NCBI GenBank assembly: GCA_965262485.1
Contig: OZ253540.1
Location: forward strand, 3,606,080 to 3,670,079
Origin: Dehalococcoidia bacterium
Lineage (GTDB): Bacteria > Chloroflexota > Dehalococcoidia > Lucifugimonadales > UBA3495
Direction of reading: 5' to 3'
DNA length: 64,000 nucleotides
Shown: in pieces, positions 1 to 64,000 of the stretch
Position numbering within the stretch: position 1 is the stretch's first letter
Layout: each line of letters starts with the position of its first letter
The notes under the pieces: model-generated
Seen by the model: only the letters and a program-made list of their open reading frames with translations
Database searches by the model: none
Told to the model about the DNA's origin: nothing
Position numbers and translations under genes: made by a program

Positions 1-319
1 ACATTATCAAAGCCTGTTTTTCTACATTGGTTACATCGCTATACCGACGTGTATTATGCTTTTCCAAAGGCTTTATATGAGCCGTCTGTCACCTATCGCG
101 TGAGCTGTCAATTACGACCCGGACTGCGCTGCATTGGTTGGTGCCATTCATTCCACGCTGCCGGCAATCGCATGCGATCCGGGATAGTTTGGCTATAACG
201 CACCTGACCATCTGCTGGCTCGGCCAGCGAGAACGCTGAAGAAACTCAGGGTTGTAGTTGAGGGCAGCATGGACGAAACCGACAAGGCGGATCAAGTCAC
301 ACCTTTAAGAGATACTGAC

Positions 320-1476
320 ATGAAAGACATAACATTTTTTCCGGTTGGCAATGCCGACACGTGCTTGCTGGCCACGGATGATGGAAGCCAGTTGCTGTTC
401 GACTTCGCCGCGCCCAAAAATCAAGGCGATGAGGACAAACGCATAGACCTGATTGAAGAATTTCGGAACAGGCTAGCCGAATCTGAACGGGACCACTTCG
501 ACATGGTTTCCTTCAGCCACCTGGACACGGATCATTTCGCCGGAGCATCCGAGTTCTTCTATTTGGAGCACGCAAAAAATACCAGGGTGAGGGAAGGGTT
601 CACATAAAGGAAATGTGGGTTCCTGCGGCGGCAATACTGGAAAGCCGTTGGGAGCAATCGGAGGAAGGTCGCATTGTTCAGGCTGAAGCCCGCCACCGCT
701 TGAAGGAAGGGAAGGGCATCCGCGTGATCTCCGAGCCCAAAGCCCTCGACAAGTGGCTGCCGGATGCAGGCGTAAAGCCGGACGAGCGGCGCCATCTGAT
801 TGTGAGTGCGGGGAACTGTATGCCGGGTTTCACCTTGGCAAGTGCCGGCGCTGAGATCTTTGTCCATTCACCGTTTTCGTACCAGCATGGCGGAAACACG
901 GAAGTCGACCGCAACGCTGAGTCGTCAGTTTTCCACCTGACGCTCCAGGACGGGGCAAAGCAAGTAAAGGTCTTCCTGACCGCCGATGCGCCCTATGAGG
1001 TACTGGAAGACATAGTCCGAGCTACCGAGAAAGCGGGTAACACCGACCGGTTGGAATGGGACCTGATGAAAGTCCCTCATCACTGCAGTTATAAGTCGCT
1101 GGGTCCTGACAAAGGTGCCGATGTGACTGAGCCTGCGGAGAAGGTGGCCCGCCTCTACGAACACTACGGCCGCGAGGGAGCCGTAGTGGTTTCGCCGAGC
1201 AACGTGATTCCAGAATCTGACGAAACGCAGCCACCTCATGTCCAGACTGCGGAGTATTACCGCAAGGTAGCTGAGGCGAAAAAAGGACAGTTCAAAGTCA
1301 CCATGGAACATCCGACCCAGGAGGATCCAAAACCCATGAAGGTCGAGGTGAGAGGACTGGGACTTGGTGCCACTGTGGTTGCAGGAAGTTCTACAAGCCC
1401 CAGCGGAAGTCGCCGTATGACCCATACCAGGACCTCCGAGAGCAGGAAGGGCGGGATGAGGCGAGGGGCAGACTGA
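320..1476 (+). pseudogene. MBL-fold metallo-hydrolase (ComEC/Rec2-type lactamase domain), split by a frameshift in an A6 run
   Basis: ORFs 269..607 and 613..1476 are consecutive pieces of one protein. The N-part has 'ITFFPVGNADTCLL' and metal motif 'SHLDTDH'; the C-part has 'KVPHHCSYKS'. One extra A in aaaaaa (574-579) would join them (...LEHAKKYQGEGRVHIKEMWVP...). Stop TGA 1474-1476 overlaps ATG 1476 of the next ORF (TGATG). Confidence 0.7.
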
Positions 1477-1895
1477 TGGCGCCAAAAGCCTCCGGTAGAG
1501 CGTTGGCAGACGTTGATGCCGACGCTCTTTCCATTCCCAAGGCCAAAGAATTGGCCATTTTTCTGCGTGCCGGCCACGGCGACGGGGCGCGGTTGGTCAG
1601 CTGCTGCCAATCGGTGGACCGAAGTGTTGAAGGTTTGACGATCGAGGTGTCAGTTTCGCTGCCACAGCGTCCGGCTAACGATATCAAGCCTAGCGAAACC
1701 ATCGTGGTCGGTTTTACCTCGGATGAGAGACTTCCACCCGGCGTTTTCTCGCCAAGACCAGATTTTCCATACGCTCCACATACGAATCTGCAAACCGCGG
1801 GGGAGTGGCGGAGTCTATGCCTTTACGACCAACCCTGGTACGAGGTCAAATTCGATTGGAATCCGGTACGCTTCCTGGAGCGCATCGTTTGGTGA
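1476..1895 (+). pseudogene. E2/UBC-like domain segment of an E2-E1-JAB fusion
   Basis: The C-terminal half 'PDFPYAPHTNLQTAGEWRSLCLYDQPWYEVKFDWNPVRFLERIVW' fits the UBC core pattern H-[PT]-N ... C-L ... W-x-P. It is in the same frame as ORF 1920..2738, separated only by TGA 1893-1895 (IVW*LEETAHGSL). The downstream ORF has no ATG (track start is TTG). Confidence 0.6.
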
Positions 1896-3482
1896 CTTGA
1901 AGAGACGGCGCACGGTTCGTTGCACCAACCGGACCAGCCTCTGGAGCCTCTGTTATTCGGTTCGTATTCAGACCTGATTATCCCAAGTGAACTTCTCACC
2001 ATGCCTCGGGGCTCGCACCGTTGGGCTCGGGTCAGGCGTATCAACCGGACGGCTGGCAACTACACCCTGGCGCTCGGTGGACTGACAGGCGTACCGAAAG
2101 CTGATGCGGAAGATCAATGTGCCGTAGTGGTCATGGCTACTCGGCCGATGACGCATGGTCTTATTCGGTCTACGCCCCGCACGCTGGGAGAATTGCATAA
2201 CCTTCTACTTGAAGGCGGCGTCAACGTTAACCGCGAGTTGAAGGGCATTTTCGACGGCTGGAATAGACGTTCCAATGCAGACGAGTTGAAAGATGTCCTC
2301 GCTGCCCAGTTGGTTATTGTGGTCCGACTCCCAAAAAGACGGCGGGATGGAGGTGCGGTTGAAACCGTCGAGTTTAGGGCGTTTAAGGTGCAGGACGCTG
2401 TTGGGATAGTAGGCGCTCGCCTTGGAATGGAGTGGCACTGTAGCGAGATCGAAGACCCCAACCCATCCGCGGCGCGACAGCAGAACGGACCTGAAACGGG
2501 ACTGACCTTACTGAATGTTCGAGAAGTTTTCACAAAGGAACTGGCGCGCCGGTCCAACGGGCTGAGCCATACAAGTTCCGACCCGCGGGTGACGGCAATC
2601 GGGGCTGGGGCGCTTGGGTCACCGGTCCTAACGAATTTGACGCGGTCGGGATATGGGCGGCTGACAGTCGTCGATGGGGATGTATTGCATCCCCATAATC
2701 TGGCGCGCCATGCTCTCGGTGCATCATACGTTGGGTAGTATAAGGCAGAGGCGCTTGCTTCCGACCTTTCCAAAATAATGGCTGAGGAGCCTCCGGTCAG
2801 ATCAATCGTCGCGAACGTGCTGTATCCCGGAAACAAGACAGGCGCACTGGAAGCGGCGTACCAGGACGCTGACCTGATTCTGGATATGGCCGCCTCGATA
2901 CCGGTGTCCAGGCATCTGGTGTATGACGTGAGCAGCGGGGCTCGCCGGGCGTCGTTGTTGCTGAACCCTTCGGGCAAAGCTTTGACCTTGCTCGCCGAGG
3001 ATGCCGTTCGCGAAATACCGCTGGATTCGCTGGAGATGCAATTTTACCGAGCCATCGCGAGAGACCCGGGACTGTCGTCGTTGCTGGACCATCCCGATCG
3101 GAACAGGATAGGACAGACCTGCCGGGATATTTCGGCGGAAATTGCCCAAGACGACGTCGCGATGCATGGCGGGATGGGAAGTCGGTCGGTGCGGCAGCTA
3201 TCCGAGTGTGGCAGAGCCCGAATCCGAACGTGGCTCTCGGATGAACACGACAATTATCGGCTGGTGATGGATATCGAGCCGGCAGTGCCGATCCGATACA
3301 CCAAAGGGGACTGGACGGTAGTTTTGGATACTGAGCTATTGGATACATTGGCTCGGATGCGGGAGTGCCGTTTACCCAATGAGACCGGTGGGGTCCTCCT
3401 CGGATCTTGCGATCGTTCCCGTAAGATTCTCTACGTAGTTGATGCCTTGCCGTCGCCATGGACAGCGAAGAACGCAGGATAA
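1896..3482 (+). pseudogene. ThiF/E1-like adenylyltransferase segment with an in-frame TAG
   Basis: Rossmann motif 'VTAIGAGALGSPVLTNLTRSGYGRLTVVDGDVLHPHNLARHAL'. TAG at 2736-2738 interrupts 'GASYVG*YKAEALASDLSKIMAEEP' with the frame conserved into ORF 2778..3482 ('DADLILDMAAS'). The 3' end already encodes the first JAB motif ('NETGGVLLG'). Confidence 0.75.
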
Positions 3483-3718
3483 GTTACATCCGCGGAACCA
3501 AAGGGTTGTCGAAAGAAGTTGAGCGGATTGTGCATGTTACCGGCTCGAATCTGGCCTACGTAGGCGAATGGCATTCACATCCTGATGGGCACGGCGTGGA
3601 ACCCAGCGCTGATGATAAGCGGTTACTGAATTGGATATGGGCTGGCATGCAGGAGGAAGGGGAGACCGGGGTGATGTGCATCATAGGGGAAGGGAAACAA
3701 CTGGGTGTTTACCTGTAA
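3458..3718 (+). pseudogene. JAB/MPN (JAMM) metalloprotease segment
   Basis: 'VGEWHSHPDGHGVEPSADD' is the H-x-H...S-x-x-D JAMM motif. The matching Glu motif lies upstream in another frame (ORF 2778..3482), so a +/-1 shift near 3455-3482 splits one JAB domain. Confidence 0.8.
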
Positions 3719-3852
3719 CGCGGATAGCGGACGTCATCGATATTCATTGCGACCGGTTGGGGGATGGAGTGTTTTTCCAGGCCCAAAGGCTACGTATGGC
3801 GTACGGCAGGCCGCCAGCAGCGGTTTAGGCCATAGGCTTGAAACGGTCCCGT

Positions 3853-4005
3853 ATGGCTCAGAAGAATGATGTTGGTTTGGTTTTGTCCGGCGGTGGCTTC
3901 CGCGCGACGCTCTTTCACTTGGGGGCGGTATGGAGGCTGAACGAGCTGGCTTTGCTTCAATCCGTTGCGATCGCCAATACGCAGCCCCTCTGCCCTCAAT
4001 GCTAG
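3853..4005 (+). pseudogene. patatin-like phospholipase, N-terminal fragment (50 codons)
   Basis: ATG 3853 gives 'MAQKNDVGLVLSGGGFRATLFHLGAVWRLNELALLQSV...' with the patatin oxyanion motif GGGxR[AG]. Similarity ends about codon 38 and TAG is at 4003-4005. It is below the ORF-track length cutoff. Confidence 0.55.
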
Positions 4006-4095
4006 TCCCGCACAGTCTAATAATGTCAAGATCGGTCAGCTCGACGCCGCGTCCTATTCTGCTAAAAAATGCACAACACAATACAGGAGGGAATT

Positions 4096-4887
4096 GTGAG
4101 CACGACCGTTCATTTCATTGACGTGGGGCAAGGTAACATGGTGCTGGTCCAGTGCGCGAGCGGCACCAATTTCGTCGTAGATTGCAATATCACGGAGGAC
4201 AACAAAGATCGCGTCCTCGGATACGTTGCCGGGCAGATAGGCTCGGGCAGTCGGTTGCACGCCTTTATTTGCACGCACCGGGATGCGGACCATATGAAGG
4301 GCGTCCGAACCCTTCATAACCAATTCCCAATCCGGGAAGTCTATGATAGCGGTTATCCCGGCACGTCAACGGACACAGACGAATACAAAGCCTACATGCA
4401 ACTCCGGAGGGACGTGGGGCACCGGATTATTGAGAAGCAGAAATACAATGACTATGGGCGAACGCGGTTCCGATATCTGAGCGCGAAAGACGACAGACTG
4501 TCGGGCAACGCCAACGATCAGGGGATCGTTCTTAAAGTGGAGCAACGGAACCCCGATATGTCCCGGGTCTTGGGCAGCACGATCCTAACCGGCGACGGCA
4601 GTTGCGCCGTATGGAAAGACGGCATCATGAAAGATTATGCTCCCAGTCAATTGTCGTGCAACATCTTGATGGCTGCCCATCACGGCTCTCTCGACTTTTT
4701 TGATGACCCAAGCAACAACCGTTACATGAAACATATGGAAGCCATGAAACCCGCCATGACCATCGTTTCCGTGGGACCGAACAACTATGGCCATCCCGAT
4801 CCCACAGCACTAAGGTTGTACCGAGAGAATTCCAGCGGCTCAAACCAAGGCAACAAGTGTATAGGACCGACCAGCAACACACGATGA
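4096..4887 (+). CDS. MBL-fold metallo-hydrolase (ComEC C-terminal-like)
   Basis: 'VHFIDVGQGNMVLV', 'CTHRDADH', 'AAHHGS'. The likely start is GTG 4096, 5 nt after AGGAGG (4085-4090); the track start is 4069. It has the same unusual H-x-D-x-D-H variant as the first MBL gene. Confidence 0.75.
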   Translation: MSTTVHFIDVGQGNMVLVQCASGTNFVVDCNITEDNKDRVLGYVAGQIGSGSRLHAFICTHRDADHMKGVRTLHNQFPIREVYDSGYPGTSTDTDEYKAYMQLRRDVGHRIIEKQKYNDYGRTRFRYLSAKDDRLSGNANDQGIVLKVEQRNPDMSRVLGSTILTGDGSCAVWKDGIMKDYAPSQLSCNILMAAHHGSLDFFDDPSNNRYMKHMEAMKPAMTIVSVGPNNYGHPDPTALRLYRENSSGSNQGNKCIGPTSNTR

Positions 4888-4919
4888 AGCTGACCTTGAA
4901 ATCCAGGGTCTTTCAGTTT

Positions 4920-6033
4920 TCAAGGGTTAGCCAAGCCCAGGATGGCTAAGGCTTGGCCCGGCGCCCAGCCGATGCGCCGTATTGCCGCCGCGATGTTGGT
5001 CTCCCCACCGCTCCGCAACAGTCCCAAGACCACGTTGCGCAATGCCGCCATCACCTGGGGCGCTGCCCCGGTTCTCACCTGGGATGCGTCCTCCCCCAGG
5101 GTCACATCCCGAACGTAGTGCAGCCGGTTCTCAATTCCCCAGTGGCCCCGTACATACCCCAGCAGTTTCCCCGGCCCGGTCTCCCTCCCCAGGCTGGTGA
5201 TAGCGTAGCGCGTCTCCATAGACACGCTCCCCTGCTGTTTCACCCGCCGCCGCACCTCGCAGACCTGCCGCACCCCGGGCCAGTCCAGGTATTCATTCAG
5301 CGCCTCCGTAGCCCGCAACTGCCGCGTCTCCCAGCGATCCCCGTGACGGCCCCGCCGCCGGGCCTGTCGGTACTGGGCCCCCCAGATCGGCTCGGCAAAG
5401 GCCAGGGCAATGGCATCGTACAGTTCCCGCTGGTTCTTTTTCACGATGACCAGATAGTCGCCCCCAGCGTCCAGCAACTGTTGGCAATAGTCCCGCTGAC
5501 AATACAAGGCATCCCCGGTAATCACGTTACCCGCCACCGGCAGCAGTTCCGCCGTCAGTTGCCGGGCCGTTGTCAGTTCCCCCGGTACCGGCCCCACCCC
5601 CCTTTTGCCCTACCACCAGGCTGGATTCGTGAGCATATCCGGCCACCAGGCGCACCCCGGGCAACTCTGGGCCGTGGATCCCCCGCAGGGCTTTGCCGTC
5701 CACCGCAATAGCGCTCCCTGCCGGCAGTCCCGCCCGGCTCCACTCGGCCAGGGCGGACTTGAAGGCGGCCGCGTCCAGCCGACGGAATACGGTATGAAGG
5801 CTGCCCACCGCTGGCGTCCTGGGCCGGGTGAAACCCATGGCCTGCACCGTGGCGGCATCTTGCTGGCGACCCCATTGATGAATCGCGTAGAGGCTGCGGG
5901 CCCCGGAGAGCATGGCGCAGACGGCCAGCGTCAGGATGGCCGGCAGAGGATGACGCCGTCCCCGCAATCCCCGGGGGTCCGGTACCGAAGCCAGGACGGC
6001 GGGCAGGCTTTGCGCTAGTTCCGTCGTGTTCAT
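4920..6033 (-). pseudogene. ISAs1-family transposase, frameshifted
   Basis: 'MNTTELAQSLPAVLASVPDPRGLRGRRHPLPAILTLAVCAMLSGARSLYAIHQWG...IAVDGKALRG' (ORF 5527..6147) continues as '...[17 protein letters not shown]...[20 protein letters not shown]' (ORF 4920..5597). The frame break is in the C6 run at 5597-5602. The likely Met is at 6033. Confidence 0.8.
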
Positions 6034-6047
6034 ATCCCCCAGTCTAA

Positions 6048-6909
6048 GAGCCTGTCTACGATCTCTGAAATAGGTTAAGTTGAGGCTATTATTCAGGGGA
6101 GGGTAATCATGTCTCATTCCTATCCCAGCGACATCAGCCGGGAGCAATTCGCCCGTATTCTGCCGACGCTGGAGTCGGCCCGCCGCCGGACCAAGCCCCG
6201 CACCGTGGACTTGTATGACGTTTTCTGCGGTGTGCTATATCTCCTGAAAAGCGGGTGCCAGTGGCGAATGATACCCGCGGACTTCCCCGATTGGCGCACC
6301 TGCTACCAGTATTTCCGGCAATGGAGTGAGCGGCCCGACCCGGAGCAGGATTCCATTCTGGAACAAGTCCTAAAAAAAATCGGTTGGCGCGGCCCGACGC
6401 AGCAATGGGCGGAAAGAGCGGACCAGCTTCTGTATCGTGGACTCCCAGAGTGTCAAGAACACGGACAGCGCCGAGCACAAGGGCTATGACGCGGGCAAGA
6501 AGGTATCCGGAATCAAGCGACACATCGCGGTGGATACGCAAGGATTGCCCCATGCGATCCACATAACCACGGCCAACGTCACCGACCGGGCTGGGGCTTT
6601 GGCGATGTTTGACCGGCGCCGAGACGGCCTCAGTCAAGTGCAGAACGTGCTGGTGGACGGGGGTTACACCGGAAAGCCCTTTGCTGCTGCGGTGCAAAGC
6701 TTGTTGGGAGCCGCGGTGGAAGTGGTGAAACGCAGCGAACTGCACACCTTCGTGGTGCTGCCGAAGCGATGGGTGGTGGAGCGGTCTTTCGCCTGGCTGG
6801 AGAAGTGCCGCCGCCTCTGGAAGAACTGCGAAAGAAAGCTCAATACCAGCCTGCAAATGGTGGTGCTTGCCTTCATGGTGCTAATCCTCAAAAGATTGTA
6901 AACAGGCTC
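6048..6909 (+). mobile_element. IS5-family (IS427-like) element, copy 1, nested in the ISAs1 element
   Basis: IRs are GAGCCTGTCTACGATCT (6048-6064) and GAGCCTGTTTACAATCT (reverse complement of 6893-6909). TAA lies on both flanks (6045-6047, 6910-6912). It is inserted 14 bp upstream of the ISAs1 transposase start. Confidence 0.85.
6109..6901 (+). CDS. IS5-family transposase, two-frame OrfA/OrfB
   Basis: OrfA is 6109..6489 ('YLLKSGCQWRMIPADFPDWRTCYQYFRQW'). OrfB frame is 6437..6901 ('DSQSVKNTD...GYDAGKKVSGIKRHIAVDTQGLP...VERSFAWLEKCRRL'). An A8 run at 6372-6379 lies upstream of the overlap; one A fewer fuses the frames, as seen in copy 2. Confidence 0.85.
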
Positions 6910-7024
6910 TAAGGCTTCTTCTGAAAACTGAAAGACCCTGCCTTGAAATCCGGTGGTGGTTGCGATATAGCAACTAACCAGTGATCAGTCATATCGACAA
7001 CGACGAATTATCTCGCCCGCCACC

Positions 7025-7782
7025 ATGCCATTTGTTGACCCCTACACCTTCCGAGCGCGAATTCAGCCCGCGCTCGTTGTTGTCTTGCCGTTGGGCTTCC
7101 TGATGTTTGCGCTGCTCCCGGAGCATCCGTTTTTCGTAACTGCGTTCTTTGCGCTTTTGGGTGCTGCGGGCGGCACCGCTGTTGTGGCGCAATTAGGACG
7201 GGAACGAGGCCGCAAGAAGGAGCCAAATCTGTGGAAAAGTTGGGGTGCCCACCCACAACCCGCCTGCTCCGGCATCGCCGCCAGGAAGGCGACGATGCGT
7301 TAGCACCTGGGTTGCGCCGGCAAGTCGAGGAGTGGATCGGTTATCCGCTTCCTACCGAGCAGGAGGAGGAAGCCAATCCCTCGTGGGCAGACACGAAATA
7401 CGAGGAGGCCGTAACGTCTCTGCGCGAGGCTACTCGGGATACCTCTAGGTTTCCACTGGTCTTTGCCGAGAACGCTAACTACGGTTTCAGGCGCAACTTG
7501 TGGGGCTTGAAGCCAATTGGGGCACTCATCGCCGCCGTGCTCGTTATGGTCTCTTGGACGCTGCTGCTGCTAACCATATGGGGGCGACCTTGGCCAGATC
7601 CGTGGTGGGACGTATTCGCAAACCCGGATAGCGTCGCAGTGATCCGGCTTGCGGTCGCGGTTGCGGACACGGCCCTCGCTGCTTTTTGGATATTTTGGGT
7701 CAAGCCGTCATGGGTCAAGGCTGTAGCCGACGCTTATGCGATACGGCTCATGGAATCCGTGCAGACGCTGAGGAGCGGCTGA
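7025..7782 (+). pseudogene. 4-TM membrane protein of unknown function, frameshifted
   Basis: ORF 7025..7303 (two TM helices, '...KKEPNLWKSWG') continues in ORF 7231..7782 ('PPTTRLLRHRR...' plus two more TM helices). The frames overlap and the shift lies near the G/C runs at 7242-7252. Confidence 0.55.
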
Positions 7783-8091
7783 TCCGGTGTCTCTTCGCGC
7801 GAAGATGAACATGGGCGCAGCGGTACGTCTGGGGTGTCTTGGGCGGTGTGTCTAGCGGGCTGGATAGGCCCCCGTTTGATCTCGTGGGTGCGCACGCCGT
7901 TCTGGGCCATGCTGTTCCGCGTCAACTAGATTTGCGGCATCCTGTTGCCTCACTCAGAATTGTTACCGACCGCTGGGGACGCAATCATGTGGGTGGGGCG
8001 TCAGGAGAATGGCAAAACAGAGAATTCCCTGTGGCGAACTCACATCTATCTTCGGATAGCCAACGAATATGTTGTGTGATACGATCTATCA

Positions 8092-8640
8092 ATGGCAAGC
8101 AATTTTGCCCAGTCGGATGGCGAACTGGCACTCGTTCCAGGCGGCAGTAACTGGGTCTACGGCGATCGTTTCTTCGATCGAGCGACCGAGATCGAAGCGC
8201 TGCGGGAGCGTGTGGAAAACGGCACGCACACGCTCCTGACCGCACAGCGCCGCATGGGCAAGACGAGCCTGGTGCGGGAACTGCTGCGTCGATTGGATGA
8301 CGAAGGGCAGTTTGCCACCGTGTTCGTGATCTGGAAGCCGCCATGGACGGGGCTGACGCCGTCACTGAGATGGCGATCCAGGCTCAATCGGTCCAGAGCA
8401 TCTGGAGGCGGATCCAGACGTGGTCCGCCAACCGCCTGGGGGACATCCGCGACAATGCGGAGGAGGTGGGAGTATCCGAGCTGAAGGTGCGGTTACGCGC
8501 CGGGATGGACGCCGGAAACTGGCAGCGCGATGGCGACCGGTTCTTTGAAGCTCTGGCAGCCAACGAACGGCCGGTGGTGCTGTCCATCGACGAGCTTTCC
8601 ATCCTCGTAAACCGTCTGCTGAAGGGGTTCCGTTTGGTTT
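8092..8640 (+). pseudogene. AAA/Arch_ATPase-like ATPase, frameshifted and 3'-truncated
   Basis: Walker A 'TAQRRMGKTSLVRELL' is in ORF 8092..8484. Walker B 'PVVLSIDELSIL' is in ORF 8343..9038. The frame break is near 8326-8345. Protein-like sequence stops about 8635, where the ORF runs antisense into the next gene. Confidence 0.6.
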
Positions 8641-9242
8641 CAAGTGATAGCAACAGGGGCATCAAGTACCGTACCACCCAAAAGCAAACGGAATCCGCCG
8701 TCGGCCAGCTCGCCGGCCAACCGCAGCATCTCGGGGCCCAGGGTTCCGAGATACACCGGCGTGTTTGGCGGTGGATTGATGGCGATTCCGATGTCGCGAT
8801 AGTTGATGTGCACACCCTGATAATTCACCGATTCGCCGCGCACCAGGCCGCGAACAGTGGTCAGGTAGTCGCGCATCAGTCCGAGGGCCGACGTGCGGGG
8901 GAATCCCAGGGCGCGCCGGTTGGCGGGACGATAGGCGCTGCCGGAGCCGATGCCCATGATGAACTTGCCGCCGGTTTGCTGGCTCATGGTGCCGCCCGAC
9001 ATGGCAAACCCGATGGGAGTTCGGTACATGACCGGTGAGACGCCGATGCCGGTGATAAGACCGCCGGGAACCACTTCGGCGCTGGTCTGCCAGCGGCGGG
9101 CACAGACCTGGAAGGAATCGGTGCCGATGTTTTCGGGCGTCCAGATGCTTTCGTAACCGAGCTGGGCAGCCTCGCGGGCGAGATTGGCCTGGTCGTCCCA
9201 ATTCATGCCCAAAGTGTGGTCAAGTCCAACGCCAATTTCCAT
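8640..9242 (-). pseudogene. LLM-class (luciferase-like) flavin/F420 oxidoreductase, C-terminally truncated
   Basis: 'MEIGVGLDH...LAREAAQLGYESIWTPENIG...GKFIMGIGSG...LGTLGPEMLRLAGELADGG' is the typical N-terminal ~185 aa of a ~300-aa family. The tail 'FRLLLGGTVLDAPVAIT' is unrelated. Confidence 0.65.
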
Positions 9243-9398
9243 CTAAAAACCCCTCCGGCGATGCGTGTTTGCGCTTGAAAGTCAACGCTGGGATTGTATC
9301 ACGCAGGGTCATCGCAAGTGGTTATTGCGATGCTTCGTTGTAGGGGCAGGCAGCCGTGTGGGATACTGGATTACGGAGAGCTAAAAGGAGAACTAACG

Positions 9399-9599
9399 AT
9401 GAATACCGTAGCGGAAATTCAGCAAGCAATTTTAGAGCTTCCCGAATCGGACTACATCCAATTGAGCCGTTGGTTTCACCAACTCGATTGGAAACAGTGG
9501 GACTTGGAAACAGTGACAGATTCCCATGACGGAAGGCTGGACTTTCTGGTCGCGCAAGCCACAAAAGCCAAAGTAGACGGCACGCTGCAAGAACTCTGA
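9399..9599 (+). CDS. small hypothetical protein (antitoxin-like size and context)
   Basis: ATG 9399 is preceded by AAAGGAG (9384-9390). The 66-aa product is 'MNTVAEIQQAILELPESDYIQLSRWFHQLDW...'. Stop TGA overlaps the next ATG (TGATG). Confidence 0.5.
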   Translation: MNTVAEIQQAILELPESDYIQLSRWFHQLDWKQWDLETVTDSHDGRLDFLVAQATKAKVDGTLQEL

Positions 9600-9697
9600 T
9601 GCAATCGGTAGCCTTCGGCTACTGCAACCGGGTTAAGGGCAAATGCCCGCAAGGATACCTAATCGACCGCCTCCACGAGCTGGGCATAGTGGCGTAA
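9599..9697 (+). pseudogene. HNH-endonuclease 3' remnant (copy a)
   Basis: The 32-codon ORF 'MQSVAFGYCNRVKGKCPQGYLIDRLHELGIVA' matches the C-terminal C-N-x-x-K-G tail of HNH nucleases. It also matches remnant b at 10562..10720. Confidence 0.35.
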
Positions 9698-9707
9698 AGA
9701 AGGAAAT

Positions 9708-10547
9708 ATGTTAATCACACGAAACGAAACTGCAATCGCAACGCTTGTTGTCAGTTTGATGATCATCTGGGTTGGAATCGCCTGCGATACGGCTGCACCA
9801 TCGGAACCAACGTCAGCCTCCATAGATATGGATACGCCTGTGTCCACCTCGGTAGCGATGGCTACCCCGCATCCGACATTGGAAACGGCGCCGGAACCTA
9901 CGGCGACTCCACTGCCGACACCCACAGCCACGCTAGGACCTACGGCGACTCCACTGCCGACACCCACAGCCACGCTAGGACCTACGGCGACTCCACTCCC
10001 GACACCCACAGCCACGCCAGACATTAGTGGTATGGCCGCTGATTGCGAGCTTGCTCAGGCACGGCACCGTGGCATAAACCTTCTCCAATGGTTAGGGTCT
10101 GTATCAGACGACTCACAGACACCTGCCCCATTGGAGGATGAACCCGACGCCTGCCTCGAATTTCGCCGCCAATTCCCTGATGATTTCGTACGCCTGATTG
10201 GGAACACTATATCGGGCACTTTTGCCTTGTATGACGATGATTTGTTTGTCGTAACACGGGAAAGTCCACTGAAAGGTCATTGCTGGGGGCAGGGAGGTTA
10301 TGACGATATAAGAGGGGGGTTAGGTGTGGTCATCAAGAACGGCGAAGGGAAAATTATCGCGAATGATGAATTGTGGTCTGGCAAACTAACCGGGCTTAAC
10401 GAATGCACGTTCCCTTTCTACATCACCAGCGTGCCGGATACTGACTTTTACGAAATAGAGGTCGGCAGACGTGGCAGTCTGGTGTTTTCACGCTCCGATT
10501 TAGAGTTAGACGATTGGCAAGTTGGATTCCAGATAGGGGATAGGTAG
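9708..10547 (+). CDS. lipoprotein with Pro/Thr-rich tandem-repeat linker
   Basis: Signal/lipobox-like 'LVVSLMIIWVGIAC', a PT-rich repeat region, then a globular C-terminal ~170 aa. Confidence 0.7.
   Translation: MLITRNETAIATLVVSLMIIWVGIACDTAAPSEPTSASIDMDTPVSTSVAMATPHPTLETAPEPTATPLPTPTATLGPTATPLPTPTATLGPTATPLPTPTATPDISGMAADCELAQARHRGINLLQWLGSVSDDSQTPAPLEDEPDACLEFRRQFPDDFVRLIGNTISGTFALYDDDLFVVTRESPLKGHCWGQGGYDDIRGGLGVVIKNGEGKIIANDELWSGKLTGLNECTFPFYITSVPDTDFYEIEVGRRGSLVFSRSDLELDDWQVGFQIGDR
9897..10016. repeat. 42-bp tandem repeat x ~2.9 (encodes PTATPLPTPTATLG)
   Basis: Units 9897-9938 and 9939-9980 are identical (cctacggcgactccactgccgacacccacagccacgctagga). The third unit is partial and diverged. 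Confidence 0.9.
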
Positions 10548-10561
10548 ATGAAAAAATCCAT

Positions 10562-10720
10562 CAGCCGGCGCAGTCCCGACACTTGGGCAATCACCTCTCG
10601 AATTGGCTAGTGAGCCCAGGGCATCTGGCGCTACTGTGCGCCCACTGCAATCGAGTGAAGGGGGACCGGCCGCAGGAATACCTGGTGGCCCGGCTGCGGG
10701 AGATGGGCATGGCGGCGTGA
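10562..10720 (+). pseudogene. HNH-endonuclease 3' remnant (copy b)
   Basis: The frame ending at TGA 10718-10720 reads '...HLALLCAHCNRVKGDRPQEYLVARLREMGMAA'. There is no start codon or N-terminal half. Confidence 0.4.
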
Positions 10721-10744
10721 GGTAAGCCAGCCGGGAATGATAAA

Positions 10745-11326
10745 ATGACAGCATCCGAAGAAATAACGTTTGCAGCGCAAATCGCTTTCTATCTGTCGCC
10801 TCTGATTATCGCTCTGGTCACTTTCGTCTTGGCTTGGTGGCGTTTCAAGGTGTTCAGAATCAGAGAACCGGCCATCACAACTGACCTGCAGGTAACCAGC
10901 CGCCAGTGCAGTCCTTCCTACAATGCGCTGAGCGCAGTGGTTGTGCTGACCAATACGTCCAGGGTGGCTGTACGAATCACTGGATTGACGTGGTCGGTTC
11001 AGGTGCTGTCACCCTACAGCGACGAGGATGTGGAAAGTAAGATTATTGTATATGCGCCCTATATGGAGAGTGTTGGCTCACCCATTGAGTTCCCGTGGAA
11101 CGTCAACTACACCGTTTCACGGGCCGATTCGAGGATCTACATGGAACCCGGAGAGTCAAACACGATCAGCATGAGCTTGGCGATGCCAGATTGGATTGAG
11201 GCGGTTGACGTTCTCATTGAATTAGACAGCCCACATAGTTCGGAAGGCTCGTCGTTGTGTTGGGCTGCGCGACGACAGCACGACATCAAATCGGAGGTGC
11301 GAAATGTCGTTCAAACCCAAGCGTGA
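10745..11326 (+). CDS. N-terminally membrane-anchored hypothetical protein
   Basis: TM helix 'IAFYLSPLIIALVTFVLAWW' followed by a ~150-aa beta-rich region. GC is lower than the flanks. No family recognised. Confidence 0.55.
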   Translation: MTASEEITFAAQIAFYLSPLIIALVTFVLAWWRFKVFRIREPAITTDLQVTSRQCSPSYNALSAVVVLTNTSRVAVRITGLTWSVQVLSPYSDEDVESKIIVYAPYMESVGSPIEFPWNVNYTVSRADSRIYMEPGESNTISMSLAMPDWIEAVDVLIELDSPHSSEGSSLCWAARRQHDIKSEVRNVVQTQA

Positions 11327-11472
11327 TAAGCACTTGCCAAAGGGGCTTGTCCACGGGATTACTTCGATCATATTCGAAAGCGCATTAGAGCCGGCAAAAC
11401 CACCTAGCCCGCCAGCAGATCCGAGTGCCAATCCCACTCGCTCAACGTCACCGAACCATAAGGAGGAAAAAG

Positions 11473-11685
11473 ATGATCAACAAACCAACTGACCACCATG
11501 CTACACCAACCCAGCCACCGATCCCAATCCCTGACGAGCGCATTTCGACGGAGGGTTTTGTCTTTTACGAACAACTCTCCGTCGCCAAAACGGTCGTGCT
11601 TCCTTCCGCACAAATCCCAGCAGCGCCGCCACCGACCACACAAAAACCGGCAGAGCCGCCACAATCGAATCCCCAAGAAAAATAG
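11473..11685 (+). CDS. small Pro-rich hypothetical protein
   Basis: ATG 11473 lies 6 nt after AAGGAGG. The 70-aa product is 'MINKPTDHHATPTQPPIPIPDERISTEGFVFYEQLSV...'. Support is only the RBS and the open frame. Confidence 0.35.
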   Translation: MINKPTDHHATPTQPPIPIPDERISTEGFVFYEQLSVAKTVVLPSAQIPAAPPPTTQKPAEPPQSNPQEK

Positions 11686-11771
11686 TTCGGCTCAGAATCT
11701 GCTCTCACGCCTCCCGCAAGCGGTTGGGCAGCAGGCAGAGGAACACTGCGATACCCCCGCCGACACCTGGG

Positions 11772-11879
11772 GTGAGCGAATATCCGGAAACGCTCAGCGA
11801 GGATGATGTCCTCGACGGCGGCGACTTGCTGCCCGGTTTCACCTCTCCGGTCTGGCGGCTCTTCCGACGGCATCGCTAA
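11772..11879 (+). pseudogene. Uma2-family nuclease 3' remnant
   Basis: 'VSEYPETLSEDDVLDGGDLLPGFTSPVWRLFRRHR*' resembles the C-termini of the three intact Uma2 genes (…PETIDGEPVLPGFVFNVRSRIFD). The upstream part is not in frame. Confidence 0.4.
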
Positions 11880-11950
11880 CCCCGCCCGTCCTTTCCGGCC
11901 AAGCCGGCGGCCGGTGTTATAATCGGCGCCGGTTTCGCAGGAGAGGGTAT

Positions 11951-12090
11951 TTGGCCACATTGATCGGCTCCCGCGCGACGGAAACCTTCCAGTCCTTCCG
12001 CCGCCGCGATTTCACCCTGGTTTGGGTTTCCGCCAACATCGCGATGGTAGGGCGGCAGATGGAGGTCATCGCCGTTTCCTGGCTCCCTTG
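11951..12090 (+). pseudogene. MFS transporter 5' fragment
   Basis: 'MATLIGSRATETFQSFRRRDFTLVWVSANIAMVGRQMEVIAVSWL' is a typical MFS N-terminus and first TM. Similarity ends about 12088, where the methyltransferase frame takes over. Confidence 0.45.
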
Positions 12091-14823
12091 GCCAGGGTAC
12101 TCCGGGATGATGTGCAAGCGGCGCTGGGGAGAGAGGGCAGTCCGCTTCGACTGTTGGCGAACGAGTGGAGCGGCCTCCTGTTCCCTGAGGGGGACGAGGC
12201 TCAGTTTGCGGATGCCTATGCACAGACGGTGACCTACGCACTGTTGCTGGCCCGGTTTGAAGGTGCAGAGAGCCTGATGCCTTTCATGGCCGTGGAAACC
12301 CTCCGGCGAGAGCACGGGCTCCTGGCTGAGGCCTTGCAGTTGCTGGAAGCCAACCCCGTCCGAGAAGAATTAAGTATGCCCATCGAGTTGCTTGAGCGCG
12401 CCATCGGGGCGGTGGACTCGACAAAGATAGGCCTCGGTGGGGACCCGTGGCTGTACTTCTACGAGCATTTTTTGGGAGCTTATGACCCGAAGCTCCGGAA
12501 GGACCGGGGCGTTTACTACACTCCTGTGGAAGTTGTTCGGGCGCAGGTGAGACTCGCCGGAGAGTTGCTGCACACCCGCTTCAAGAAACAGTTGGCGTTT
12601 GCCGACGACGATGTGGTGGTCCTCGACCCTGCAGTAGGAACAGGCACCTATCCGCTGGCGGTGTTGGAACATGCAGCGGAAGCCGTGCGAGAACGGCTAG
12701 GTCCGGGAGCCGTAACCGGGAAGCTGCGCAGCCTGGCTGACCGTCTGTACGCCTTCGAAATCCTAGTCGGGCCGTATTCCGTGGCGCACTTGCGTCTGTC
12801 TCAGAGACTCAGGGATGCCGGGGTTACCGACAAGACGGCGAACGTGTACCTAACGGATACGCTGGAGTCCCCCAATCAACAACTGGACTTTACAGCCAGC
12901 CTGCTACAGGCGCGGCTCACGGAGGAACACAAACGGGCACTGCAGGTCAAGAAAGACACGCGTGTCTTTGTATGCTTGGGAAATCCTCCGTACGATCGTG
13001 ATCTACGTGATCCAAACGAAAACGACGGCACCCGCCGTAAAGGCGGTTGGGTACGTTTTGGGGATGCCGGAGAGGCTACGCCAAAGCCAATCCTAGAAGA
13101 TTTCCTCGCGCCAGTGCGCGACGCCGGCGATGGGGTTCATCTGAAACCCATTTACAACGACTATGTGTACTTCTGGCGATGGGCCCTTTGGAAGGTGTTG
13201 GACTCCACCCATGACGCAGGCATCATTACCTTCATCACAGCATCGTCGTATCTACGGGGGCCTGGATTTGCTGGAATGCGAAGCAAGATGAGAGAGGTTT
13301 TTGATGAGTTGTGGATCATTGACCTTGAAGGGGACAGCCTTGGAACTCGGAAGACAGAGAATATTTTCGCTATACAGATCCCTGTAGCCATCGCTATCGG
13401 AGTTCGGAATGGTCCACCGAATCCGACGACGCCGGCGACGGTATGGAAGACGCGCCTCACAGGTCTAGAACAAGAGAAACTGATCGCCCTTGACCACACC
13501 AAGTCACTGGAAGACTATCAGTGGTCGCAGTGCCTGCAAGGGTGGAGAGATCCCTTCCAGCCAGTGGGAATCGGGAGGTATTTTGATTGGCCGGAGGTCA
13601 CGGATGTATTCCCGTGGCAGCACACTGGATCTGTGTTGTACCGGACCTGGCCCATTGGCGAAACTAGGGAGGTCCTCGCGGAACGGTGGCGTAATCTCGT
13701 AACCCGTCAGGCTAACGATAGACGAACCTCATTCAGGGAGACTCGCGATCGGAAAATCCATATTCAGTATGGGAGCCTCTTGGGCCACCAAGACCGCGAC
13801 CCGTCAATTGCTGTACTCAACGCTGACACTCCGGTACCTCCAATCGCGCCGTACTCATTCCGAACATTCGACCGTCATTGGGTGATCGCAGACTCCAGGG
13901 TCGGGGACTATATGCGTCCTGAACTGTGGCGGGCTCAGGGACCCCAGCAGGTTTATATGGTCGGAATGCTTGTCCAAGTGCTAGGTATAGGCCCCGCTGT
14001 GGTTGGGTGCACTGGAATTCCAGACCAACACCATTTCCGAGGATCGTTCGGAGACCGAGGAGTGATCCCGCTGTGGAGAGACGCTGATGCAACTCAGCCC
14101 AATGTCACTGATGGGCTGCTTGAGGCGATAGGTAGGGTGCACGGGACCGAGGTATCAGCCGAGAACCTCTTCTCCTACGCCTATGGGATTCTGGCCCAGC
14201 CAACGTACGTTAAGCGGTTCTGGGAGGAGCTTGAGCAACCACCGCCGCGCTTGCCAATCACCAAAGATAGCGGCCTGTTCACGCGAGTAGCCCGCCACGG
14301 GGCGCGTCTTTTATATCTTCACACTTATGGTGATCGATTTGGCGGACCCAACGACAATGGTACGGTGCCCCAAGGTCAGGTCCGATGCACCAAGGGTGTC
14401 TCACCAGAGAAATACCCGACCGGATTTTCTTACAACAACAAGACTGAGGTGCTAATCGTCGGCGATGGAGAGTTCGCGCCGGTAAAACCGGATGTGTGGA
14501 ACTATTCAGTCTCCGGGTTGCAGGTTGTGAAGTCGTGGCTGGACCGTCGCAAGCTGAAGCGGTCAGGACGACAGTCATCGCCCCTCGACAAGATCAGGCC
14601 AGAGCGATGGGATTTCACCGAGGAACTTCTTGAGTTGCTCTGGGTACTTGAAGCGACAATCAAACTCGAGCCTGAAGGGGCGGCTCTGTTTGCAGAGGTG
14701 TGTACCTTCGATGTGTTCTCGCGAGAGGAATTGCCCAGCCCGTCTGACGAGGAGCGGCAACCGCCTCGCAATATCGCATCAGGAGGGGAGCAACTTGGGC
14801 TCCTTGCTGAGGAAACGGATTGA
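12022..14823 (+). CDS. N6-adenine DNA methyltransferase with YeeA/type-ISP-like C-terminal region (probably 5'-truncated)
   Basis: Motif I 'VVVLDPAVGTGTYPL', motif IV 'CLGNPPYDR', upstream 'FADAYAQTVTYALLLARF' and C-terminal 'VWNYSVSGLQVVKSWLDRRK'. There is no convincing native start. Homologous sequence appears to begin at the junction with the MFS fragment. Confidence 0.8.
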   Translation: MGFRQHRDGRAADGGHRRFLAPLARVLRDDVQAALGREGSPLRLLANEWSGLLFPEGDEAQFADAYAQTVTYALLLARFEGAESLMPFMAVETLRREHGLLAEALQLLEANPVREELSMPIELLERAIGAVDSTKIGLGGDPWLYFYEHFLGAYDPKLRKDRGVYYTPVEVVRAQVRLAGELLHTRFKKQLAFADDDVVVLDPAVGTGTYPLAVLEHAAEAVRERLGPGAVTGKLRSLADRLYAFEILVGPYSVAHLRLSQRLRDAGVTDKTANVYLTDTLESPNQQLDFTASLLQARLTEEHKRALQVKKDTRVFVCLGNPPYDRDLRDPNENDGTRRKGGWVRFGDAGEATPKPILEDFLAPVRDAGDGVHLKPIYNDYVYFWRWALWKVLDSTHDAGIITFITASSYLRGPGFAGMRSKMREVFDELWIIDLEGDSLGTRKTENIFAIQIPVAIAIGVRNGPPNPTTPATVWKTRLTGLEQEKLIALDHTKSLEDYQWSQCLQGWRDPFQPVGIGRYFDWPEVTDVFPWQHTGSVLYRTWPIGETREVLAERWRNLVTRQANDRRTSFRETRDRKIHIQYGSLLGHQDRDPSIAVLNADTPVPPIAPYSFRTFDRHWVIADSRVGDYMRPELWRAQGPQQVYMVGMLVQVLGIGPAVVGCTGIPDQHHFRGSFGDRGVIPLWRDADATQPNVTDGLLEAIGRVHGTEVSAENLFSYAYGILAQPTYVKRFWEELEQPPPRLPITKDSGLFTRVARHGARLLYLHTYGDRFGGPNDNGTVPQGQVRCTKGVSPEKYPTGFSYNNKTEVLIVGDGEFAPVKPDVWNYSVSGLQVVKSWLDRRKLKRSGRQSSPLDKIRPERWDFTEELLELLWVLEATIKLEPEGAALFAEVCTFDVFSREELPSPSDEERQPPRNIASGGEQLGLLAEETD

Positions 14824-15196
14824 TGCTCAATCCGCGCCCTGAGCAGCTTCCATTTGGGGATAGTAGGGCCATGGCAATGGAGTGTTCCGCGTCAAGTATT
14901 CTTGCCGATTTGTCGCCGATTCCAAGCTCAGGCAACACGTTCCCAGATACTAAAATCCGGATTGTCTTTACGAGTGTAAACGGCAGCGGAGATGGAACGG
15001 ACGGTGGCGGAAAACGGGCCTAGCCAGCGTTGAAGGTGCGTATTCGCAATGTTTGCGCGGTTACAGACGGCTCGGGCGAGCGATCAGATTCGGTGGTGGG
15101 CAAGAGAAGACATCCGGGAGGCAGCAGCCGTGTCCAGTTAGGAGAGGATCTCGGAAACGTCAACTACAGCAGGTCACTAATCGGATAAAAGGGACG

Positions 15197-15811
15197 ATGT
15201 GGACCGCGATAGTGATTGCGGTGGTGTATGCAATGGCATTAGCCACGCCCACGGTCTGGGGGAGTCTGGCGCCTCAATGGCTGCAGGTCATGCTGGAGCA
15301 AAGGGATCGCTTCCTCACGCTGGGTGCAGCCATTTTTGGGATCTTATCGATAGTGGAACCGAGCCATGTCATGCCGAAAGCGTACTTGGCGACGGTAATT
15401 GCCGGCGGCCTCACTGCATATGCCGCAGTGCTCAACTCATTCAATCCAATCACCTTGGGAGTGGCAGGAGGAATCTTGCTGGCGACGTTCCCCGTGTTTT
15501 TGCTCTTAACAACTACTTGGCGAATGCCTAGGCGATGGGAGTGGGCAGGCTGGCCCGCCATAGCCTCAATTGTCACCCTGGTCGCGGTAGTAGCCACAAT
15601 CAATACACCATTAGCGGTGCTGATAGTCGCTATTCTCGGAGAGGAGATAGCGTTTGCGGCCTTGGCGTCGGCGGTGATAATCGCGGTGTTCGTACTTTTT
15701 GTTTCATGCAGTACGTTTGCGGTGAAAGGTGTGGGAAGAGCACAAAAAATATTTACGGAGCGATTTTTACACAATCAAGCTTCGGGTAGGAGACGGGGAA
15801 GACCCGCGTAA
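15197..15811 (+). CDS. multi-pass membrane protein, unknown function
   Basis: From ATG 15197, 'MWTAIVIAVVYAMALATP...' has 5-6 hydrophobic helices. The track ORF starts earlier, at 15053. Confidence 0.6.
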   Translation: MWTAIVIAVVYAMALATPTVWGSLAPQWLQVMLEQRDRFLTLGAAIFGILSIVEPSHVMPKAYLATVIAGGLTAYAAVLNSFNPITLGVAGGILLATFPVFLLLTTTWRMPRRWEWAGWPAIASIVTLVAVVATINTPLAVLIVAILGEEIAFAALASAVIIAVFVLFVSCSTFAVKGVGRAQKIFTERFLHNQASGRRRGRPA

Positions 15812-15928
15812 TAGCTTGGTCGATAGAGCGAAGTCCTTGGTGAACAATCGTGGGCGCCAGATCCGCCTACCATTCGATAGTGCAAATTTGCGCCGAGGCT
15901 ATATTCAGCCCAGAAACGGAATAATCGA

Positions 15929-16906
15929 TTGAAGATTGCAGGCGTTGACTTCCCGGAACCCCTGCTGAACGCCATGCGTGACGGCAGGCTGGTGATTTTC
16001 GCCGGCGCCGGTGTGTCCATGGGCCCGCCGGCCGGACTGCCCGGCTTCCGGCAGTTGGCCCAGCAAGTAGCCGAAGGAACTGGGCAGTCCATCGGCACAT
16101 CGGAAACCGAGGACCGCTTCCTGGGGCGGCTAGAAGACGGTGGCATTGATGTCCATCGCCGCGCTGCTCGATTTTTACAGCAGCACGATCCTGAACCCAC
16201 GGAACTGCACCGTAACTTGCTTCGGCTATACACGAAGACCGAAGATGTCCGAATCGTCACCACCAACTTTGACCCGCTGTTTGAGCAGGCCATCGGCAAC
16301 CTGTTCAATCCTGTACCGCGGGTATTTCAGGCTCCGGCGCTACCTTTGGGCAGTCGTTTTAATGGGATAGTGCACGTTCACGGACTGTTGCGCGAACCGG
16401 CAGAAATGGTGCTCACTCACCGAGATTTCGGCAAGGCTTACCTTACCGAGGCCGATGGCTGGGCGCGTCGTTTTCTGGTTGACCTCTTCGCTAACCAAAC
16501 GGTGCTGTTCGTAGGCTACAGCCACAGCGACATGATAATGACCTACCTTACCCCGTCGTTGCCGCCGGATGATGGACAACGGCGTTTCGCCCTGATCGGC
16601 GACCGGAGTGATGAACCGGAGAGATGGCTCGGACTGGGCATCCAACCCGTTATATTTCACCAAGTGGCCGATAATGACTTTAACGGTCTGGACGCGGCGG
16701 TAACCGGCTTGGCGAGCCACGTACGGATGGGCATTCTGGACTGGCAACGCGAAATCACCGAAATTGCCAACGGACCGCCGCCCATTGACGAGGAGGGTTC
16801 CAGCATCGTCGAACACGCTCTTTCCGATCCTGCGCTGACGCGTTTCTTACCAGGGCAGCCGATTCACCAGAATGGATTGATTGGCTTGACCGGAGCGACC
16901 AACTGA
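15929..16906 (+). CDS. SIR2_2-domain protein (defence-type NADase-like)
   Basis: 'RLVIFAGAGVSMGPPAGLPGFRQLA', 'VTTNFDPLFEQA', 'IVHVHG' and 'VLFVGYSHSDM' are the hallmarks of the SIR2-like defence family. It has a TTG start. The last ~20 codons look non-native (see finding). Confidence 0.8.
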   Translation: MKIAGVDFPEPLLNAMRDGRLVIFAGAGVSMGPPAGLPGFRQLAQQVAEGTGQSIGTSETEDRFLGRLEDGGIDVHRRAARFLQQHDPEPTELHRNLLRLYTKTEDVRIVTTNFDPLFEQAIGNLFNPVPRVFQAPALPLGSRFNGIVHVHGLLREPAEMVLTHRDFGKAYLTEADGWARRFLVDLFANQTVLFVGYSHSDMIMTYLTPSLPPDDGQRRFALIGDRSDEPERWLGLGIQPVIFHQVADNDFNGLDAAVTGLASHVRMGILDWQREITEIANGPPPIDEEGSSIVEHALSDPALTRFLPGQPIHQNGLIGLTGATN

Positions 16907-16911
16907 CCGCA

Positions 16912-19416
16912 TTGTTCGCCAACGGCGACTTCACTGAGAAAGACGGGATACTGTCCTCCTGGTTGGCAATACGGTTCGCTATTAAGAACGCCGACGTCCT
17001 GTTTCGGGCAATAGAGCGACATGGCGCAACGGTAAATCCACGGCTTTGGAGCCTGCTCGCTTGGCAGTTGGGAGAACCCGACGACGGATCGTTGGATGCG
17101 GAAACCCTTTCCAGGTGGGTCCATTTTCTGTTGAGTGCAACTCCGCCTGATGATAACGATTACGTCCTGTGCAATATGGCGGAAAAGTGTGCGCGCCTGG
17201 GTATCCTGCACGAATTGCTACAGCTATACGACGCGTTGACATCAAATCGCCAACAGACGCAACCTCGGTCAGGCTGGAACCAATCCCATCTGATACATTA
17301 CTGGGAAGAAACCCTGTGGCGGAAGTGCCTGGCGCCCAATTTGTCCGAAATAGCCGAATCGTTACTTGAACGGACCGTGAGGAGGCTGGAAGAGCGTCAT
17401 TTTGCGCTGCGAGCCTGGCATCAAGCGGATGATGCTCGGGATCCGGACAGCTTCCACCGGTCGGCTATCGAACCTCATCCGCAAGACCGGTTTCCTCATG
17501 ACGCGGATATGCTGATTAACATTGCGCGGGAGTGCGTGCAATGGCTGGTCATCAACAGAAATGACGCTGCCAGGCTGTGGTCTGAACGCTTCGCCCGTTC
17601 TCAGGCACCGCTACTGCGCCGTCTGGCAGTCCATGCCCTCTCAGTGCGAACCGACCCGTCGGCCGACGATAAAATCGCCTGGCTACTTGAGCATTGCGAT
17701 GTGAATGAAACCTGCGCACAGCACGAGATATACCGAGCAGTGGCCTCCGTATACCCACACGCGGGACCAGAGCAAAGGCAGGCATTGATTGCCGCCGTAC
17801 TGGCCTACCGCTGGCCGTGGGAAGACGATCCGGATGATGAACGTTACTCGGCTCACCATCATTACGATTGGCTCCAATGGCTAACCGAGGCCGACCCTGA
17901 CTGCATACTGGTGCGGCAAGCGCTAGACCTCATCCGGGCACGGCATCCTGAATTTGTGCCTCAAGAACATCCCGACCTCACTCACTGGATCGGCGATGTA
18001 TATGAAGTGGTCGGGAAGCCCAGTCCATGGAGTGTGGCGGAAATGCTGGATCAGTCACCCGCCGAATGGCTGCCCCAAGCGTTGGAACAACAACCTTCCG
18101 AATATACCGCCCACCCCCGCGATCAGATAATCAACTATGTGGCGGAAGCGACGAAGCAGAATCCAGACTGGGGGCTTGAGCTGGCAGACCAAATGACACA
18201 GAGTGCGGAATGGGATACTCACCTTTGGCGTGGGGTGATAAATGGTTGGTGTTCGGGAGGTCCGGATGAGGCCACCCTGGCTGGAGCAATTCGAATTCTG
18301 TCCGCGGACGCACTCCATGTCAAACACGTAGATGAGATCACGGATGCCCTGACATATCTAATCGGGAACAACGAGGTGGAGATGAATCCGGCCACGTTGG
18401 CCTTGGCGAACCAGACAGCGAGAAGCCTTTGGCAGCACATTGCGGTCAACGACCGTGGGATGGACTCGGATTGGATGGAGCGGGCCAGCAACCACCCTGC
18501 GGGAAGGCTCGCGCATTTCTGGATGCGAAGCATCGCCATCTGGAGAAAGAATCAGGAGCCGAAGCCCACCATGGTCAGCGGCGAGTATCGAGAAGCACTA
18601 TCGGAGATGGTGGCAGACCATGAGCTGCGGGGCACACTGGCGCGGGCAACGCTGATGTCCGAACTTTCCTTTTTGGCGTTTGTTGACGAAGAGTGGACTC
18701 GGCACAACCTGATACCGTTGCTGGCGCCCGAACACGACGACTTCGCGTCCGCTTGGGATGGCCTGGTCCATGGACGTCTGCACCCGATGACAGTAGAGCT
18801 ATTGCGAGAACCTTTCCTCACCGCGGTAGAGAACATCTTGCCCACTATGGAAGGTTCAACCAGGGAAGGATTCATCAGAAAATACACTCAGATGCTCATT
18901 TTCTCAGCGACCGACGCCAACGACACATGGATTACGAAGCTGTTCAAGCACGCTGACGATGAAGACAGACGCTTGTTCACGATGGAAATCAGTCGAGCCC
19001 TTCAGTTGGTGAACGAGTCCCACCAGCAAGAATGGTGGGATACCTGGCTCAGGGACTACTGGGAAAATCGTTTGGTCGGCGTGCCCACTCCTCTCAGCGA
19101 CACCGAGATAGTTTTGATGACCGAATGGGCTACGAACCTACCCGGGCTGTTCCCAGACGCCGTTGACTTGGCAACCCAAATGCCTTCGGTATCTGGCATA
19201 CTCTGGTTAGTACTATATAGAATCGAAGATAGCGGATTGGCCGAACGACACCCCATCGAACTGGCCAATCTGTTGATCCACATAGCGCAATCTGATTCCG
19301 AACCTTGGATCGGGCTCAGGATTAAAGGCATCGTCGACCAGCTATTGGAAAGTGACCTTCCCACAGACTTAAAACGTGGGTTACATGAACTTGCAGTCAA
19401 GCACAACCTACGATAG
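16912..19416 (+). CDS. 834-aa alpha-helical partner, probable C-terminal part of a DSR2-like SIR2 protein
   Basis: There is no ATG; the track start is TTG, 5 nt after the SIR2 stop. Its frame is open upstream to 16789 and reads protein-like 'FLTRAADSPEWIDWLDRSDQLTALF'. It is Leu/Trp/Ala-rich and helical-looking, with no catalytic motif seen. Confidence 0.65.
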   Translation: MFANGDFTEKDGILSSWLAIRFAIKNADVLFRAIERHGATVNPRLWSLLAWQLGEPDDGSLDAETLSRWVHFLLSATPPDDNDYVLCNMAEKCARLGILHELLQLYDALTSNRQQTQPRSGWNQSHLIHYWEETLWRKCLAPNLSEIAESLLERTVRRLEERHFALRAWHQADDARDPDSFHRSAIEPHPQDRFPHDADMLINIARECVQWLVINRNDAARLWSERFARSQAPLLRRLAVHALSVRTDPSADDKIAWLLEHCDVNETCAQHEIYRAVASVYPHAGPEQRQALIAAVLAYRWPWEDDPDDERYSAHHHYDWLQWLTEADPDCILVRQALDLIRARHPEFVPQEHPDLTHWIGDVYEVVGKPSPWSVAEMLDQSPAEWLPQALEQQPSEYTAHPRDQIINYVAEATKQNPDWGLELADQMTQSAEWDTHLWRGVINGWCSGGPDEATLAGAIRILSADALHVKHVDEITDALTYLIGNNEVEMNPATLALANQTARSLWQHIAVNDRGMDSDWMERASNHPAGRLAHFWMRSIAIWRKNQEPKPTMVSGEYREALSEMVADHELRGTLARATLMSELSFLAFVDEEWTRHNLIPLLAPEHDDFASAWDGLVHGRLHPMTVELLREPFLTAVENILPTMEGSTREGFIRKYTQMLIFSATDANDTWITKLFKHADDEDRRLFTMEISRALQLVNESHQQEWWDTWLRDYWENRLVGVPTPLSDTEIVLMTEWATNLPGLFPDAVDLATQMPSVSGILWLVLYRIEDSGLAERHPIELANLLIHIAQSDSEPWIGLRIKGIVDQLLESDLPTDLKRGLHELAVKHNLR

Positions 19417-19697
19417 CAAGCCAAGCCGGACCATAAACCGGCCGCGAATGCCATTGAGCAATCGACGGCTTTTGCAACAATGCTTAGTCTTTTTGCAGCT
19501 CTCGTAAAGCCCAATCCCGAGTAGCGAAGTTTTCTCAACGTGGCGCGCTGTCGCAGGTATTCTGTAGGTACAGGACACTAAACTGCGATCCGAAAGGTTG
19601 GTCTTCATAGGCGAAGACGGAACCAGCATCTTGAATCTAACAAATTCTAACCAGGGGAGGACCATCTCGTGAAGTTGACAAGCTGAATCTGCAGACC

Positions 19698-21464
19698 ATG
19701 TTTGCGAAGCAGATCTGGTACGAGGTCCCACGCTTTCAGAGGCAATACGTTTGGGACGAGGATGAGCAATGGGAGCCGCTGTGGGCCGATGTGCAGAACA
19801 CTGCGGAGCGTTCCTTGGCCATGCGCAACGGCGGAACTGTGGGGATGCAACAGCAGACGCACTTCCTGGGTGCAGTCGTATTGCAGCAGACACAGAACAT
19901 GACTGGCCAGCTTGAATCCCGGTTGGTGGTGGATGGGCAGCAGCGTCTGACCACGCTCCAATTGCTGGTCGATGCCATCCAAGAGGTCTATCAGCAACAG
20001 GGACTGCAAACCGCGGCGGAACGTTTAGCGGACATGGTGCTGAATTACGAACGATACCGAGGAGGCGACCCCGACCGGGCCTTCAAGGTCTGGCCTACTG
20101 CCGCAGACCAGGAAGCTTTCAGGCATGCGATGAGCAATGAACTGCCTAGCGATGAATTCAAGGATTCAAACATCGTACGAGCCCACGAATTTTTCAAAAC
20201 ACAGATTGCTCACTGGCTCATAAAAGACCCCGAGGAACGGGAGACCCGGGCCGACGCTTTGGAACGTACGGTGAATAACCTGCTCGAGTTGGTGGTCATT
20301 GACCTTGAAATGGGCGATGACCCGCACGTCATTTTCGAGACGCTGAATGCTCGCGGGACTCCTCTTCTGGAGTCGGACCTGATCAAAAACATGGTCATGC
20401 ACGAGGCCGTGAGTGCGGGCATCGCTCTGGATTCGGAAGCGGGCAAGAATTCGTGGAGGTTCGACGACGGTTGGTGGAGCCAGGATGTTCAGCAAGGCCG
20501 GTTGGTGCGGCCTCGTATCGACGTATTTCTGAACTACTGGCTGGTAATGCGCTCGCAAGATGAAGTGGCCGCCAAAGAGATGTTCTCGACCTTCCGCCGC
20601 AACTATCCTAACTGGTGTCCCTCTGGGTCAATTGCAGGACTCGCAGACGAGATTCATGCCGCAGCGGAGCATTACCGAACGCTGGAAACCAAGAACCGCA
20701 CAGAAATGGAACAGTTCCTCTATCGCCGTGAAGTGATGCAAGCGGGAGTGTTGACGCCGGTGTTGATGTGGTTGCTGACCGCCGAAACTCCTCAACAACA
20801 ATTAGACAAGGTATTGCGAGCTCTCGAAAGATTCCTAGTCCGACGGATGATACTCCGTATGTCGACCAACGGTTACAACCTACTGTTCATCGGAATGCTG
20901 GAACCGTTGGAGGAAGCAGGCGCACAGCGCGCCGGCGACACCGTGTCTGCATATCTCAAGGACCAGAAAGCCCCTGCGAGGCTCTGGCCGAATGACCACG
21001 CGTTGCGGGAAGCGTTCACCTCGTGGCCTCTCTACAAGTTCCTTACCCGAGGGCGGCTGCGCTTGGTGCTGGAAGGAATCGAGAGCGACCTCAGGACCAG
21101 AATGGCCGAGAGTCAAACCGTAGAACGGACATTAACCATCGAGCACATCATGCCGCAACAGTGGCGGGAGAATTGGAAACTCCTATCGGATATCGAGGAT
21201 GTCGACAAGGCAAAAATCGACCGCGACAACCTAATTCATTCGATGGGCAACCTGACTCTGGTAAACGGTCGGTTGAACTCCAGCCTTTCTAATGCTTCGT
21301 GGGAGGATAAGCGGGCCGCCTTGGATAAACACGGTATGTTTTTCCTCAATAAAAATCTGGTCAGCGAGGCCCCTGATGTATGGAATGAGACTACCATCGA
21401 ACAGCGCGCCCTAGCGCTATGCGAATCAGCCGCAAGAGTCTGGCCTTCGAGTAAGATGTTCTAA
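19698..21464 (+). CDS. DUF262/DUF1524 protein (GmrSD-like type IV restriction enzyme)
   Basis: N-terminal 'VPRFQRQYVWDEDEQWEPLWADV' (DUF262). C-terminal 'LTIEHIMPQQW' and 'HSMGNLTLVNGRLNSSLSN' (His-Me/DUF1524). Confidence 0.85.
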   Translation: MFAKQIWYEVPRFQRQYVWDEDEQWEPLWADVQNTAERSLAMRNGGTVGMQQQTHFLGAVVLQQTQNMTGQLESRLVVDGQQRLTTLQLLVDAIQEVYQQQGLQTAAERLADMVLNYERYRGGDPDRAFKVWPTAADQEAFRHAMSNELPSDEFKDSNIVRAHEFFKTQIAHWLIKDPEERETRADALERTVNNLLELVVIDLEMGDDPHVIFETLNARGTPLLESDLIKNMVMHEAVSAGIALDSEAGKNSWRFDDGWWSQDVQQGRLVRPRIDVFLNYWLVMRSQDEVAAKEMFSTFRRNYPNWCPSGSIAGLADEIHAAAEHYRTLETKNRTEMEQFLYRREVMQAGVLTPVLMWLLTAETPQQQLDKVLRALERFLVRRMILRMSTNGYNLLFIGMLEPLEEAGAQRAGDTVSAYLKDQKAPARLWPNDHALREAFTSWPLYKFLTRGRLRLVLEGIESDLRTRMAESQTVERTLTIEHIMPQQWRENWKLLSDIEDVDKAKIDRDNLIHSMGNLTLVNGRLNSSLSNASWEDKRAALDKHGMFFLNKNLVSEAPDVWNETTIEQRALALCESAARVWPSSKMF

Positions 21465-22323
21465 GAGCCTGTCTACGATCTTTTCAGGATTAGCACCGTG
21501 AAGGCAAGCACCACCATTTGCAGGCTGGTATTGAGCTTCCTTTCACAGTTCTTCCAGAGTCGGCGGCACTTTTCCAGCCAGGCGAAAGACCGCTCCACCA
21601 CCCATCGCTTCGGCAGCACCACGAAGGTGTGCAGTTCGTTGCGTTTCACCACTTCCACCGAGGCTCCCAACAAGCTTTGCACCGCAGCGGCAAAGGGCTT
21701 CCCGGTGTAACCCCCGTCCACCAGCACCTTCTGCACCTGACTGAGGCCATCCCGGTGCTGGTCAAACATCGCCAAACCCAGCCCGGTCGGTAACGTCGGC
21801 GGTAGTCACGTGTATCCCATGGGGCAATCCTTGCGTGTCCACCGCGATGTGTCGCTTGATTCCGGACACCTTCTTGCCCGCGTCATAGCCCTTGTGCTCG
21901 GCGGTGTCCGTGTTCTTCACGCTCTGGGAGTCCACGATGCAGAAGCTGGTCTGCTCTTTCCGTCCATTGCTGCGTCGGGCCGCGCCAACCGATTTTTTTA
22001 GGACTTGCTCCAGAATGGAATCCTGACCCGGGCCAGGCCGCTCGCTCCATTGCCGGAAATACTGGTAGCAAGTGCGCCAATTGGGGAAGTCCGCGGGTAT
22101 CATTCGCCACTGGCACCCGCTTTTCAAGAGGTACAGCACGCCGCAGAAAACGTCATACAAGTCCACGGTGCGGGGCTTGGTCCGGCGTCGGGCCGACTCC
22201 AACGTTGGCAGGATACGGTCAAATTGCTCCCGGCTGATGTCGCTGGGATAGGAATGAGACATGATTACCCCTCCCCTGGTGATAGTCTCAACTTAACCTA
22301 TTTCAGAGATCGTAGACAGGTTC
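21465..22323 (-). mobile_element. IS5-family (IS427-like) element, copy 2, inverted relative to copy 1
   Basis: IRs are GAGCCTGTCTACGATCT (21465-21481) and GAACCTGTCTACGATCT (reverse complement of 22307-22323). It is >90% similar to copy 1 by eye. The flanks are TAA (21462-21464, also the stop codon of the DUF262 gene) and TTA (22324-22326). Confidence 0.85.
21473..22262 (-). pseudogene. IS5-family transposase, OrfA-OrfB fused by an A7 run then broken by a 2-nt deletion
   Basis: ORF 21762..22262 reads OrfA straight into OrfB ('...EQVLKKSVGAARRSNG...DSQSVKNTD...'). The run is T7 on the plus strand (21993-21999) versus A8 in copy 1. The frame is lost at about 21776/21777 ('gctgggtttggcg' versus copy 1 'gctggggctttggcg'). 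Confidence 0.8.
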
Positions 22324-22325
22324 TT

Positions 22326-22607
22326 ACGCTAACTCCCAATCCATCAGGGCATTTTGCCGTGGAGATTCACGACTGGGAGGAGATGATAGCCAACCTGGAT
22401 GCGCTGGAAGTGCCGTATTCTCCACCCTCTGTCCGCGCCTACAGCGGCGGGCACTCCACATACATCCAAGACCCCGACGGGAACATGATCGAGCTGGTGC
22501 AGCACCCCTTGGGGCTGCGAAACTCAAAGAGCGAAACCGTGGAAGTACCGCATGACCCGAAGGGAATGAGGTGGGCGCAACAGCCCGACTTCGGGCCTAC
22601 TGGCTGA
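22326..22607 (+). pseudogene. VOC/glyoxalase-family protein, C-terminal fragment truncated by IS5 copy 2
   Basis: 'GHFAVEIHDWEEMIANLDALEVPY...STYIQDPDGNMIELVQHP' starts directly at the IS boundary. The N-terminal half is absent from the window. Confidence 0.6.
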
Positions 22608-22647
22608 CGCATTTATCCCGGTTGAGGTAACGCCTGAAGGATTACTA

Positions 22648-23501
22648 TTGTCGCGTCGGACTGGACTCCGAGGCTTCGGAGGCGCAGCCGTGCCTTTTCT
22701 AGGCGCCGGTTCCGGAGTGGAACTGCACCATTACGACGACGATTTTACCGATCCGTGGCAGTCCGTGCCGACCTTGCTGTTGCAGCACGGGTTCTCCCGG
22801 AGCGGCAAGTCATGGTGCAACTGGGTACCCTTGCTGTCGGGTGAACTCCGTGTCCTGCGCCCCGATATGCGAGGCATGGGCGGGTCCGTCATTGAGAAGA
22901 CCAATTCCAGCCTTCCCTGGACATCTTTGTCGATGATCCGAGCAGCATCCTCGACCACCTGGGTATAGAGGATGCGGTGTATGTGGGAGAATCCTTCGGA
23001 GGGATTCTCGGACTGAACTTCGTCCACAAGCACCCCCAGCGGGTCCGGGCGCTGGTGCTGTGCAACACCCCCCGCCGACTGCCGAGCAGGGAGCGGTCCG
23101 GCCTGGGAGGGGACACGGACGACGCCCTGAGCCGGAGCGTGGGGGCTTGGTTCAACGCCACCATCAACAACCGGCTGGACGCCAGGGTGGCGCTTCAGGG
23201 ACTCATAGACTGGTACATCGCCGAAAAGGACCGGACGTCTTCCTACATCGGGCGGAGCCTCCAGGCATACCTCGATACGCTGGACTTCAGCCCCTATCTG
23301 AAGGAGGTCGAAACTCCGACGCTGCTTCTGATGGGAGAGGAATCGCCCACCTCGACCCCGGATCAGCAGCGGTTCATGGCCGAGCAGTTGCCGAACTGTC
23401 GGCTGGTGGTCTATCCTGACCTGGGCCGCGGTATCAACGCTATCCACCCGGAGTGGTACACCCAACCGGTACGGGAGTTAGTCGCTTCGCTGACCATTTA
23501 A
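22648..23501 (+). pseudogene. alpha/beta hydrolase, frameshifted
   Basis: ORF 22648..22968 ('LLLQHGFSRSGKSW...LRPDMRGMGGS') and ORF 22977..23501 ('VGESFGG' nucleophile elbow). The intervening '...FQPSLDIFVDDPSSILDHLGIEDAVYVGESFGG' is readable in the second frame. The shift is near 22893-22897. Confidence 0.7.
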
Positions 23502-23511
23502 GGAGGCAATT

Positions 23512-24537
23512 ATGCCCTACTACATGTATGTTGCCGTGAACGAGGACAACAAGATTTCAGTCTTTACCGTGGACCCCGAAAGCGGAGGTCTCACGCACCA
23601 GCGCGACGTGGCTGTCCCCGGCGGCCCGTTCACCCTGGCGATCAGTCCCGACCGCAATCACCTGTATTGCGGCACCCGGGAAAACCCCCAGTTGACCAGC
23701 TTCAGGATCGATCAGTCCGGCGGAGGCCTCACGCAGACGGGGACGGTGCCGCTGGACTCGTGGCCGGTCTACGTCAACACGGACCGGAGGGGCGAGTTCG
23801 TGCTGTCATCCTATTACCAGGGAGCACGCGTGGCTGTGCACCCCATCGGGGACGACGGGTCGGTGGGAGGGGCCCCAGTCGTATCGCTGGAAACTGCGAC
23901 CGGGGCTCACGCGATGCAGACCGACCCGACCAACAGCTACGCTTTCGTTCCTCACATCGCGGGAAACGGCCCCAACCAGATCTGGCAATTCAAGTTCGAC
24001 GAGAACACGGGCAATATCACCCCCAACTCTCCGGCGATAGTGGAACTGGAGGAATTCCTGGGGCCTCGTCACTTCTGCTTTCATCCTTCCCTGGACGTAC
24101 TCTACTTCTCCAACGAGCAGGGTTGCAGCGTGAGCGGCTACCGCCTTGACACCGCGGCGGGAACGCTGTCGATCTTCCAGACCATTCCCACTCTTCCCCC
24201 CGAAGGCTTTGCCGAGAGGAACACCTGCTCCCAGATCCAGATCACCGGAGCGGGCAGGTTTCTTTACGCGCCCAACCGGGGCCATGACAGCATCGCCTGT
24301 TACACGGTGGACACCGGCACCGGCGAATTGGCCTCCAACGGCATCGTTGCTTCAGAGGCAAGACCCAACGCGCTGTGCCTTGGCCCCGGGGACCGGTGCA
24401 TCTACTCGGCCGGCCAGGATTCGGGCCAGATGGCCATATTCAGCGTCAATCCCGATTCCGGCTCGCTAACCTTGTCGGAGACAGTCCCATTGGGTAACGG
24501 GCCGTGCTGGATATCTATCGTGGAGTTGCCGGGATAG
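23512..24537 (+). CDS. lactonase, 7-bladed beta-propeller family (6-phosphogluconolactonase-like)
   Basis: 'YMYVAVNEDNKISVFTVDPESGGLT...PFTLAISPDRNHLY' and repeated blade motifs. RBS AAGGAGG lies upstream. Confidence 0.7.
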   Translation: MPYYMYVAVNEDNKISVFTVDPESGGLTHQRDVAVPGGPFTLAISPDRNHLYCGTRENPQLTSFRIDQSGGGLTQTGTVPLDSWPVYVNTDRRGEFVLSSYYQGARVAVHPIGDDGSVGGAPVVSLETATGAHAMQTDPTNSYAFVPHIAGNGPNQIWQFKFDENTGNITPNSPAIVELEEFLGPRHFCFHPSLDVLYFSNEQGCSVSGYRLDTAAGTLSIFQTIPTLPPEGFAERNTCSQIQITGAGRFLYAPNRGHDSIACYTVDTGTGELASNGIVASEARPNALCLGPGDRCIYSAGQDSGQMAIFSVNPDSGSLTLSETVPLGNGPCWISIVELPG

Positions 24538-24701
24538 GGCCGTCTCAGTTAAGTCAGCCGAGGCGCCACAGCAGCGGCATCTTGCAACGATGCAGTTCTT
24601 GAGCGGGAGTTTAGATTACGGCCTCACCAGAATTGGTGTCAACGCCGACGAACACGGCTTGTTGAAAAAGTCGGTATGAGGCAGTGAGGCAGGCTCAATT
24701 A

Positions 24702-25603
24702 GAGCCTATCCTAAAAATGGGTGAAACCCGTTGAGTAGTGAATGGGGAAGGAGGCAGAGGAGCGGCTAAACTTGGGGAATGACGAAAGCGAAGGAACCCA
24801 AGCCGCCGCGACCGCCCCGCGCCGGCCCGGCCACCCCCAGCGGGTGAATACCCATCCCTTGGATGGAGGCCGGCCCCGGGTTCCGGACCGGACCTGCGCC
24901 AACGGGTATCTGCTACGTGCTGCGCACCGGTTGCCAGTGGAAGTCCTTGGATGCCACCGGCATTTGCTCCGGCTCCACCGCCCACCTGCGCTTTCAGGAA
25001 TGGACCGCCGCCGGGGTGTTCCTGGAAGCCATGGCGGACCGGGCTGGAACGCTATGACGAATTGAAGGGTTTGGACTGGAGTTGGCTGAGCTGGGACGGG
25101 GCCCTGACCAAATCCCCCTTGGGCGGGGGGAAAAACCGGCGCCAACCCCACGGACCGGGGTAAGAGCGGGGTCAAACGCAGTCTGTTGACAGAAGCCCAA
25201 GGCATCCCGGTGGGGCTGGCAGTGGACGGGGCCAACCGCCACGATATGAAGCTGGTGCGGGCCACGGTGGACAGCCTCCCCGTGCCACGCCCCGCGCCCA
25301 GCCCAGAGCATCCCCAGGGTCTGTGCCTGGACAAGGGCTACGACTTTGATGAGGTGCGCCGGACCCTGGACGAGTTTGGCTTCACGGCCCACATCCGCAG
25401 CCGTGGGGAAGAGGCTCAGGCCATCAAGAAAGCGACCGGCTTCAAAGCCCGGCGCTGGGTGGTGGAACGCCCCCACAGCTGGATGAACCGCTTCCGGCGC
25501 ATTTTGGTCCGCTGGGACAAGTCTCCCACCAACTACATAGCCTTTCTGCATTTCGCCTGTGCCCTTATCGCTCTCAGAGCCGCCAGGTTATCAGGATAGG
25601 CTC
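24702..25603 (+). mobile_element. IS5-family-like element (third IS type), degenerate
   Basis: IRs are GAGCCTATCCT (24702-24712) and its reverse complement (25593-25603). TA lies on both flanks (24700-24701, 25604-25605). Confidence 0.75.
24790..25599 (+). pseudogene. IS5-family transposase with several frameshifts
   Basis: The pieces 'GGRPRVPDRT', 'GICYVLRTGCQWKSL', 'LSWDGALTKSPLGGGK' and 'GIPVGLAVDGANRHDMKL...RRWVVERPHSWMNRFRRILVRWDK' lie in at least three frames. Confidence 0.75.
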
Positions 25604-25670
25604 TAAGTATGGAACCGCGTTCTCTGGCGTAGCAACCATCCGTGACGAAGGTGGTAAAGTCATTGACACG

Positions 25671-27234
25671 TTGGAGGGTCAAAATACGCGCCTTTCCGAG
25701 GATAGCAAACGCGTCATGCAAAAGATTGAGGCGTTCCGTCAACAGCAATCTGATGACAATCGAATTGTTTTGGTATTTGCAACCACGGAACCAATTTCAG
25801 AACAAGACCGCCGAGCTTTGGAGGATATAAAAATAATTGGACGGGAGCGCATTTCCGACAAATTTGATGTCGAAGAAGTTTCTCTAATGACCATTTGGGA
25901 GGCCATAGTAGAAGAACAATCGCAGAGCCTGTCTGTCAACGTCAAAGGTCAGTTTGTTGATCAGGACGCCGGCTTGCTTGTAGGCATGGTTTCCCTGATT
26001 GACTTGTTCAAATTCCTCGTTGAATATAAAAACAAGGCAGGTAACCTCGACCAGCTTTATGAAAAGAACGTAAGACAGTTTTTGGGAAGTCGGCGGAAGG
26101 TTAACAAAGGTATCGTATCCACCTTGAACGATAATCCTCAATTGTTTGGGTTGTACAATAATGGCATCACTATTGTGGCGTCGAATTATGTGAAATCGGA
26201 TTCTGATAGCACAGTCGAGATACGCGATCCATACGTTGTGAACGGTTGCCAAACTACCCGCTCTATCTGGCAGGTCCTCGATGGTAAGCTCAATTCAGAC
26301 GGCAGTGCCCGTTCGGATGCCCTTAATGAATGGAGAGAAGGAGTCGAACGAGGTGGGGTAATTGCCAAGATTATCAAAAGCGGCGAAGCCGATATACTAG
26401 ATATTACGCGATTCACGAATTCTCAGAATGCAGTCCGAGCGCAAGATTTTATTGCGCTAGAATCTGGCTTCAGTGATTGGGCCTCTAGTATGGCAAACAC
26501 CTACAAGATATTCTTGGAGACTCAACGAGGCGGCATAGATGCCCGTAAGGCGCGCGAAAAGCAGCATCCAGAAATGGGGCAATTTGATGACTATGTCAAT
26601 GCTTTCGACTTGATAAAGGTCTATGGTGCTGGATGGCTGGCTGCCCTTGGCATGGCATTTGGCAAGAATGCTCCCTTCCTCCCGAAAGGTTCAATTTACG
26701 AACGGATCGTATCTCAGCAGGATGTTGAGATAAGGTTTGGCGCGCGCGATTTGTTATGCAGCGTACAAGATCAAATGCGCTGCGGACTCAATCGGTTTTG
26801 GACGTATTGCCGCCCGTCAACGTCCCAGCAGGGGATCGTCGAGGTTTCTGTTTTACTACGTGGTGATAGAGATGCTCCGCGACGTTATTAAGAGAACCCG
26901 GCAAGTCGCTGACGTACCCGAAAATTTGTTAACAGACGCAGTGCATAAACTCGCAGTTCCTGAGTCCGAAGACGCGTTCGGCGCGCTCTGCGATGCAGCG
27001 GTTGAAGCCGTTGACGAATACCTCACGGAAGGTAGCGAAAACTGTGCTTATGACGAACCAGTCTTCAGCGGCAACCTGTCCAACTTTTTGAAATCTGAAC
27101 AATTGGGCAGAAACGATCAGTTTGCGCCGCTGATGAGGTCATTGTTGGCCACTCACAATACACTGTTCGGGCGTGGTGCCCGCGGTAGTATTTCACCTAG
27201 GGAGCAAGTCGCGCAAGTTATAAACCCGAGCTAG
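25671..27234 (+). pseudogene. AIPR (abortive-infection phage resistance) family protein, N-terminally short and frameshifted
   Basis: 'NVRQFLGSRRKVNKGIVSTLNDNPQLFGLYNNGITIVA...VVNGCQTTRSI' is the AIPR signature. ORF 25671..26891 and ORF 26737..27234 overlap in different frames (shift about 26740-26760). The track start is TTG. The region is AT-rich. Confidence 0.75.
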
Positions 27235-27920
27235 GTAGTTTGGTGCAAGTCAAAAATCCTGCTGCGGACGTTGAACACAAACCCCGGCAGCACTGGCTCC
27301 CCGTCGATGGTCTCCGGGTCGTGCAGCACTTCGGGTTCGGCGTCGGGCCGGTAGATGTGCACCTGTTGGTTGTACGGGTCAATCAGCCAACCCAGCAGCG
27401 CGCCGTTGGCGATGTACAGTTCCATCTTGCGCTGCAACGGGGGCAAACGGTCGGCGCCGGACATTATTTCGGCGACAAAGGCCGGGCAGACGGTGATTGC
27501 GCCCCCCACGGAAACTGGCGGCATTGACGCTACCTGCTCCGGAGACAGCCACAAAGCATCTGGCCGTATCCGGGAGCCGTCGGGCAGGCGCATATTGGCG
27601 TTAGCGCCGTGGGCTTCCCCGCCGTACTCTTCTTCCCAGATTTCCAACGAGCTTGTCAGCCGGGTTTCAGCTTTCGTGCCATCTCGATTTACCATCGGAT
27701 TGATTACCAACTCCCCATCGCTGGTCAGCTCCAGGTTAAACCCACGGCCTTCGTTGGCTTTATCCAGGTCCACAAACCACTCATCTATCTCGGAATCGGT
27801 TAGTTTTCCGGCCACGGATTCCAGGACGGGCCTGATGTTGACGACCAACGTGCGCGGCAGGTCAAAATCGTCAGTGTCGGTAACGCCAACGGTATCTTTG
27901 ATAGTGGCATTGGTTGTCAT
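27231..27920 (-). CDS. Uma2-family (DUF820) endonuclease, paralog 1
   Basis: 'PDALWLSPEQV...VCPAFVAEIMSGADRLPPLQRKMELYIANGALLGWLIDPYNQQVHIYRP'. Confidence 0.85.
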   Translation of the reverse strand: MTTNATIKDTVGVTDTDDFDLPRTLVVNIRPVLESVAGKLTDSEIDEWFVDLDKANEGRGFNLELTSDGELVINPMVNRDGTKAETRLTSSLEIWEEEYGGEAHGANANMRLPDGSRIRPDALWLSPEQVASMPPVSVGGAITVCPAFVAEIMSGADRLPPLQRKMELYIANGALLGWLIDPYNQQVHIYRPDAEPEVLHDPETIDGEPVLPGFVFNVRSRIFDLHQTT

Positions 27921-27925
27921 AGCAT

Positions 27926-28630
27926 CTATCCTTCGAGAACGGGCTCATGCAAGTCAAAAATCCGCCGCCGCACCTCAAACATAAACCCCGGCAGCACCGC
28001 ACCGCCGTTGATCGTCTCCGGGTTATCCAGTACCTCAGGCGAGGCGTCGGGGCGGTAGACGTGAACCTGTTGGTTGTACGGGTCAATCAGCCAACCCAGC
28101 AGCGCGCCGTTGGCGATGTACAGTTCCATCTTGCGCTGCAGCGGCGGCAAACGGTCGGTGCCGGACATTATTTCGGCGACAAAGGCCGGGCAGACGGTGA
28201 TTGCCTTGCCAGGGGTAATGCCGCCCATTTCCGTTATCTGTGCCGGCGACAACCACGCCGCATCCGGCTGGGTTCGAGTGCCATCGGGCAAACGGACAAT
28301 TCCATCGGAGCCGGAGACGCGTCCGCCGTGCCCGTCGTTCCAGGCGAATAGCCTTCCGATCATTTCCACTTCCGCAAAGTTGCCGTCCATATTCACCATG
28401 GGATTGATTACCAGTTCTCCTTTAGCGGTCAGCTCCAGATAGAAGCCACGGCCCTCGTTGGCTTTGGCGAGACCGACGATCCATTGGTCGATTTCGTCAT
28501 CGCTAAGTTTGCCGGCAACCGAGTCCAGGATGGACCGGATGTTGATAGTGAGAGGCAATGGCACATCGCTCCAGTCAGTAATGTCGTGGTCATCCGTGGC
28601 TGGAGCGTGGGGTTTGGGTTGAGCAACCAT
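27926..28630 (-). CDS. Uma2-family (DUF820) endonuclease, paralog 2
   Basis: Same architecture; 'VCPAFVAEIMSGTDRLPPLQRKMELYIANGALLGWLIDPYNQQVHVYRP'. Confidence 0.85.
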   Translation of the reverse strand: MVAQPKPHAPATDDHDITDWSDVPLPLTINIRSILDSVAGKLSDDEIDQWIVGLAKANEGRGFYLELTAKGELVINPMVNMDGNFAEVEMIGRLFAWNDGHGGRVSGSDGIVRLPDGTRTQPDAAWLSPAQITEMGGITPGKAITVCPAFVAEIMSGTDRLPPLQRKMELYIANGALLGWLIDPYNQQVHVYRPDASPEVLDNPETINGGAVLPGFMFEVRRRIFDLHEPVLEG

Positions 28631-28656
28631 CTCGTCTATCCCTCCTGGCCAGGTGG

Positions 28657-29334
28657 TTAATGCAAGTCAAAAATGCGGCTGCGGACATTGAACACGAACC
28701 CGGGCAGCACGGGCTCCCCGTCGATAGTCTCCGGGTCGTGCAGCACTTCGGGTTCGGCGCCGGGCCGGTAGATATGCACCCGGCGCTGGAAGGGGTCGAT
28801 TAGCCAACCGAGCAGTGCACCGGAGGTAATCCACTCCTCCATTTTGGCCTGCTGGTCTTCAAGCGCGTTAGACCGGGAACGAATTTCTACTATGAAGCGG
28901 GGGGCAAATGGCGCACCGTAGTCGCGCTGGCCAGCCGGGGGCAATTCGGCCAACTGCTCTGGTGCAATCCAGCCAGCATCGGGAGCGCGGCGTCCCGGCC
29001 AAGGCATTCGCACTAGCGCGTTTCCGGTTACTACCAACCCAGCAGGGCCCGTGTTCGCCCAAAACTGCAAATCAAAATAAACGCTACCCGCACGCTGCAT
29101 ACCGTCCATGCTCTCCGACGCCATTGCCAATAATCTCCCGGCCTCATCAATCTCAAACTGGTAGCCCAAATCCTTGTTGTCATGAGTGAACTCAATGAAC
29201 CAGGCATCCAGCGCGTCATCGTCAGGCAGCAGGGCCAGCACCGAACGGATGTCCAGCGCAAAGCTCTCAGGGAGCATATCGTCGTCAGCATCGGCGGTTA
29301 CCGCCAGCGGAGCGGTGATCGGCTGTGTACTCAT
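28657..29334 (-). CDS. Uma2-family (DUF820) endonuclease, paralog 3
   Basis: 'APRFIVEIRSRSNALEDQQAKMEEWITSGALLGWLIDPFQRRVHIYRP'. Its C-terminus is identical to paralog 1. Confidence 0.85.
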   Translation of the reverse strand: MSTQPITAPLAVTADADDDMLPESFALDIRSVLALLPDDDALDAWFIEFTHDNKDLGYQFEIDEAGRLLAMASESMDGMQRAGSVYFDLQFWANTGPAGLVVTGNALVRMPWPGRRAPDAGWIAPEQLAELPPAGQRDYGAPFAPRFIVEIRSRSNALEDQQAKMEEWITSGALLGWLIDPFQRRVHIYRPGAEPEVLHDPETIDGEPVLPGFVFNVRSRIFDLH

Positions 29335-29345
29335 TTTGCTCTACC

Positions 29346-30044
29346 CTACGCCGCATCGTCCAGGCAATCGCGCAGCGGGCGGTTGATGCACGAGAAAATC
29401 GGTGTGTCCTGCAGCGTGTAGGGCCGGGCTTTGGATTCCCGCAGCTCCATCACCAGATCCAGAAACGTCCCCGGCTCATCGGTCTCGAACCCCAGCACAA
29501 ACTCCGGATCGTCCAGGCCGAACGAGTAGGCAGTGGAGATTTTCACCTGCGGGTATTTGTGGCCGATGACGAAGTGGTCGTTCATCAACTCCTGGCGATC
29601 TTCCTTGGGCAGCTGATACCAGTCGTGGGTTTTCCAGAACGGATACATGAAGAGATAACGCCGGCCCACGATTCGCATGGACGCCGCATCGCCGGTTCCT
29701 TCCTGCCCCTCATGCTGGTGGTTGTCGATGTAGGGCGAGCGACGGGTCATCGCCAGATAGGAATGAGGCGTTTCCAGGTATCCGCCCAACCGGGTCCGGT
29801 TCAGTTGCGCCGCCAGCTCGTTGATTGGCTCCAGCTCCGGACAAACCCCCCACAGCATGAAATCGGTGTCGCCGCGAGTTCCCACCAGGCTGTAGGTATT
29901 CAGCGACACCCGGTCGGCGAACTCGGCGGTAACAGCGGCAAACTCATCCTTGCCGGCGTCCCGTTCCGCCGACGCCAGGCGACGCCACTCGGGCTGCACC
30001 CGGTAAAACGTGTACTTCACAAAATCGCGCCTGGGATCCGCCAT
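29346..30044 (-). CDS. chdC: chlorite-dismutase-family coproheme decarboxylase (HemQ/ChdC)
   Basis: 'FVKYTFYRVQPEWRRL...YSLVGTRGDTDFMLW...MYPFWKTHDWYQLPKEDRQELMNDH' is typical of actinobacterial-type HemQ. Confidence 0.8.
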   Translation of the reverse strand: MADPRRDFVKYTFYRVQPEWRRLASAERDAGKDEFAAVTAEFADRVSLNTYSLVGTRGDTDFMLWGVCPELEPINELAAQLNRTRLGGYLETPHSYLAMTRRSPYIDNHQHEGQEGTGDAASMRIVGRRYLFMYPFWKTHDWYQLPKEDRQELMNDHFVIGHKYPQVKISTAYSFGLDDPEFVLGFETDEPGTFLDLVMELRESKARPYTLQDTPIFSCINRPLRDCLDDAA

Positions 30045-30134
30045 CGCTTACCTCACATTGAATATTCGTTGCATCTGTTGGGACTCATGCTAGCCCGGTG
30101 TGGCGGAGTCGTCAATCGGTCAGCCGGCAATCCC

Positions 30135-30295
30135 CCTCATCCCGAGCCGGTCGAAGGCCCACCTGTCATTGCGAGGAGCGTAGCGACGTGGCAATCTCGT
30201 TGAGGTTGAACACACGCCGGCAAACCACCATTGCTACGGCGACGAGATTGCCACGCTGCGCTCGCAATGACAGATTAAAGTGGGTACGCATGAGG
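30135..30295. repeat. modular palindromic intergenic element, family A copy 1
   Basis: An outer stem gtcattgcga...tcgcaatgac encloses a core (30187-30255) bounded by ggcaatctcgt / acgagattgcc. Related copies sit at 44314-44497 and 46651-46831. Confidence 0.8.
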
Positions 30296-30417
30296 CGCTC
30301 CTCCAGGTTAACATTTGGCCCGTTGTCGGCTAACTATATGGGCGGTGAGGGAAGGTGGGGGAGGCGCTGGAGTTCCGCGCCATTTACATTCCACGATTGG
30401 CAGGGGACGAAGCATCC

Positions 30418-32652
30418 ATGATTCCCCGTTTTGCTCTCCGGGCGCTGACCTCGTTGGGGATCGTCCTGGTTGCGGTGATGCTGACGGATGGCCAGCCTTC
30501 GTATGCTGAAGGGGACGAGGGTTGCCATTTCCTTATGCACCTGCGCCAGTCCATTGAATTCACCGGCCCTGCCGGCGGCTATGATTTCGAGCTGTACCGG
30601 CCCACCAAGTACGGCGCCAACATATACCTGTCGAACGTGTATGGCGACCGACCCTGCAACTGGCACGCTTCCACCAATCAGAATTGGCTCGATTTGAGCA
30701 GAACCCGTGGCGAAATAGCGGGAGGAGACGACACGTTCATTACGGTGAGCATCAACGAGCGGGCGCAGGATTTGCCACGCGGTGTCCATAAGGCGGAAGT
30801 GGTCCTGAAATCACCCCAGGGTCCGCAACTAAAATACCCCTGGAAAGTAGAGGTGATTGTACACGCCGAAACACCGTGCTCCCTGCACATCTCCCAGGGC
30901 ATCTATCAGGCCCGGACACTGCGCGGTGAGGTGCCGCCAGGATTCAGCGTGGCCATCCTCACCAACCACGGCGATGCGCCCTGCGAGTGGACTGCGCAGA
31001 GCAGTCGTCCCTGGTTGAGCGTCTCGCCTACCAGCGGCGTCGTTACGCCGCAGCAACCTGGACAAATCAAGATCACAGCCAACGCCGGCGTCGCCAACCT
31101 GCCTCCGGACGACTACGACGCGGTGGTACACGTGCAATGGGTCTCAACCCGCGCGATGGACGTTGAAATCGAAGCGAGTTTAGAGGTAGAAGCGCCGCCT
31201 TGCGAGCTATATTTTGCGGAAGGACAAGCCCTCAGGATTTCCGGCAAAGCCGGTTCGATGGATTTCTCTCCAACGCACCAAAAATACGTCCTGGAAAACC
31301 GGGGCGGCACCCCGTGCTACTTTTGGCAAGCCAACGGCGTGCCGGACTGGCTGGCTATCGAGGATGAGAGCACGGTCTATGCCGCCAGTCAAACGGATGT
31401 GCAGGTGCTGGTGGATCAGCAGGCTGCGTCTCTACTTCGACCGGAATCGTACGAAACCACCGTCAGGTTCGGTTCCGGCAACGTTTCGGCCAGCAATGGC
31501 TTGGCGGTTGGAATCGACGTAAATCCGTTACCCTGCCACCTGGAAATCGTCGACCGGAGAGAACTGGTCTTCCGCATAGAACCGGAGGGACAATTAGAAG
31601 GCGAAAACCAGGAATCGATCGTCATACGCAACAATTCGACAAATGAAGATTGCTCCTGGCGAGCCGAATCGCGGAGAGACTGGCTGGTGGCAGAGCCGAG
31701 CAGCGGCACACTTGCCGGCGGCGAACAATCAACCGTTGTGGCAAGGATTGATCCCAACACTGAGGGATTTATCAGACTTCGTACCGGCAGCCACAGTGAG
31801 AACCTGGCATTCGCAGTGGTCAATGGCGCAGCGGACGCCCCGGTGCCGGTAACTCTGGATATTCCCTGCGAACCGAAACAACCGTGCGCTTATTTGCACA
31901 CCAGCCACACTAAAACCACGGTGAATCAGCCGGCGACAATCTCGCTGTCGATTTACAACCCTCTCGATGACAACATCATCGCCCATCTTGTTGCCCGGGT
32001 GCCATCGGGCTGGCAGGTGCAGAGCGATAATTTCGCCGAACGGTGCAGCGCGATATGCAACCTGACCTATCCGGTCGCGGCCGGCGGTAAGCAGGAGTTT
32101 ATCGAAATATTAGCCACCCCCAACAATGCTGGAAATCACGTTTTCGAAGCCAATGTGGAATGGGAGGTCGTCAACCCGGACAAACCGGACGACCCGGACG
32201 ACGCCATGAACACGCAGACTCTCGAGCCTCCGCCCGAACCCCAGAACCTCCGCGTAGATGTGGAAGTGATCGGCCTCTCGCCAAATTCGGACGCGCCGGC
32301 GGCTCCCACTGCAACCCTTCCGCCAGCCACCAGCACGCCTATGCCCTCACCGACTCCTGAACCGTTGGCGGTCGCTAACGCCGTCAACCCCGCTGGCGGC
32401 GCGCCACCGAAGGTCAGCGGGACGACGACCAATACGGTGAATGGTCCGGGCGGCAGTGCAGGAATCCCCGGTTGGGGACTATTGGTGGCCGCGGCGGCAA
32501 CGATAGCGCTCGCGGCAGTAGTGTTAATGTTAGTCGTGCGACGCGGCGGCCGGCGGAGGATATCCCCGGTCAACAGCAGTCCGATTGACTACGATGAGCT
32601 CGCCCGCGCTATCGAGCGCCAACGGCGCAACCGTCCGTCCAGCGCGACTTGA
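30418..32652 (+). CDS. secreted, C-terminally membrane-anchored protein with four BACON-like repeats
   Basis: Signal peptide from ATG 30418 ('MIPRFALRALTSLGIVLVAVML'). Four repeats of C-x-W-x-A...W-L...(S/T)G (e.g. 'APCEWTAQSSRPWLSVSPTSG'). The protein continues with a conserved module shared with the next gene, a Pro-rich linker, TM 'GLLVAAAATIALAAVVLMLVV' and a basic tail. Confidence 0.7.
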   Translation: MIPRFALRALTSLGIVLVAVMLTDGQPSYAEGDEGCHFLMHLRQSIEFTGPAGGYDFELYRPTKYGANIYLSNVYGDRPCNWHASTNQNWLDLSRTRGEIAGGDDTFITVSINERAQDLPRGVHKAEVVLKSPQGPQLKYPWKVEVIVHAETPCSLHISQGIYQARTLRGEVPPGFSVAILTNHGDAPCEWTAQSSRPWLSVSPTSGVVTPQQPGQIKITANAGVANLPPDDYDAVVHVQWVSTRAMDVEIEASLEVEAPPCELYFAEGQALRISGKAGSMDFSPTHQKYVLENRGGTPCYFWQANGVPDWLAIEDESTVYAASQTDVQVLVDQQAASLLRPESYETTVRFGSGNVSASNGLAVGIDVNPLPCHLEIVDRRELVFRIEPEGQLEGENQESIVIRNNSTNEDCSWRAESRRDWLVAEPSSGTLAGGEQSTVVARIDPNTEGFIRLRTGSHSENLAFAVVNGAADAPVPVTLDIPCEPKQPCAYLHTSHTKTTVNQPATISLSIYNPLDDNIIAHLVARVPSGWQVQSDNFAERCSAICNLTYPVAAGGKQEFIEILATPNNAGNHVFEANVEWEVVNPDKPDDPDDAMNTQTLEPPPEPQNLRVDVEVIGLSPNSDAPAAPTATLPPATSTPMPSPTPEPLAVANAVNPAGGAPPKVSGTTTNTVNGPGGSAGIPGWGLLVAAAATIALAAVVLMLVVRRGGRRRISPVNSSPIDYDELARAIERQRRNRPSSAT

Positions 32653-32703
32653 TGTCAAATATTCTGGCCGCCGGACATTCCGGCTATCCCCAGGAGAAAC
32701 TTC

Positions 32704-33771
32704 GTGAAAAACTTTAACCATTTAATCAGCCTAATCAGCCGCAATGTGTCGTTGTTGACCATGGTGGTCTTCGTCGTGGGAACCATAGTGCTTGCGTCGG
32801 CAATCACGCCCGGCGCCACGAACACCGTGTCCGCACAGGAAGCAACCGAGATGCCGCCGGCCACCAGCACGCTGGGGCCGCAGCCTACGGACACACCGCA
32901 ACCCACGGCGACGCCGGCGCCCACCAGCACGCCGGAGCCGCTGGCAACGGACACCCCGCAACCCACCTACACGCCGGCGCCCACCTACACGCCACTACCT
33001 ACTCAACCACTGCAACCCACTTACACGCCGCTGCCTACCGCCGTGCCCCAACAGCCGGCCCAGCCGTATTCGGGCACCACTCCGTTCATCAACTGCGGCC
33101 CCGGCGAGCCCTGTATTGACCTGCACAGCAGCCACACCAATATCTCGGTAGATGACAAGGCGCAGTTGAGCCTGTCCGTTACCAACGCTCTCAACAAGCC
33201 CAATATGACGGTGCGGCTCTTGTTGGAAATCCCCTCCGGATGGGAGGTGGACGGCGAGGGATTCGCCGAGCGGTGCAGCGGAGTCTGCAACGCGGTTTAT
33301 GACGTGTACACGGCACAGCAGGAGCTGATTCAGATCACTGCCTACCCCAACCAAACTGGTTCTTCCCGCATCGCCGGACGCATCGAGTGGCGTTATGCCG
33401 GCGAAGATAGCCTCTACCACATCACCCGCGATGTATCCATCAGGGTAACCGCGGGCGCCAACGGCAACCAACAGCGCCAGCAGCCCATTCCGGCGTTCCA
33501 GGCCCAGCCCTACGTTCCGCAAGGCGCACCCGCATCGGCGCCGGTCGCGGCCCAGCAGCAACCCGCGCAACAGCAAACCGGGCAACAGCAAGCGGCGCCA
33601 GCCCAGCAGCAAAATACCGATCCCGGGGCAAGCTGCAGCCTGGCCCCGGAGTCCAACAGTGTCGATCCCAGCCTGCTGCTGGTCGCCGGGTTAATCGTGC
33701 CTGGCATTGCCCTCCGGTTCCATTGGAGGCCTGGGCGCGCCCGCAATCGCGTTGACGACGCGGCGGAATAA
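32704..33771 (+). CDS. secreted, C-terminally anchored protein, paralogous module to the preceding gene
   Basis: Signal anchor 'LLTMVVFVVGTIVLASA', then a PT-rich linker. The module 'CIDLHSSHTNISV...EIPSGWEVDGEGFAERCSGVCNAVY' aligns with 'CAYLHTSHTKTTV...RVPSGWQVQSDNFAERCSAICNLTY'. A Gln-rich region and a C-terminal hydrophobic segment follow. Confidence 0.7.
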   Translation: MKNFNHLISLISRNVSLLTMVVFVVGTIVLASAITPGATNTVSAQEATEMPPATSTLGPQPTDTPQPTATPAPTSTPEPLATDTPQPTYTPAPTYTPLPTQPLQPTYTPLPTAVPQQPAQPYSGTTPFINCGPGEPCIDLHSSHTNISVDDKAQLSLSVTNALNKPNMTVRLLLEIPSGWEVDGEGFAERCSGVCNAVYDVYTAQQELIQITAYPNQTGSSRIAGRIEWRYAGEDSLYHITRDVSIRVTAGANGNQQRQQPIPAFQAQPYVPQGAPASAPVAAQQQPAQQQTGQQQAAPAQQQNTDPGASCSLAPESNSVDPSLLLVAGLIVPGIALRFHWRPGRARNRVDDAAE

Positions 33772-33906
33772 CTTCCGGCCAACTGTCACACCCCACCACG
33801 GGGGTGAGTTCAACACTCACCCCCGCATTTTCGACGGGAGAATGGGCTACAATCCTGTCGTAACACTACCGCCAATTCGGCATCCACCAATCCAGGAGGG
33901 ACAACC

Positions 33907-34854
33907 ATGGTAACTATCGGAGAAGGTCAGTACACCTACACAGTGCAGGAGGGTTGGGGACAGCTTCCCGCCGGCTTCGCATTCAAAGAGGTGGCCGCCG
34001 TCGGCTGCGACGAAAACGACAATGTCTATGCCTTCAATCGCGGCGACCACCCCATGATGGTTTTTGACAAGGACGGCAACTTCATCAAGTCCTGGGGAGA
34101 GGGCGTCTTTCCCCGCGCTCACGGCATCACAATGTCGCCCGATGGCAACATCTTCTGCACCGACGACGGCGACCACACCGTCCGCAAGTGCACTGCCGAC
34201 GGCGACGTGCTGCTCACTTTGGGAACCAGCGGACACCCGGCCGGCTTCATGTCCGGCGACCCTTTCAACCGCTGCACTCACGTGGCCATCGACCCCCGCA
34301 ATGGCGATTTCTTCGTCTCGGACGGTTACGGCAACGCCCGTATCCACAAATACAGCCCCGACGGACAGCTGCTATTCTCCTGGGGCGAATCGGGCAACGG
34401 CCCCGGCCAGTTCAACATCGCCCACAACATCGGCACGGACCGCAACGGACGGGTTTACCTGGCTGACCGGGAAAACCACCGCGTGCAGGTGTTTAACTCC
34501 GACGGCCACTTTCTGGGCCAGTGGACGGATATGGCCCGCCCCTGCGGTTTGTACATCGACCAGGATGCCGGACTCGTTTACCTCGGCGAGCTGGGCGCCG
34601 CCATCGGTTCCAACGACCAGGCCACCGGACTGGGCCCACGGGTCAGCGTGTACGATACCGAAGGCCGTTTGCAGGCCAGGGTCGGCGACGGGCCGGAAGG
34701 CGAAGCGGCCGGCCGGTTTATCGCCCCCCACGGCGTCTGCCTCGATTCCGCTGGCAATATCTACGTTGCCGAAGTGTCGTGGACCCATACCGGCCAGCAC
34801 CTCAACCCACCCCGCGAGGTTCGCTCCCTGCAGAAGCTGGTCAAAACCGGCTAA
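33907..34854 (+). CDS. NHL-repeat beta-propeller protein (peptidylglycine-amidating-lyase-like)
   Basis: Repeated 'GQFNIAHNIGTDRNGRVYLADRENHRVQVFNSDG'-type NHL units. RBS GGAGGG precedes the ATG. Confidence 0.7.
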   Translation: MVTIGEGQYTYTVQEGWGQLPAGFAFKEVAAVGCDENDNVYAFNRGDHPMMVFDKDGNFIKSWGEGVFPRAHGITMSPDGNIFCTDDGDHTVRKCTADGDVLLTLGTSGHPAGFMSGDPFNRCTHVAIDPRNGDFFVSDGYGNARIHKYSPDGQLLFSWGESGNGPGQFNIAHNIGTDRNGRVYLADRENHRVQVFNSDGHFLGQWTDMARPCGLYIDQDAGLVYLGELGAAIGSNDQATGLGPRVSVYDTEGRLQARVGDGPEGEAAGRFIAPHGVCLDSAGNIYVAEVSWTHTGQHLNPPREVRSLQKLVKTG

Positions 34855-34865
34855 TTTTTGACTTA

Positions 34866-34929
34866 CATCGATAGACAGGATGGACAGGATAGGGAGATCG
34901 ATAAATCCTGTTTATCCTGTTCATCGATG
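34866..34929. repeat. imperfect 64-nt palindrome built from ACAGGAT/ATCCTGT heptamers
   Basis: catcgatAGacaggatGGacaggata ... aaatcctgtTTatcctgtTCatcgatg. The same heptamers occur at 41371-41402. Confidence 0.55.
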
Positions 34930-34946
34930 TAATAAAGAGAGTTACC

Positions 34947-35651
34947 ATGGAAATCCGGATTGGAAGTCTCTCCCGCGACGCCCGGGAAGCCAGCGGCGCT
35001 GCGTTGATTATCGACGTATTTCGCGCCTTCACCACGGCGGCCATCGCCTTCGACCGGGGAGCCCAACGCATCACGCTGGTCGCAGAAGTCGAGGAGGCGT
35101 TGGCCATCCGGCAGCGCAACCCCGCCATCGCCGACATCCTGATGGGCGAGGTGGGCGGCGCCCGTCCCGACGGATTCGACCACGGCAACTCACCCTTCGA
35201 GGCCTCGTCCATCGACTTCGCCGGCAAGAGCATCGTGCAGTCAACCAGGGCCGGCACGGTGGGCACGGCCGCCGCCGGAGCCGCCGGGTGCAATCCCATT
35301 TACGTAACTTCGTTTGTGGTGGCGGGAGCCACGGCGCGGGCGCTGCTGGCGGAAGACCCCCTGCCAGGCCGGGTGACGATTCTGGCTATGGGTGACCAGG
35401 GCGCGGACCGTTCCGACGAGGACGAGCACTGCGCCCTGTACCTGCGTAACCGTCTGGAGGGCCGCAGCCCGGACCCAGCAGCCCTGCGAAAGTTGATCAT
35501 GGCCGGCGGCGCAACACAAAAATTCTTCGACGAAACCCAACCCCAGTTCCACCCCCGCGACGTATCCCTCGCCCTGGAAATAGACCGCTACAACTTCGCC
35601 ATGCGCATAACCCGGGAGGACGGCCTGCTGGTGGCCCGGCGGGTGGGGTGA
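34947..35651 (+). CDS. comB: 2-phosphosulfolactate phosphatase family protein (ComB-like)
   Basis: 'ALIIDVFRAFTTAAIAFDRGAQRITLV' and the overall length are typical of ComB. Confidence 0.65.
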   Translation: MEIRIGSLSRDAREASGAALIIDVFRAFTTAAIAFDRGAQRITLVAEVEEALAIRQRNPAIADILMGEVGGARPDGFDHGNSPFEASSIDFAGKSIVQSTRAGTVGTAAAGAAGCNPIYVTSFVVAGATARALLAEDPLPGRVTILAMGDQGADRSDEDEHCALYLRNRLEGRSPDPAALRKLIMAGGATQKFFDETQPQFHPRDVSLALEIDRYNFAMRITREDGLLVARRVG

Positions 35652-35652
35652 A
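35599..35652. repeat. direct repeat a (3' end of comB)
   Basis: 51/54 identical to 36449-36502 (ccatgcgcRtaacccgggaggacggSctgctggtRgcccggcgggtggggtgaa). Confidence 0.9.
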
Positions 35653-35829
35653 GGAGTTGGGTAACTGTTCAGACTGGCGTGGATCTGCGGACTATTCGGC
35701 CTATTGTGGAGGGGCAACCAAGCACGGCATTTCCACTGCTAACCGTTTCCGTCCCCTCAAACGTGAACGGTTACGGAGTTGGTTGTACGCTTGACGTCAA
35801 TAGTCAACGTTCGGTATGCTTGACCGGAT

Positions 35830-36114
35830 ATGATCATCGGGTATCGGGATCGCCGAACCGAGCAGTTCGCCAGTGGAGTATTCATCGCGGCGTTCCAGGG
35901 TTTTGAAGACCAGGCAACGAATCGGCTGGCGATCCTTAATGCCGCAGTATCGCTACATTCGCTGAGATCCCTGGGGGGAAACCGACTGGAATCTCTCAGT
36001 GGCTCGCGTGTCGGGCAGTATTCCGTCAGGATCAACCGGCAATGGCGCATCTGCTTTGCTTGGTCTGATGGCGCCATGGGGCCCTCTGATGTAGAGATTA
36101 CGGACTACCATTAA
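35830..36114 (+). CDS. higB: HigB-type toxin (RelE/ParE superfamily, plasmid-maintenance killer)
   Basis: '...FEDQATNRLAILNAAVSLHSLRSLGGNRLESLSGSRVGQYSVRINRQWRICFAWSDG...VEITDYH'. Confidence 0.85.
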   Translation: MIIGYRDRRTEQFASGVFIAAFQGFEDQATNRLAILNAAVSLHSLRSLGGNRLESLSGSRVGQYSVRINRQWRICFAWSDGAMGPSDVEITDYH

Positions 36115-36125
36115 CTTCTTGGAGG

Positions 36126-36425
36126 ATGTGCAGTATGTTCAGGCGGATCGTTCATCCTGGGGAGATTTTGAAGGACGAGCTGGAAGAATTGGGGGTATCC
36201 CCCACAGCGCTGGCTCGGCAGATCGATGTGCCCCCGAATCGAATCAGCCAGATAATCGCCGGCAAGCGTTCTGTAACCGGGGACACTGCGCTGAGATTGG
36301 GGCATTGGTTCAGCATGGAACCGCAATTCTGGCTGAACCTCCAGACCCAATACGATCTGGCGGTTGCCGACCAGCTAGTGGGCGAAACCGTGCGTGGCCT
36401 GCCAACCGTCGCCTCCAGCCGCTAA
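36126..36425 (+). CDS. higA: HigA-type HTH antitoxin
   Basis: 'HPGEILKDELEELGVSPTALARQIDVPPNRISQIIAGKRSVTGDTALRLGHWF'. Confidence 0.85.
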   Translation: MCSMFRRIVHPGEILKDELEELGVSPTALARQIDVPPNRISQIIAGKRSVTGDTALRLGHWFSMEPQFWLNLQTQYDLAVADQLVGETVRGLPTVASSR

Positions 36426-36448
36426 CTGCAAGAGTTCGCCACGACGCT

Positions 36449-36502
36449 GCCATGCGCGTAACCCGGGAGGACGGGCTGCTGGTAGCCCGGCGGGTGGGGT
36501 GA
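36449..36502. repeat. direct repeat b (orphan copy of the comB 3' end)
   Basis: Encodes 'AMRVTREDGLLVARRVG*', matching the comB C-terminus 'AMRITREDGLLVARRVG*'. Confidence 0.9.
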
Positions 36503-36520
36503 ATAAACAGGGGAAGAAAT

Positions 36521-37438
36521 ATGACCAATGATTTTGCTGATCTAGAGAGCATTGCACAATGGACGGTATCATATGAAGCCGAAAATGTAATTGAAAATAG
36601 TATTGATGCGGGCGAACTAGCCTCATCATTACTATCAATACGACAATTGTGCCTCCGTTCGAATGAAATCATGAACGGAGGCACTGCAACTGCGTCCTTA
36701 CGCGTTATCGCAACTAACGCAGGATCCTTTGATGTTCATGTAGCACTGGCCATTACGCTTATCGCTGGGATGCACGCCCTTTCAGGGGACTACGTCTCAG
36801 CGGCTGTGAATTTGAAATACCTCCTAACAGGCAATCCCGGAGCGATGGGAATTATAGGGGCATTCAGGCATCTTCGGGGGAGATCTTATATCACTACTGA
36901 AATCAACCAGGATTCGGTTACACTTGAAGCTAATGAACTAAGATTAAATATCCCAGTGGAGGTGTTCAGCCTATTCCAAGATAGGAGTGTGAAAGAAGCG
37001 TTGAATGACATGATAGAACCTTTGAAACAACATAGCGTAACAAAAATCACATTTCGCGATGGAGATGAGGAATTAGTATCTTTAGAATCAAATGATTTCG
37101 ATGATCCTGAATACGATGATCCCTCAGATGAGACAGAAAATGTGATTGATATACCTATACAGAGGCTACGTGTTGCCTCTCCCAATTTAGAAAACAGGAC
37201 CGCTAAATGGCGATTGAACGACGGCAATACCACGCGGTGGTATTCGATTCATGATGAAGACTTCATGCAAAAAGTCACGAACGGTGACGAGAAATTTGGC
37301 GCTGGTGATGTACTCACTTGCCATGTTAACATTGTCCAGACATTACATAATGACAGTGGATTCGACAGCGATTACCGAATAATAAAGGTTCTGGATCATA
37401 GTTCACCCGGCAGGCAATTATCTTTCAATGATGGATAA
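36521..37438 (+). CDS. hypothetical protein, strongly AT-rich orphan
   Basis: A 305-aa uninterrupted ORF. Spot counts of 60-nt lines give about 35-37% GC versus about 65% in the flanks. Acidic stretch 'DFDDPEYDDPSDETE'. No family recognised. Confidence 0.6.
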   Translation: MTNDFADLESIAQWTVSYEAENVIENSIDAGELASSLLSIRQLCLRSNEIMNGGTATASLRVIATNAGSFDVHVALAITLIAGMHALSGDYVSAAVNLKYLLTGNPGAMGIIGAFRHLRGRSYITTEINQDSVTLEANELRLNIPVEVFSLFQDRSVKEALNDMIEPLKQHSVTKITFRDGDEELVSLESNDFDDPEYDDPSDETENVIDIPIQRLRVASPNLENRTAKWRLNDGNTTRWYSIHDEDFMQKVTNGDEKFGAGDVLTCHVNIVQTLHNDSGFDSDYRIIKVLDHSSPGRQLSFNDG

Positions 37439-40400
37439 ATTAATACCCAACGCCCTCATAATCGCATTGTTGCTGCCATGCACCGCCGGCTCTCTGCACC
37501 ATTGGTTGCGCAAAGTATTAACAGCAGCAATGGCCTGCTGATTTTCACTCAGGCCCAGCATTTCCAGCACAACATGGTCAATCCGATGACGGTTAGCGTC
37601 ACGGAAAGCGTAGGATGCCGGCTGTAGTTCCGACGTTGAGAGTTCGCCGTAATGACGGCGCGCCGTTGCTCTGGCCAGTTCGCCAGCCTCGCTGTCGGCG
37701 GAGAAATCAGGGATGGGGAATCCCGATAGTGCTCTTATCTGCATCGTAGCCCGGCCCGGTTGCGTCGTTTGGGCGTAGCAGGTTCTCAACATCAACCCAA
37801 ATGTCGAGTTAAGCCAAATGGCTAGTGCGGCTTTCACGTCGTCATTGCCGGAATGCAACGTCGTCCACGCCCGGCCGCCCATTGCAGATTGCGGGGTTCG
37901 TGCCGCTGCCAAAGCCTGCGATGTCAAACGCAAAGTACGGGAGATAAACAGATCACTGCGCTGCGCCAGCATCTGCCGGAGTTGCTCCTCATCGTCTATT
38001 GCCGGCTGTCCGTCATGAGTTGAGGAAACCAGGATTCGTTTCTGCGATTCGGAGTCTGCCGCCCAGAGTGAAGGGTATGTTGGCAGTATGTCCGGCGTGA
38101 TTCGGTCGAAAGTGAACGCACCGATGGTTTCCGTCGCTCCCCGTATATGACCAATCAGATGGTGCGTTGGGCCTATGGTAACCGCTTGCTCGAGAGCAGT
38201 CATCGGAAGGCTGAATTCCCAACCCTGTCGGTTTTCCGGGGAGTACAACCGGCCGACCATCAGCTCGGTAGCAACTGTGGCAAGGTGGTGGTTCTGCATT
38301 CCCACACCGAACCACGGGAAACCCGCTGAGGGCGGCGTGATGGCCGTCCAACTGCCGATGTGCTTGCCCGCTTCGTGAATAATGCCGCTGTTGCTGCCCG
38401 ATTGCCGAATGTCGTTTATCCAATTGGCGTACCAATAGGATTCTGTGACCGATTGGGGAATGTCGCTGATATTCACGCAAACAATCCGCGTGTCTTCGTC
38501 CGTGTCATCTTTGGTTCGCCGGGTAGCCACCAACAGCATCTCGTTCATATAGGTGTCGGCAGACATCATTGCAGTCTGGTGGGCGGTAAAAGCGATGGCG
38601 GTTATCTCTCGGTATTCACTCTCCACGGTACTGCGAAACCCCTCCCAGGATTCGGAGTGAGCGGCTGTGAGAGGCAGTACGGTAGCGAAAACGCCGCCGG
38701 CCTTGAGCTTTTTGCCAGCCAGGGCGGAAAAATCCGCGCCCAGGCCGGCTTGTCCATCAGTCATTTGGTTGCCGGCGTTTCGCAGGTTGTTGCGAATACT
38801 CGTCAGTCGTTTCATGCTGCGTTTGCGCTGGGGTTCGGTGATTCCCGTTACATCGAACATCCTGCGGTCGCCCCGGGCCCGGGAATAAGGCGGATTCTGT
38901 ATAACCACGTCCTGACTGTGATGGGGGACCGGGATAGAAGTCGGCTGCTCCAGGTTTGCAGTAGCGGTGCGGGCCAATTGGCCGGTTACATCGGTAATCT
39001 GGTCCGATTCCAGGAGTTCCAAGGAGCCGGTATTCCCGCCCAGAACAGCAACGGCGGCGATGTGGGCAGTGTGATACTCGGTTGCAATCTCGGCGGTGGA
39101 CAGGCCGGCAGCAGTCATATGGGACGCCAAAGAGTTGATGTCCAGGCCAGTGATTGACTGCTCCATCATTGTGCGATGCAGGTTGTCTGCGCTGCCGCCG
39201 GCTGATTCGTGCTTCCGCCGGATACCGTGATAGGAAGCTCGCAGCAGAGTTCCGGTTCCGCAGGCCAAATCGGCCACGCGGAGGTTGCCTACGGCAGTTT
39301 CGGATGCCCAATCATTCAGGGATATGCGCGCGACGGCCAGCTGCGACAGCAGTTCCGCCGTTTCGGGCAATGTGTAGTGCGCCGCTGTTTCCTCTCGGTC
39401 GTCCAACAAGAGGGGGAAGAGTTCGCCGGCGAAGTCCACCCGATTGCCAAGCCGCAGGGCCGTGACACGTTCTGCCGTGGTGGCCAGTTCGGTCAATACG
39501 CCGGAGCCAACCGCGTCCGGTATGCGGTCATCCAGCGCATCGCGGGCCGTATTGAAAATGGAACCGTAGTTGACTGCCAGTATCTTGTCCCACTCGGTTC
39601 GCAAATCGCCCAGCGTAATACTGCCGCGGCCGGCAGTCCTCAATTCCGCGATTGAGTGTAGTCCATTCTGGCGCAGCGTGGCTGAACCGGCTGCCAACAA
39701 GTTATGCAGTCGTAAAGAGGTAAGCCAGATGCAGCAGGCCATGCGTAACCCCTGCATTTCCTGACGCTGGCCCAATATGCCGGCAATGGCGCCAGCAACT
39801 CCCGGCGGCAGACTGCGATAAAGATAATCGGCTAGGCTGTGTATCCCAGCAGCTACTTGGCTGGCAGTTCGGGAAACTAAGGTCGGCGGCGCTGCCGCGT
39901 ATTCACAAAGTGCCGCCAGATCATCTACAGTGCCGACAACATAATTCGGATGCGCCGGCCAATAGGAAACATCTTCCTCAGTCAACGCGATTTCGGTCTC
40001 GTTACCTTCAATGTTTGCGGACAAGATAGCGTACCGCAGTTCCAAACCTTCCGGTTGCGCTAACCGCTCTCGCAGTTGGTAATTTGACCAGCCGCGAATC
40101 TCGAGCGGTGCGCCCACGGCAATGGCCGAACGTACCGGAAACGGGGTTCCTGTTACCAATCGGCCCAACCTGCTCCGGGCATCGCCGAAAGCGGGTTCGC
40201 CAAACTCTACTTCAATCACAACGGGATAAATGTCCGGCGGTGTGACCAGAATGTCAGGGCGTTCCCTCCTGGCATCATCAAACACCTGCTGGCGTTCGGC
40301 GATAATAAAACGTTCGTCCTCGCGCCACGCCCTTCGCCTGGCACGCAGTGCATTCGCCAACGCCTCATTAAAAGTTTGTTCGTGCATCAGGCCGGCGGGG

Positions 40401-40444
40401 CCAGATGGCATATTGGGCAAGTTCGGTTGCGTACTCATAAGCAC
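37418..40444 (-). CDS. 1008-aa N6-adenine methyltransferase with possible N-terminal PD-(D/E)xK-like region (type IIG-like?)
   Basis: 'HYTLPETAELL', motif I 'RVADLACGTGTLL', motif IV 'VVIQNPPYSR'. The N-terminal 'ERPDILVTPPDIYPVVIEVEF' is nuclease-like but lacks an obvious Lys. The C-terminal region is long and unassigned. Confidence 0.7.
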   Translation of the reverse strand: MLMSTQPNLPNMPSGPAGLMHEQTFNEALANALRARRRAWREDERFIIAERQQVFDDARRERPDILVTPPDIYPVVIEVEFGEPAFGDARSRLGRLVTGTPFPVRSAIAVGAPLEIRGWSNYQLRERLAQPEGLELRYAILSANIEGNETEIALTEEDVSYWPAHPNYVVGTVDDLAALCEYAAAPPTLVSRTASQVAAGIHSLADYLYRSLPPGVAGAIAGILGQRQEMQGLRMACCIWLTSLRLHNLLAAGSATLRQNGLHSIAELRTAGRGSITLGDLRTEWDKILAVNYGSIFNTARDALDDRIPDAVGSGVLTELATTAERVTALRLGNRVDFAGELFPLLLDDREETAAHYTLPETAELLSQLAVARISLNDWASETAVGNLRVADLACGTGTLLRASYHGIRRKHESAGGSADNLHRTMMEQSITGLDINSLASHMTAAGLSTAEIATEYHTAHIAAVAVLGGNTGSLELLESDQITDVTGQLARTATANLEQPTSIPVPHHSQDVVIQNPPYSRARGDRRMFDVTGITEPQRKRSMKRLTSIRNNLRNAGNQMTDGQAGLGADFSALAGKKLKAGGVFATVLPLTAAHSESWEGFRSTVESEYREITAIAFTAHQTAMMSADTYMNEMLLVATRRTKDDTDEDTRIVCVNISDIPQSVTESYWYANWINDIRQSGSNSGIIHEAGKHIGSWTAITPPSAGFPWFGVGMQNHHLATVATELMVGRLYSPENRQGWEFSLPMTALEQAVTIGPTHHLIGHIRGATETIGAFTFDRITPDILPTYPSLWAADSESQKRILVSSTHDGQPAIDDEEQLRQMLAQRSDLFISRTLRLTSQALAAARTPQSAMGGRAWTTLHSGNDDVKAALAIWLNSTFGLMLRTCYAQTTQPGRATMQIRALSGFPIPDFSADSEAGELARATARRHYGELSTSELQPASYAFRDANRHRIDHVVLEMLGLSENQQAIAAVNTLRNQWCREPAVHGSNNAIMRALGINLSIIER

Positions 40445-40491
40445 CTTTATACAGCATTGGCCCGGGCTACCTAAGCCTTGAGTCCTACCCC

Positions 40492-41367
40492 CTAAAACCC
40501 CACCATCCAGGCCGCGAACCGCCGCAGCAGTCCCTCCGATCCCTGCTCGATGGTGAACCGGCTTGCCGCTAGGGCCGTATCCAGATCAAGCCGGCCGTAG
40601 GCCAGCAGCAGGTAGGTGTTGGCGTCGCAGGACACCAGCAGGTCTATGGACGAGGCATCGCCGTGGACATTGTTGCCCACTTCCACACCGTCGGGACTGA
40701 CGATCACATCCAGCGCAGCGGCATCCGACAAGTGGAACAGGTAGCGCACCGCTTGGGTGGGCGGGTCGTTGCCCGGGTTGTAGGCGGTGCGGAGCCAGTG
40801 GGCCGACATCCCCAGCAACACCGGCTGCGCGTCGGCGTGGAGGCCGGCATTGCTGTCGAAGGCGCTGCGGATATCCCAGTCGTGCACCGCCAGCTCCTGG
40901 ATGCGCTGGCTCACGTACTCCCGCGCCGTCATAGTCCCGCGCCGGGGGTGCCAGCAATCGCAACGCCAGTCGTCGCCGCTGAAGTTTCCCAACAGACCGT
41001 GCAACGCGCGATAAAGTTGGTCGTACGTCGGCAGCAGATCGTCCCCCATGGACTGAGCGTAAGCGATGTCCGCATCGGCGTTGGCCGCCGACATCGCCAT
41101 GTTGTCCGTTGGCGCGCTGAATCCGGCGGGAGGCCCGGAGTCGCCGGTGCGCCCTCGGGTCATGCTGGCGATTTGCCGCTCGGCCCGGTTGGTCAAATGT
41201 CCGGCCACGTCGCGCACCGTCCAGGCGTCGCAGGCCGACTGCCGGCCCAGATCCGCGTCGGTCAGGCCCGACAGAAACTCGTGCAGCTCGCGGGCCAGGG
41301 TGCCGATAACGCGCACCTCATCCCGGATAATCGCCTCATCATAAGCCGCCATCGCACCCATCTCCAA
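40492..41367 (-). CDS. DinB/MDMPI-like (mycothiol-dependent maleylpyruvate isomerase N-terminal domain) protein
   Basis: 'LTDADLGRQSACDAWTVRDVAGHL'. Confidence 0.65.
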   Translation of the reverse strand: MEMGAMAAYDEAIIRDEVRVIGTLARELHEFLSGLTDADLGRQSACDAWTVRDVAGHLTNRAERQIASMTRGRTGDSGPPAGFSAPTDNMAMSAANADADIAYAQSMGDDLLPTYDQLYRALHGLLGNFSGDDWRCDCWHPRRGTMTAREYVSQRIQELAVHDWDIRSAFDSNAGLHADAQPVLLGMSAHWLRTAYNPGNDPPTQAVRYLFHLSDAAALDVIVSPDGVEVGNNVHGDASSIDLLVSCDANTYLLLAYGRLDLDTALAASRFTIEQGSEGLLRRFAAWMVGF

Positions 41368-41414
41368 TCAATCCTGTATATCCCGAATATCCTGTCCATC
41401 CCGGTTCAAATTCT

Positions 41415-42272
41415 TCACAGCCCGCCAAACCACCGACCCAGGTTCCGCAGCGCCACGTGGGCAATCGTGTCGGCAGTCTGGGACACCCTGACACGGCCGG
41501 CGCGCTTGGCGGTATTCCAGTCCACCCGGTTGTACAGGCACAACAGATACGTACCGGCATCGCAGCGGACGGTCAAATCCGGCTGACGGTCGGGAGCGCA
41601 GGGCTCAATGGAAAAGGCGTCGCCCGTAACCACCACGTCGTGGCTCAGGGACGCGCCGCCGTCGCCTCCCACTTCGAAACGATACGCCACCGGTGTGGTC
41701 AGCGGGGCCGTGGGGCGGAAGCAGAGTTGGTACCACATCTCCGACCCTGGCAGCAGCGCCGCTGCTCCGTCGGCGTCCAGTTCACCTTCGCCGGCGCCGC
41801 CCGAGCGCATGTCCCAATCGTGAATCACCAGTTCCTGAATACGCAAATCCAGATAGCTGCTGGCCGAAATCGTACCGCGCCGACGGTGCCAGCAACCGAT
41901 TGACCAGTCAGTCCAGTCCCGTAGAGTGTCGTCCAGTTCCTGGTACCACTGCTGGAAATTATCCAGCAACGCATCGCCCCACTCCCGGCGCATCTCCACG
42001 TTGTTAACGGCGTTGGCCTGCTGCACCTGGTCGGCAGTGGGCATAACGCTTTCGCCCTCGGGTGGGCCGCCCTCTCCGGCCAGCCCCCGCAGCAACGCCT
42101 CTCGCTGACGGACGGCTCCACCGGCCAGATGTGCGGCCACCGTGCCAACGTCCCACTCCGAGCACGCCGAAGGGCCGTTCAGCGCTGCGGCCGGCCCTTC
42201 GGATAGTCGCCGGTGAATGTCCCCCGACAAGCGTTTAATCAGTTCAACCCTGGCGGCATCGTCCAGCATCAT
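41415..42272 (-). CDS. DinB/MDMPI-like protein, tandem paralog
   Basis: 'PSACSEWDVGTVAAHLAGG' and 'IQELVIHDWDMR', parallel to the neighbour's 'IQELAVHDWDIR'. Confidence 0.65.
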   Translation of the reverse strand: MMLDDAARVELIKRLSGDIHRRLSEGPAAALNGPSACSEWDVGTVAAHLAGGAVRQREALLRGLAGEGGPPEGESVMPTADQVQQANAVNNVEMRREWGDALLDNFQQWYQELDDTLRDWTDWSIGCWHRRRGTISASSYLDLRIQELVIHDWDMRSGGAGEGELDADGAAALLPGSEMWYQLCFRPTAPLTTPVAYRFEVGGDGGASLSHDVVVTGDAFSIEPCAPDRQPDLTVRCDAGTYLLCLYNRVDWNTAKRAGRVRVSQTADTIAHVALRNLGRWFGGL

Positions 42273-42374
42273 TGCCTCCCCAAATTTGTCTGAGTCCCAA
42301 TCGCAAGTAGTTTATCACGACGCCGCCGGCAATCCGGGCCGGTGTATAATGCCGCCAACCGGGAGGTGAGAGTT

Positions 42375-44126
42375 ATGCCGGAAATGATGGGACCTCATAC
42401 TGTTATTCGTACCGAGTTCGGCCTGCCGGCGCTCATGCGCGACGGCGTGACGCTCTACGCCGACGTGTACCGTCCGGACACTTCGGACCCGGTGCCCGTG
42501 CTTTTGCAACGCACTCCCTACGACAAGGCACAGTCCCGGACGGGCAGCCTCGACGTGATGCGCGCGGCGTCCCACGGCTATGCGGTAGTGATCCAGGACA
42601 CCCGCGGGCGCTACACCTCCGAGGGCGAGTTCTACCCCTTCCTGGATGAACCGGACGACGGCTACGATACCGTGCAATGGTGCGCCGACCAACCCTGGAG
42701 CACCGGCAAGACGGGTATGTTCGGGCGTTCCTACGTGGGAGCCACCCAGTGGCTTTGCGCTATCACCAACCCGCCGGCCCTTACGACCATCTCCCCCGGT
42801 ATCACCGCCTCCGACTACTACGAGGGCTGGACCTATCAGGGGGGCGCGTTGGCCTGGGGGTTTGCCCTTTCGTGGACGATGCGACAATTGACCATGGCCA
42901 ACCTCGGCGCCATCAGCAGCCGCCACGACGTCCCCGAAGGCGCCCGCGCCGGGCTCCTGGAAGCTTTCAACCGGCTGGACTGCACCATGCGTCAACAACC
43001 CATCGTGGAGTTGCCGCACCTCAAAGCGCCGCTGGCGGACTATTTTTACGACTGGATTCGGCACTCGTCCAGCGACGAATACTGGCAGCGCTGGCGCATC
43101 GAGGACCACTACCCGCATATCACCACGCCGGCGCTGCACGTGGGCGGATGGCACGATATTTTCCTGTTGGGCACCCTCCGCAATTTCGTTGGTATGCGGA
43201 AACAGGCCGAGGACGCAACGGCGCGGGGCGGTCAACGTCTCATCGTTGGCCCCTGGCACCACGGCCCGTTTGCCGAAATGTCGGGCGACTACTTCTTTGG
43301 CCTGGGCGCTTCCGGGCCGGCCATCGACACCGACGGCGTGCAGCTGCGGTGGTTCGATTACTGGCTAAAGGGCGAGCAGAATGGCGCCGACGCCGATCCT
43401 CCGGTTCGCATCTTCGTCATGGGCGACAACCGTTGGCGCGACGAACAGGAGTGGCCGTTGGCGCGAACCCGGTTCACCGACTACTACCTGCACAGCGGCG
43501 GTCGGGCCAATACCGCGGCCGGCGATGGCGTCCTGTCTGCCGATGCCGCCGGTGAAGAATCGCCCGATGTGTTCCTGTATGATCCCCGCGATCCGGTTCC
43601 AACCCGGGGCGGCCCGCTGTGCTGTGGCCCGTCTTTCGTGCCCGGCGGCGCCTACGACCAGCAGGAGTTGGAGGGCCGCAGCGACGTGCTCTGCTACACC
43701 ACGCCGACCCTCACGGCCGATGTCGAGGTTACCGGGCCGGTAACCCTTACGCTGCATGCTGCGACCTCTGCCGCCGATACCGATTTCACTGCCAAGCTGG
43801 TGGATGTGGATCCGTGCGGTTCGGCGCGCAACCTTACCGACGGCATTATCCGCGCGCGATACCGCAGCGGCACCGATGAGTCCCGCCCCGTTACGCCCGG
43901 CGCCGTCCACGAGTACAACATTGACCTGGTGGCCACCAGCAACGTTTTCAAAGCCGGCCATCGCATCCGTCTGGAGATCAGCAGCAGTAACTTCCCGCGG
44001 TTCGACCGCAACTTCAACACCGGGGGCGATCCGTGGGCGTCCACCGACAGCGTGCCGGCGGTGCAAACCATTCATCACAACGGGCAATATCCGTCGCGCT
44101 TGCGCCTGCCCGTCATTCCCGCCTGA
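42375..44126 (+). CDS. CocE/NonD-family (S15) hydrolase
   Basis: 'VTLYADVYRPD...PVLLQRTPYDK' and 'GRSYVGATQW'. ATG 42375 follows GGGAGGTGAG; the track start is 42342. Confidence 0.85.
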   Translation: MPEMMGPHTVIRTEFGLPALMRDGVTLYADVYRPDTSDPVPVLLQRTPYDKAQSRTGSLDVMRAASHGYAVVIQDTRGRYTSEGEFYPFLDEPDDGYDTVQWCADQPWSTGKTGMFGRSYVGATQWLCAITNPPALTTISPGITASDYYEGWTYQGGALAWGFALSWTMRQLTMANLGAISSRHDVPEGARAGLLEAFNRLDCTMRQQPIVELPHLKAPLADYFYDWIRHSSSDEYWQRWRIEDHYPHITTPALHVGGWHDIFLLGTLRNFVGMRKQAEDATARGGQRLIVGPWHHGPFAEMSGDYFFGLGASGPAIDTDGVQLRWFDYWLKGEQNGADADPPVRIFVMGDNRWRDEQEWPLARTRFTDYYLHSGGRANTAAGDGVLSADAAGEESPDVFLYDPRDPVPTRGGPLCCGPSFVPGGAYDQQELEGRSDVLCYTTPTLTADVEVTGPVTLTLHAATSAADTDFTAKLVDVDPCGSARNLTDGIIRARYRSGTDESRPVTPGAVHEYNIDLVATSNVFKAGHRIRLEISSSNFPRFDRNFNTGGDPWASTDSVPAVQTIHHNGQYPSRLRLPVIPA

Positions 44127-44313
44127 CCAGGCCGCCGAGTCAGTAAGCGATGGCCCGCTATGGATGTCTGGTAATTGGCGTCATCCTGGCGTTGATCATC
44201 CTGTTCGTAATCGTCTACTTCTGGTCGGGCTGGCTGAATCGCCCCGTGGGACACAGCATCGCAACAACGGAATCCCCCCGCTCATCCTGGGCCTGTCGCA
44301 GGATCACCCACCC

Positions 44314-44497
44314 CACCTGTCATTGCGACCCCGTACTTGATACGGGGGTAGCAATCTCGTCGCCGTAGCAATGGTGGTTTGCCGACGCGTGTTCAACCTC
44401 AACGAGATTGCCACGTCCCTCGACAAGCTCGGGATGAGCGGGCCTCCGCGCAATGACAGCAGGCCAGTATGGTTTGACAAAGTGGGTACGCATGAGG
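44314..44497. repeat. modular palindromic element, family A copy 2 (core inverted)
   Basis: It has the same outer flanks as copy 1, but its core (44351-44415) is the reverse complement of 30187-30255. It also contains the hairpin ccccgtacttgatacgggg. Confidence 0.8.
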
Positions 44498-44549
44498 GTA
44501 GCCCATCGGTTGCAGGGATAACGCCCGGTTGCTACAATCTTAAGCACGC

Positions 44550-44623
44550 ACCGGCGTGGTGTAGTGGTAGCGCATCGGTCTCCAAAACCGAAGGTGTGGG
44601 TTCGATTCCTTCCGCCGGTGCCA
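44550..44623 (+). tRNA. tRNA-Trp (CCA)
   Basis: Acceptor ACCGGCG/CGCCGGT. Anticodon arm TCGGT-CTCCAAA-ACCGA. T arm GTGGG-TTCGATT-CCTTC (one mismatch). Discriminator G and an encoded CCA. Confidence 0.85.
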
Positions 44624-44934
44624 ATAAATACCTGCTCAAAGTAGGTATTTCCCTTTTAATCGACGTGTTTATCACTTTGTTGATGACGACGTGTTTGGGT
44701 AATCGCCATCGAAACCCTATCAACCTGACATGGTTTTAATGCTGCTGAGGCGTTTGGCGTTTCCCCGACGTTCGCGGACCACTTCCTCGTACTATTCCGA
44801 GTTTTTGCGTTGGTGGTATTCTCGGCATGGATCGCAGTTGGCGTATCCAGGTAGAGGCCGTCGGCGTCCGCAGTCGGCGCACATTCCAGCCGCGATCCGC
44901 TTTTCTCGATTGCGTTGGCTACGTCGCCTGGTTC

Positions 44935-45222
44935 TTAATCAATCTTGGAATTGGAGGGATAGAGACGATCCAGTTTAGTTCTGGCATCCTCAGTCCTGAA
45001 ACGCCAGTTGATGTCGGCTCGTGCCGCATTGCGCTCGGCCTCGTAGCCGTTGACCGCCCGTTGCAGAGCGGCAACATCGGGATTGCGCCCTTTAAGGCAA
45101 GCCCGGGGCAACACGCTGAACTCAATCTCCGCCATGTTCAGCCAACTGGCGTGCTTGGGCGTGTGGTGAAACTCCAGCCGCTTCACGATGCGCCGAGCTT
45201 CGGCGGCAATGACCATTGCCAT
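44935..45222 (-). pseudogene. IS630-family transposase C-terminal remnant
   Basis: 'RLEFHHTPKHASWLNMAEIEFSVL...INWRFRTEDARTKLDRLYP'. Upstream sequence to about 45400 is recognisable only in shifted frames. Confidence 0.65.
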
Positions 45223-45573
45223 CCAATTTCATGGTGTAACCTCCCCGGGAGTACCAACCAGAGCGGGCGGACAAATTACCACTGCTGCCCGTCTGACGGT
45301 ACGGTCTCACAAAGTTGCCCCGGCGATCCACAAAGGTGATTACTTTTGAGTTCAACCCTCCCTTGGCCCGGGTAATCCCCTGCTTCTGGCGTGACAGCCC
45401 CGGCGTCAACCCGGGCATTCCAAACTGATTGCCAGCCACTGGCCGGTTCACTATCATCAACACGAACCGGCTCACGTACGGCCGTGGTTGGTTCAAGGGC
45501 CGCGGCCCGGAACCAACCTCTCGAGCCACACCACGCAACCCCGGGAAAACGGACCAGCGCCACAACAGTCGCC

Positions 45574-46491
45574 ATGAAACCACGCAACGCCAAAGCAAAC
45601 CAACAAGCCGCTGACCCGCACGCCATTGCAATCGCTAAGGCAGTCCAAGAGGCCGTCCAACCGGATACCGTCATCCTCTTCGGATCACGAGCAATCGGAG
45701 ACTATCGGCCCGACTCGGACCTGGACCTCCTCATCGTCACCGACCAAAAACACCACATTTCAGCCCGGTTGGAAGCGGAACACGTCGCCCGCCATTACAT
45801 GAGGGCCAACCCGCCGGAACTGGAATTGGGCATCATCGCCATGGACCGACAGACGTTCGACCACTGCCGGCGCGCCAATATGCACATTGCCGGGCAAGCA
45901 GTAATCTATGGAGTCGTCATGAGCGGAGAACAGATGGACTACCGATACCACTACGAGGACGAATACCCCGAACACGGGCCCGAAACCCGCCAGCGCATCC
46001 GCCGCGCCGAAGAATACGGTTATAACCTCAACCACTTCGTCGAGACCGACTACTACGACAAGACCCTCATCGGCCAAGCTGCGGAAAAAGCGCAGGAGAA
46101 CGCCCTCAAGGGATGGCTTTCCAGCCTCCAGGACACCGGCCGCTACGGCCACGCCATCGGAGCCGCCTGGGACAAGCTTGTCGCCACAGAGGACTGGAAC
46201 CAACCCGTCATGGCCCAACTCTACCAAGCGGTCCAAGACGTGTTCGACTACACTACCTTCCCCGAGCCAGGCCGCAACAGCCCGGACCGCACCAGCAACT
46301 GGCTGATGCTGTACGCGACCATATATGACTACGCCCCCTCCGAACATCAAATGACCCGAGCGGAAGAAACCGAGCTAAGAGACAAAGCCACCTACGCCGT
46401 AGAAGGCATCATCCAGCGAATCCACCAAATCAGCGGAACGGACGACGCGGACGTATACGACAACGGGCGCAAACCTTGGAACAGGCCTTAA
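45574..46491 (+). CDS. fused nucleotidyltransferase-HEPN protein
   Basis: NTase 'VILFGSRAIGDYRPDSDLDLLIV'. C-terminal HEPN-like helices '...AAEKAQENALKGWLSSL'. The likely start is ATG 45574; the track start is 45391. Confidence 0.6.
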   Translation: MKPRNAKANQQAADPHAIAIAKAVQEAVQPDTVILFGSRAIGDYRPDSDLDLLIVTDQKHHISARLEAEHVARHYMRANPPELELGIIAMDRQTFDHCRRANMHIAGQAVIYGVVMSGEQMDYRYHYEDEYPEHGPETRQRIRRAEEYGYNLNHFVETDYYDKTLIGQAAEKAQENALKGWLSSLQDTGRYGHAIGAAWDKLVATEDWNQPVMAQLYQAVQDVFDYTTFPEPGRNSPDRTSNWLMLYATIYDYAPSEHQMTRAEETELRDKATYAVEGIIQRIHQISGTDDADVYDNGRKPWNRP

Positions 46492-46493
46492 CC

Positions 46494-46640
46494 CAGGGTC
46501 TTTCGTTCTCCCTCTCCCCTTGTGGGAGAGGGCTGGGGTGAGGGGTATAATCTGCCGCAGGATAGTTCCCTATCTCACACCCTCACCCTAACCCTCTCCC
46601 ATCAAGGGAGAGGGGATTTCTTGTAAAACCGAAAAGCCTG
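46494..46640. mobile_element. MITE (family B copy 1) with ISAs1-like termini
   Basis: The left end CAGGGTCTTTCGTTCTCC and right end (reverse complement) CAGGCTTTTCGGTTTTACAAG resemble the ISAs1 IR. It is flanked by the perfect 10-bp repeat GGCCTTAACC (46484-46493, 46641-46650). Confidence 0.8.
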
Positions 46641-46650
46641 GGCCTTAACC

Positions 46651-46831
46651 CAGGGTCATTCGGTTGTCATTGCGAGGAGCGCAGCCGCTCATGGTGAGCC
46701 TGTCGAACCACGTGGCAATCTCGTTGCGGTTGAGCACGTGCCGGGGAACCATCATTGCTACGGCGACGAGATTGCCACCCCCCGTATCAAGTACGGGGTC
46801 GCAATGACATGAGGAAAACCGAAAGGCCCTG
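46651..46831. mobile_element. MITE carrying a family A core (copy 3)
   Basis: The ends are CAGGGTCATTCGGTTGTC and (reverse complement) CAGGGCCTTTCGGTTTTCC. It is flanked by GGCCTTAACC (46641-46650) and GGCCTTAAGC (46832-46841). Confidence 0.75.
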
Positions 46832-47414
46832 GGCCTTAAGCGTCGAAAGAACCTAGTAGTCCGAAATCTTTGCAATGATGGGTTGAAATGATGGGTTGAT
46901 TGGTACAGGGCCTTTCCCCGGCCATACCGGGCTTATGGAGACTATCGCCGAGCAATCTGGCTTCCACCCGTCATTTCAAGGATGCTGGTCTGCTAGCCCA
47001 CTGCCGCGGAAAACCAAAACCGCAAGCACCGGAACGGCTCCAATGACAAGGCTGACGCAAGTCCAGCCAGCCTCGGACCGAGGCGCAGCTAACGATAACT
47101 CCAAGCCTCCGGACAAAAGGTCTCCGTTTCTCAACACACGACACCGCTAACCCAAAAAATAGTTGCTGATCCCGTCAACTTATAGAGCGGCACTGATACG
47201 GGAGGGTTCGAGAAGGCCGTCCAGCACGAATGAGGTTGACGCGCATCTTCAGTGGGCTGCATACTCACTCTCGCCGGCTGGCCTGGGCTGAAAACTGGGC
47301 AATCCTGAACCAGGTACGTCCTGTAAACTTGCTGGAAAGACGGTTGTGTACCGAAGGGACAGGCCAGTTGTCTGGCCAAACGAGAACTCATCCAACTGAA
47401 GGGGGAGGAGAACC

Positions 47415-49889
47415 GTGGCAGGACCATGTACGGGCCTAACCGTCCTGGATTTCTCATTGGGGATGCCAGGGGCCATCTGCACCTTGGTAATGGCCGACTA
47501 CGGGGCCGAGGTGATCAAGATTGAACCTCCCGGCGGAGATCCTTTCCGCTTTCAGCCCGCCTGGATTTCATGGAACCGCGGAAAAAAAGGCATTGTGCTG
47601 GATCTCCGCACTACAGAAGGCCGCGAGCAAGCCATCCAGCTGGCCGCCCGGGCTGATGTGCTGGTAGAGTCCTTCCGTCCCGGAGACATGGCCGACTGGG
47701 GGTTGGCGTATGACACCCTGTCGCAACTTTACCCGCGGCTGGTCTACTGCTCCATAACGGGCTTTGGGCAAAAGGGCCCACTCCGCCGGGTGAAAGGGTA
47801 CGAGGGTGTCGTTGCGGCCAAGGCGGGCCGGATGCTCAACTTGCAGGGACAGCCTAACCGGGAAGGCCCAGTGTATTCGGCGCTGCACACCGGTAGCTGG
47901 CACGCCAGCCAGGCTGCAGTGCGCGGGATCCTTGGCGCCCTCCGCGTGCGGGACCTGTGCGGGCGTGGGCAATGGGTCCAGACCAGCATCGTCCAGACCC
48001 TGGCTTCTCCCCACGACAACAATGTCGGTGACGGTGGACTGGTGAATATGCAGCTCCGGCGCCGGGACCCGGAGCGGTTCCCCGGGAGACCCGGCGGCGC
48101 CCGAGGCCTCTCCTCCATAGGATACGTTCCCGTGCGGACCAAGGATGGCACCTGGCTCCAACACGCCAATCAGAGGGTTCCGCACATCCAGGGGCATCTC
48201 AAGGCCATTGGCCTTGGGCACCTGCTCGAGGATGAGCGGTTCGAGAATGTTCCCGCCATCGACTTGGAGAACCGAGAACTCCTGCGCCGGGAGATACTGA
48301 AGAAGCAGTTGGAGAAGACCGCCGACGAATGGATGGAGATTTATCTCCAGGACGGCGACATCGCCGCTGAGCCCTATCGTAACAGCGTCCAGGCCATGGA
48401 TCATCCTGCGGTAGTCTCCAACGGTACAGTGGTAACGATCAATGATCCTCGCGTGGGCCCTATGCGGACCCTGGCCCCGCTCGTGGATTTAAAGGACACC
48501 CCGGGAGAGCCAAGCGGACCAGCCCCTGATGTGGGACAGCACAACGCAGAAGTCCTGGGACGTCTGCGGCAGCCGGCCGTGGCCGTAAGCGGTGGCTTGC
48601 CTGAGGAGAGTGGCACCGATGTGGCGACCCACCCCCTGTCAGGGGTCACCATCCTGGACCTGGCGACAATCCAGGCCGGGCCCTACGGCGCCGCCCTTTT
48701 GGCAGACCTTGGGGCACGGGTCATTAAGATCGACGCCACCGATAGGCGATTGGATGAAGGGCGGCGTTCCACTGCACAGGCAGTGGCCGACCCACGCACC
48801 TACGCTGGCAAGGAAGGCATTCAGGTTGACCTTCAGACCCCTGAGGGCAAAGAGATCGTCCATAAGCTGATCGCCAGTGCCGATGTTCTCTCGCACAACT
48901 TTCGCCTCGGCGTTCCGGAGCGCCTCCAGATCGATTGGGAGACCTGCCTGAAGATCAATCCCCGCCTGGTCCATGTCTGGATGGGGACCTATGGCGAAAA
49001 CGGAGTACACGCGCGCCGGCCGGGCGCCCATCCCATTCCCGGCGCTATCATGGGCGGCGCCATGCGGCAGATGGGCCGGGGCATGCCCCCGCCGCCGGAA
49101 CAGGTCATGGATATTGAGGAGACCGTTGAGGCGACCCGCTGGCTCATGAAATCCAACTGGGGACCGGACCAAAACACCTCCCCGGCTGTGGCCACGGGCG
49201 TCATTCTGGGCCTTCGGGCGCGGGACCTCACTGGTAAAGGCCAGCCCGTCCACATCACCATGCTAAACGCCAATGCCTGGACTAATGCCGATGAGTATTA
49301 CGACCACGCGAACCGCCCTCCCATTGCCATGCCCGACGAAGAACTTCATGGCCTTAATGCCCTGTACCGTCTCTACCGCTGCCGGGAAGGGTGGGTGTTC
49401 CTGGGTTGTCTGTTCCAGGACGAGTGGGAAACATTCTGCCGCACTGTGCAACGGGAAGAACTCCTGGCCGATCGCCGCTTCTCTACTCGAGAGGCGCGAC
49501 AGGCCAATGACGAAGCCCTGATTGCCGAGATCTCGGCAATCCTCGCCGGGCGTACCGCTGCCGAATGGGAAGAGTTGCTAATCATGGCGGACATCGGCTG
49601 TGTTCGGGCCGATGAAGCTCTGGAAGGAGAGTTTTATGCGGACCATCCCCACGCCAGGGCGAATGCTCTGAGCGTTGAGGTGGAGCACCCGTATGTCGGA
49701 AAGTACCTCCGTTACGGCGGGTTGGTCGAATTGTCCCTGACTCCGGGACTCTACCGGACCTCCATCCAAATTGGCCAGCACACCAAGCCCCTGCTTCGGG
49801 AAATCGGGTACGACGACCAGGAGATCGAGGACTTGGGAACGCGGGGAATCGTCCAATGGGCGGACCCCTCGGTGGGTGGGGAGCCGTAG
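47415..49889 (+). CDS. tandem-duplicated family III (CaiB/BaiF) CoA-transferase
   Basis: Two complete N-terminal signatures: 'LTVLDFSLGMPGAICTLVMADYGAEVIKIEPPGGDP' and 'VTILDLATIQAGPYGAALLADLGARVIKID'. GTG start after GGGGGAGGAG. Confidence 0.8.
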   Translation: MAGPCTGLTVLDFSLGMPGAICTLVMADYGAEVIKIEPPGGDPFRFQPAWISWNRGKKGIVLDLRTTEGREQAIQLAARADVLVESFRPGDMADWGLAYDTLSQLYPRLVYCSITGFGQKGPLRRVKGYEGVVAAKAGRMLNLQGQPNREGPVYSALHTGSWHASQAAVRGILGALRVRDLCGRGQWVQTSIVQTLASPHDNNVGDGGLVNMQLRRRDPERFPGRPGGARGLSSIGYVPVRTKDGTWLQHANQRVPHIQGHLKAIGLGHLLEDERFENVPAIDLENRELLRREILKKQLEKTADEWMEIYLQDGDIAAEPYRNSVQAMDHPAVVSNGTVVTINDPRVGPMRTLAPLVDLKDTPGEPSGPAPDVGQHNAEVLGRLRQPAVAVSGGLPEESGTDVATHPLSGVTILDLATIQAGPYGAALLADLGARVIKIDATDRRLDEGRRSTAQAVADPRTYAGKEGIQVDLQTPEGKEIVHKLIASADVLSHNFRLGVPERLQIDWETCLKINPRLVHVWMGTYGENGVHARRPGAHPIPGAIMGGAMRQMGRGMPPPPEQVMDIEETVEATRWLMKSNWGPDQNTSPAVATGVILGLRARDLTGKGQPVHITMLNANAWTNADEYYDHANRPPIAMPDEELHGLNALYRLYRCREGWVFLGCLFQDEWETFCRTVQREELLADRRFSTREARQANDEALIAEISAILAGRTAAEWEELLIMADIGCVRADEALEGEFYADHPHARANALSVEVEHPYVGKYLRYGGLVELSLTPGLYRTSIQIGQHTKPLLREIGYDDQEIEDLGTRGIVQWADPSVGGEP

Positions 49890-49969
49890 GCCAGTACGCC
49901 CAACCTGCGTCAATCTGCTCCATACCTGGATAACCTCATCTGAATCCAATTTGCGAAGGGAGGTCATAC

Positions 49970-50329
49970 TTGGCAATACTGGTCAGTTTCGATATAGATG
50001 GAACCCTGGAAGCAGGAGACCCGCCTGGGCCTATCACGATGAGCATGGTCAGGAAGGCTCAGGCTCACGGTTGCATTATCGGCAGCTCATCTGACCGTCC
50101 ACTTCCGGTACAGCAGGCCATTTGGGACAGACACCGCATCGAGGTGAGTTTTGTCTCAACGAAGCAGGGTCTCTTGGACCTGAAGTCTCGCTTTTCGGCT
50201 GAGGAGTACTACCATATTGGCGATACGGAGTTGGATCGCCAATTTGCCCTGACCGCGGGGTTCCATTTCGTCTCGATGGATGCCGGAAATACCGAGCCGT
50301 GGATTAACGGCAGGACGAACCAGGATTAG
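49970..50329 (+). CDS. small HAD-superfamily hydrolase
   Basis: 'VSFDIDGTL', 'GSSSDR' and 'IGDTELD'. TTG start. Confidence 0.6.
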   Translation: MAILVSFDIDGTLEAGDPPGPITMSMVRKAQAHGCIIGSSSDRPLPVQQAIWDRHRIEVSFVSTKQGLLDLKSRFSAEEYYHIGDTELDRQFALTAGFHFVSMDAGNTEPWINGRTNQD

Positions 50330-50614
50330 ACGCACTTTCAGCATCCTTTTTCTTTCCCACGAGCTTATGCGGACCTGAACCTGAAGCACGCCACCTATGA
50401 AATTGGCTGGGGACTGTTGGCATTTCACGTCATTCCGGCGAAAGAACGTCACCCCGTACTTGATACGGGGCCGGAATCCAGGCGCTTTGGAAAGCAGACA
50501 TCGTTCACATTCAGGGTACTCTGGATTCCCGCTTGCGCGGGAATGACGAGCTGGGGTTAGCGAAATCGCCTTATATCTCAAATATCAACACGGCCCAGGG
50601 ACTGTGGTGGGGCC

Positions 50615-50780
50615 TTTCGATTCTCCCTCTCTCCTTGTGGGAGAGGGCTGGGGTGAGGAGTATAGTCTGCCGCAGGATAGTTCCCTATCTCACACCTTCA
50701 CCCCCGTATCAAGTACGGGGCCGGCTCTAACCCTCTCCCATCAAGGGAGAGGGGATTTCTTGTAAAACCGAAAGGCCCTG
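50615..50780. repeat. family B element copy 2 (MITE-like)
   Basis: Near-identical to 46494-46640, plus an inserted hairpin ccccgtatcaagtacgggg. The right end (reverse complement) is CAGGGCCTTTCGGTTTTACAAG. No clear target duplication. Confidence 0.7.
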
Positions 50781-50939
50781 ACCGAACGAGTACATTGTAT
50801 TGACGGATTAGGGGGTTCATAGTAAAGTCGCGCTGGATAATACTTAATCTGTAAGGATATCCTGATCACATTTTACTGATCCTGGGCGGTTATAGCGTTT
50901 CACAACGAACGTCGGGAATATCCCAGGTAGGGAGCAGGA

Positions 50940-52688
50940 ATGCCAAATCTCGGAATACTATCAGCCCGCAATATCATAATCTGTACGTCACTTGCCACTG
51001 CTCTGATCTTTTTTATAGGATGCTCGAGTTCCAGCCCCGACGAATCCTCGGCCCCGGCGGCTCCGGTCGCCACTTCCGCACCGGTCACGCAGGATTCCAA
51101 TGTCGCCACGGCTATGCCCTCACCGGCGGAGTCAGCGCAGGGCGAGTCGGAGGTGGTCTCAGGGAAGGTCACTTTGATGGCCTCCGACTGGGGCACCCAG
51201 TCTTTTGAACCCCGGGACGCCACCGGCCAGATAATGACGCAGCACCGGATGTTGCATGGTTGGCTGATTGCGGGTAACGAGAATACCGAAATGATCCCGG
51301 GTATTGCCGAAAAGTGGGAACTGTCGGAGGACGGCCTCCAGTGGACTTGGACCATTCGCAACGGCGTTAAATTCCACAACGGCGACGACCTGACCATTGA
51401 CGATATTCAATTCACACTGGACCGGCACCACGGCCCCGAGGCGGCTGAGGGCGCCATCCACGGGGTTTTCATCCAGCAATCCAAGAGAACGGTGAGCCAG
51501 GAGATTACCGGTCCTAACACCCTAGTGGTAACCCAGACCGAACCCAACTCCACCTATCCCTTCCTGTTGTCGCAGCTTCATTCATCCGACTCCCACGGCG
51601 CCGTCCTGCCGAAGAACTACTGGGAATCGGTGGGAGGCAAGCAGGAATGGGAGGCCAAGCCGGTGGGCGCCGGCCCCCTCATGCTGGTTGACTTCAAGCC
51701 ATCAGAGCAAATGCTCTTCGAGCGTTTCGACGACTATTACTTCACGCCGGAAAACGGCTTCCACGAAGACCGCAGAATGAAGTTCCAGACCATGGACGTG
51801 CGGTTGGTGACCGAAGAATCCACCAGGATTTCAGCGCTGCGGGCCGGCCAGGCGGATATGACCGAAGCCAGCCTGAACGCCCGCAGCCAGGTAGAGTCTG
51901 CGGGAGGCCGCTTGGTCTTCATCCCCGAAGCCTCCTACTCCCAGGTCAGGCCCATGGGCTGCTGGAAGCCGGAACTTCCCTGCAGCGACAAGCGGGTGCG
52001 TTACGCCCTGGATTATGCCGTCGACAAAGAATTGATCCGGGACGCGCTCTATGGCGGCACCGAGGTCGCCCAGGTAGGTGGATTCGAGGCTGCCACTCCC
52101 AACGCCTTGGGTTACAGCCCTGAACTCGATTCCCTTCCCTTCGACCCAGATCAGGCCAGGGCTCTCCTGGCTGAGGCTGGTTTCCCCGGCGGCGAAGGTT
52201 TCCCTCCCTTCAAGATACATACCTGGAACGGCGGCGACGTGCCGCTTCAACCCGAGCAGGCCGAGTTAATAGCCGAGATGTGGAAGGACAATCTTGGTCT
52301 TGATGTTACGGTGATTGTGGGCGATCCCACCTCCGTCCGGCAGCAGGCCAGAGACCGAGAACTGGACGGCGACGTCTACTTCCGCAGCAACGAAGCCAGG
52401 TTCGATGGTGGGAGCCTGATGCGCAGCGCCACCGACCCCGAGAACCCCAACCGGCTGATGGATTCTCCGGAGTTGTTCGCCATTGTCAACGAATCCCTGG
52501 CGGTGTTGGACCCGGCCCTGCGGCAAGATGCCTACAACCGGGCCTACCGCGCCATCTGGGAAGAGCACTACTACTGGAGCCCCATATACGTCAATCTGCC
52601 CTGGGCCGTCAGCGACCGCATCGCCACCTGGGAACCGTGGCCTCTGGGTCCCTATGCCAGCGCTCTCTGGACGGTGACGCTGAAGTAG
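50940..52688 (+). CDS. ABC transporter substrate-binding lipoprotein, family 5 (peptide/nickel type)
   Basis: Lipobox 'LIFFIGCSSS'. The family-5 SBP fold is readable throughout. It is a paralog of 53215..54984. Confidence 0.85.
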   Translation: MPNLGILSARNIIICTSLATALIFFIGCSSSSPDESSAPAAPVATSAPVTQDSNVATAMPSPAESAQGESEVVSGKVTLMASDWGTQSFEPRDATGQIMTQHRMLHGWLIAGNENTEMIPGIAEKWELSEDGLQWTWTIRNGVKFHNGDDLTIDDIQFTLDRHHGPEAAEGAIHGVFIQQSKRTVSQEITGPNTLVVTQTEPNSTYPFLLSQLHSSDSHGAVLPKNYWESVGGKQEWEAKPVGAGPLMLVDFKPSEQMLFERFDDYYFTPENGFHEDRRMKFQTMDVRLVTEESTRISALRAGQADMTEASLNARSQVESAGGRLVFIPEASYSQVRPMGCWKPELPCSDKRVRYALDYAVDKELIRDALYGGTEVAQVGGFEAATPNALGYSPELDSLPFDPDQARALLAEAGFPGGEGFPPFKIHTWNGGDVPLQPEQAELIAEMWKDNLGLDVTVIVGDPTSVRQQARDRELDGDVYFRSNEARFDGGSLMRSATDPENPNRLMDSPELFAIVNESLAVLDPALRQDAYNRAYRAIWEEHYYWSPIYVNLPWAVSDRIATWEPWPLGPYASALWTVTLK

Positions 52689-52741
52689 CCTACAGCCCTA
52701 GCAGCCATCACCGCCGCATAGCTGTTGTTAGGTGGTTTTGC

Positions 52742-52771
52742 GGCTGCCCGCCTGTGACCGGGCGGGCAGCC
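52742..52771. terminator. GC-rich hairpin (candidate terminator, no U-tract)
   Basis: An 11-bp perfect stem, ggctgcccgcc / ggcgggcagcc, with an 8-nt loop. It lies 54 nt after the SBP stop. Confidence 0.35.
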
Positions 52772-52937
52772 TGCCATCCCTACTCTGGCATTGGGTGACG
52801 ACCGAAGAACCCTAATCCCAGCAGTGGGATGCCGGTCAGAAGGTTTTCGATATCCCGAGGGCCCGGCAGAATAAGTGTACAATTGGCCCCAAACGTACTA
52901 CCAAGGATTTTCGGTTTCCGGCTGGGTTGGAGACCGG

Positions 52938-53168
52938 TCACCGGGAAAGGCGGACGGTCCAGTACCAGCCAGCATGAAACAGGCCGCCCGCTGCGAAGCC
53001 GACCACCACTCCAACGGGTATGAATAACAATGCCAGGCCGAAGGAGAACATCAACAGCCCTAAATCGATAAACGCTCCGGGCACGGCTAGTGGAAGGTGG
53101 GTCAGATAGACCCAGACAATTGGCAGCACTGCCCCCAACAGCCCGAAGGCGACATATAGCCACTTCAT
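52938..53168 (-). CDS. small membrane protein (76 aa)
   Basis: 'MKWLYVAFGLLGAVLPIVWVYL...LLMFSFGLALLFIPVGVVVGFAAGGLF' has two or three hydrophobic helices. Confidence 0.45.
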   Translation of the reverse strand: MKWLYVAFGLLGAVLPIVWVYLTHLPLAVPGAFIDLGLLMFSFGLALLFIPVGVVVGFAAGGLFHAGWYWTVRLSR

Positions 53169-53214
53169 ATTAAGGCATCCTGATCGGTCAAAACTGACAC
53201 AAGGGAGGAATACT

Positions 53215-54984
53215 ATGTATATCCGGAAGAGGTTTCATTCCAACATCTGGTTGGTTGCTCTCCTGGGCATTTGCACCTTGATTATAGCGGCTTGTGGCGG
53301 AGGGGCAACACCTGCGGCTCCGGCTGCGACCACGGCTCCGGCCGCGACCACGGCTCCGGCTGCGCCAGTATCCGATGCTTCCAGCGCCCCGGCCGCCACC
53401 GTGGCTGCCGAGGCAACGGCGGCTCCCCCCGCATCAGCGGAAGTGTCCGGCACAGTGACCATAATGCAGACGGTGTTCGGTACTGAGGCTTTTGAGCCAA
53501 GGTACACCCTGGGCCTGGGGGAAACCACCTACCAGCGCGCTCTGCACGGCCTGCTGGTTGAGGGCAACCATGATACCCAGATGGTCCCGGGCATAGCCTC
53601 GGCCTGGGAAGTTTCTGAGGATGGGTTCACCTGGAGCCTGACCATACCCGCCGATAGCCCGGCGACCTTCCACAACGGGGAGCCGGTAACCATCGACGAC
53701 GTTGAATTCACCTTCCAGCGTTACTTTGGCAAAGAGGCCGAAGACGAGGCAACCAGCACCGGCGCCATCAACTGGTCCCGCTTGACGGATAGAATCGAAA
53801 TCACCGGGCCTGAGACCATTGAGGTCACCCATAACAAGCTCTCGTCGTCCTTCCCCTTCACCTATTCCGCTCTGCAGTCCTCCTCCGACGGCGGCTCGAT
53901 CCTGCCCCAGAAGTATCATGAAGAGGTGGGCGAGGATGGCTACGCCGACGCTCCCATCGGCGCCGGTCCCTTCCGGCTGGTTGAATTCAAGCGGTCTGAG
54001 CAGTTGCTGTTCGAGCAATTCCCGGACTACTACTACAACCCGGACAACGGTTTCCCCGAAGACCGACGGATGAAGTTCAAGACACTGGATATGCGGCTGG
54101 TGCCAGAGGAGTCCACCAGGGTTGCCGCCCTGATCGCCGGAGAGGCCGACATCGTTGAAGTGACCCTCCAGTCGAGGCCGAGGGTGGAGGCTGCCGGTGG
54201 TCGGTACGTCTGGATTCAGGAAGGATCCTACACCCAGGTACGCCCCATTGGATGTTGGATACCGGGCCTTCCCTGTAACGACAAGCGGGTGCGCTATGCC
54301 CTGGATTACGCCATCGACAAGGAGCTGATACGGGACAATCTCTACGGCGGCACCGAAGGGGCCGGTCTGGCCGGCTTTGAGGCGGTGACCCCCAGCACCC
54401 TGGGCTACAGCCCGGAATTGGACGCCACCCCCTACGACCCGGAGCGGGCCAGGGAGCTACTGGCCGAGGCCGGTTACCCCGGTGGCGAGGGTTATCCTCC
54501 CTTCACCCTCTACACCTGGCAGGCCAGCGATACGCCGTTCATGGTGGAACACGCGGAGCTGATAGCCCAGATGTGGCAGGATAATCTGGGGCTCGACGTG
54601 ACGGTGGAAGCGGGCCAGAACGTCAGTATCCGGGAGCGGGTGCGCAACCGTGAACTGGATGGCCACGTTTACTTCCGCAGCAACGAGGGCCGCTGGGACG
54701 GCGGCAGCCTGGTACGCAGCATGCACTACCTGGACTCCAGCCTGCGCCAGTCGGAGGATCCTGAGCTGGCCAGAATAGCGGACGAAGGGCTATCGGTTAT
54801 GGACCCGGCCCTGCGCCACGACGCCTACAACAAGATGTACCTGGCCTCTTGGGAGGAACACTATTCCTTCAGCACCACATACACCAACCTGCCCCTCGGC
54901 TTGAGCGAGCGCATCAAGACCTATCAGCCCTGGCCCCTGGGACCGTATCCCACAGCCCTGTGGACGGTGACCCTGAATCAGTAG
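53215..54984 (+). CDS. ABC transporter substrate-binding lipoprotein, family 5, paralog 2
   Basis: Lipobox 'LIIAACGGG' and an Ala/Pro/Thr linker. Long colinear similarity to 50940..52688 (e.g. 'DKRVRYALDYA[VI]DKELIRD'). Confidence 0.85.
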   Translation: MYIRKRFHSNIWLVALLGICTLIIAACGGGATPAAPAATTAPAATTAPAAPVSDASSAPAATVAAEATAAPPASAEVSGTVTIMQTVFGTEAFEPRYTLGLGETTYQRALHGLLVEGNHDTQMVPGIASAWEVSEDGFTWSLTIPADSPATFHNGEPVTIDDVEFTFQRYFGKEAEDEATSTGAINWSRLTDRIEITGPETIEVTHNKLSSSFPFTYSALQSSSDGGSILPQKYHEEVGEDGYADAPIGAGPFRLVEFKRSEQLLFEQFPDYYYNPDNGFPEDRRMKFKTLDMRLVPEESTRVAALIAGEADIVEVTLQSRPRVEAAGGRYVWIQEGSYTQVRPIGCWIPGLPCNDKRVRYALDYAIDKELIRDNLYGGTEGAGLAGFEAVTPSTLGYSPELDATPYDPERARELLAEAGYPGGEGYPPFTLYTWQASDTPFMVEHAELIAQMWQDNLGLDVTVEAGQNVSIRERVRNRELDGHVYFRSNEGRWDGGSLVRSMHYLDSSLRQSEDPELARIADEGLSVMDPALRHDAYNKMYLASWEEHYSFSTTYTNLPLGLSERIKTYQPWPLGPYPTALWTVTLNQ

Positions 54985-55195
54985 GACTGACACCTCCACC
55001 GGCCATCGGCGGCAAGGTTGTTGGCGACTCCGATGGTCCCGGGATCCACTGGCGTGAATGCCGGGACAACTAAGTTGACCAGCGGGACCCATGCCGATGG
55101 TTGGTACACTCAGGTCGTTCCCTGATCGCCGGCCTGGCCCAACGCACGGTGGGGCCGGCGAAGGACTGGATATACCACAAAGGTAAGAAAAGCAC

Positions 55196-56113
55196 ATGCA
55201 GCGTTACATACTGTTCAGGGTATTCCAGGGGCTGCTCGCCCTGCTCGTCCTCAGTCTGATCGTCTTTATGAGCGTCCACCTGTCCGGTGACCCGGCCCTG
55301 TTGCTGTTGCCGCCGGAGGCGACCACCGCCGACTACGAACAGCTTCGGGAGAACCTGGGCCTGGACCGACCGATCCTCGTTCAGTACGGCACGTTTCTCT
55401 TTAAAGCGGTGCAGGGCGACTTTGGCCAGTCCATAACCACCCGGCGTCCGGCCCGGGACGTGCTGCTGGAGCGAATTCCCGCCACCCTCCAGCTAGCGGC
55501 GGTGGGAATGCTCCTGGCAATAGCGATGGGGGTACCCCTGGGCATCCTGTCCGCAGTTAAGCGGGACTCGATTCTGGACAAGGCCTGCAAACTGTTTGCC
55601 ATCGCCGGCCTCGGCGCTCCGCAATTCTGGGTAGCCATCATGCTTATCCTGCTGTTTGGCGCTATCCTCCAATGGTTGCCGACCTACGGCCGGGGAGGGC
55701 CAGACCACTTCGTGCTGCCGGCCTTCGTGCTGGCTTGGTCCATAATGGCCGGCATGATGCGTTTGGCGCGCTCGAGCATGCTGGAGGTGCTGGACAGCGA
55801 GTTTGTCAAGTTCGCCCGGATCAAGGGACTGACGGAGAAGTTGGTCATCTGGAAACATGCCCTGAGAAACGCTCTGATCCCCCTGATAACCTTCGGAGGC
55901 ATCAGCCTGGCGGGGCTGCTCAATGGGGCCATTGTGGTGGAGGTCGTGTTCGCCTGGCCCGGCGTGGGGCGCTTGATGCTGGAGGGAGTGGCGCAACGCA
56001 ATTTCCCCATCGTAGAAGCCACCGTGCTCACCTCGGGTTTCTTCTTCATAATCACATCCCTTTTGGTGGACATCCTCTATGTGTACGTGGACCCGAGAAT
56101 CAGGATCGAGTAA
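55196..56113 (+). CDS. ABC transporter permease (DppB/OppB-like)
   Basis: 'MQRYILFRVFQGLLALLVLSLIVF' and the EAA-loop region 'VKFARIKGLTEKLVIWKHALRNALIP'. Confidence 0.85.
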   Translation: MQRYILFRVFQGLLALLVLSLIVFMSVHLSGDPALLLLPPEATTADYEQLRENLGLDRPILVQYGTFLFKAVQGDFGQSITTRRPARDVLLERIPATLQLAAVGMLLAIAMGVPLGILSAVKRDSILDKACKLFAIAGLGAPQFWVAIMLILLFGAILQWLPTYGRGGPDHFVLPAFVLAWSIMAGMMRLARSSMLEVLDSEFVKFARIKGLTEKLVIWKHALRNALIPLITFGGISLAGLLNGAIVVEVVFAWPGVGRLMLEGVAQRNFPIVEATVLTSGFFFIITSLLVDILYVYVDPRIRIE

Positions 56114-56131
56114 AGCGAGGGAGAACTGGAC

Positions 56132-57004
56132 ATGGCGCATACGGCAGTAACCAAAGAAAGTCGACTCGGTCAACTACAACAGCGGATCAGCAGGTCCAAG
56201 CTGCCCTGGATACCCATAGTGATCCTGTCCATTCTGCTGGTGTGCTCTGCGTTAGCGCCGCAGTTGTCCCCTAACGACCCCAACGACAAGGACATCATCA
56301 ACAGCCGCATCCCCCCGGGTCAGACCAGCGAGCACCTGCTGGGTACCGACATCCTGGGCCGGGATATGTTGAGTCGGATGATCTTCGGTGCCCGAACCAC
56401 TGTTTACATCAGCCTGGTAGCCCTGGCTACCGGGGCCATCGTGGGCACCGTTCTGGGACTGATTGCCGGATACCTGGGGGGCGTGATTGGCGCAGTCATC
56501 ATGCGTATCGCCGACGCCGTGATGGGATTCCCTACTATCCTGGTAGCCTTGGTCATCGTGGTACTGCTGGGCCAGGGCACGGAGAATATCATCATCGCGG
56601 TGGCAGTTACCGTGTGGGCCAGGTTCGCGCGGATGATACGGGGTGATACCCTGAGCATTAGGGAACGAGACTACGTAATTCTGGCCAGAATCGCCGGGGT
56701 CAGTCCTCCGGTAGTCATTATCCGGCATGTTTTCCCCAACGTGGTCAATACTTTGATGGTGCTGACCAGCATTCAGGTGGGACAGGTGATTCTGCTTGAA
56801 GCCTCCCTGAGTTTCCTGGGGTTGGGATTGGCCCCGGGGTCGCCGGCCTGGGGCATCATGGTAGCCGAGGGGCGTAACGTCATCCTGGATATGTGGTGGT
56901 TGTCCCTTTTCCCCGGCGTGGCAATAACCATAGTGGTGATGGCGTTCAACTTCCTCGGCGACTGGCTGCGCGATTACCTGGACCCGAAGCTCCGCCGGGT
57001 CTGA
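56132..57004 (+). CDS. ABC transporter permease (DppC/OppC-like)
   Basis: 'HLLGTDILGRDMLSRMIFGAR' and 'YVILARIAGVSPPVVIIRHVFPN'. Confidence 0.85.
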   Translation: MAHTAVTKESRLGQLQQRISRSKLPWIPIVILSILLVCSALAPQLSPNDPNDKDIINSRIPPGQTSEHLLGTDILGRDMLSRMIFGARTTVYISLVALATGAIVGTVLGLIAGYLGGVIGAVIMRIADAVMGFPTILVALVIVVLLGQGTENIIIAVAVTVWARFARMIRGDTLSIRERDYVILARIAGVSPPVVIIRHVFPNVVNTLMVLTSIQVGQVILLEASLSFLGLGLAPGSPAWGIMVAEGRNVILDMWWLSLFPGVAITIVVMAFNFLGDWLRDYLDPKLRRV

Positions 57005-57006
57005 CC

Positions 57007-57150
57007 CAATGCCTTTCAGTTCTCAAAGATTTACTCCGTCTTTCCCGCGAAAGCGGGAATCCAGAATGTCTTTACTGCACAGGGTGCTGGATTTCGGCTT
57101 GTGCCAGAATGGCGAAATCGAGGAAATCGAGAAGAACTGAAAGGCACTAG
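57007..57150. repeat. MITE-like element with degenerate ISAs1-like ends
   Basis: The left end is CAATGCCTTTCAGTTCTCAAAG and the right end (reverse complement) is CTAGTGCCTTTCAGTTCTTCTC. It contains the hairpin cccgcgaaagcggg. No target duplication found. Confidence 0.5.
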
Positions 57151-57278
57151 TACCGTTTCCAGATAGATTTGTTAATGTCGGAAAGCTGCCTCTAACTCTG
57201 GATTCCTGCTTGTGTGGGAATGATTAACAGGTGAACAGATATACGATATAAGGCATCTTCAAGTGGAAACGGTACTAG
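57147..57278. repeat. 132-bp element with perfect 14-bp terminal inverted repeats
   Basis: CTAGTACCGTTTCC at 57147-57160 and its reverse complement at 57265-57278. Confidence 0.6.
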
Positions 57279-57420
57279 GGACTGTGGTGGGGACATTGGG
57301 GAACTTAACTATGGGCGGCAAACAACTTTGACCAGCAAAAATACTTTACATATAATCCACGCTAGGTTGTGTCGGTAACGGCAACGCGCGGTGAGCAAGA
57401 TTCCACAGGAGGGGAGAACC

Positions 57421-57849
57421 ATGTCAACGATTCCAGGGCTAGAGAGACCGGTCCCGGTCCCCGATGATCTGACCAAGCCCTTCTGGGATGCCTGTAACGA
57501 GCGGCGGTTGGTGTTGCAGAACTGCACCGCCTGCGCGAGGCTGCATTATCCGCCCACCCAGCGATGCAACGAATGTGGCTCGGCCGACAATCTGGAGTGG
57601 AAAGAGGTGCAAGGCAAAGGACACATTGACGTGTACTTGGTGATACGCGACTCCCGCATCAGGGGATTTCGGTCGGCGCAGCCCATCAACTTTGCGGTGA
57701 TAACCCTGGACGAGGATCCCGGCATCAACTTCTTGTCCAACCTTCCGGGTACCCCGCCGGGCGAGGTACCTGTCGGAGCCCCGGTGGAACTGATATTTGA
57801 AGAAACGAGTACCGGCCAGTTGGTCCACGAGTGGCGGGCGCTCACCTAG
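57421..57849 (+). CDS. DUF35 Zn-ribbon/OB-fold protein
   Basis: 'PFWDACNERRLVLQNCTACARLHYPPTQRCNECGS'. ATG 57421 follows AGGAGGGGAG. Confidence 0.8.
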   Translation: MSTIPGLERPVPVPDDLTKPFWDACNERRLVLQNCTACARLHYPPTQRCNECGSADNLEWKEVQGKGHIDVYLVIRDSRIRGFRSAQPINFAVITLDEDPGINFLSNLPGTPPGEVPVGAPVELIFEETSTGQLVHEWRALT

Positions 57850-57904
57850 CCAACCTGGGTCTTACGGACACGGTAGATAGCGCAGAGGGCATAAGGGAGC
57901 TGAG

Positions 57905-59200
57905 ATGGTTAGTGACACGAGTTGGATGAGAAATCGGGAAGGGATGGGAATCTGGGAGCACCGCGGCAAGGTCGCCGTTGTCGGTTGGGGTCAGTCCCAT
58001 ATGGACCGGCGCTGGGACGGTGTGGCCCTGGACAGGAGCTGCGGCGGCTTGAGCAAGGAGGCATGCCTGAAGGCAATTGCAGACGCGGGCCTGTCGCTGG
58101 ACGACATTGATGGGCTTATCACCAGCCCGGAGACCCGTGCGGAGCAGACCTGGGCGCCTCGCCCTTATTTTGACCCGCCCTACGACACCGAAGACGGCCT
58201 GACCTATGCTTCCGCGGAGTGGATGCAGAGGGAATTGGGGTTGAAGAACGTAAAGCATCTCAAATCCGATGCACCTTACATCGGCCCGATGATGGGCCAG
58301 GCCGCTCAGGCGGTCGGTGACGGTTTATGCGAGACCGCCCTGGTATGGTACCCGATGGTTAACCTGGAAGGCCGGTACGGGCACAACAATCCACAGAATA
58401 TCAATCAGGAGGCCCCCGGCAATAGCGCCTTTTCTCTGCCGTGGGGTTATCAGAGTGGCGCCATGTTCAACAATCTGGTGATATTCCTGCAGTACTGCAA
58501 AAAATACGGCAAGTCCCACGACGGGCTGGCCCCGCTCTGTTTGAACTTGCGCAGAAACGGCCTGATGACCCCCTGGGGGTACTACGCTCTGCACGAGCCT
58601 TATCAGCTCACCCTTGAGGACTACTTGACCGGGCGCGTGATCGAGGAACCGCTGGTGATATATGATTGTGACCGGCCAGTCAATACCTGCGCGGCCTTCA
58701 TCTTCACCACCGCTGAGCGTGCCAAGGACCTGAGGCAAAAGCCGGTCTACGTCCTTAACCATGCCCAGAACAATGGCCGGGGCAGGAGCACCATGGCAAC
58801 TCTGGAGGAGCATCAGGAGGCGGTCGCCAGCCTGGCGCGGAAGATGTGGGAGGGCTCCGGGTTGGGTCCTGAGGATGTTGATATATTCAACCCGTACGAC
58901 GGCTACCTCACGTTCACGCAGCAATTCCTGGAGGGCTTCCAGTGGCACGGTGTCAAGCTGGGAGAGGCCCACGACTTCTACGCCGACGACATCAGGGTCG
59001 AAGGTCCGCATCCCTTCCTTTCAAGTGGCGGAAATAACGGAACGGGGCGCAACCGCGCCGTCCTCTACGCTGATAGCATTCAGCAGCTTCGGGGGACAGC
59101 GGGTGCACGGCAGGTGACGGTGCGGGCCGAAACTGCCCTGGCGGGCTGCAATACACCCGACAGTAACGGCTTCATCATGCTCAGCAAGCATCCGAGCTAG
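57905..59200 (+). CDS. thiolase-like (SCP-x/lipid-transfer type) protein
   Basis: It shows the usual pairing with DUF35. 'VAVVGWGQS...EACLKAIADAGLSLDDIDGLI' and C-terminal 'GGNNGTGR'. Confidence 0.7.
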   Translation: MVSDTSWMRNREGMGIWEHRGKVAVVGWGQSHMDRRWDGVALDRSCGGLSKEACLKAIADAGLSLDDIDGLITSPETRAEQTWAPRPYFDPPYDTEDGLTYASAEWMQRELGLKNVKHLKSDAPYIGPMMGQAAQAVGDGLCETALVWYPMVNLEGRYGHNNPQNINQEAPGNSAFSLPWGYQSGAMFNNLVIFLQYCKKYGKSHDGLAPLCLNLRRNGLMTPWGYYALHEPYQLTLEDYLTGRVIEEPLVIYDCDRPVNTCAAFIFTTAERAKDLRQKPVYVLNHAQNNGRGRSTMATLEEHQEAVASLARKMWEGSGLGPEDVDIFNPYDGYLTFTQQFLEGFQWHGVKLGEAHDFYADDIRVEGPHPFLSSGGNNGTGRNRAVLYADSIQQLRGTAGARQVTVRAETALAGCNTPDSNGFIMLSKHPS

Positions 59201-60384
59201 AATGCAGCGCCCTCAAACCCCAGAAGCTCAACGCCCAACCCGTTCCCTTTAGCCTGGGCAAGCACCTTGAAGTCGCCATACTCGTTCGAGTCCACCAGGG
59301 TCATCATGGCCATACGGCTCAGTGCCGTTCGGGCTGCGGACAGGCCTTGCGTTTGGAGGGCATCGAGGAACGAGAAGAAGCCAAGGTTCGTCAGGAACTG
59401 GCTCTGTAAGGCGTAGCCCACGGTGGCTAGACCGTGCCTGGCACCAATCCGCATGAGGGACGTGAAGTCCACCTGGCAGGTAATGTCCTGTTGCCCGATG
59501 TGCTGGTACGGGTCGCTGCTGACGACGTGTCGGTTGTAACAGACCAGCGTACCCCGGGCATTCTGGGGCGAGTAGAGGTCAGTGGCCGGTTGACCGTAGT
59601 CGATAGTGAGAATAAACCCGCGGTCCAGGGCTCTGAAAAGCTGGCCAGTCCAGTCCTCCATGGCCAAGTTCACCTCACCTCGATACCCTTCAGTCAAGGA
59701 CAAGCCCAAGCTGGTCAGCCTCTTTTCGATGCGAGGTGAGGATGGCTCTTCCAGGACTTCGGTGAGATTCTCCCCCGCCGACGTGACGAAGACTTCCTTG
59801 ACTCTTCCACCTTGGATGGCGAACCGGTGGACCGGGAAGTTGTCGATTAACTCGTTACACAGGATACAACCAATAACATTTCGGAACGCCCGAAGTCCTT
59901 CGGTTTTAACTCGTTGGATTCCGAAGATCGTGTCTTTCCCGCTTGAGGATATCCGATCTCCAGTCCCGGCGGCCCAGTCAAAGGTGCGGTCAGGTGGTTG
60001 GAGCCATCCAGGCTCGTAGTCTGCGGCGACATAGTAAAGCGCCTGAGCGAACCGGGTGGCCATCTGCCGGCAGGCATCCACGATGGATTGAGCCAAGACG
60101 CCGTCGCCGGAACCCACCTCAATCACATGGAAAACGGGAGGGTCTCCGAGGAGGTGCCACATCTGCTCCAGTTGCCGTGCGATCAGGGCGCCGAAAACCG
60201 GGTGACTGGTGGAAGAGGTACCGAAGTGGGCGCTGATCCTATTGCCCCGGGCAGAATAAAAGCCTCCATTGCGCGAGTACAGGCAGGCTTGCATGAACCG
60301 AGCGAATGTAATTCGCCCATTCTTTTGGATTAGATCTCTGATCTCCTGGTCAACCGCTGAGCGCAACGTCATCTCCCAGAACAA
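59197..60384 (-). CDS. SAM-dependent methyltransferase, MidA/NDUFAF7 (DUF185) family
   Basis: 'ITFARFMQACLYSRNGGFYS' and 'VIEVGSGDGVLAQ'. Confidence 0.75.
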   Translation of the reverse strand: MFWEMTLRSAVDQEIRDLIQKNGRITFARFMQACLYSRNGGFYSARGNRISAHFGTSSTSHPVFGALIARQLEQMWHLLGDPPVFHVIEVGSGDGVLAQSIVDACRQMATRFAQALYYVAADYEPGWLQPPDRTFDWAAGTGDRISSSGKDTIFGIQRVKTEGLRAFRNVIGCILCNELIDNFPVHRFAIQGGRVKEVFVTSAGENLTEVLEEPSSPRIEKRLTSLGLSLTEGYRGEVNLAMEDWTGQLFRALDRGFILTIDYGQPATDLYSPQNARGTLVCYNRHVVSSDPYQHIGQQDITCQVDFTSLMRIGARHGLATVGYALQSQFLTNLGFFSFLDALQTQGLSAARTALSRMAMMTLVDSNEYGDFKVLAQAKGNGLGVELLGFEGAAF

Positions 60385-60456
60385 CTAAGATTACCTGGAT
60401 TCTTAAGCAAGCTTATCAATGACAACTGCGTTTGGGCAGTCCATCCGATTATGACA

Positions 60457-60570
60457 TCATTCGTGTATGGCGGAGTAGCCCAGGGCCTGGGCGAGGAAGC
60501 TCTTGCCGACGCCAGCGGGGCCTAGCTGGAGCCGTTTGAGCAGAGGGGTGAGTTCGGTAACGCGGGTCAT
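60457..60570 (-). pseudogene. IstB-like/AAA ATPase fragment
   Basis: A 37-codon ORF 'MTRVTELTPLLKRLQLGPAGVGKSFLAQALGYSAIHE' holds only the Walker A region. Confidence 0.35.
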
Positions 60571-60817
60571 GAGTAATCCCCTCAGGCCGATTGCCGGCGG
60601 CATGCGGTGTAAGCGAAGGCGCTACTGGGACGGGCGAAGCGACCTGACCCGGCGGCAGGGGCAGTTGCCCCAAGCCGATAGTTCTCTCCGGTGGGTGTCC
60701 GTACGCCACCCGGTTTCTGTTACACCACGTTCAGGGACTATACTACGGCTGGAGAAGGTCTGACCCGAACCTGTGCCAGACTGAAGAAACAAAAATCCTT
60801 AACTCGGAGGGCCAAAA

Positions 60818-62578
60818 ATGCCAGTCAAAGGCACCACGCTAACCAGTCTTCGTCCATTGATGCAGTCTGTCAACGGAATGGTTGCAGCCAGCCACCCCAG
60901 CGCCGCCATGGCCGGTTTGGAAGTCCTGAAAAACGGCGGCAACGCGATTGACGCTGGAGTGGCCGTTGGCCTGGCGTTGAACGTGGTGCATGTCGATGAT
61001 TGCAGCTTCCTGGGCGTAGCGCCCACGGTGATATACCTGGCGGACCGGAAAGAAGTTACCACCATTGACGGGCTCGGGGTCTGGCCCAGGGCCGCGTCGG
61101 TCGAGTACTTCCAAAAACACCACGGCGGAAAGATTCCCGTCGGCGTACTTTCGTCCTTGACGCCGGCCGCCGCCGATTCGTGGCTGACGTCTCTATCCAA
61201 GTTTGGCACGATGACCTTCGGACAGGTGGCGACCGCGGCCATCGACCTGGCTGGAAACGGTTTCCCCATGTTCCGTTACCTGGCCGGCCGGTTCAAGACC
61301 GCCTTTGACCAGTACAACGCCCACCCGTCAACCGCCGAGATTTACCTGCCCGGTGGGCGCGCCCCCAAACAGGGGGAGCTGTTCTATCAAAAGGACCTGG
61401 CTGCCACCTTGCTCAAAATCGCGGACGTGGAGGCTTCCAACGCCGGGAAAGGCCGGGAGGCCGCGCTGAAGGCGGCCAGAGACTACATCTACACCGGCGA
61501 ACTGGGCCGCAAGATTGCCGCATACAACCGGGAGATGGGGGGACTCCTCACCGAGGAAGACCTGGCCCGGTATCATGTCCAGGTGGGTCCGCCCGTGACG
61601 GTAAATTACAAGGGCTACGACGTTTACAGCACCGGGCCGTGGGGCCAGGGACCAACGTTCCCCCAAGCCCTCAAGATTCTGGAAGGGTATGATCTGGCGT
61701 CCATGGGCCACAATTCCGCCGAGTACATCCATACGGTGAGCCAGGCCTTGAATTTGGCCTTTGCCGACCGGGAGCAGTACGTGGGGGACCCGGATTTCGT
61801 GGACGTGCCCATCAATGAAATGCTGGCGGAGGAATACCTGATCAAGCGTCGCTCTCTAATTGACCCGGGCGTGGCCTGGCCAGGCACGCCCCCAGCGGGA
61901 GACCCACGAAACGGTAGGGCGACCATCGACGGCGCCCCGCAGTCTCCCAGAGAGGCGGCAGTCCCGGTTGGCACAGCCGGAGTCAGTGGTGGCGGAACTT
62001 CTTATTTCGCCGTGATCGACCGGGATGGGAACATCTTCTCCTGCACCCCCAGCGAGGGCACCAAGAATGGTGGGCCCATAATTCAGGGCACCGGCCTGGC
62101 GTTCTCATTGCGCGGCTCTCAGTCCAAGTTGACCGAAGGCCATCCGGCATCGGTCGCCGGGGGCAAGCGGCCCAGGCTCACTCCCGCGCCTGCCCTGGTG
62201 TTGCGCGACGGCGAGCCCGTGATGGCCCTTGGGGCTCACGGCGGCGACCATATTCCGCAAGGCACTCTGCAACTGCTGTTGAACGTCCTGGAATTTGGCC
62301 GCGACCCTCAGGAGGCCGTGGAGGAACCCCGTTTCTACAGCTATAACTTCCCCAGTTCCAACTGGGCGTCAAGATATGAACCGGGGATGCTGCGGTTGGA
62401 AGGCCGTATTTCCGATGAAGTGGCCGAGAAACTACGGCGGAAGGGCCACACGATAGAGCAGTATCCAGATTGGTGGGAGGGTTCGGCTTTATACTGCGTC
62501 ATTACTCGCAACCCGGAGACCAAGGTGCTGCAGGGGGGCGCAGACCCGCGGTGCGAGGCCTACGCCGTAGGTTTCTAG
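60818..62578 (+). CDS. ggt: gamma-glutamyltransferase
   Basis: 'GMVAASHPSAAMAGLEVLKNGGNAIDAGVA' and the autocleavage/nucleophile site 'GGGTSYFAVIDRDGN'. Confidence 0.85.
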   Translation: MPVKGTTLTSLRPLMQSVNGMVAASHPSAAMAGLEVLKNGGNAIDAGVAVGLALNVVHVDDCSFLGVAPTVIYLADRKEVTTIDGLGVWPRAASVEYFQKHHGGKIPVGVLSSLTPAAADSWLTSLSKFGTMTFGQVATAAIDLAGNGFPMFRYLAGRFKTAFDQYNAHPSTAEIYLPGGRAPKQGELFYQKDLAATLLKIADVEASNAGKGREAALKAARDYIYTGELGRKIAAYNREMGGLLTEEDLARYHVQVGPPVTVNYKGYDVYSTGPWGQGPTFPQALKILEGYDLASMGHNSAEYIHTVSQALNLAFADREQYVGDPDFVDVPINEMLAEEYLIKRRSLIDPGVAWPGTPPAGDPRNGRATIDGAPQSPREAAVPVGTAGVSGGGTSYFAVIDRDGNIFSCTPSEGTKNGGPIIQGTGLAFSLRGSQSKLTEGHPASVAGGKRPRLTPAPALVLRDGEPVMALGAHGGDHIPQGTLQLLLNVLEFGRDPQEAVEEPRFYSYNFPSSNWASRYEPGMLRLEGRISDEVAEKLRRKGHTIEQYPDWWEGSALYCVITRNPETKVLQGGADPRCEAYAVGF

Positions 62579-62795
62579 CCCCGGCGCAAACACTGTCGAT
62601 CTTCCGGAGGTTAATAGATCCCTGACTTGGGCGACCTGTTGGACCAAGTTGATCACATACGCGACGAGATTGCCGCGTTGGAGCGGGACATGGGCCACAT
62701 TCCCACGGTTAACGGCAGGTCTTTCGATTATTTGAACGGCCGCGGCTGCCGGGCTGATCGGTGGCCAGCGGTCGCATTTTGATTACACTTGGGCC

Positions 62796-62995
62796 TTACG
62801 CTGACGCAGGCAGGGCAATCCGTTTGCGCTCGAGGTCTAATTCAAGCACCGTTACCCACACCCGCTGTTGCACTTTAACAACATCCGAGGGGATTACTGA
62901 CGAACCCATCAGCCAGCTGGCTGATGTGCACCAGCCCGTCCTGGTGTACGCCAACATCGACAAAGGCACTGTCCCGCGTCAAGCATTCTTGCCGG
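62796..62995 (-). pseudogene. Tex-like S1 RNA-binding domain, 3' fragment with a frameshift
   Basis: The minus strand reads '[27 protein letters not shown]' then, after one extra C, '[26 protein letters not shown]'. The rest of the gene is absent. Confidence 0.45.
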
Positions 62996-63030
62996 TTCCT
63001 GTTGCCTCATCGAGAAATGTTACCGAAAAA

Positions 63031-63611
63031 TCAGCACTTGGGATCATCCGCCGTCAGCGCTATTTCCGGCATTCCATCGTGGTCCGGCAACGTTGCTTCG
63101 GACGTGGCATAGACCAGCTTGTCGGCCATGATGCCTCGCCACTGCTGCACCCTCCGTTGCAACGTACCCAGGTGCGCCCGGCTGAATCGATCCGGTCCTT
63201 CCGCGTTCGCCAACTCCGTGGCGCTCTCGCCCTCGGTTCACGGTCGGCGTGCTCTTGCTCCTCACGCCACCGATCGGTCAGCCTGGCCAGAAAGCGTTCC
63301 AGGCTCTCGCCCCGAGGCGTGGGCCTGAGTTCATGCGACACAAACGCCGCCAGCGCCGACCGGGCTTCCCTGATCGCGTGCAGCAACGCCACTGGGTCCA
63401 ATGCGGCTCGGCGTTCACTGAGCGCTGCTTTCGTCCAGGCGCTAACCGCCTCGTGGCGCCTCACCCGGTCGCAGGGCGTGGCCGGTGGACTGTAGCGCTT
63501 CATCACCGCTGAGCCGCTGCGGGTTTTATCCAAGAGCTTGAATGACGGCTGGAAGTAGTTCACGTACCGCCGCATCACTCCGTGCAGGTGGGCTATGGTC
63601 TGTCCCGCCAC
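63031..63611 (-). pseudogene. DDE integrase/transposase C-terminal remnant, frameshifted
   Basis: 'VNYFQPSFKLLDKTRSGSAVMKRYSPPATPCDRV' (ORF 63060..63611) and 'GTLQRRVQQWRG' (ORF 63031..63213) lie in different frames. The catalytic core is absent. Confidence 0.5.
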
Positions 63612-63645
63612 CTGGCCAGAGTAACGGAAGCCAGCTTGTTCCTAA

Positions 63646-63855
63646 TCACGGGGTGAGCGTACTGGTCCATTGGGCGGCGTGTTTCGCGTTCGACCAACTC
63701 GAGCGGCGCATTTCAACCACGATTTCCGCCGCTTCAGCGAACGTCGGCGTGGGTGGTCGCTGGCAACCGGCTCCCGGCCTGGGGATGAGGTGCGCGTGCT
63801 GGTGGTGGACGACGACCCTCCAGGCGCTCCGGCACCTCCCAGACCCCCTCACCAA
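63646..63855 (-). pseudogene. P4-type tyrosine integrase N-terminal fragment
   Basis: 'PTFAEAAEIVVEMRRSSWSNAKHAAQWTSTL' resembles the arm-binding/SAM-like region of P4-family integrases. Confidence 0.4.
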
Positions 63856-64000
63856 GGCGGGCTACACGCGGGTGGTGACCGGCGACCCGGAGGAGGCGCT
63901 TCGTCTAATGGCGGCGGAGAACCCCCAGTTGGCGCTGCTGGACCTGATGCTGCTCGGCGCCGACGGTATCGAGCTGATGCCGGGCAGCCTTGGCATAGCC
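63785..64000 (+). CDS. response-regulator receiver domain (partial, runs off the window; possible frameshift at the N-terminus)
   Basis: '...AGYTRVVTGDPEEALRLMAAENPQLALLDLMLLGADGIELM'. The expected 'VRVLVVDDDP' is in a different frame (GTG 63790). Confidence 0.5.
   Translation, partial: MRCACWWWTTTLQALRHLPDPLTKAGYTRVVTGDPEEALRLMAAENPQLALLDLMLLGADGIELMPGSLGIA

What the first reader, a model, noticed from the sequence alone, without database searches (positions are those of the whole stretch)
269..4887. MBL-fold gene coupled to an E2-E1-JAB (Cap2/Cap3-like) fusion with no cyclase: candidate non-CBASS ubiquitin-like conjugation defence module
Seen: an MBL-fold gene (320..1476) ends in TGATG, overlapping the start of a 2.2-kb frame. 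That frame encodes, in order, a UBC-like core ('HTN...SLCLYDQPW...WNP'), a ThiF/E1 Rossmann domain and a JAMM/JAB protease (about 747 aa if repaired). This matches the combined size and order of CBASS Cap2 (E2-E1) plus Cap3 (JAB). Established: in type II CBASS, Cap2/Cap3 sit next to the CD-NTase and conjugate/deconjugate its C-terminus. Here the slot immediately upstream of the E2-E1 gene holds an MBL hydrolase with an unusual H-x-D-x-D-H metal motif and a disordered Gly/Ser/Arg tail. Downstream lie a patatin-effector fragment (3853..4005) and a second MBL gene with the same motif variant. Inference: the MBL protein may be the regulated or conjugated partner or the effector, giving a ubiquitin-like-controlled nuclease/hydrolase system distinct from CBASS, Bil or Bub. 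I vaguely recall comparative-genomics mentions of E1/E2/JAB neighbourhoods containing MBL proteins but cannot verify this, and I know of no functional description.
Basis: partly seen in the sequence, partly recalled or inferred. Interest (0 to 1): 0.78.

Follow-up and report, generated by a model that had tools for sequence, protein, structure and literature searches.

The report
Dead copy of 6A-MBL defence operon
This stretch is a mutation-riddled, non-functional remnant of a bacterial anti-phage system that is already described and named (6A-MBL: a ComEC-like metallo-hydrolase plus a Cap2/Cap3-like E2-E1-JAB fusion), so it is neither a new defence module nor a working one.

Summary
The domain reading is correct. 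Window 320-1476 encodes an MBL-fold protein. Window 1476-3718 encodes an E2 - E1(ThiF) - JAB fusion of exactly 747 aa once repaired. No cyclase belongs to the operon.

It is not new. The repaired proteins pass NCBI's curated equivalog models for the "anti-phage 6A-MBL system": NF058524 at 367 bits (cut-off 220) and NF058523 at 600 bits (cut-off 320). The operon type was described by Iyer, Burroughs and Aravind in 2006 (Table 1, row 6a). Later papers cite van den Berg et al. 2024 for its anti-phage activity.

The copy here is dead. MBL1 has two frameshifts. The fusion has TGG>TGA, TGG>TAG and one frameshift. The patatin gene is deleted after codon 44. The second MBL gene has a frameshift and a nested IS insertion. 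A downstream 4-TM gene is frameshifted. The "TGATG overlap" and the "Gly/Ser/Arg tail" are artefacts of one of these frameshifts. That frameshift destroys the family's conserved C-terminal P-R-A-G tail.

In 80 genomes the MBL gene sits directly upstream of the fusion in 77. About three quarters of loci carry extra genes: patatin, a 4-TM protein or a second ComEC-like MBL.

Verdict: already known, a pseudogene, low interest.

The parts
320..1476 (+). MBL1 pseudogene: the 6A-MBL system MBL-fold enzyme (ComEC-type, HLDTDH motif). It has a 1-bp deletion at about 573 and a 1-bp insertion at 1433. The ancestral stop is at 1457-1459.
   Evidence: Indels mapped against intact L001. Intact homologues are 376-379 aa and up to 90% identical.
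1476..3718 (+). E2-E1-JAB ('cap2_3') fusion pseudogene, 747 aa if repaired. Lesions: TGG>TGA at 1893-1895, TGG>TAG at 2736-2738, and a 1-bp deletion at about 3457-3460.
   Evidence: NCBIfam NF058523 at 600 bits against a cut-off of 320. Pfam Prok-E2_A, ThiF and Prok-JAB. Lesions mapped against L001. Foldseek best match is Cap2 7to3, E 2.4e-23.
1623..1892 (+). E2 (UBC-like) domain. It carries the family-invariant H-x-N motif and the catalytic-type Cys in SLCLYD (TGC at 1818-1820).
   Evidence: Pfam PF14457 E 1.5e-9. H102, N104 and C115 are invariant in 18 homologues.
2583..2933 (+). E1 adenylation (ThiF/Rossmann) core. It contains the GxGxxG motif and is interrupted by the TAG at 2736.
   Evidence: Pfam ThiF. 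TIGR02356 covers aa 370-486. PDB profile hit to Cap2 7to3, E 2.9e-16.
3309..3691 (+). JAB/JAMM peptidase domain (NETGG ... EWHSHP ... PSxxD), split by the frameshift at about 3457-3460.
   Evidence: Pfam Prok-JAB and PADLOC JAB models. NCBIfam Cap3 model matches aa 612-738. The motif residues are invariant.
3838..3968 (+). Patatin phospholipase stump. Only about 44 codons remain; the rest of a gene of about 373 codons is deleted.
   Evidence: 87.5% identical to the N-terminus of the intact L001 patatin. Homology to L001 ends at 3968. The same deletion junction is present in L084.
4096..4903 (+). MBL2 pseudogene: a second ComEC-type MBL (HRDADH motif). The likely start is GTG at 4096, preceded by AGGAGG. 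It has a 1-bp deletion at 4854, and the IS cuts off its 3' end, which lies at 6951-6983.
   Evidence: PADLOC PDC-M48B E 7.7e-16. NCBIfam ComEC_Rec2 and 6A-MBL_enzyme partial hits. 71% identical to the L040 homologue. Frame analysis and comparison with L084.
4904..6940 (.). Composite insertion. The outer IS has 19-nt perfect terminal inverted repeats and a DDE_Tnp_1 transposase on the minus strand. An IS5-like element is nested at 6041-6916. The target duplication is CCTTGAAATC.
   Evidence: Inverted repeats. Pfam DDE_Tnp_1, DDE_Tnp_1_assoc and DUF4096. The insertion is absent from sister locus L084, where the flanks join with a 10-11-nt overlap.
7025..7782 (+). 4-TM membrane protein pseudogene ('TM4'), with a 1-bp deletion at 7246.
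   Evidence: 77-83% identical to the gene that follows the fusion in L004. Indel mapped. TM prediction and family alignment.

Best explanation
Window 320-3718 is a pseudogenised copy of the two-gene core of the known 6A-MBL anti-phage system. The core is a ComEC-type MBL-fold enzyme followed by a single polypeptide that combines Cap2-like E2 and E1 domains with a Cap3-like JAB peptidase. Downstream lie the stump of a patatin gene and a decayed MBL2 + 4-TM pair split by a nested IS. The whole region sits in a Dehalococcoidia-like defence island.

How intact relatives most likely work (inferred by analogy with type II CBASS, not shown here):
1. The E1 domain adenylates the C-terminal glycine of the MBL enzyme's disordered P-R-A-G tail.
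2. The JAB domain first trims the 1-12 extra residues that follow the glycine in about 40% of homologues.
3. The tail passes through the invariant Cys of the mobile C-R-D loop and the E2 Cys (SLCLYD) to a lysine on a target.
4. This primes or relocates the ComEC-like nuclease or phosphodiesterase, and the JAB domain reverses the linkage.
5. Patatin, 4-TM or second-MBL genes, where present, add membrane or nuclease killing functions.

In this window none of this can happen, because all five genes carry inactivating lesions.
For: Family identity:
- NCBIfam equivalogs are passed with wide margins.
- Pfam and PADLOC domains lie in the order E2-E1-JAB.
- Cap2 is the best full-length structural match and the best sequence match among solved structures.
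- The MBL1 model (pLDDT 85.6) is closest to the ComEC MBL domain 9ic4, E 4.4e-13, and shares its metal motifs.

Prior description:
- PMC1779556, Table 1 row 6a.
- '6A-MBL' and 'MBL pathways related to type II CBASS'.

Decay:
- Two G>A nonsense changes of Trp codons, five 1-bp indels, a patatin deletion of about 1 kb and a 2-kb nested IS, all mapped against intact L001, L004 and L040.
- Sister locus L084 comes from an independent assembly and is 98% identical. It shares the 573 deletion and the patatin deletion, carries its own private indels, and lacks the IS.
- The rest of the window holds many long ORFs of up to 1008 aa. Several of them have full-length Pfam matches.

Conjugation tail:
- P-R-A/V-G ends or nearly ends almost all of the 74 full-length homologues that were examined. 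33 of them end in a motif the pattern search recognised with nothing after the Gly.
- The tail is disordered in the model.

Linkage:
- MBL1 lies directly upstream in 77 of 80 genomes.
Against: - No experiment here shows conjugation, nuclease activity or defence. The primary 6A-MBL paper (van den Berg 2024) could not be read, so what is experimentally established for the mechanism is known only second hand.
- Some 1-bp indels could be long-read assembly errors. The assembly type is unknown, and one of the window's indels lies in a short homopolymer.
- The crude codon comparison with L001 over the fusion gave 71 synonymous against 57 non-synonymous differing codons. This suggests most of the divergence accrued under selection, so the inactivation is recent rather than ancient.
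Confidence: 0.92

Rival explanations
1. The operon is intact in the organism, and the frameshifts and stops are sequencing or assembly errors.
For: Five of the lesions are single-base indels. One of the window's indels lies in a short homopolymer. The sister contig L084 has only 9x coverage and shows its own 1-bp indels.
Against: - Two lesions are G>A substitutions that turn Trp codons into stops.
- The patatin gene lacks about 1 kb, and a 2-kb nested IS with a target duplication is inserted.
- The 573 deletion and the patatin deletion recur in an independent assembly.
- Elsewhere in the window, ORFs of 765-1008 aa are uninterrupted.
Confidence: 0.04
2. This is an ordinary type II CBASS whose CD-NTase lies just off the left edge of the window.
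For: PADLOC CBASS E1-E2 and JAB models hit the fragments. A patatin gene, a typical CBASS effector type, follows. Only 268 nt lie upstream of the first ORF.
Against: - The orthologous intact locus L001 aligns from window position 1. Its upstream gene is divergent, 253 aa, with a weak HTH match, and no cyclase Pfam family occurs within 8 kb.
- The same holds for L002 and L003.
- No cyclase family recurs among the 72 upstream neighbours.
- The slot that CBASS gives to the cyclase is taken by the MBL gene in 77 of 80 genomes.
- The proteins pass the 6A-MBL equivalogs, not the CBASS ones.
Confidence: 0.01
3. The locus was a single five-gene system (MBL1 - fusion - patatin - MBL2 - 4TM), and the MBL2-4TM pair is an integral part of it rather than a neighbour.
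For: - The same gene order occurs in L002/L003 and L084.
- The 4-TM gene starts within or a few nt after the stop of the fusion in many genomes. 32 of 80 loci have TM4 and 26 of 80 have an MBL2-like gene near the core.
Against: - When loci are fetched from the TM4 side, most carry MBL2-TM4 or MBL2-TM4-MBL2 with no 6A-MBL core within 6 kb, for example L093, L120, L132, L137 and L152.
- In L040 the pair lies 2.2 kb upstream on the opposite strand.
- MBL2 resembles the separate PADLOC candidate PDC-M48B.
Confidence: 0.3
4. This is a new ubiquitin-like defence module distinct from CBASS, Bil, Bub and anything else described.
For: PADLOC-DB v2.0.0 (2023) has no dedicated model for the MBL1 protein. 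Pfam gives no family for the MBL1 fragments.
Against: The operon was described in 2006. It is named and credited with anti-phage activity in papers from 2024-2026. It has curated NCBIfam equivalog models that the repaired proteins pass.
Confidence: 0.02

Closest known systems
6A-MBL anti-phage system (Iyer, Burroughs & Aravind 2006, operon type 6a; named in van den Berg et al. 2024; NCBIfam NF058524 + NF058523)
   Same: - It has the same two core genes in the same order and orientation.
- The repaired proteins pass both curated equivalog cut-offs.
- The fusion has the E2-E1-JAB order in one polypeptide.
- The MBL gene lies immediately upstream.
   Different: - This copy is a pseudogene, with 2 lesions in the MBL gene and 3 in the fusion.
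- The lineage (window, L001-L003, L084) also carries a patatin gene after the fusion, whereas the 2006 description calls the operon 'usually two genes'.
- Whether the accessory genes are already described could not be checked, because the primary paper is not held.
Type II CBASS Cap2 (E2-E1) and Cap3 (JAB) acting on the CD-NTase C-terminus
   Same: - Cap2 7to3 is the best structural match (E 2.4e-23 over 630 columns) and the best sequence match in the PDB.
- The JAB domain matches the Cap3 model.
- The gene upstream of the E2-E1 gene ends in a flexible tail with a terminal Gly.
- The same types of upstream regulators recur (HTH + M78 peptidase, WYL).
   Different: - There is no CD-NTase.
- The partner is a ComEC-type MBL hydrolase.
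- Cap2 and Cap3 are fused into one protein.
- No nucleotide-sensing domain was recognised in the accessory proteins that were scanned.
ComEC/Rec2 MBL nuclease domain and the defence-associated MBL nucleases (HamM and Avs1a-type partners of trypsin-like proteases)
   Same: - Both MBL1 and MBL2 carry the H-x-D-x-D-H and (V)PHH(G/C)S metal motifs.
- The best PDB fold match for MBL1 is ComEC 9ic4.
- MBL1 and MBL2 give weak PADLOC hits to the Avs1a, LmuA-associated and DRT-associated MBL models.
   Different: - The partner here is a ubiquitin-like conjugation enzyme, not a trypsin-like protease.
- MBL1 has large helical insertions and a C-terminal conjugation-type tail.
- Nuclease activity is untested.
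Bil and Bub bacterial ubiquitination-like operons
   Same: They use E1, E2 and JAB chemistry in a defence context.
   Different: - Bil and Bub encode a separate beta-grasp Ubl and separate E1 and E2 proteins.
- Bub lacks catalytic cysteines.
- Here there is no Ubl gene, the enzymes are fused, and both cysteines are invariant.

Membership tests
6A-MBL anti-phage system | An MBL-fold enzyme that reaches the curated cut-off of NCBIfam NF058524 (6A-MBL_enzyme) | tested here: met
   The repaired window protein scores 367.3 bits against a cut-off of 220. The fragment 613-1476 alone scores 251 bits. The intact relative P0121 scores 373 bits.
6A-MBL anti-phage system | A single polypeptide with E2, E1 and JAB domains in that order that reaches the cut-off of NF058523 (6A-MBL_cap2_3) | tested here: met
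   The repaired 747-aa sequence scores 599.9 bits against a cut-off of 320. Pfam domains lie in order. Intact 747-aa homologues exist.
6A-MBL anti-phage system | The MBL gene lies immediately upstream of the fusion gene on the same strand | tested here: met
   In the window, the ancestral stop at 1457-1459 lies 16 nt before the ATG at 1476. The same arrangement holds in 77 of 80 genome loci.
6A-MBL anti-phage system | Intact, expressible genes (a functional member) | tested here: not met
   MBL1 has two frameshifts. The fusion has two nonsense codons and one frameshift. The locus is a pseudogenised member, not a working one.
6A-MBL anti-phage system | Protection against phage | not testable with these tools
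   Anti-phage activity is known only from citing papers. The primary paper is not held.
Type II CBASS | A CD-NTase (cGAS/DncV-like cyclase) gene in the operon | tested here: not met
   No cyclase family appears in L001-L003 within 8 kb. None recurs among the 72 upstream neighbours. The MBL gene occupies that slot.
Type II CBASS | A Cap2-like E2-E1 protein and a Cap3-like JAB peptidase | tested here: met
   Foldseek to Cap2 7to3, E 2.4e-23. PDB profile hit to Cap2, E about 1e-16. PADLOC E1-E2 and JAB models hit. The NCBIfam Cap3 model matches aa 612-738. Here the two are fused into one protein.
Bil / Bub ubiquitination-like operons | A separate beta-grasp ubiquitin-like protein gene and separate E1 and E2 genes | tested here: not met
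   The intact orthologous operons contain only the MBL gene, the fusion and patatin, with 16-90-nt spacers and no additional small gene. E1 and E2 are fused.
ComEC-type MBL nucleases | MBL fold with H-x-D-x-D-H and PHH(G/C)S metal motifs | tested here: met
   HLDTDH and VPHHCS are invariant in 41 homologues. They align to HPDADH and VPHHGS of ComEC 9ic4. Fold match E 4.4e-13.
ComEC-type MBL nucleases | Metal-dependent nuclease activity | not testable with these tools
   This is inferred from homology only. Activity has been shown for ComEC and for HamM-type defence MBLs in the literature (PMC12799240).
PADLOC candidate PDC-M48 (for the second MBL gene) | An M48B-type MBL protein together with an M48A partner | tested here: inconclusive
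   MBL2 hits PDC-M48B at E 7.7e-16, but only over its N-terminal 104 residues. There is no M48A-like ORF in the window. M48A is present in L013, L030 and L079.

The most novel reading that the evidence does not exclude
At the family level, not for this dead copy, the 6A-MBL core may commonly be a three- or four-gene system. Its invariant, tail-conjugated ComEC-like MBL enzyme would work with interchangeable partners: patatin, a previously unannotated 4-TM protein, or a second ComEC-like MBL. The 4-TM protein also forms an autonomous MBL2-TM4 module. This suggests a general membrane-anchor plus ComEC-type-nuclease defence logic, for example attacking DNA at the membrane. It could alternatively point to effector activation without any nucleotide second messenger. 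Neither idea could be found in the papers that were readable here.
Probability: 0.25. Interest if true: 0.5.

Novelty: already known. Interest (0 to 1): 0.14.

Why it matters
This window matters little in itself. It is a decayed copy of a catalogued defence system, useful at most as an example of defence-island turnover. Two sister lineages share a founding lesion and then decay independently, and an IS nests inside another IS.

The family-level by-products could help people working on the still poorly understood mechanism of 6A-MBL. These are the near-universal P-R-A-G tail with optional extensions, the frequent patatin, 4-TM and second-MBL accessories, and the CapH/CapP-like and WYL regulators. 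They need checking against the primary 6A-MBL paper before any claim of novelty.

Tried and rejected
- **Literature.** Several full-text searches were empty or swamped: Cap2 + metallo-beta-lactamase gave 0 papers, and 'MBL' alone returned muscleblind and mannose-binding-lectin papers. The primary 6A-MBL paper (PMID 39094584) and Ledvina 2023 (PMC10292035) are not held. What is experimentally known therefore comes from citing papers only.
- **PADLOC.** PADLOC v2.0.0 has no 6A-MBL model. It gave only CBASS E1-E2 and JAB hits and weak MBL hits. On its own this would have suggested a CBASS-like novelty.
- **Recoding.** I considered programmed recoding or an alternative genetic code for the in-frame TGA and TAG. 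I rejected it because the intact relatives have TGG at both sites and the MBL gene itself ends in TGA.
- **Assembly error.** I considered assembly error as the explanation for all lesions and rejected it; see the rival explanations.
- **CapV-like patatin.** PADLOC gave no CBASS phospholipase hit for the L001 patatin and only a marginal one for L054. This is unresolved.
- **Search from the 4-TM side.** A first attempt failed because the alignment was too diverse. It was repeated with a narrower alignment.
- **Accessory-gene labelling.** The home-made 'MBL2' HMM became a general MBL model after two rounds (120 hits). 'MBL2-like' therefore means any non-MBL1 MBL ORF near the core, and the accessory counts are approximate.

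Full report
**1. What is in the sequence**

Six-frame ORF listing shows that neither gene in 269-4887 is open.
- The MBL reading frame is split into 269..607 and 613..1476.
- The 2.2-kb frame is cut into 1476..1895, 1920..2738, 2778..3482 and 3458..3718.

Frame-by-frame translation across the junctions identifies the breaks.
- A frameshift lies near 573 in the MBL gene.
- An in-frame TGA lies at 1893-1895 and an in-frame TAG at 2736-2738.
- A frameshift lies near 3457-3460.

- Pfam finds Prok-E2_A (E 1.5e-9) in 1476-1895.
- Pfam finds ThiF (E 3.6e-11) at the end of 1920-2738.
- Pfam finds Prok-JAB (E 7.7e-7) in 3458-3718.
- Pfam gives a weak Patatin match in 3838-4005 and Lactamase_B in 4069-4887.
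- PADLOC's CBASS E1-E2 and JAB models hit the same pieces.

Joining the pieces gives a protein of 747 aa.

**2. Intact relatives and the lesions**

A search of the large protein collection finds intact 747-aa homologues up to 91% identical. All carry the three Pfam domains. The MBL protein has intact 376-379-aa homologues up to 90% identical.

The contig that carries the best hit (L001) aligns with window 1-3968 at 92% nucleotide identity. A base-by-base comparison with L001 maps the lesions.
- A 1-bp deletion at 573 lies in MBL1.
- A 1-bp insertion (C) at 1433 lies in the 3' end of MBL1.
- TGG>TGA at 1893.
- TGG>TAG at 2736.
- A 1-bp deletion at about 3457-3460 lies in the JAB domain.
- All homology is lost after 3968, which is 44 codons into a 373-codon patatin gene.

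In L001 the MBL gene ends ...T-P-R-A-G-R-A-G-TGA, 16 nt before the ATG of the fusion. In the window the shifted frame runs on to a TGA that overlaps that ATG and produces the 'Gly/Ser/Arg tail'. Both features are artefacts of decay.

Downstream, the second MBL gene (likely start GTG at 4096, preceded by AGGAGG) is also broken.
- It has a 1-bp deletion at 4854.
- It is cut at 4904 by a 2,037-bp element with perfect 19-nt terminal inverted repeats.
- That element carries a nested IS5-like element at 6041-6916.
- The target duplication is CCTTGAAATC.

Beyond the IS, a 4-TM protein gene (7025-7782) has a 1-bp deletion at 7246.

**3. Are the lesions real?**

A sister contig from another sample (L084) is 98% identical over window 309-4904.
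- It shares the 573 deletion and the identical patatin deletion junction.
- It lacks the window's other lesions and the IS.
- It has private 1-bp deletions of its own.

This is the pattern of one founding inactivation followed by independent neutral decay.

Two of the window's lesions are G>A substitutions, which are not typical assembly errors. The rest of the window contains many uninterrupted ORFs of 580-1008 aa, several of which have full-length Pfam matches. I therefore treat the locus as a genuine pseudogene cluster. Some individual 1-bp indels could still be assembly errors.

**4. What it is**

NCBIfam holds curated equivalog models for exactly this pair of genes.
- NF058524 is 'anti-phage 6A-MBL system MBL-fold protein'.
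- NF058523 is 'anti-phage 6A-MBL system cap2_3 protein'.

The repaired window proteins score 367 bits (cut-off 220) and 600 bits (cut-off 320). The intact relatives score 373 and 601 bits.

[quoted passage not shown] Later papers refer to it in these ways:
- '6A-MBL', credited to van den Berg et al. 2024 with anti-phage activity (PMC13276650);
- one of the 'known jumbo phage defense systems' (bioRxiv 10.1101/2025.09.30.679545);
[quoted passage not shown] I could not read the primary paper.

**5. No cyclase**

The window starts only 268 nt upstream of the first ORF, so I used the orthologous loci.
- In L001 the next upstream gene is divergently transcribed, 253 aa, with a weak HTH match. No cyclase family occurs within 8 kb.
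- The same holds for L002 and L003, where the upstream genes are an HTH_3 protein and an M78 peptidase.

Eighty species-representative genomes were fetched with the fusion protein as query. The closest are Dehalococcoidia MAGs.
- The MBL gene is immediately upstream, co-directional and within -43 to +18 nt, in 77 loci.
- The three exceptions are two contig edges and one truncated copy.
- Seventy-two loci yielded an upstream neighbour. Among these the recurrent families are HTH_3 or HTH_31 (16), Peptidase_M78 (10) and WYL (3). These are the regulator types known from CBASS operons. No cyclase family recurs.

**6. Anatomy of the family (intact relatives)**

*The fusion.*
- Invariant residues include the E2 H-x-N motif and the Cys of S-L-C-L-Y-D.
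- They also include the E1 G-x-G-x-x-G and P-H-N-L-x-R-H motifs and a Cys in a C-R-D motif.
- The JAB motifs N-E-T-G-G and E-W-H-S-H-P ... P-S-x-x-D are invariant too.
- An AlphaFold2 model (pLDDT 78.9) has low confidence exactly in the H-x-N loop and the C-R-D loop, as expected for mobile catalytic loops.
- Its best PDB match is Cap2 of Enterobacter cloacae (7to3, E 2.4e-23, 630 aligned columns), followed by UBA5 and Atg7.
- By sequence profile, Cap2 is also the best solved relative.

*The MBL enzyme.*
- The model is confident (pLDDT 85.6, pTM 0.85) except for the last ~23 residues.
- It is closest to the MBL domain of ComEC (9ic4, E 4.4e-13) and then to the pneumococcal phosphorylcholine esterase Pce.
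ComEC has HPDADH and VPHHGS; the MBL enzyme has HLDTDH and VPHHCS.
- Related defence MBLs of this ComEC-like type are DNases that are held inactive until processed (PMC12799240).

*The tail.*
- I examined 74 full-length MBL homologues from the genome loci. Nearly all carry a tail motif P-R-A/V-G.
- 33 end with nothing after the Gly of a motif the pattern search recognised. Most of the 11 tails the pattern missed also end in a Gly.
- 30 carry 1-12 further residues after the Gly.
- A flexible tail ending in Gly, sometimes needing trimming, is what an E1 adenylation site uses. It parallels the CD-NTase tail bound in Cap2.
The conjugation itself is inferred, not shown.
- The window copy has lost this tail through the 1433 frameshift.

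**7. Accessory genes**

Only 17 of the 80 loci lack a recognisable accessory gene, and several of those have other small membrane proteins downstream.
- 23 loci have a patatin gene.
- 32 loci have the 4-TM protein (TM4). It has no hit in Pfam, NCBIfam or PADLOC.
- 26 loci have a second, non-MBL1 MBL gene, partly PADLOC PDC-M48B-like. Sometimes PDC-M48A accompanies it.
- Patatin and TM4 often start within or a few nt after the stop of the fusion.
- They were never found together, except in the lineage of this window (window, L002/L003, L084).

Eighty metagenome loci were then fetched from the TM4 side. Most show MBL2-TM4 or MBL2-TM4-MBL2 with no 6A-MBL core within 6 kb, and about a quarter sit next to a core.

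I therefore read the window as a 6A-MBL + patatin operon followed by a separate, frequently co-located MBL2-TM4 module. The alternative, a single five-gene system, is not excluded.

**8. Context**

The left ~27 kb of the window is a defence island.
- A Type ISP-like methylase/specificity protein lies at 12022-14823.
- A SIR2_2 gene and a DUF4020 gene lie together at 15929-19416.
- GmrSD lies at 19698-21464.
- An AIPR protein lies at 25671-26891.
- Ordinary metabolic and transport genes follow.

**9. Verdict**

The interpretation has the architecture right and is wrong on novelty. The system is catalogued and this copy is dead. Interest is low. The family-level by-products (tail motif, accessory modules, TM4-MBL pairing) are recorded as leads.

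Noticed in passing
window 7025-7782; L004:9392-10150, L008:9234-9986, L016:9238-10011; metagenome loci L086-L165: A ~250-aa 4-TM protein family has two TM helices, a ~110-aa soluble middle with an ENxxYGFRRNLWG motif, then two more TM helices. It has no Pfam, NCBIfam or PADLOC match. It follows the E2-E1-JAB gene in 32 of 80 6A-MBL loci. Elsewhere it forms autonomous MBL2-TM4(-MBL2) modules with a ComEC-type MBL. It always pairs with a ComEC-like MBL.
   Followed up: partly
C-termini of the MBL1 homologues in L001-L083 (for example L001:6845-7984); destroyed in the window at 1433-1459: The tail motif P-R-A/V-G is near-universal on the 6A-MBL enzyme. The protein ends at the Gly in about half of the homologues. 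In about 40% it carries 1-12 extra residues, like a Ubl precursor that needs trimming.
   Followed up: partly
upstream neighbours of 72 6A-MBL loci (for example L003:5629-6664, L085:1344-2351): Recurrent divergent regulators lie upstream: HTH_3 or HTH_31 in 16 of 72, Peptidase_M78 in 10 of 72 (a CapH/CapP-like pair) and WYL in 3 of 72. These are the regulator types reported for CBASS operons.
   Followed up: partly
window 4904-6940: This is a nested insertion. The outer IS has perfect 19-nt inverted repeats, and its DDE_Tnp_1 transposase on the minus strand is itself split into two ORFs. An IS5-like element (DUF4096 + DDE, 24-nt imperfect inverted repeats) is inserted at 6041-6916. The 10-bp target duplication is CCTTGAAATC. 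The insertion is absent from sister contig L084.
   Followed up: yes
L084 (ena:ERZ25072670 ctg252768), 7836-14116: This sister lineage is 96-98% identical to the window. It shares the 573 deletion and the patatin deletion but has different additional 1-bp deletions (window-equivalent positions 947, 2816, 2952, 7515, 7610) and no IS. The same dead locus is decaying independently in two lineages.
   Followed up: yes
L005 (Dehalococcoidia chromosome OZ240229.1), 6908-9541: This is another decayed copy. The fusion lacks its first ~182 residues, no MBL gene lies upstream, and the patatin gene is split in two. Loss of this system seems recurrent in Dehalococcoidia.
   Followed up: no
window 8092-9242: Remnants of a gene lie at 8092-8484 and 8343-9038. 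Its L084 counterpart is a 410-aa protein with weak AAA_16 and ATPase_2 matches. Homology to L084 stops at 8627 and resumes at 12076. A luciferase-like monooxygenase fragment lies on the minus strand at 8640-9242. This points to a rearrangement or replacement of about 3.4 kb.
   Followed up: no
window 12022-26891: Further defence genes lie here: a Type ISP-like N6-methylase + specificity protein of 933 aa in which Pfam found only methylase and specificity domains (12022-14823); SIR2_2 (15929-16906) next to a DUF4020 protein (16912-19416); GmrSD (19698-21464); and an AIPR protein (25671-26891).
   Followed up: no
L027, L058, L062, L082 (for example L082:1691-3534): Some 6A-MBL loci carry additional separate ORFs with E1-like or JAB-like matches about 0.9 kb upstream of an MBL2 - MBL1 - fusion - patatin array. 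The L082 ORF at 2566-3534 has a clear JAMM motif.
   Followed up: no
plasmid collection, for example NZ_CP141185.1 20832-24238: Relatives of the E2-E1-JAB fusion occur on 285 PLSDB plasmids, and 198 of them cover at least 80% of the query. Klebsiella dominates with 166 records. The fusion is usually annotated only as 'Mov34/MPN/PAD-1 family protein' or 'ThiF family adenylyltransferase', and in the one region inspected the MBL gene is annotated 'hypothetical protein'.
   Followed up: partly

What the first reader, a model, noticed from the sequence alone, without database searches (positions are those of the whole stretch)
15929..19416. SIR2 gene and the 834-aa ORF look like one ~1160-aa DSR2-like protein split by a single-nucleotide deletion
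The SIR2_2-type ORF ends with an unconvincing tail ('LPGQPIHQNGLIGLTGATN*'). The next ORF starts 5 nt later at a TTG. Its frame is open upstream to 16789 and reads natively ('FLTRAADSPEWIDWLDRSDQLTALF...') across the last ~60 nt of the SIR2 ORF. Adding 1 nt near 16847-16849 gives a continuous '...ALSDPALTRFLTRAADSPEWIDWL...'. Established: DSR2 is an N-terminal SIR2 NADase fused to a long helical-repeat sensor. The alternative is a genuine two-gene SIR2 + sensor system or programmed frameshifting. The C-terminal 834 aa has no motif I can assign, so its sensor specificity would be new either way. A multi-pass membrane protein gene (15197..15811) lies 117 nt upstream on the same strand.
Basis: partly seen in the sequence, partly recalled or inferred. 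Interest (0 to 1): 0.68.

Follow-up and report, generated by a model that had tools for sequence, protein, structure and literature searches.

The report
Frameshifted DSR1 anti-phage sirtuin gene
The two neighbouring ORFs are one known anti-phage gene (DSR1, an NAD-destroying SIR2 enzyme fused to a helical phage sensor) broken by the loss of a single base, so this is an ordinary disrupted gene or an assembly error, not a new system.

Summary
ORF 15929..16906 (SIR2_2) and ORF 16912..19416 (834 aa) are the two halves of one 1162-codon gene that lacks one base after position 16848.

Four independent relatives, 92-96% identical in DNA, read TTCTTCATC where the window reads TTCTT-ACC. Each of them carries an intact ORF of 3489 nt including the stop codon. 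The lost base is the third base of the Phe307 codon, and Phe307 is invariant in 53 intact homologues. The top 120 of 2830 homologues are nearly all single proteins of about 1160-1180 aa.

The family assignment needs correcting. This is DSR1 (SIR2_2 + DUF4020; the PADLOC and NCBIfam Dsr1 profiles match both halves), not DSR2. The Dsr2 profile does not match, and DSR2 structures superpose poorly (TM about 0.2). The C-terminal part is therefore a known sensor type; for E. coli Dsr1 the reported trigger is the phage major capsid protein.

The repaired gene shows no relaxed selection, so the deletion is either very recent or a consensus error. Reads are needed to decide. I lean slightly towards a real lesion, because the surrounding 27-kb island holds about seven frameshifts and a truncated restriction gene, while ten large housekeeping genes elsewhere in the window are intact.

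A functional two-gene split or programmed frameshifting is unlikely. Interest is low.

The parts
15929..16848 (+). DSR1 gene, 5' part in its original frame: codons 1-306 plus the first two bases (TT) of codon Phe307. It encodes the complete SIR2 NADase domain.
   Evidence: Pfam SIR2_2, E 6.7e-22, residues 108-238. PADLOC Dsr1 profile positions 6-300. NCBIfam Dsr1 positions 7-312. Same TTG/MKIAGV start as the intact relatives.
16265..16381 (+). Segment holding the conserved SIR2 active-site motifs: TTNFD (N113 at 16265-16267, D115) and VHVHG (H151 at 16379-16381). All are retained.
   Evidence: T112, N113, F114 and H151 are invariant and D115 is at least 90% conserved in the 55-sequence alignment that includes the window. 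Their catalytic role rests on established knowledge of SIR2 NADases, not on a test here.
16847..16849 (+). Site of the 1-nt deletion. The window reads TT|A where relatives read TTC A; the missing base is the third position of the Phe307 codon. The next codon also carries a substitution (ACC in the window, ATC in relatives).
   Evidence: blastn alignments to L002, L003 and L009. Phe307 is invariant in 53 intact homologues. Every listed member of the 90% cluster that spans the junction reads RFFIRAADSPEW.
16850..16906 (+). Out-of-frame tail of ORF1 (PGQPIHQNGLIGLTGATN, then TGA). It is not native protein sequence.
   Evidence: In the other frame the same bases read TRAADSPEWIDWLDRSDQL, which matches the homologues.
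16849..19416 (+). DSR1 gene, 3' part (codons 308-1162 plus stop), shifted by one base relative to the 5' part. It encodes the all-alpha solenoid/TPR-like sensor region. The annotated ORF2 (834 aa, 16912..19416) is its subset from the first available start codon.
   Evidence: PADLOC Dsr1 profile positions 571-1218. NCBIfam Dsr1 positions 586-1243. The AlphaFold model of the 90%-identical intact relative is all-helical from residue ~252 on (residues ~252-297 probably the end of the SIR2 domain, ~300 on the sensor), with pLDDT mostly above 85 from residue ~300 on. ORF2 is identical to database protein P0124.
18922..19191 (+). Pfam DUF4020 match inside the sensor region (ORF2 residues 671-760).
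   Evidence: PF13212, E 4.1e-08, 33.6 bits against a cutoff of 22.7.

Best explanation
Window 15929..19416 is a single gene of the DSR1 family (defense-associated sirtuin 1). It encodes an N-terminal SIR2 NADase effector (residues 1 to ~300) fused to an ~860-residue alpha-solenoid/TPR-like sensor containing DUF4020. The gene has lost one base in the Phe307 codon (after 16848), at the start of the first sensor helix. I consider the one-gene reading about 0.93 likely in total. Within it, my preferred version is that the deletion is a real and very recent inactivating mutation inside a decaying defence/mobile-element island. As encoded, the locus would give a free SIR2 domain with a 19-residue nonsense tail and, at best, an effector-less sensor fragment started from a poor TTG, so it would not be a working defence protein. 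The mechanism of the intact protein is inferred from the family and was not tested here. The sensor binds a phage structural protein (the major capsid protein for E. coli Dsr1), this releases the SIR2 NADase, NAD+ falls and phage replication stops. For Bacillus-expressed DSR1 the NAD+ drop is transient and the cells are not killed.
For: One gene. Both ORFs match consecutive parts of the same Dsr1 profiles, and the repaired protein scores E 3.8e-61 against Dsr1. There are 2830 homologues, and the top 120 are nearly all single proteins of 1160-1180 aa with PF13289 + PF13212. Intact genes of 3489 nt including the stop occur in L001/L002, L003 and L009 at 92-96% DNA identity, and the single frame-breaking gap lies at 16848/16849. 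Phe307 is invariant.

Real lesion rather than error. (i) About seven frameshifts lie in window 1-27 kb: JAB ~3458, IS ~6372, ATPase ~8327, DSR1 16848, IS ~21777, alpha/beta hydrolase ~22900 and, less certainly, AIPR ~26850. Ten large housekeeping genes in 27-64 kb match Pfam profiles end to end. (ii) The same island has structural damage that no consensus error can produce. The Type IIG/ISP restriction gene lacks its first 189 codons. An IS sits in a VOC-like gene, and the two IS copies are only 93% identical to each other. (iii) The deletion is not in a homopolymer of three or more bases. (iv) The same gene is broken independently in other assemblies, once by a 4-nt deletion (L008).

Mechanism. 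DSR1 is a single-gene system that depletes NAD+ (bioRxiv 10.1101/2021.12.14.472415). The Dsr1 sensor is homologous to the Avs7 sensor and is triggered by the major capsid protein (PMC12803255).
Against: The repaired gene shows no decay. dN/dS against intact relatives is 0.27-0.33, no higher than the 0.47 between two intact genes. It deviates at 12 of 354 conserved columns, against 13 and 14 for intact close relatives. The window branch carries 36 amino-acid changes against 32 on the sister branch. There is no stop codon in 855 downstream codons. All of this fits an artefact equally well.

Every small lesion I found in the island is an indel and none is a nonsense substitution. Those that could be compared with relatives are 1-2-nt events, mostly deletions. 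This is the error profile of long-read consensus sequences. The relatives come from long-read metagenome assemblies at 4-16x coverage (contig names), and the window's ORF2 is on record from a 4.08-Mb contig. No reads could be examined.
Confidence: 0.52

Rival explanations
1. Assembly or consensus error. The organism carries an intact 1162-aa DSR1 gene, and the missing base is a 1-nt deletion introduced when the long-read consensus was built, perhaps in a low-coverage or strain-variable island.
For: The repaired gene looks fully functional: dN/dS is 0.27-0.33, conserved columns and catalytic residues are kept, and there are no stops. All small lesions in the island are indels with no nonsense mutations. 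Close relatives come from long-read metagenome assemblies at 4-16x coverage, and about a third of the listed members of the 90% cluster are fragments.
Against: Ten large genes (~19 kb of coding sequence) in 27-64 kb have no frameshift, whereas about seven lie in 1-27 kb. If errors were uniform, five or more falling only in the first 42% of the window has a probability of about 0.01 (my arithmetic). The site is not a homopolymer. The island also has truncations and IS damage that are certainly real.
Confidence: 0.4
2. Genuine two-gene system. The SIR2 effector and the sensor are made as separate polypeptides that assemble non-covalently and still defend.
For: The break falls at the domain boundary: the SIR2 domain ends near residue 297 and the break is in the first sensor helix, 301-310. 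Both halves are otherwise undamaged. The sensor module is reported to combine with many different effectors (PMC12803255).
Against: No homologue shows this arrangement. Every listed member of the 90% cluster that spans the junction reads straight through it, and the top 120 homologues are fused. The first possible start for ORF2 is a TTG 21 codons downstream of the break. The only GGAG upstream of it lies 17 nt away, and the first ATG codon is ORF2 residue 88. ORF1 ends in a 19-residue out-of-frame tail.
Confidence: 0.04
3. Programmed -1 ribosomal frameshifting (or transcriptional slippage) restores the full-length protein at a regulated low level.
For: A -1 slip of tRNA-Phe on U_UUC at 16843-16846 would give ...RFLTRAAD.... 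A modest hairpin can be drawn downstream (-24.8 kcal/mol over 100 nt, no shuffle control run).
Against: There is no canonical X_XXY_YYZ heptamer anywhere in the 16789-16906 overlap. Relatives at 92-96% identity encode the protein in one frame, so no conserved recoding signal exists. The slip product would put Leu at the invariant Phe307.
Confidence: 0.02

Closest known systems
DSR1 (defense-associated sirtuin 1; Gao et al. 2020; NCBIfam NF041818; PADLOC Dsr1; Pfam SIR2_2 + DUF4020)
   Same: Same architecture and length class: a single polypeptide of about 1160-1270 aa with an N-terminal SIR2_2 domain and a long helical C-terminal region containing DUF4020. The Dsr1 profiles match both ends. 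The SIR2 motifs TTNFD and HxHG are kept. The gene lies in a defence island next to a Type IIG/ISP restriction gene and a GmrSD gene.
   Different: It is a distant branch. The intact relative scores 244 bits against NF041818, whose equivalog cutoff is 1400 bits. Repaired-protein residues ~330-480 are not covered by the profiles. It comes from Dehalococcoidia (Chloroflexota) MAGs rather than Bacillus or E. coli. In this window the gene is frameshifted.
DSR2 (Bacillus subtilis defense-associated sirtuin 2; PDB 8z18, 8wyd, 8wya and others)
   Same: Same working logic: an N-terminal SIR2 NADase plus an alpha-solenoid sensor that binds a phage structural protein. DSR2 chains are the best Foldseek hits in the PDB for the model of the intact relative (E 2e-07).
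   Different: There is no sequence-family relation. The window proteins give no PADLOC Dsr2 hit at the thresholds used (E <= 0.01 for the two ORFs, E <= 1 for the repaired protein); for P0001 the hit is E 0.032, over the SIR2 part only. The global superposition is poor: TM 0.17-0.22, rmsd ~34 A, 12% identity, no better than importins and other HEAT/ARM solenoids. The DSR2 trigger is the tail tube protein, whereas the reported Dsr1 trigger is the major capsid protein (PMC12803255).
Avs7 (STAND NTPase with a TPR sensor)
   Same: According to PMC12803255 the Dsr1 sensor is homologous to the Avs7 sensor (bilobed TPR array) and both respond to the phage major capsid protein.
   Different: DSR1 has no STAND NTPase module. 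I did not test the homology to Avs7 on this sequence, because no Avs7 profile was available in the libraries.
ThsA (Thoeris) and KomC SIR2 NADases
   Same: These are the closest solved structures to the SIR2 domain by sequence: 8wc0 ThsA, E 9.5e-08; 8zsf KomC, E 9.4e-06.
   Different: Only the ~200-residue SIR2 core is shared. ThsA is regulated by a SLOG/STALD domain and a signalling molecule, not by a fused solenoid sensor.

Membership tests
DSR1 | N-terminal SIR2 (SIR2_2-type) domain with the NADase motifs | tested here: met
   PF13289, E 6.7e-22. N113 and H151 are invariant and D115 is at least 90% conserved, and the window keeps all three.
DSR1 | Long helical C-terminal region with DUF4020, matched by the Dsr1 profiles | tested here: met
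   PF13212, E 4.1e-08. PADLOC Dsr1 positions 571-1218 of 1248. NCBIfam Dsr1 positions 586-1243 of 1263. The model is an all-alpha solenoid.
DSR1 | Single polypeptide (one-gene system) | tested here: not met
   As written in the window the gene is two ORFs because of a 1-nt deletion. The locus is therefore a disrupted member, or a mis-assembled one.
DSR1 | Score above NCBI's equivalog cutoff for NF041818 (1400 bits) | tested here: not met
   The intact relative P0001 scores 243.9 bits; the window halves score 156.5 and 106.3 bits. This is a distant member of the wider family, not an equivalog of the characterised protein.
DSR1 | Phage-triggered NAD+ depletion and defence; capsid protein as trigger | not testable with these tools
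   Known only from the literature for Bacillus-expressed and E. coli DSR1.
DSR2 | Match to the DSR2 sequence family | tested here: not met
   No PADLOC Dsr2 hit for the two ORFs at E <= 0.01 or for the repaired protein at E <= 1. P0001 gives E 0.032 over 80 SIR2 residues only.
DSR2 | Structural correspondence of the MID/CTD solenoid to the DSR2 structures | tested here: inconclusive
   DSR2 chains rank first in Foldseek (E 2e-07), but with TM 0.17-0.22 and rmsd ~34 A, similar to generic HEAT/ARM proteins. The architecture is shared; the specific fold relation is unproven.
Programmed -1 frameshift gene | Slippery heptamer plus conservation of the two-frame arrangement in relatives | tested here: not met
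   No X_XXY_YYZ heptamer in the overlap. Relatives are in one frame.

The most novel reading that the evidence does not exclude
The split is real and tolerated or selected. Free SIR2 and sensor polypeptides (or a low-level -1 slip at U_UUC_UUA) would give a naturally 'uncoupled' or down-tuned DSR1. More broadly, this DSR1 lineage may be recurrently switched off in Dehalococcoidia populations: independent breaks occur in L008, P0123, P0126 and P0128. That would point to a measurable fitness cost of carrying an NADase effector.
Probability: 0.05. Interest if true: 0.45.

Novelty: new member of a known kind. Interest (0 to 1): 0.12.

Why it matters
It matters mainly for annotation. The two ORFs should be merged and labelled as one frameshifted DSR1-family gene (pseudogene or sequencing error), not as a SIR2 + unknown-sensor pair or as DSR2. 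The locus adds one more example of DSR1-like genes being abundant in Dehalococcoidia, where one genome carries three paralogues. It also shows defence islands carrying many broken genes. It opens no new mechanistic question. The only moderately interesting thread is the recurrent, independent disruption of this gene in related assemblies, which could be used to study the cost of NADase defence genes if read data show that the breaks are real.

Tried and rejected
1. Exact-product look-ups for the window's ORF1, ORF2 and GmrSD, and for P0124 and P0103, found nothing on record. The source contig and its reads or annotation could therefore not be retrieved. ORF2 does exist in the protein collection as P0124, from NCBI and ENA, on a 4,075,112-bp contig.

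2. Two metagenome scans, one for the frameshifted junction and one for an intact junction with the window's ACC codon, each found 0 hits. There is no independent confirmation of either allele.

3. A full-text search for 'DUF4020' found no paper.

4. A PDB sequence search matched only the SIR2 core (ThsA, KomC). No solved DSR1 was found.

5. The membrane-protein ORF 15197..15811 was considered as a system partner and rejected. It sits in a ~930-nt segment absent from L003 and is not found by tblastn in any related locus. It has no Pfam, PADLOC or NCBIfam hit.

6. GmrSD was considered as an obligate partner and rejected. It follows DSR1 only in the closest relatives L001/L002, not in L003-L007 or L009.

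7. An old pseudogene was rejected on dN/dS and the conservation counts.

8. DSR2 membership was rejected.
Full report
OBSERVATION

ORF1 is 15929..16906 (+, TTG start, 325 aa) and ORF2 is 16912..19416 (+, TTG start, 834 aa). ORF1 ends in '...ALSDPALTRFLPGQPIHQNGLIGLTGATN*'. The ORF2 frame is open back to 16789 and reads '...FLTRAADSPEWIDWLDRSDQLTALFANGDFTEK'. Inserting one base after 16848 makes a continuous ORF of 1162 codons.

WHAT IT IS

Pfam finds SIR2_2 in ORF1 (E 6.7e-22) and DUF4020 in ORF2 (E 4.1e-08). PADLOC places ORF1 on positions 6-300 and ORF2 on positions 571-1218 of the same Dsr1 profiles. NCBIfam NF041818, 'anti-phage defense-associated sirtuin Dsr1', does the same: positions 7-312 and 586-1243 of 1263. 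The repaired protein scores E 3.8e-61 against Dsr1 and gives no Dsr2 hit even at E <= 1.

A search of the 5.8-billion-protein collection with the repaired protein found 2830 homologues. The top 120 are almost all single proteins of 1160-1180 aa carrying PF13289 + PF13212. The best hit, P0001, has 1162 aa, 90% identity and 100% coverage.

LOCATING THE LESION

P0001 is encoded on two ENA metagenome contigs, L001 and L002. Window 15878..21465 aligns to L002 at 95.0% identity over 5591 nt. Inside the gene there is exactly one uncompensated gap: window ACGCGTTTCTT-ACCAGGGCA against ACGCGTTTCTTCATCAGGGCA. The same holds against L003, a Dehalococcoidia MAG, and against L009, the closest relative at 96%.

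With one base restored, the window gene is 3489 nt including the stop. That equals the relatives' length, so the codon alignment needs no gaps. Phe307 is invariant in 53 intact homologues. The lost base is therefore the third position of the Phe307 codon (TTY). Every listed member of the 90% cluster that spans the junction reads RFFIRAADSPEW.

REAL MUTATION OR ARTEFACT

The repaired gene shows no sign of decay:
- dN/dS is 0.33 against L002 and 0.27 against L003, compared with 0.47 between those two intact genes. The part downstream of the break (0.29-0.37) is not relaxed.
- At 354 columns that are at least 85% conserved, the window deviates 12 times. One of these is my arbitrary Leu307. The intact close relatives deviate 13 and 14 times.
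- Amino-acid changes polarised with outgroups number 36 on the window branch and 32 on the sister branch.
- N113 and H151 are invariant, D115 is at least 90% conserved, and the window keeps all three.

The deletion is thus either very recent or not real.

Three points favour a real lesion. First, the window contains further frameshifted genes, all within 1-27 kb:
- a JAB-domain gene (~3458);
- two IS copies (~6372 at an A8 run, and ~21777, where 2 nt are missing);
- an ATPase gene (~8327);
- an alpha/beta hydrolase (~22900; Abhydrolase_1 profile positions 1-47 and 61-238 lie in different frames);
- probably an AIPR gene (~26850).

In contrast, ten large genes in 27-64 kb match their Pfam profiles end to end. 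Second, the island carries damage that cannot be a consensus error. The Type IIG/ISP restriction gene 12022..14823 lacks the first 189 codons present in L003. An IS interrupts a VOC-like gene, and the two IS copies are only 93% identical to each other. Third, the DSR1 site is not a homopolymer.

Three points favour an artefact. Every small lesion I found is an indel and none is a nonsense mutation; those comparable with relatives are 1-2-nt events, mostly deletions. The relatives come from long-read assemblies at 4-16x coverage. About a third of the listed members of the 90% cluster are fragments. One of those breaks, however, is a 4-nt deletion in L008, which looks like a true mutation.

I put a real recent lesion at about 0.52 and an assembly error at about 0.40. 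Only reads can decide between them.

OTHER READINGS

A functional two-gene split is unlikely (0.04). No relative has that arrangement. The first start codon for ORF2 is a TTG 21 codons past the break, with no well-spaced Shine-Dalgarno sequence. ORF1 also ends in 19 out-of-frame residues.

Programmed -1 frameshifting is also unlikely (0.02). The overlap contains no X_XXY_YYZ heptamer, relatives at 92-96% identity are in one frame, and a slip at U_UUC would replace the invariant Phe307.

HOW THE INTACT PROTEIN WORKS (inferred from the family)

DSR1 is a single-gene system. During infection NAD+ falls, transiently in the tested case, and phage phi29 is blocked without culture collapse (bioRxiv 10.1101/2021.12.14.472415). 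A 2026 preprint reports that the Dsr1 sensor is homologous to the Avs7 TPR sensor. [quoted passage not shown]

An AlphaFold model of the intact 90%-identical relative has mean pLDDT 81.8 (the sensor mostly above 85, the SIR2 core lower). It shows a Rossmann-like N-terminal domain, and the chain is helical from about residue 252 to the C-terminus, the part from about residue 300 being an uninterrupted helical solenoid. The frameshift falls in the first solenoid helix, residues 301-310.

COMPARISON WITH DSR2

Foldseek against the PDB ranks DSR2 chains first (E 2e-07). The fit is poor, however: TM 0.17-0.22, rmsd ~34 A and 12% identity, about the same as importins and CAND1. A PDB sequence search matches only the SIR2 core, to ThsA and KomC. 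The protein therefore works like DSR2 in outline (SIR2 plus solenoid sensor) but belongs to the DSR1 family. Within that family it is a distant member: 244 bits against an equivalog cutoff of 1400.

CONTEXT

The closest relatives are Dehalococcoidia MAGs. In L003, L008 and L009 the gene sits directly downstream of an intact Type ISP/IIG restriction gene of 1100-1107 aa. In L003 and L009 this gene is preceded by an ATPase gene and a second gene with a weak TrmB hit; L008 shows one 734-aa gene with ATPase and weak TrmB hits there. The window holds a degraded version of this island.

The membrane-protein ORF 15197..15811 lies in a ~930-nt segment absent from L003 and is found in no related locus. 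GmrSD follows DSR1 only in L001/L002. Neither gene is a conserved partner.

VERDICT

The 'one gene split by a 1-nt deletion' reading is correct. The family label should be DSR1, not DSR2, and the sensor is a known type. This is an ordinary disrupted or mis-assembled member of a known defence family, and its interest is low.

Noticed in passing
window 12022..14823 (+): The Type IIG/ISP restriction-methyltransferase gene (Type_ISP_C, E 2.5e-69; PADLOC REase_MTase_IIG, E 4.7e-291) lacks the first ~189 codons, which in L003 6492..9815 (1107 aa) hold a PD-(D/E)xK-like motif (my reading of the sequence, not a profile match). The window sequence upstream (~11800-12000) instead resembles the C-terminus of a Uma2-like endonuclease (by eye, not tested). 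The gene may be an orphan methyltransferase or a pseudogene.
   Followed up: partly
window ~3458, ~6372, ~8327, ~21777, ~22900, ~26850: Six further frameshift-type splits, all in the first 27 kb: a JAB-domain gene, IS copy 1 at an A8 run, an ATPase_2-like gene, IS copy 2 (2 nt missing), an alpha/beta hydrolase, and probably an AIPR abortive-infection gene. Ten large housekeeping genes in 27-64 kb are full length.
   Followed up: partly
window 6043..6914 (+) and 21461..22326 (-): Two copies of the same IS (its relative in L003 has a single 263-aa ORF). They are only 93% identical to each other, and each has its own frame break. The second copy interrupts a VOC/glyoxalase-like gene, whose remnant is at 22356..22607.
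   Followed up: partly
window 14851..15779, including ORF 15197..15811 (+): A ~930-nt segment between the restriction gene and DSR1 that is absent from L003. It carries a 204-aa multi-pass membrane ORF with no Pfam, PADLOC or NCBIfam hit and no counterpart in any related locus. No terminal repeats were found.
   Followed up: partly
L008 5720..5780 (ena:ERZ25071132 ctg809729_6x_l); proteins P0123, P0126, P0128, P0129/P0131: The same DSR1 lineage (at least 90% identical) is broken independently in other assemblies. L008 has a 4-nt deletion at codon ~575. P0128 breaks near the same codon. P0123 and P0126 lack the N-terminus. This is either recurrent loss or assembly noise.
   Followed up: partly
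L003 3022..13489; L009 3015..13489; L008 1..7485: A recurring island order in Dehalococcoidia relatives: in L003 and L009, an ATPase_2/AAA_16 gene (426 aa), a 641-735-aa gene (weak TrmB hit on record for L009), the Type ISP/IIG restriction gene (1100-1107 aa), then DSR1. L008 has one 734-aa gene with ATPase and weak TrmB hits directly upstream of the restriction gene. The window holds a degraded version of this island.
   Followed up: no
L005, L006, L007 (OZ220464.1, Dehalococcoidia MAG chromosome): One 3.27-Mb genome carries three separate full-length DSR1-like paralogues, each 48-49% identical to the window protein.
   Followed up: no
window 19698..21464 (+): An intact GmrSD-type (DUF262/DUF1524) Type IV restriction gene. 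It is 98.2% identical in DNA to its counterpart in L002, clearly less diverged than the adjacent DSR1 gene (~93%).
   Followed up: no
window 27231..30044 (-): Four tandem ORFs of ~225-234 aa on the minus strand that share 87-89% identical DNA segments of 160-260 nt. This looks like a paralogous gene array of unknown function.
   Followed up: no
window 44318..44458 / 46665..46809; 46496..46588 / 50610..50703; 30185..30254 / 44348..44417: Short dispersed repeats of 70-145 nt (86-96% identical) in or near intergenic regions close to tRNA-Trp (44550..44623). They may be MITE-like elements or regulatory repeats.
   Followed up: no

Follow-up and report, generated by a model that had tools for sequence, protein, structure and literature searches.

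The gene comB, which encodes a protein of the 2-phosphosulfolactate phosphatase family, is intact in the window, by which we mean the whole 64-kb stretch of DNA that was analysed. More than 25 SAR202/Dehalococcoidia contigs contain an orthologue (84–96% amino acid identity) in the same NHL-comB synteny. The DNA between comB and the convergent core gene DinB1 is an insert which takes up all of positions 35652–40491 and consists of a higBA module, a second copy of the comB 3' end (comB'), a PDC-S42/LAPAL gene and a 1008-aa methyltransferase-like gene (Table 1). The loci that were fetched from relatives are referred to by L-numbers (e.g. L098) where they have to be told apart.

Table 1. Features of the comB–DinB1 region, in coordinates of the window.
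Feature	Position	Strand	Remarks
comB, 2-phosphosulfolactate phosphatase family	34947–35651	+	PF04029, E=2.7e-34; intact, left flank of the hotspot
Repeat copy A	35598–35651	+	functional comB 3' end, 17 codons and TGA
higBA module	35652–36448	+	797 bp: 178-nt leader, higB, higA, 23-nt tail
Hairpin, 13-nt arms	35740–35773	+	in the higBA leader
Sigma-70-like promoter, TTGACG-18-TATGCT	35791–35820	+	consensus match; 10 nt upstream of higB
higB toxin, 94 aa	35830–36114	+	PF05015, E=2.8e-10
higA antitoxin, 99 aa, HTH	36126–36425	+	TIGR02607 antidote_HigA, E=7.3e-28; PF01381
Junction zone	36429–36448	+	patchy 11/20 similarity to the comB sequence upstream of copy A
Repeat copy B	36449–36502	+	orphan comB 3' end, 17 codons and TGA; non-coding relic
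Low-GC segment (0.43)	36503–37442	+	carries the PDC-S42/LAPAL-family gene, 36521–37438
1008-aa N6-methyltransferase-like gene	37418–40444	−	NPPY motif; weak MmeI/type II/IIG/PglX/MAD2 matches
DinB1, DinB/MDMPI family	40492–41367	−	PF11716, PF12867; core gene, right flank

The higBA module and the two copies of the comB 3' end

An earlier note on this DNA had described a higBA cassette bracketed by 54-bp direct repeats that duplicate the end of comB. To locate such copies the 54-mer was searched with up to three mismatches, and only two sites were found, copy A without mismatch and copy B with three; the match was absent in all 100 dinucleotide-preserving shuffles, so that the chance expectation is 0. 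Two copies with 51/54 identical positions, comprising the last 17 comB codons and the stop, are thus present as described, with the first interval of the note shifted by +1, since the comB stop TGA occupies 35649–35651. The spacer measures 797 bp instead of 796 bp, and higB and higA are indeed the sole supported genes in it.

The three differences between the copies are one at codon position 1 (ATA, Ile, in copy A and GTA, Val, in copy B) and two at synonymous third positions. The resulting AMRI is unique to copy A (Val to Ile), as AMRV is found in all 14 cluster members and in all relatives, and copy B encodes the clade consensus AMRVTREDGLLVARRVG followed by the stop. Copy B has a core-DNA-like GC content of 0.74 and lies outside every supported ORF. 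Copy A matches the L086 allele and copy B the L093 allele at 51/54 positions each, so the copies are no closer to each other than they are to these alleles; one of the three differences, counted over 54 nt only, is a polymorphism shared with other strains. The weaker similarity of about 13 bp that was claimed upstream of the repeats is present (7/13 and 11/20 matches), and a repeat search merges it with the 54-nt pair into a 74-nt pair of 85% identity. Since a score of at least 12/20 is attained by about 0.2% of 20-mer pairs drawn at random there, we regard the 11/20 as suggestive only. The junction zone is a candidate site of an illegitimate or microhomology join.

Both gene assignments exceed their cut-offs (higB with PF05015, 40.9 bits versus 27; higA with TIGR02607, 96.2 bits versus 47.7), and the 578 homologues of higB are mostly 93–108 aa long with a best identity of 78%. 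As in the HigBA type II family, a HigB-like RelE-fold toxin gene comes first and an HTH HigA second, with the higA start 11 nt past the higB stop (toxin-first or reverse TA order) and a promoter-like site and a palindrome upstream of higB. No unusual difference was noticed; the module is a 70–78% relative in a very large family. The promoter-like site overlaps the TTGACGTCAA palindrome, and judged by sequence both together are probably higBA's own autoregulated promoter. The hairpin in the leader is possibly a remnant of the comB terminator or an operator.

The composition of the module sets it apart from its surroundings, with a GC content of 0.56 compared to 0.67 in comB and GC3 values of 0.62 (higB) and 0.70 (higA) compared to 0.75–0.84 in core genes. 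GC3 is 0.39 in the PDC-S42 gene and 0.63 in the methyltransferase-like gene, and the distinct values of the three cargo parts imply separate acquisitions. At the comB site higBA was absent in every relative examined and is thus strain-specific there. The idea of a minimal mobile cassette was not supported: the nearest higBA homologues (at most 78% amino acid identity) are located in unrelated contexts, their homology ends with the coding region and no direct repeats flank the three closest of them. Neither terminal inverted repeats nor pdif/Xer-type sites were found at the cassette ends, which are not conserved either. A transposon, IS or MITE is also disfavored by the missing transposase and by a duplication of 54 nt, which is not short; for an integron cassette, an imperfect palindrome at the higA-distal end and an integrase are missing.

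A variable hotspot between comB and DinB1

The interval between comB and DinB1 is a variable hotspot in this SAR202/Dehalococcoidia clade. The comparison of comB loci in related genomes, which had been suggested as a check, yielded both empty sites and alternative cargos before the next core gene. The site is empty in more than 20 contigs of close relatives, with a comB–DinB1 spacing of 55–58 nt in L088/L089, L093–L096, L179 and L001, and 19 contigs carry the L088/L089 comB allele. Relatives with alternative cargo (comB nucleotide identity 93.6–95.6%) possess a 173-aa protein and a pentapeptide protein together with either a 958-aa MTase-like gene (L085) or a 110/156-aa pair (L090–92), an LmuB/GajA-like ATPase set (L086/87), or a cargo including the 1008-aa gene (L097/L098); in more distant relatives N6_N4 or N6 methylases, PIN toxins or an AMP-ligase are found. 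The locus thereby shows the features of a defence islet, namely conserved flanks, empty and diversely filled states and defence-type cargo including PDC-S42.

The PDC-S42 gene was assigned by PADLOC (E=4.9e-58) and by the NCBIfam model LAPAL_fam (191.7 bits, cut-off 60). It has distant homologues in the temperate phages A2 and vB_LmoS_188, and an IMG/VR scan with it found nothing. Compared to L098 its segment is bounded by the comB stop on one side and by the methyltransferase gene's penultimate codon on the other, and because of this insertion the C-terminus of the 1008-aa protein is five residues longer in the window. Orthologues of the 1008-aa gene directly adjoin comB in L097/L098 (97% amino acid identity), and a more distant one occurs in L013 (63%). 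The view that both genes are further cargo at the same site is borne out. That both begin right after copy B applies only to the AT-rich PDC-S42 gene, with its ATG at 36521 and thus 18 nt downstream; the 1008-aa gene is encoded on the minus strand with its stop at 37418, overlapping the end of the AT-rich gene by 21 nt.

The classic signature of such integrative elements is a pair of direct repeats in which a conserved gene's 3' end is copied up to the stop codon; it is known for example from the CIMEs of ICESt1/fda, from SCC at rlmH and from SGI1 at trmE. Our locus bears this signature, as higBA has direct repeats at both ends, one of them in the comB 3' end, and the empty sites hold a single copy. 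The repeats could accordingly be attL and attR, as was first proposed, of a non-autonomous element (CIME-, IME- or pseudo-SCC-like) with the comB 3' end as attB and a tyrosine or serine recombinase encoded elsewhere. The attP of higBA would mimic the 54 nt, integration would regenerate comB and leave two att copies, and the downstream S42/methyltransferase block would represent an older, tandemly arrayed element. The accessory or defence-like nature of the cargo fits such an element, and tandem arrays of defence cassettes that lack an integrase are documented for the staphylococcal rlmH site (PMC11470126).

Several observations speak against an attachment site. The islet contains no recombinase, the lack of an integrase having been remarked on in the earlier note, and none was found among ORFs tested up to about 10 kb away; at the loci of 13 annotated relatives there is no integrase. 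The 147 ORFs downstream of comB in 47 genomes matched 57 Pfam families; among the 25 listed no integrase or resolvase family occurs, and the 32 outside this list have at most two members each. At its right end the S42/methyltransferase block lacks a third att copy. The comB repeat is absent from six other cargo configurations at this site in close relatives, and in 178 loci no second comB 3' copy was found downstream of comB. A 42-nt core of the repeat has no exact match in the metagenome collection. A metagenome scan with the comB protein, which returned mostly short and distant contigs, revealed neither a comB-adjacent higBA nor extra comB fragments. For a neighbouring integrase island, no repeat of the tRNA-Trp 3' end marking it was found, this tRNA being the only Rfam match in 29000–47500 besides a spurious miRNA match on a palindromic repeat.

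We therefore conclude from the missing integrase, from the other cargos without a second comB copy and from brackets that derive from other genes that the 54-bp repeat probably did not serve a self-mobile element as attachment site. Judged from 64 kb of the source genome, a site served by an integrase in trans is unlikely and a weaker explanation than a displacement scar.

Orphan 3' ends at other core genes

The order of whole core gene, new cassette, orphan 3' fragment and old cargo recurs at DinB1 (L086/L098) and at a luciferase-like monooxygenase gene (L035). L098 has the methyltransferase gene next to a 123-nt fragment of the DinB1 3' end, and both align colinearly with the junction of methyltransferase gene and intact DinB1 in the window (95.9% over 3171 nt); beyond the fragment follow a cassette of 110 and 155 aa and a whole DinB1. 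For this event L090, where the cassette adjoins an intact DinB1 and no fragment is present, represents a donor-like state and the window a recipient-like state. In L086 five of the seven differences between DinB1 fragment and gene are polymorphisms seen in other strains, which is an argument that the copies are alleles and not a fresh duplication. Both repeats, that of comB and that of DinB1, stop at the stop codon (+1 nt), the limit of between-strain homology.

The monooxygenase of L035 shows a 50-nt duplication of its 3' end (96% identity) around a single-gene insert of 701 bp, and neither L031 nor L020 has an insert at its site. In L026 there is a decayed fragment of the comB 3' end, about 180 nt long and of a foreign allele type; it is located 5.4 kb upstream of comB and directly upstream of another cargo block. 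Brackets formed by DinB1 and by the monooxygenase gene indicate that the comB repeat is not a dedicated att site; they differ in sequence and length (50, 54 and 120 nt) and share no common end motifs.

As a separate observation, a 121-nt repeat in L053 (1139/3703) duplicates a gene 3' end around 2.5 kb, in which two scanned ORFs are no integrase. Two other repeats were rejected as further cases: that of L053 at 18136/19566, which by eye resembles an IS transposase end, and a 70-nt direct repeat downstream of comB in L011, which is a REP-like palindromic element ("PRCARND") common in these genomes.

The clade's many co-occurring strains differ at exactly this site and the genome is evidently derived from a metagenome, so the possibility of an assembly artefact was considered, in which two strain variants were joined via their common comB 3' end. 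We judge such a chimera highly improbable. Copies A and B differ at three positions, the unique left junction of copy B (higA stop plus 23 nt) must occur in real reads, and an identical S42 protein from a 4.08-Mb contig is on record in NCBI/ENA. The same type of structure is found at DinB1 with the same breakpoint in the independent assemblies L086 (ERZ25074053) and L098 (ERZ25067264).

The duplication might also have arisen locally. A double-strand break or replication error near the comB end would have led to a long target duplication and to the capture of a foreign higBA, through staggered breaks with fill-in, template switching or unequal sister exchange, and both copies would stem from the resident comB. 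Such an origin is consistent with the ending CGG-CGG-GTG-GGG-TGA of both copies, which only some alleles possess, and with one derived change per copy plus one ambiguous site, as expected for symmetrical divergence. The patchy junction similarity resembles microhomology-mediated joining, and L035 presents itself as a simple insertion between two core genes without old cargo. Still, a divergence of 5.6% would have to have accumulated after the event, yet higBA occurs in no other sampled strain, and the parallel DinB1 copies are demonstrably different alleles. We know of no bacterial repair route that routinely yields target duplications of 50–120 nt. Altogether we consider a local origin improbable. 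Given three differences over 54 nt and strains that are at most about 95% identical, the data as they stand render an old in situ duplication and an allelic import inseparable.

A proposed displacement of the resident comB end

Most likely, copy B is the displaced old end of comB, left behind when higBA recombined into a strain-variable hotspot of defence genes. With moderate confidence we propose that the islet was built stepwise in a recombination hotspot between comB and DinB1, and that copy B is a homology-anchored displacement scar. The empty site would represent the ancestral state, and in an older state resembling L098 the methyltransferase-like gene would have adjoined comB; the 1008-aa gene would be older cargo of the hotspot. 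Next the low-GC PDC-S42 gene would have entered between the two stop codons. Last, or at least separately, and by analogy with the DinB1 event, "comB-higBA" DNA from a related strain would have recombined in, with one end anchored by homology in or upstream of comB. Its other end, which lies just past the higA stop, would have undergone an illegitimate join within the resident comB, some 54–74 nt ahead of the comB stop. This would produce an intact comB whose 3' end is new (copy A), higBA, and the displaced old end (copy B) followed by S42 and methyltransferase genes. As the end of the resident comB would be displaced, copy B would remain as a non-coding scar. The same product would result if a circularised comB'-higBA fragment had been inserted in a RecA-dependent, Campbell-type event, a route that we include in this explanation. 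The higBA module would in this history probably be ordinary cargo with its own promoter and not a self-mobile element.

We infer both the direction of the event, with copy B as the resident end, and the combination of one-ended homologous with illegitimate joining. The displacement history predicts a recipient state in which comB adjoins S42 and a donor state with comB-higBA and no comB'; neither was found in any relative. A further argument against displacement is that classical experiments on homology-facilitated illegitimate recombination (HFIR) are reported to have yielded mainly deletions of recipient DNA and not duplications.

The same architecture is known from the C-terminal displacement of rhs and from the T6SS effector-immunity arrays of V. 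cholerae, for which a HFIR-type mechanism was proposed (PMC5361080). Arrays of orphan modules in rhs, T6SS and CDI loci likewise contain a conserved gene with a new 3' end, a new module, an orphaned old 3' fragment and the old module. In rhs/T6SS arrays, too, no integrase is involved, the conserved upstream sequence serves as anchor and later reshuffling takes place by ordinary homologous recombination. In contrast, the anchor comB encodes a housekeeping enzyme and does not end in a variable toxin tip, and the displaced pieces are here only 54–120 nt long and functionless. The cargo of the window consists of defence and TA genes instead of cognate immunity genes, so nothing obvious would select for keeping a displaced module.

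Defence hotspots in the core genome that lie between conserved genes and lack an integrase have reportedly been described. The comB site resembles them in its two conserved flanks, in empty, single-module and multi-module states among close strains, in the lack of mobility genes and in a cargo rich in methyltransferases, toxin-antitoxins, ATPase systems and candidate defence genes. It differs from them in its very small size (0–4.8 kb), in its occurrence in an uncultured SAR202/Dehalococcoidia clade and in visible junction scars that record the order of addition. With the CIMEs and pseudo-SCC elements of fda and rlmH the site has in common that repeats duplicate the end of a conserved gene, that the cassette contains no recombinase and that accretion occurs in tandem. 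A recurrent att sequence and a cognate recombinase family, as in those elements, were looked for at comB and not found, and the right-hand block is devoid of a terminal repeat.

Duplications of this kind occur at 4–5 independent places in about 2 Mb (comB, DinB1, the monooxygenase gene, a possible case in L053 and the comB fragment of L026). An insertion mechanism of a more specific, so far unrecognised kind could underlie the recurrence of 50–120-nt duplications that end at stop codons. It is rather doubtful that SAR202/Dehalococcoidia genomes possess such an integrase-independent (or trans-acting) process, which would insert small cassettes directly after a stop codon and duplicate the last 50–120 nt. 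If true, a dedicated mechanism would amount to a novel form of cassette mobility in which the target gene stays intact, and it would have wider relevance to the integrase-free spread of defence genes.

For annotation the locus holds a warning, as a direct repeat of a gene 3' end is insufficient to call an integrative element. Short orphan gene ends can be used as timestamps for the order of acquisition. The locus shows the module-by-module growth of a defence/TA islet in an uncultured marine clade, with no mobility genes present there.

The comB repeat and the islet behind it

The 54 nt that end comB occur at two sites in the window, exactly in the functional gene (copy A) and with three mismatches in an orphan comB 3' end (copy B), and gave 0 matches in 100 dinucleotide-preserving shuffles. 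The direct repeat claimed by the earlier note is thereby confirmed, its first interval (35599-35652) being one base off. The weak similarity claimed upstream of the repeat is present but low (7/13 and 11/20); the repeat search merges it with the repeat into a 74-nt pair of 85%. One of the differences lies in a first codon position, copy A having ATA (Ile) where copy B has GTA (Val); the other two are synonymous third-position changes. Copy B encodes the clade-consensus residues, and the change from Val to Ile is unique to copy A. The copies agree at 51/54 positions, as do copy A and the allele of the relatives' locus L086, and copy B and that of L093. Both repeats end at the stop codon, which is the end of homology between strains with different cargo.

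Features of the comB region (window positions)
Feature	Position	Strand	Remarks
AIPR (abortive-infection) gene, then three tandem Uma2-family endonuclease paralogues	25671-29334		
Uma2 paralogues	27231-29334		period ~700 nt
Chlorite-dismutase-like gene	29346-30044		
Second hotspot	30045-33900		
REP-like palindromic intergenic elements	30182-30254; 44318-44458; 46665-46809; also 46496-46638 vs 50610-50777		
NHL gene	33907-34854		
Inverted repeat	34863-34932		28-nt arms, 86% complementary; NHL-comB intergenic, just before comB start
comB	34947-35651		PF04029 phosphosulfolactate phosphatase family
Copy A	35598-35651		
Promoter-like site and palindrome	35791-35820		
higB	35830-36114		PF05015
higA	36126-36425		TIGR02607, score above its cut-off
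Copy B	36449-36502		
S42 gene	36521-37438		starts 18 nt past copy B; GC 0.43; PDC-S42 and LAPAL_fam
1008-aa protein gene	37418-40444	minus	NPPY-type N6-methyltransferase core; family matches weak only
Two DinB/MDMPI genes	beyond 1008-aa gene	minus	

As had been noticed before, the spacer between the copies (797 bp) contains only higB and higA, both supported genes; no terminal inverted repeats were found in it. PADLOC assigns the S42 gene to the candidate defence family PDC-S42 (E=4.9e-58) and NCBIfam to LAPAL_fam, while Pfam gives no match; distant homologues occur in two temperate phages, A2 and vB_LmoS_188. The S42 gene is convergent with the 1008-aa methyltransferase gene and overlaps it by 21 nt. 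GC3 is 0.75-0.84 in core genes, 0.62/0.70 in higB/higA, 0.39 in S42 and 0.63 in the methyltransferase gene. Compared with the relative's locus L098, the S42 segment (36503-37442) fills the space from the comB stop to the last codon but one of the methyltransferase gene; its insertion altered the methyltransferase C-terminus (37418-37442; ...ALGINLSIIER* vs ...ALGIR* in L098), so that the protein is five residues longer than in L098.

The inverted repeat before comB may serve in regulation or as a terminator; palindromes occupy the equivalent place in L006 and L026. In an unrelated Tara contig (L082, 6001-9712) one strand carries a higBA pair (73% identical) and, next after it, a 961-aa homologue of the methyltransferase-like protein (36%, full length); the two may be neighbours by chance or be functionally linked.

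The comB-DinB1 interval in relatives

On its comB the window belongs to SAR202/Dehalococcoidia. Alleles with ~96% amino-acid identity to the window's comB fall in a 90% protein cluster that has 71 members; the four compared in nucleotides are 93.6-95.6% identical to it. The relatives' contigs show that the interval between comB and DinB1, a DinB/MDMPI-family core gene, is a hotspot. Comparison of their comB loci yielded both empty sites and other cargos, and the earlier claim of a comB-flank site with variable cargo is correct.

The interval is empty (55-58 nt) in L088/L089 (19 contigs), L093-L096, L179 and the more distant L001, and therefore the whole of window 35652-40491 is an insert relative to that state. 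Elsewhere a 173-aa protein and a pentapeptide protein are accompanied by a 958-aa MTase-like gene (L085) or a 110/156-aa pair (L090-92). The 1008-aa gene (97% aa, 17 nt from comB) stands alone with an IS in L097 and with a 110/155-aa pair in L098, and L086/87 combine the same pair with an LmuB/GajA-like split ATPase set. In more distant relatives comB is directly followed by DNA methylases, PIN toxins, AMP-ligase or unknown genes.

A second hotspot lies between the chlorite-dismutase-like and NHL genes. Its cargo is a BACON-domain 765-aa gene with a 355-aa Pro/Thr-rich gene (window, L001, L026, L090, L097/98), a CAP-domain protein (L088, L093, L179) or a protein related to the 1008-aa one at 31% identity (L006, L007, L010), and it is empty in many relatives. 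The REP-like elements, which translate to 'CEERSDVAIS' or 'PRCARND', border variable segments, namely the HemQ/BACON-block junction and both sides of a tRNA-Trp/nucleotidyltransferase segment. The same element family forms a 70-nt direct repeat in L011; for these elements Rfam gave only a spurious miRNA match, on one of the copies. The Uma2 paralogues number 2 to 5 copies across relatives.

Integration site or displacement scar

The attL/attR or mobile-cassette reading of the earlier note is not favoured. No second comB 3' copy was found downstream of comB in the other cargo-bearing loci, nor a third one where the S42/methyltransferase block ends on the right; a search for the repeat beside other cassettes gave no exact match of its 42-nt core in the metagenome collection. 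As noted previously, the locus has no integrase: neither the genes from comB to the DinB/MDMPI pair nor ten further ORFs within ~10 kb encode a recombinase or transposase. In a survey of 147 ORFs (170-520 aa, within 4.5 kb downstream of comB, 47 genomes), phage-integrase and resolvase families are absent from the 25 Pfam families listed of 57 matched, a list that takes in all families matched by at least three members. The homologues closest to higB, with 78% identity at most, adjoin PEP-mutase or ffh genes, have no flanking repeats, and share nucleotide homology limited to the coding region. Two properties that define a site-specific integrative element were thus looked for in these loci and not found: other cargo bounded by the comB repeat, and an integrase. 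An integrase encoded outside the 64-kb window and acting in trans is a weaker rival explanation.

Copy B is best read as a displacement scar. The order in the window is intact comB, higBA, orphan comB end and the older modules (S42, methyltransferase). A related strain would have supplied DNA carrying comB-higBA, anchored in comB by homology; the far end of this DNA would have been joined illegitimately within the resident gene, 54-74 nt ahead of its stop codon. The same product would arise if the fragment had been circularised and entered by a Campbell-type crossover. This is the same mechanism as proposed for rhs C-terminal displacement and T6SS effector-immunity arrays (PMC5361080). The relatives' loci showed neither a comB-S42 arrangement, as predicted for the recipient, nor a comB-higBA one, as predicted for the donor. 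The orphan end may instead stem from an old local duplication of the comB end, with which the three differences between the copies are as compatible as with allelic import.

The same architecture at other genes

In L086 a copy of the DinB1 3' end (120 nt, 94%, stop codon included) and the intact DinB1 lie on opposite sides of the 110/155-aa cassette. Five of the seven differences between them are polymorphisms common to other strains, so the copies are alleles. The fragment recurs in L098, breakpoint included. The methyltransferase gene and fragment of L098 are colinear with the window's methyltransferase gene and intact DinB1 (95.9% over 3171 nt), which identifies the fragment as the original gene end that is still joined to the old cargo. 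The cassette and a complete DinB1 were added beyond it. For the DinB1 event all three states are seen: L090 is donor-like (the cassette adjoins an intact DinB1, without fragment), the window recipient-like, and L098 the product.

In L035 a one-gene insert of 701 bp, missing from L031 and L020, stands between two copies of the 3' end of a luciferase-like monooxygenase gene (50 nt, 96%). In L026 a decayed, frameshifted comB 3' pseudogene fragment (~180 nt, 4385-4566) is found 5.4 kb upstream of the genuine gene, directly upstream of a BACON-protein block in the neighbouring HemQ-NHL hotspot. It is of a foreign allele type, for its ending …ARRVG* is the usual one in the window's clade but differs from that of the L026 comB itself, which suggests that cargo blocks travel with a piece of their former neighbour. 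No common motif was found at the cassette ends in these cases.

In L053, from an Entotheonella-labelled genome, a 388-aa gene has its 3' end, together with another 47 nt, repeated directly (121 nt, 93%; 1139-1259 and 3703-3822). Between the two copies lie ~2.5 kb of cargo, encoding an unknown protein of 184 aa and a YdcK-like beta-solenoid protein; neither ORF is an integrase. This may be a further case of the scar type.

What lies behind comB is a small defence/TA islet of modular build, set in an integrase-less hotspot and carrying a probable recombination scar. Structures of this kind are already known, here in a clade that has been little studied, and the value of the finding could rise on one point, the recurrent 50-120-nt gene-end duplications.
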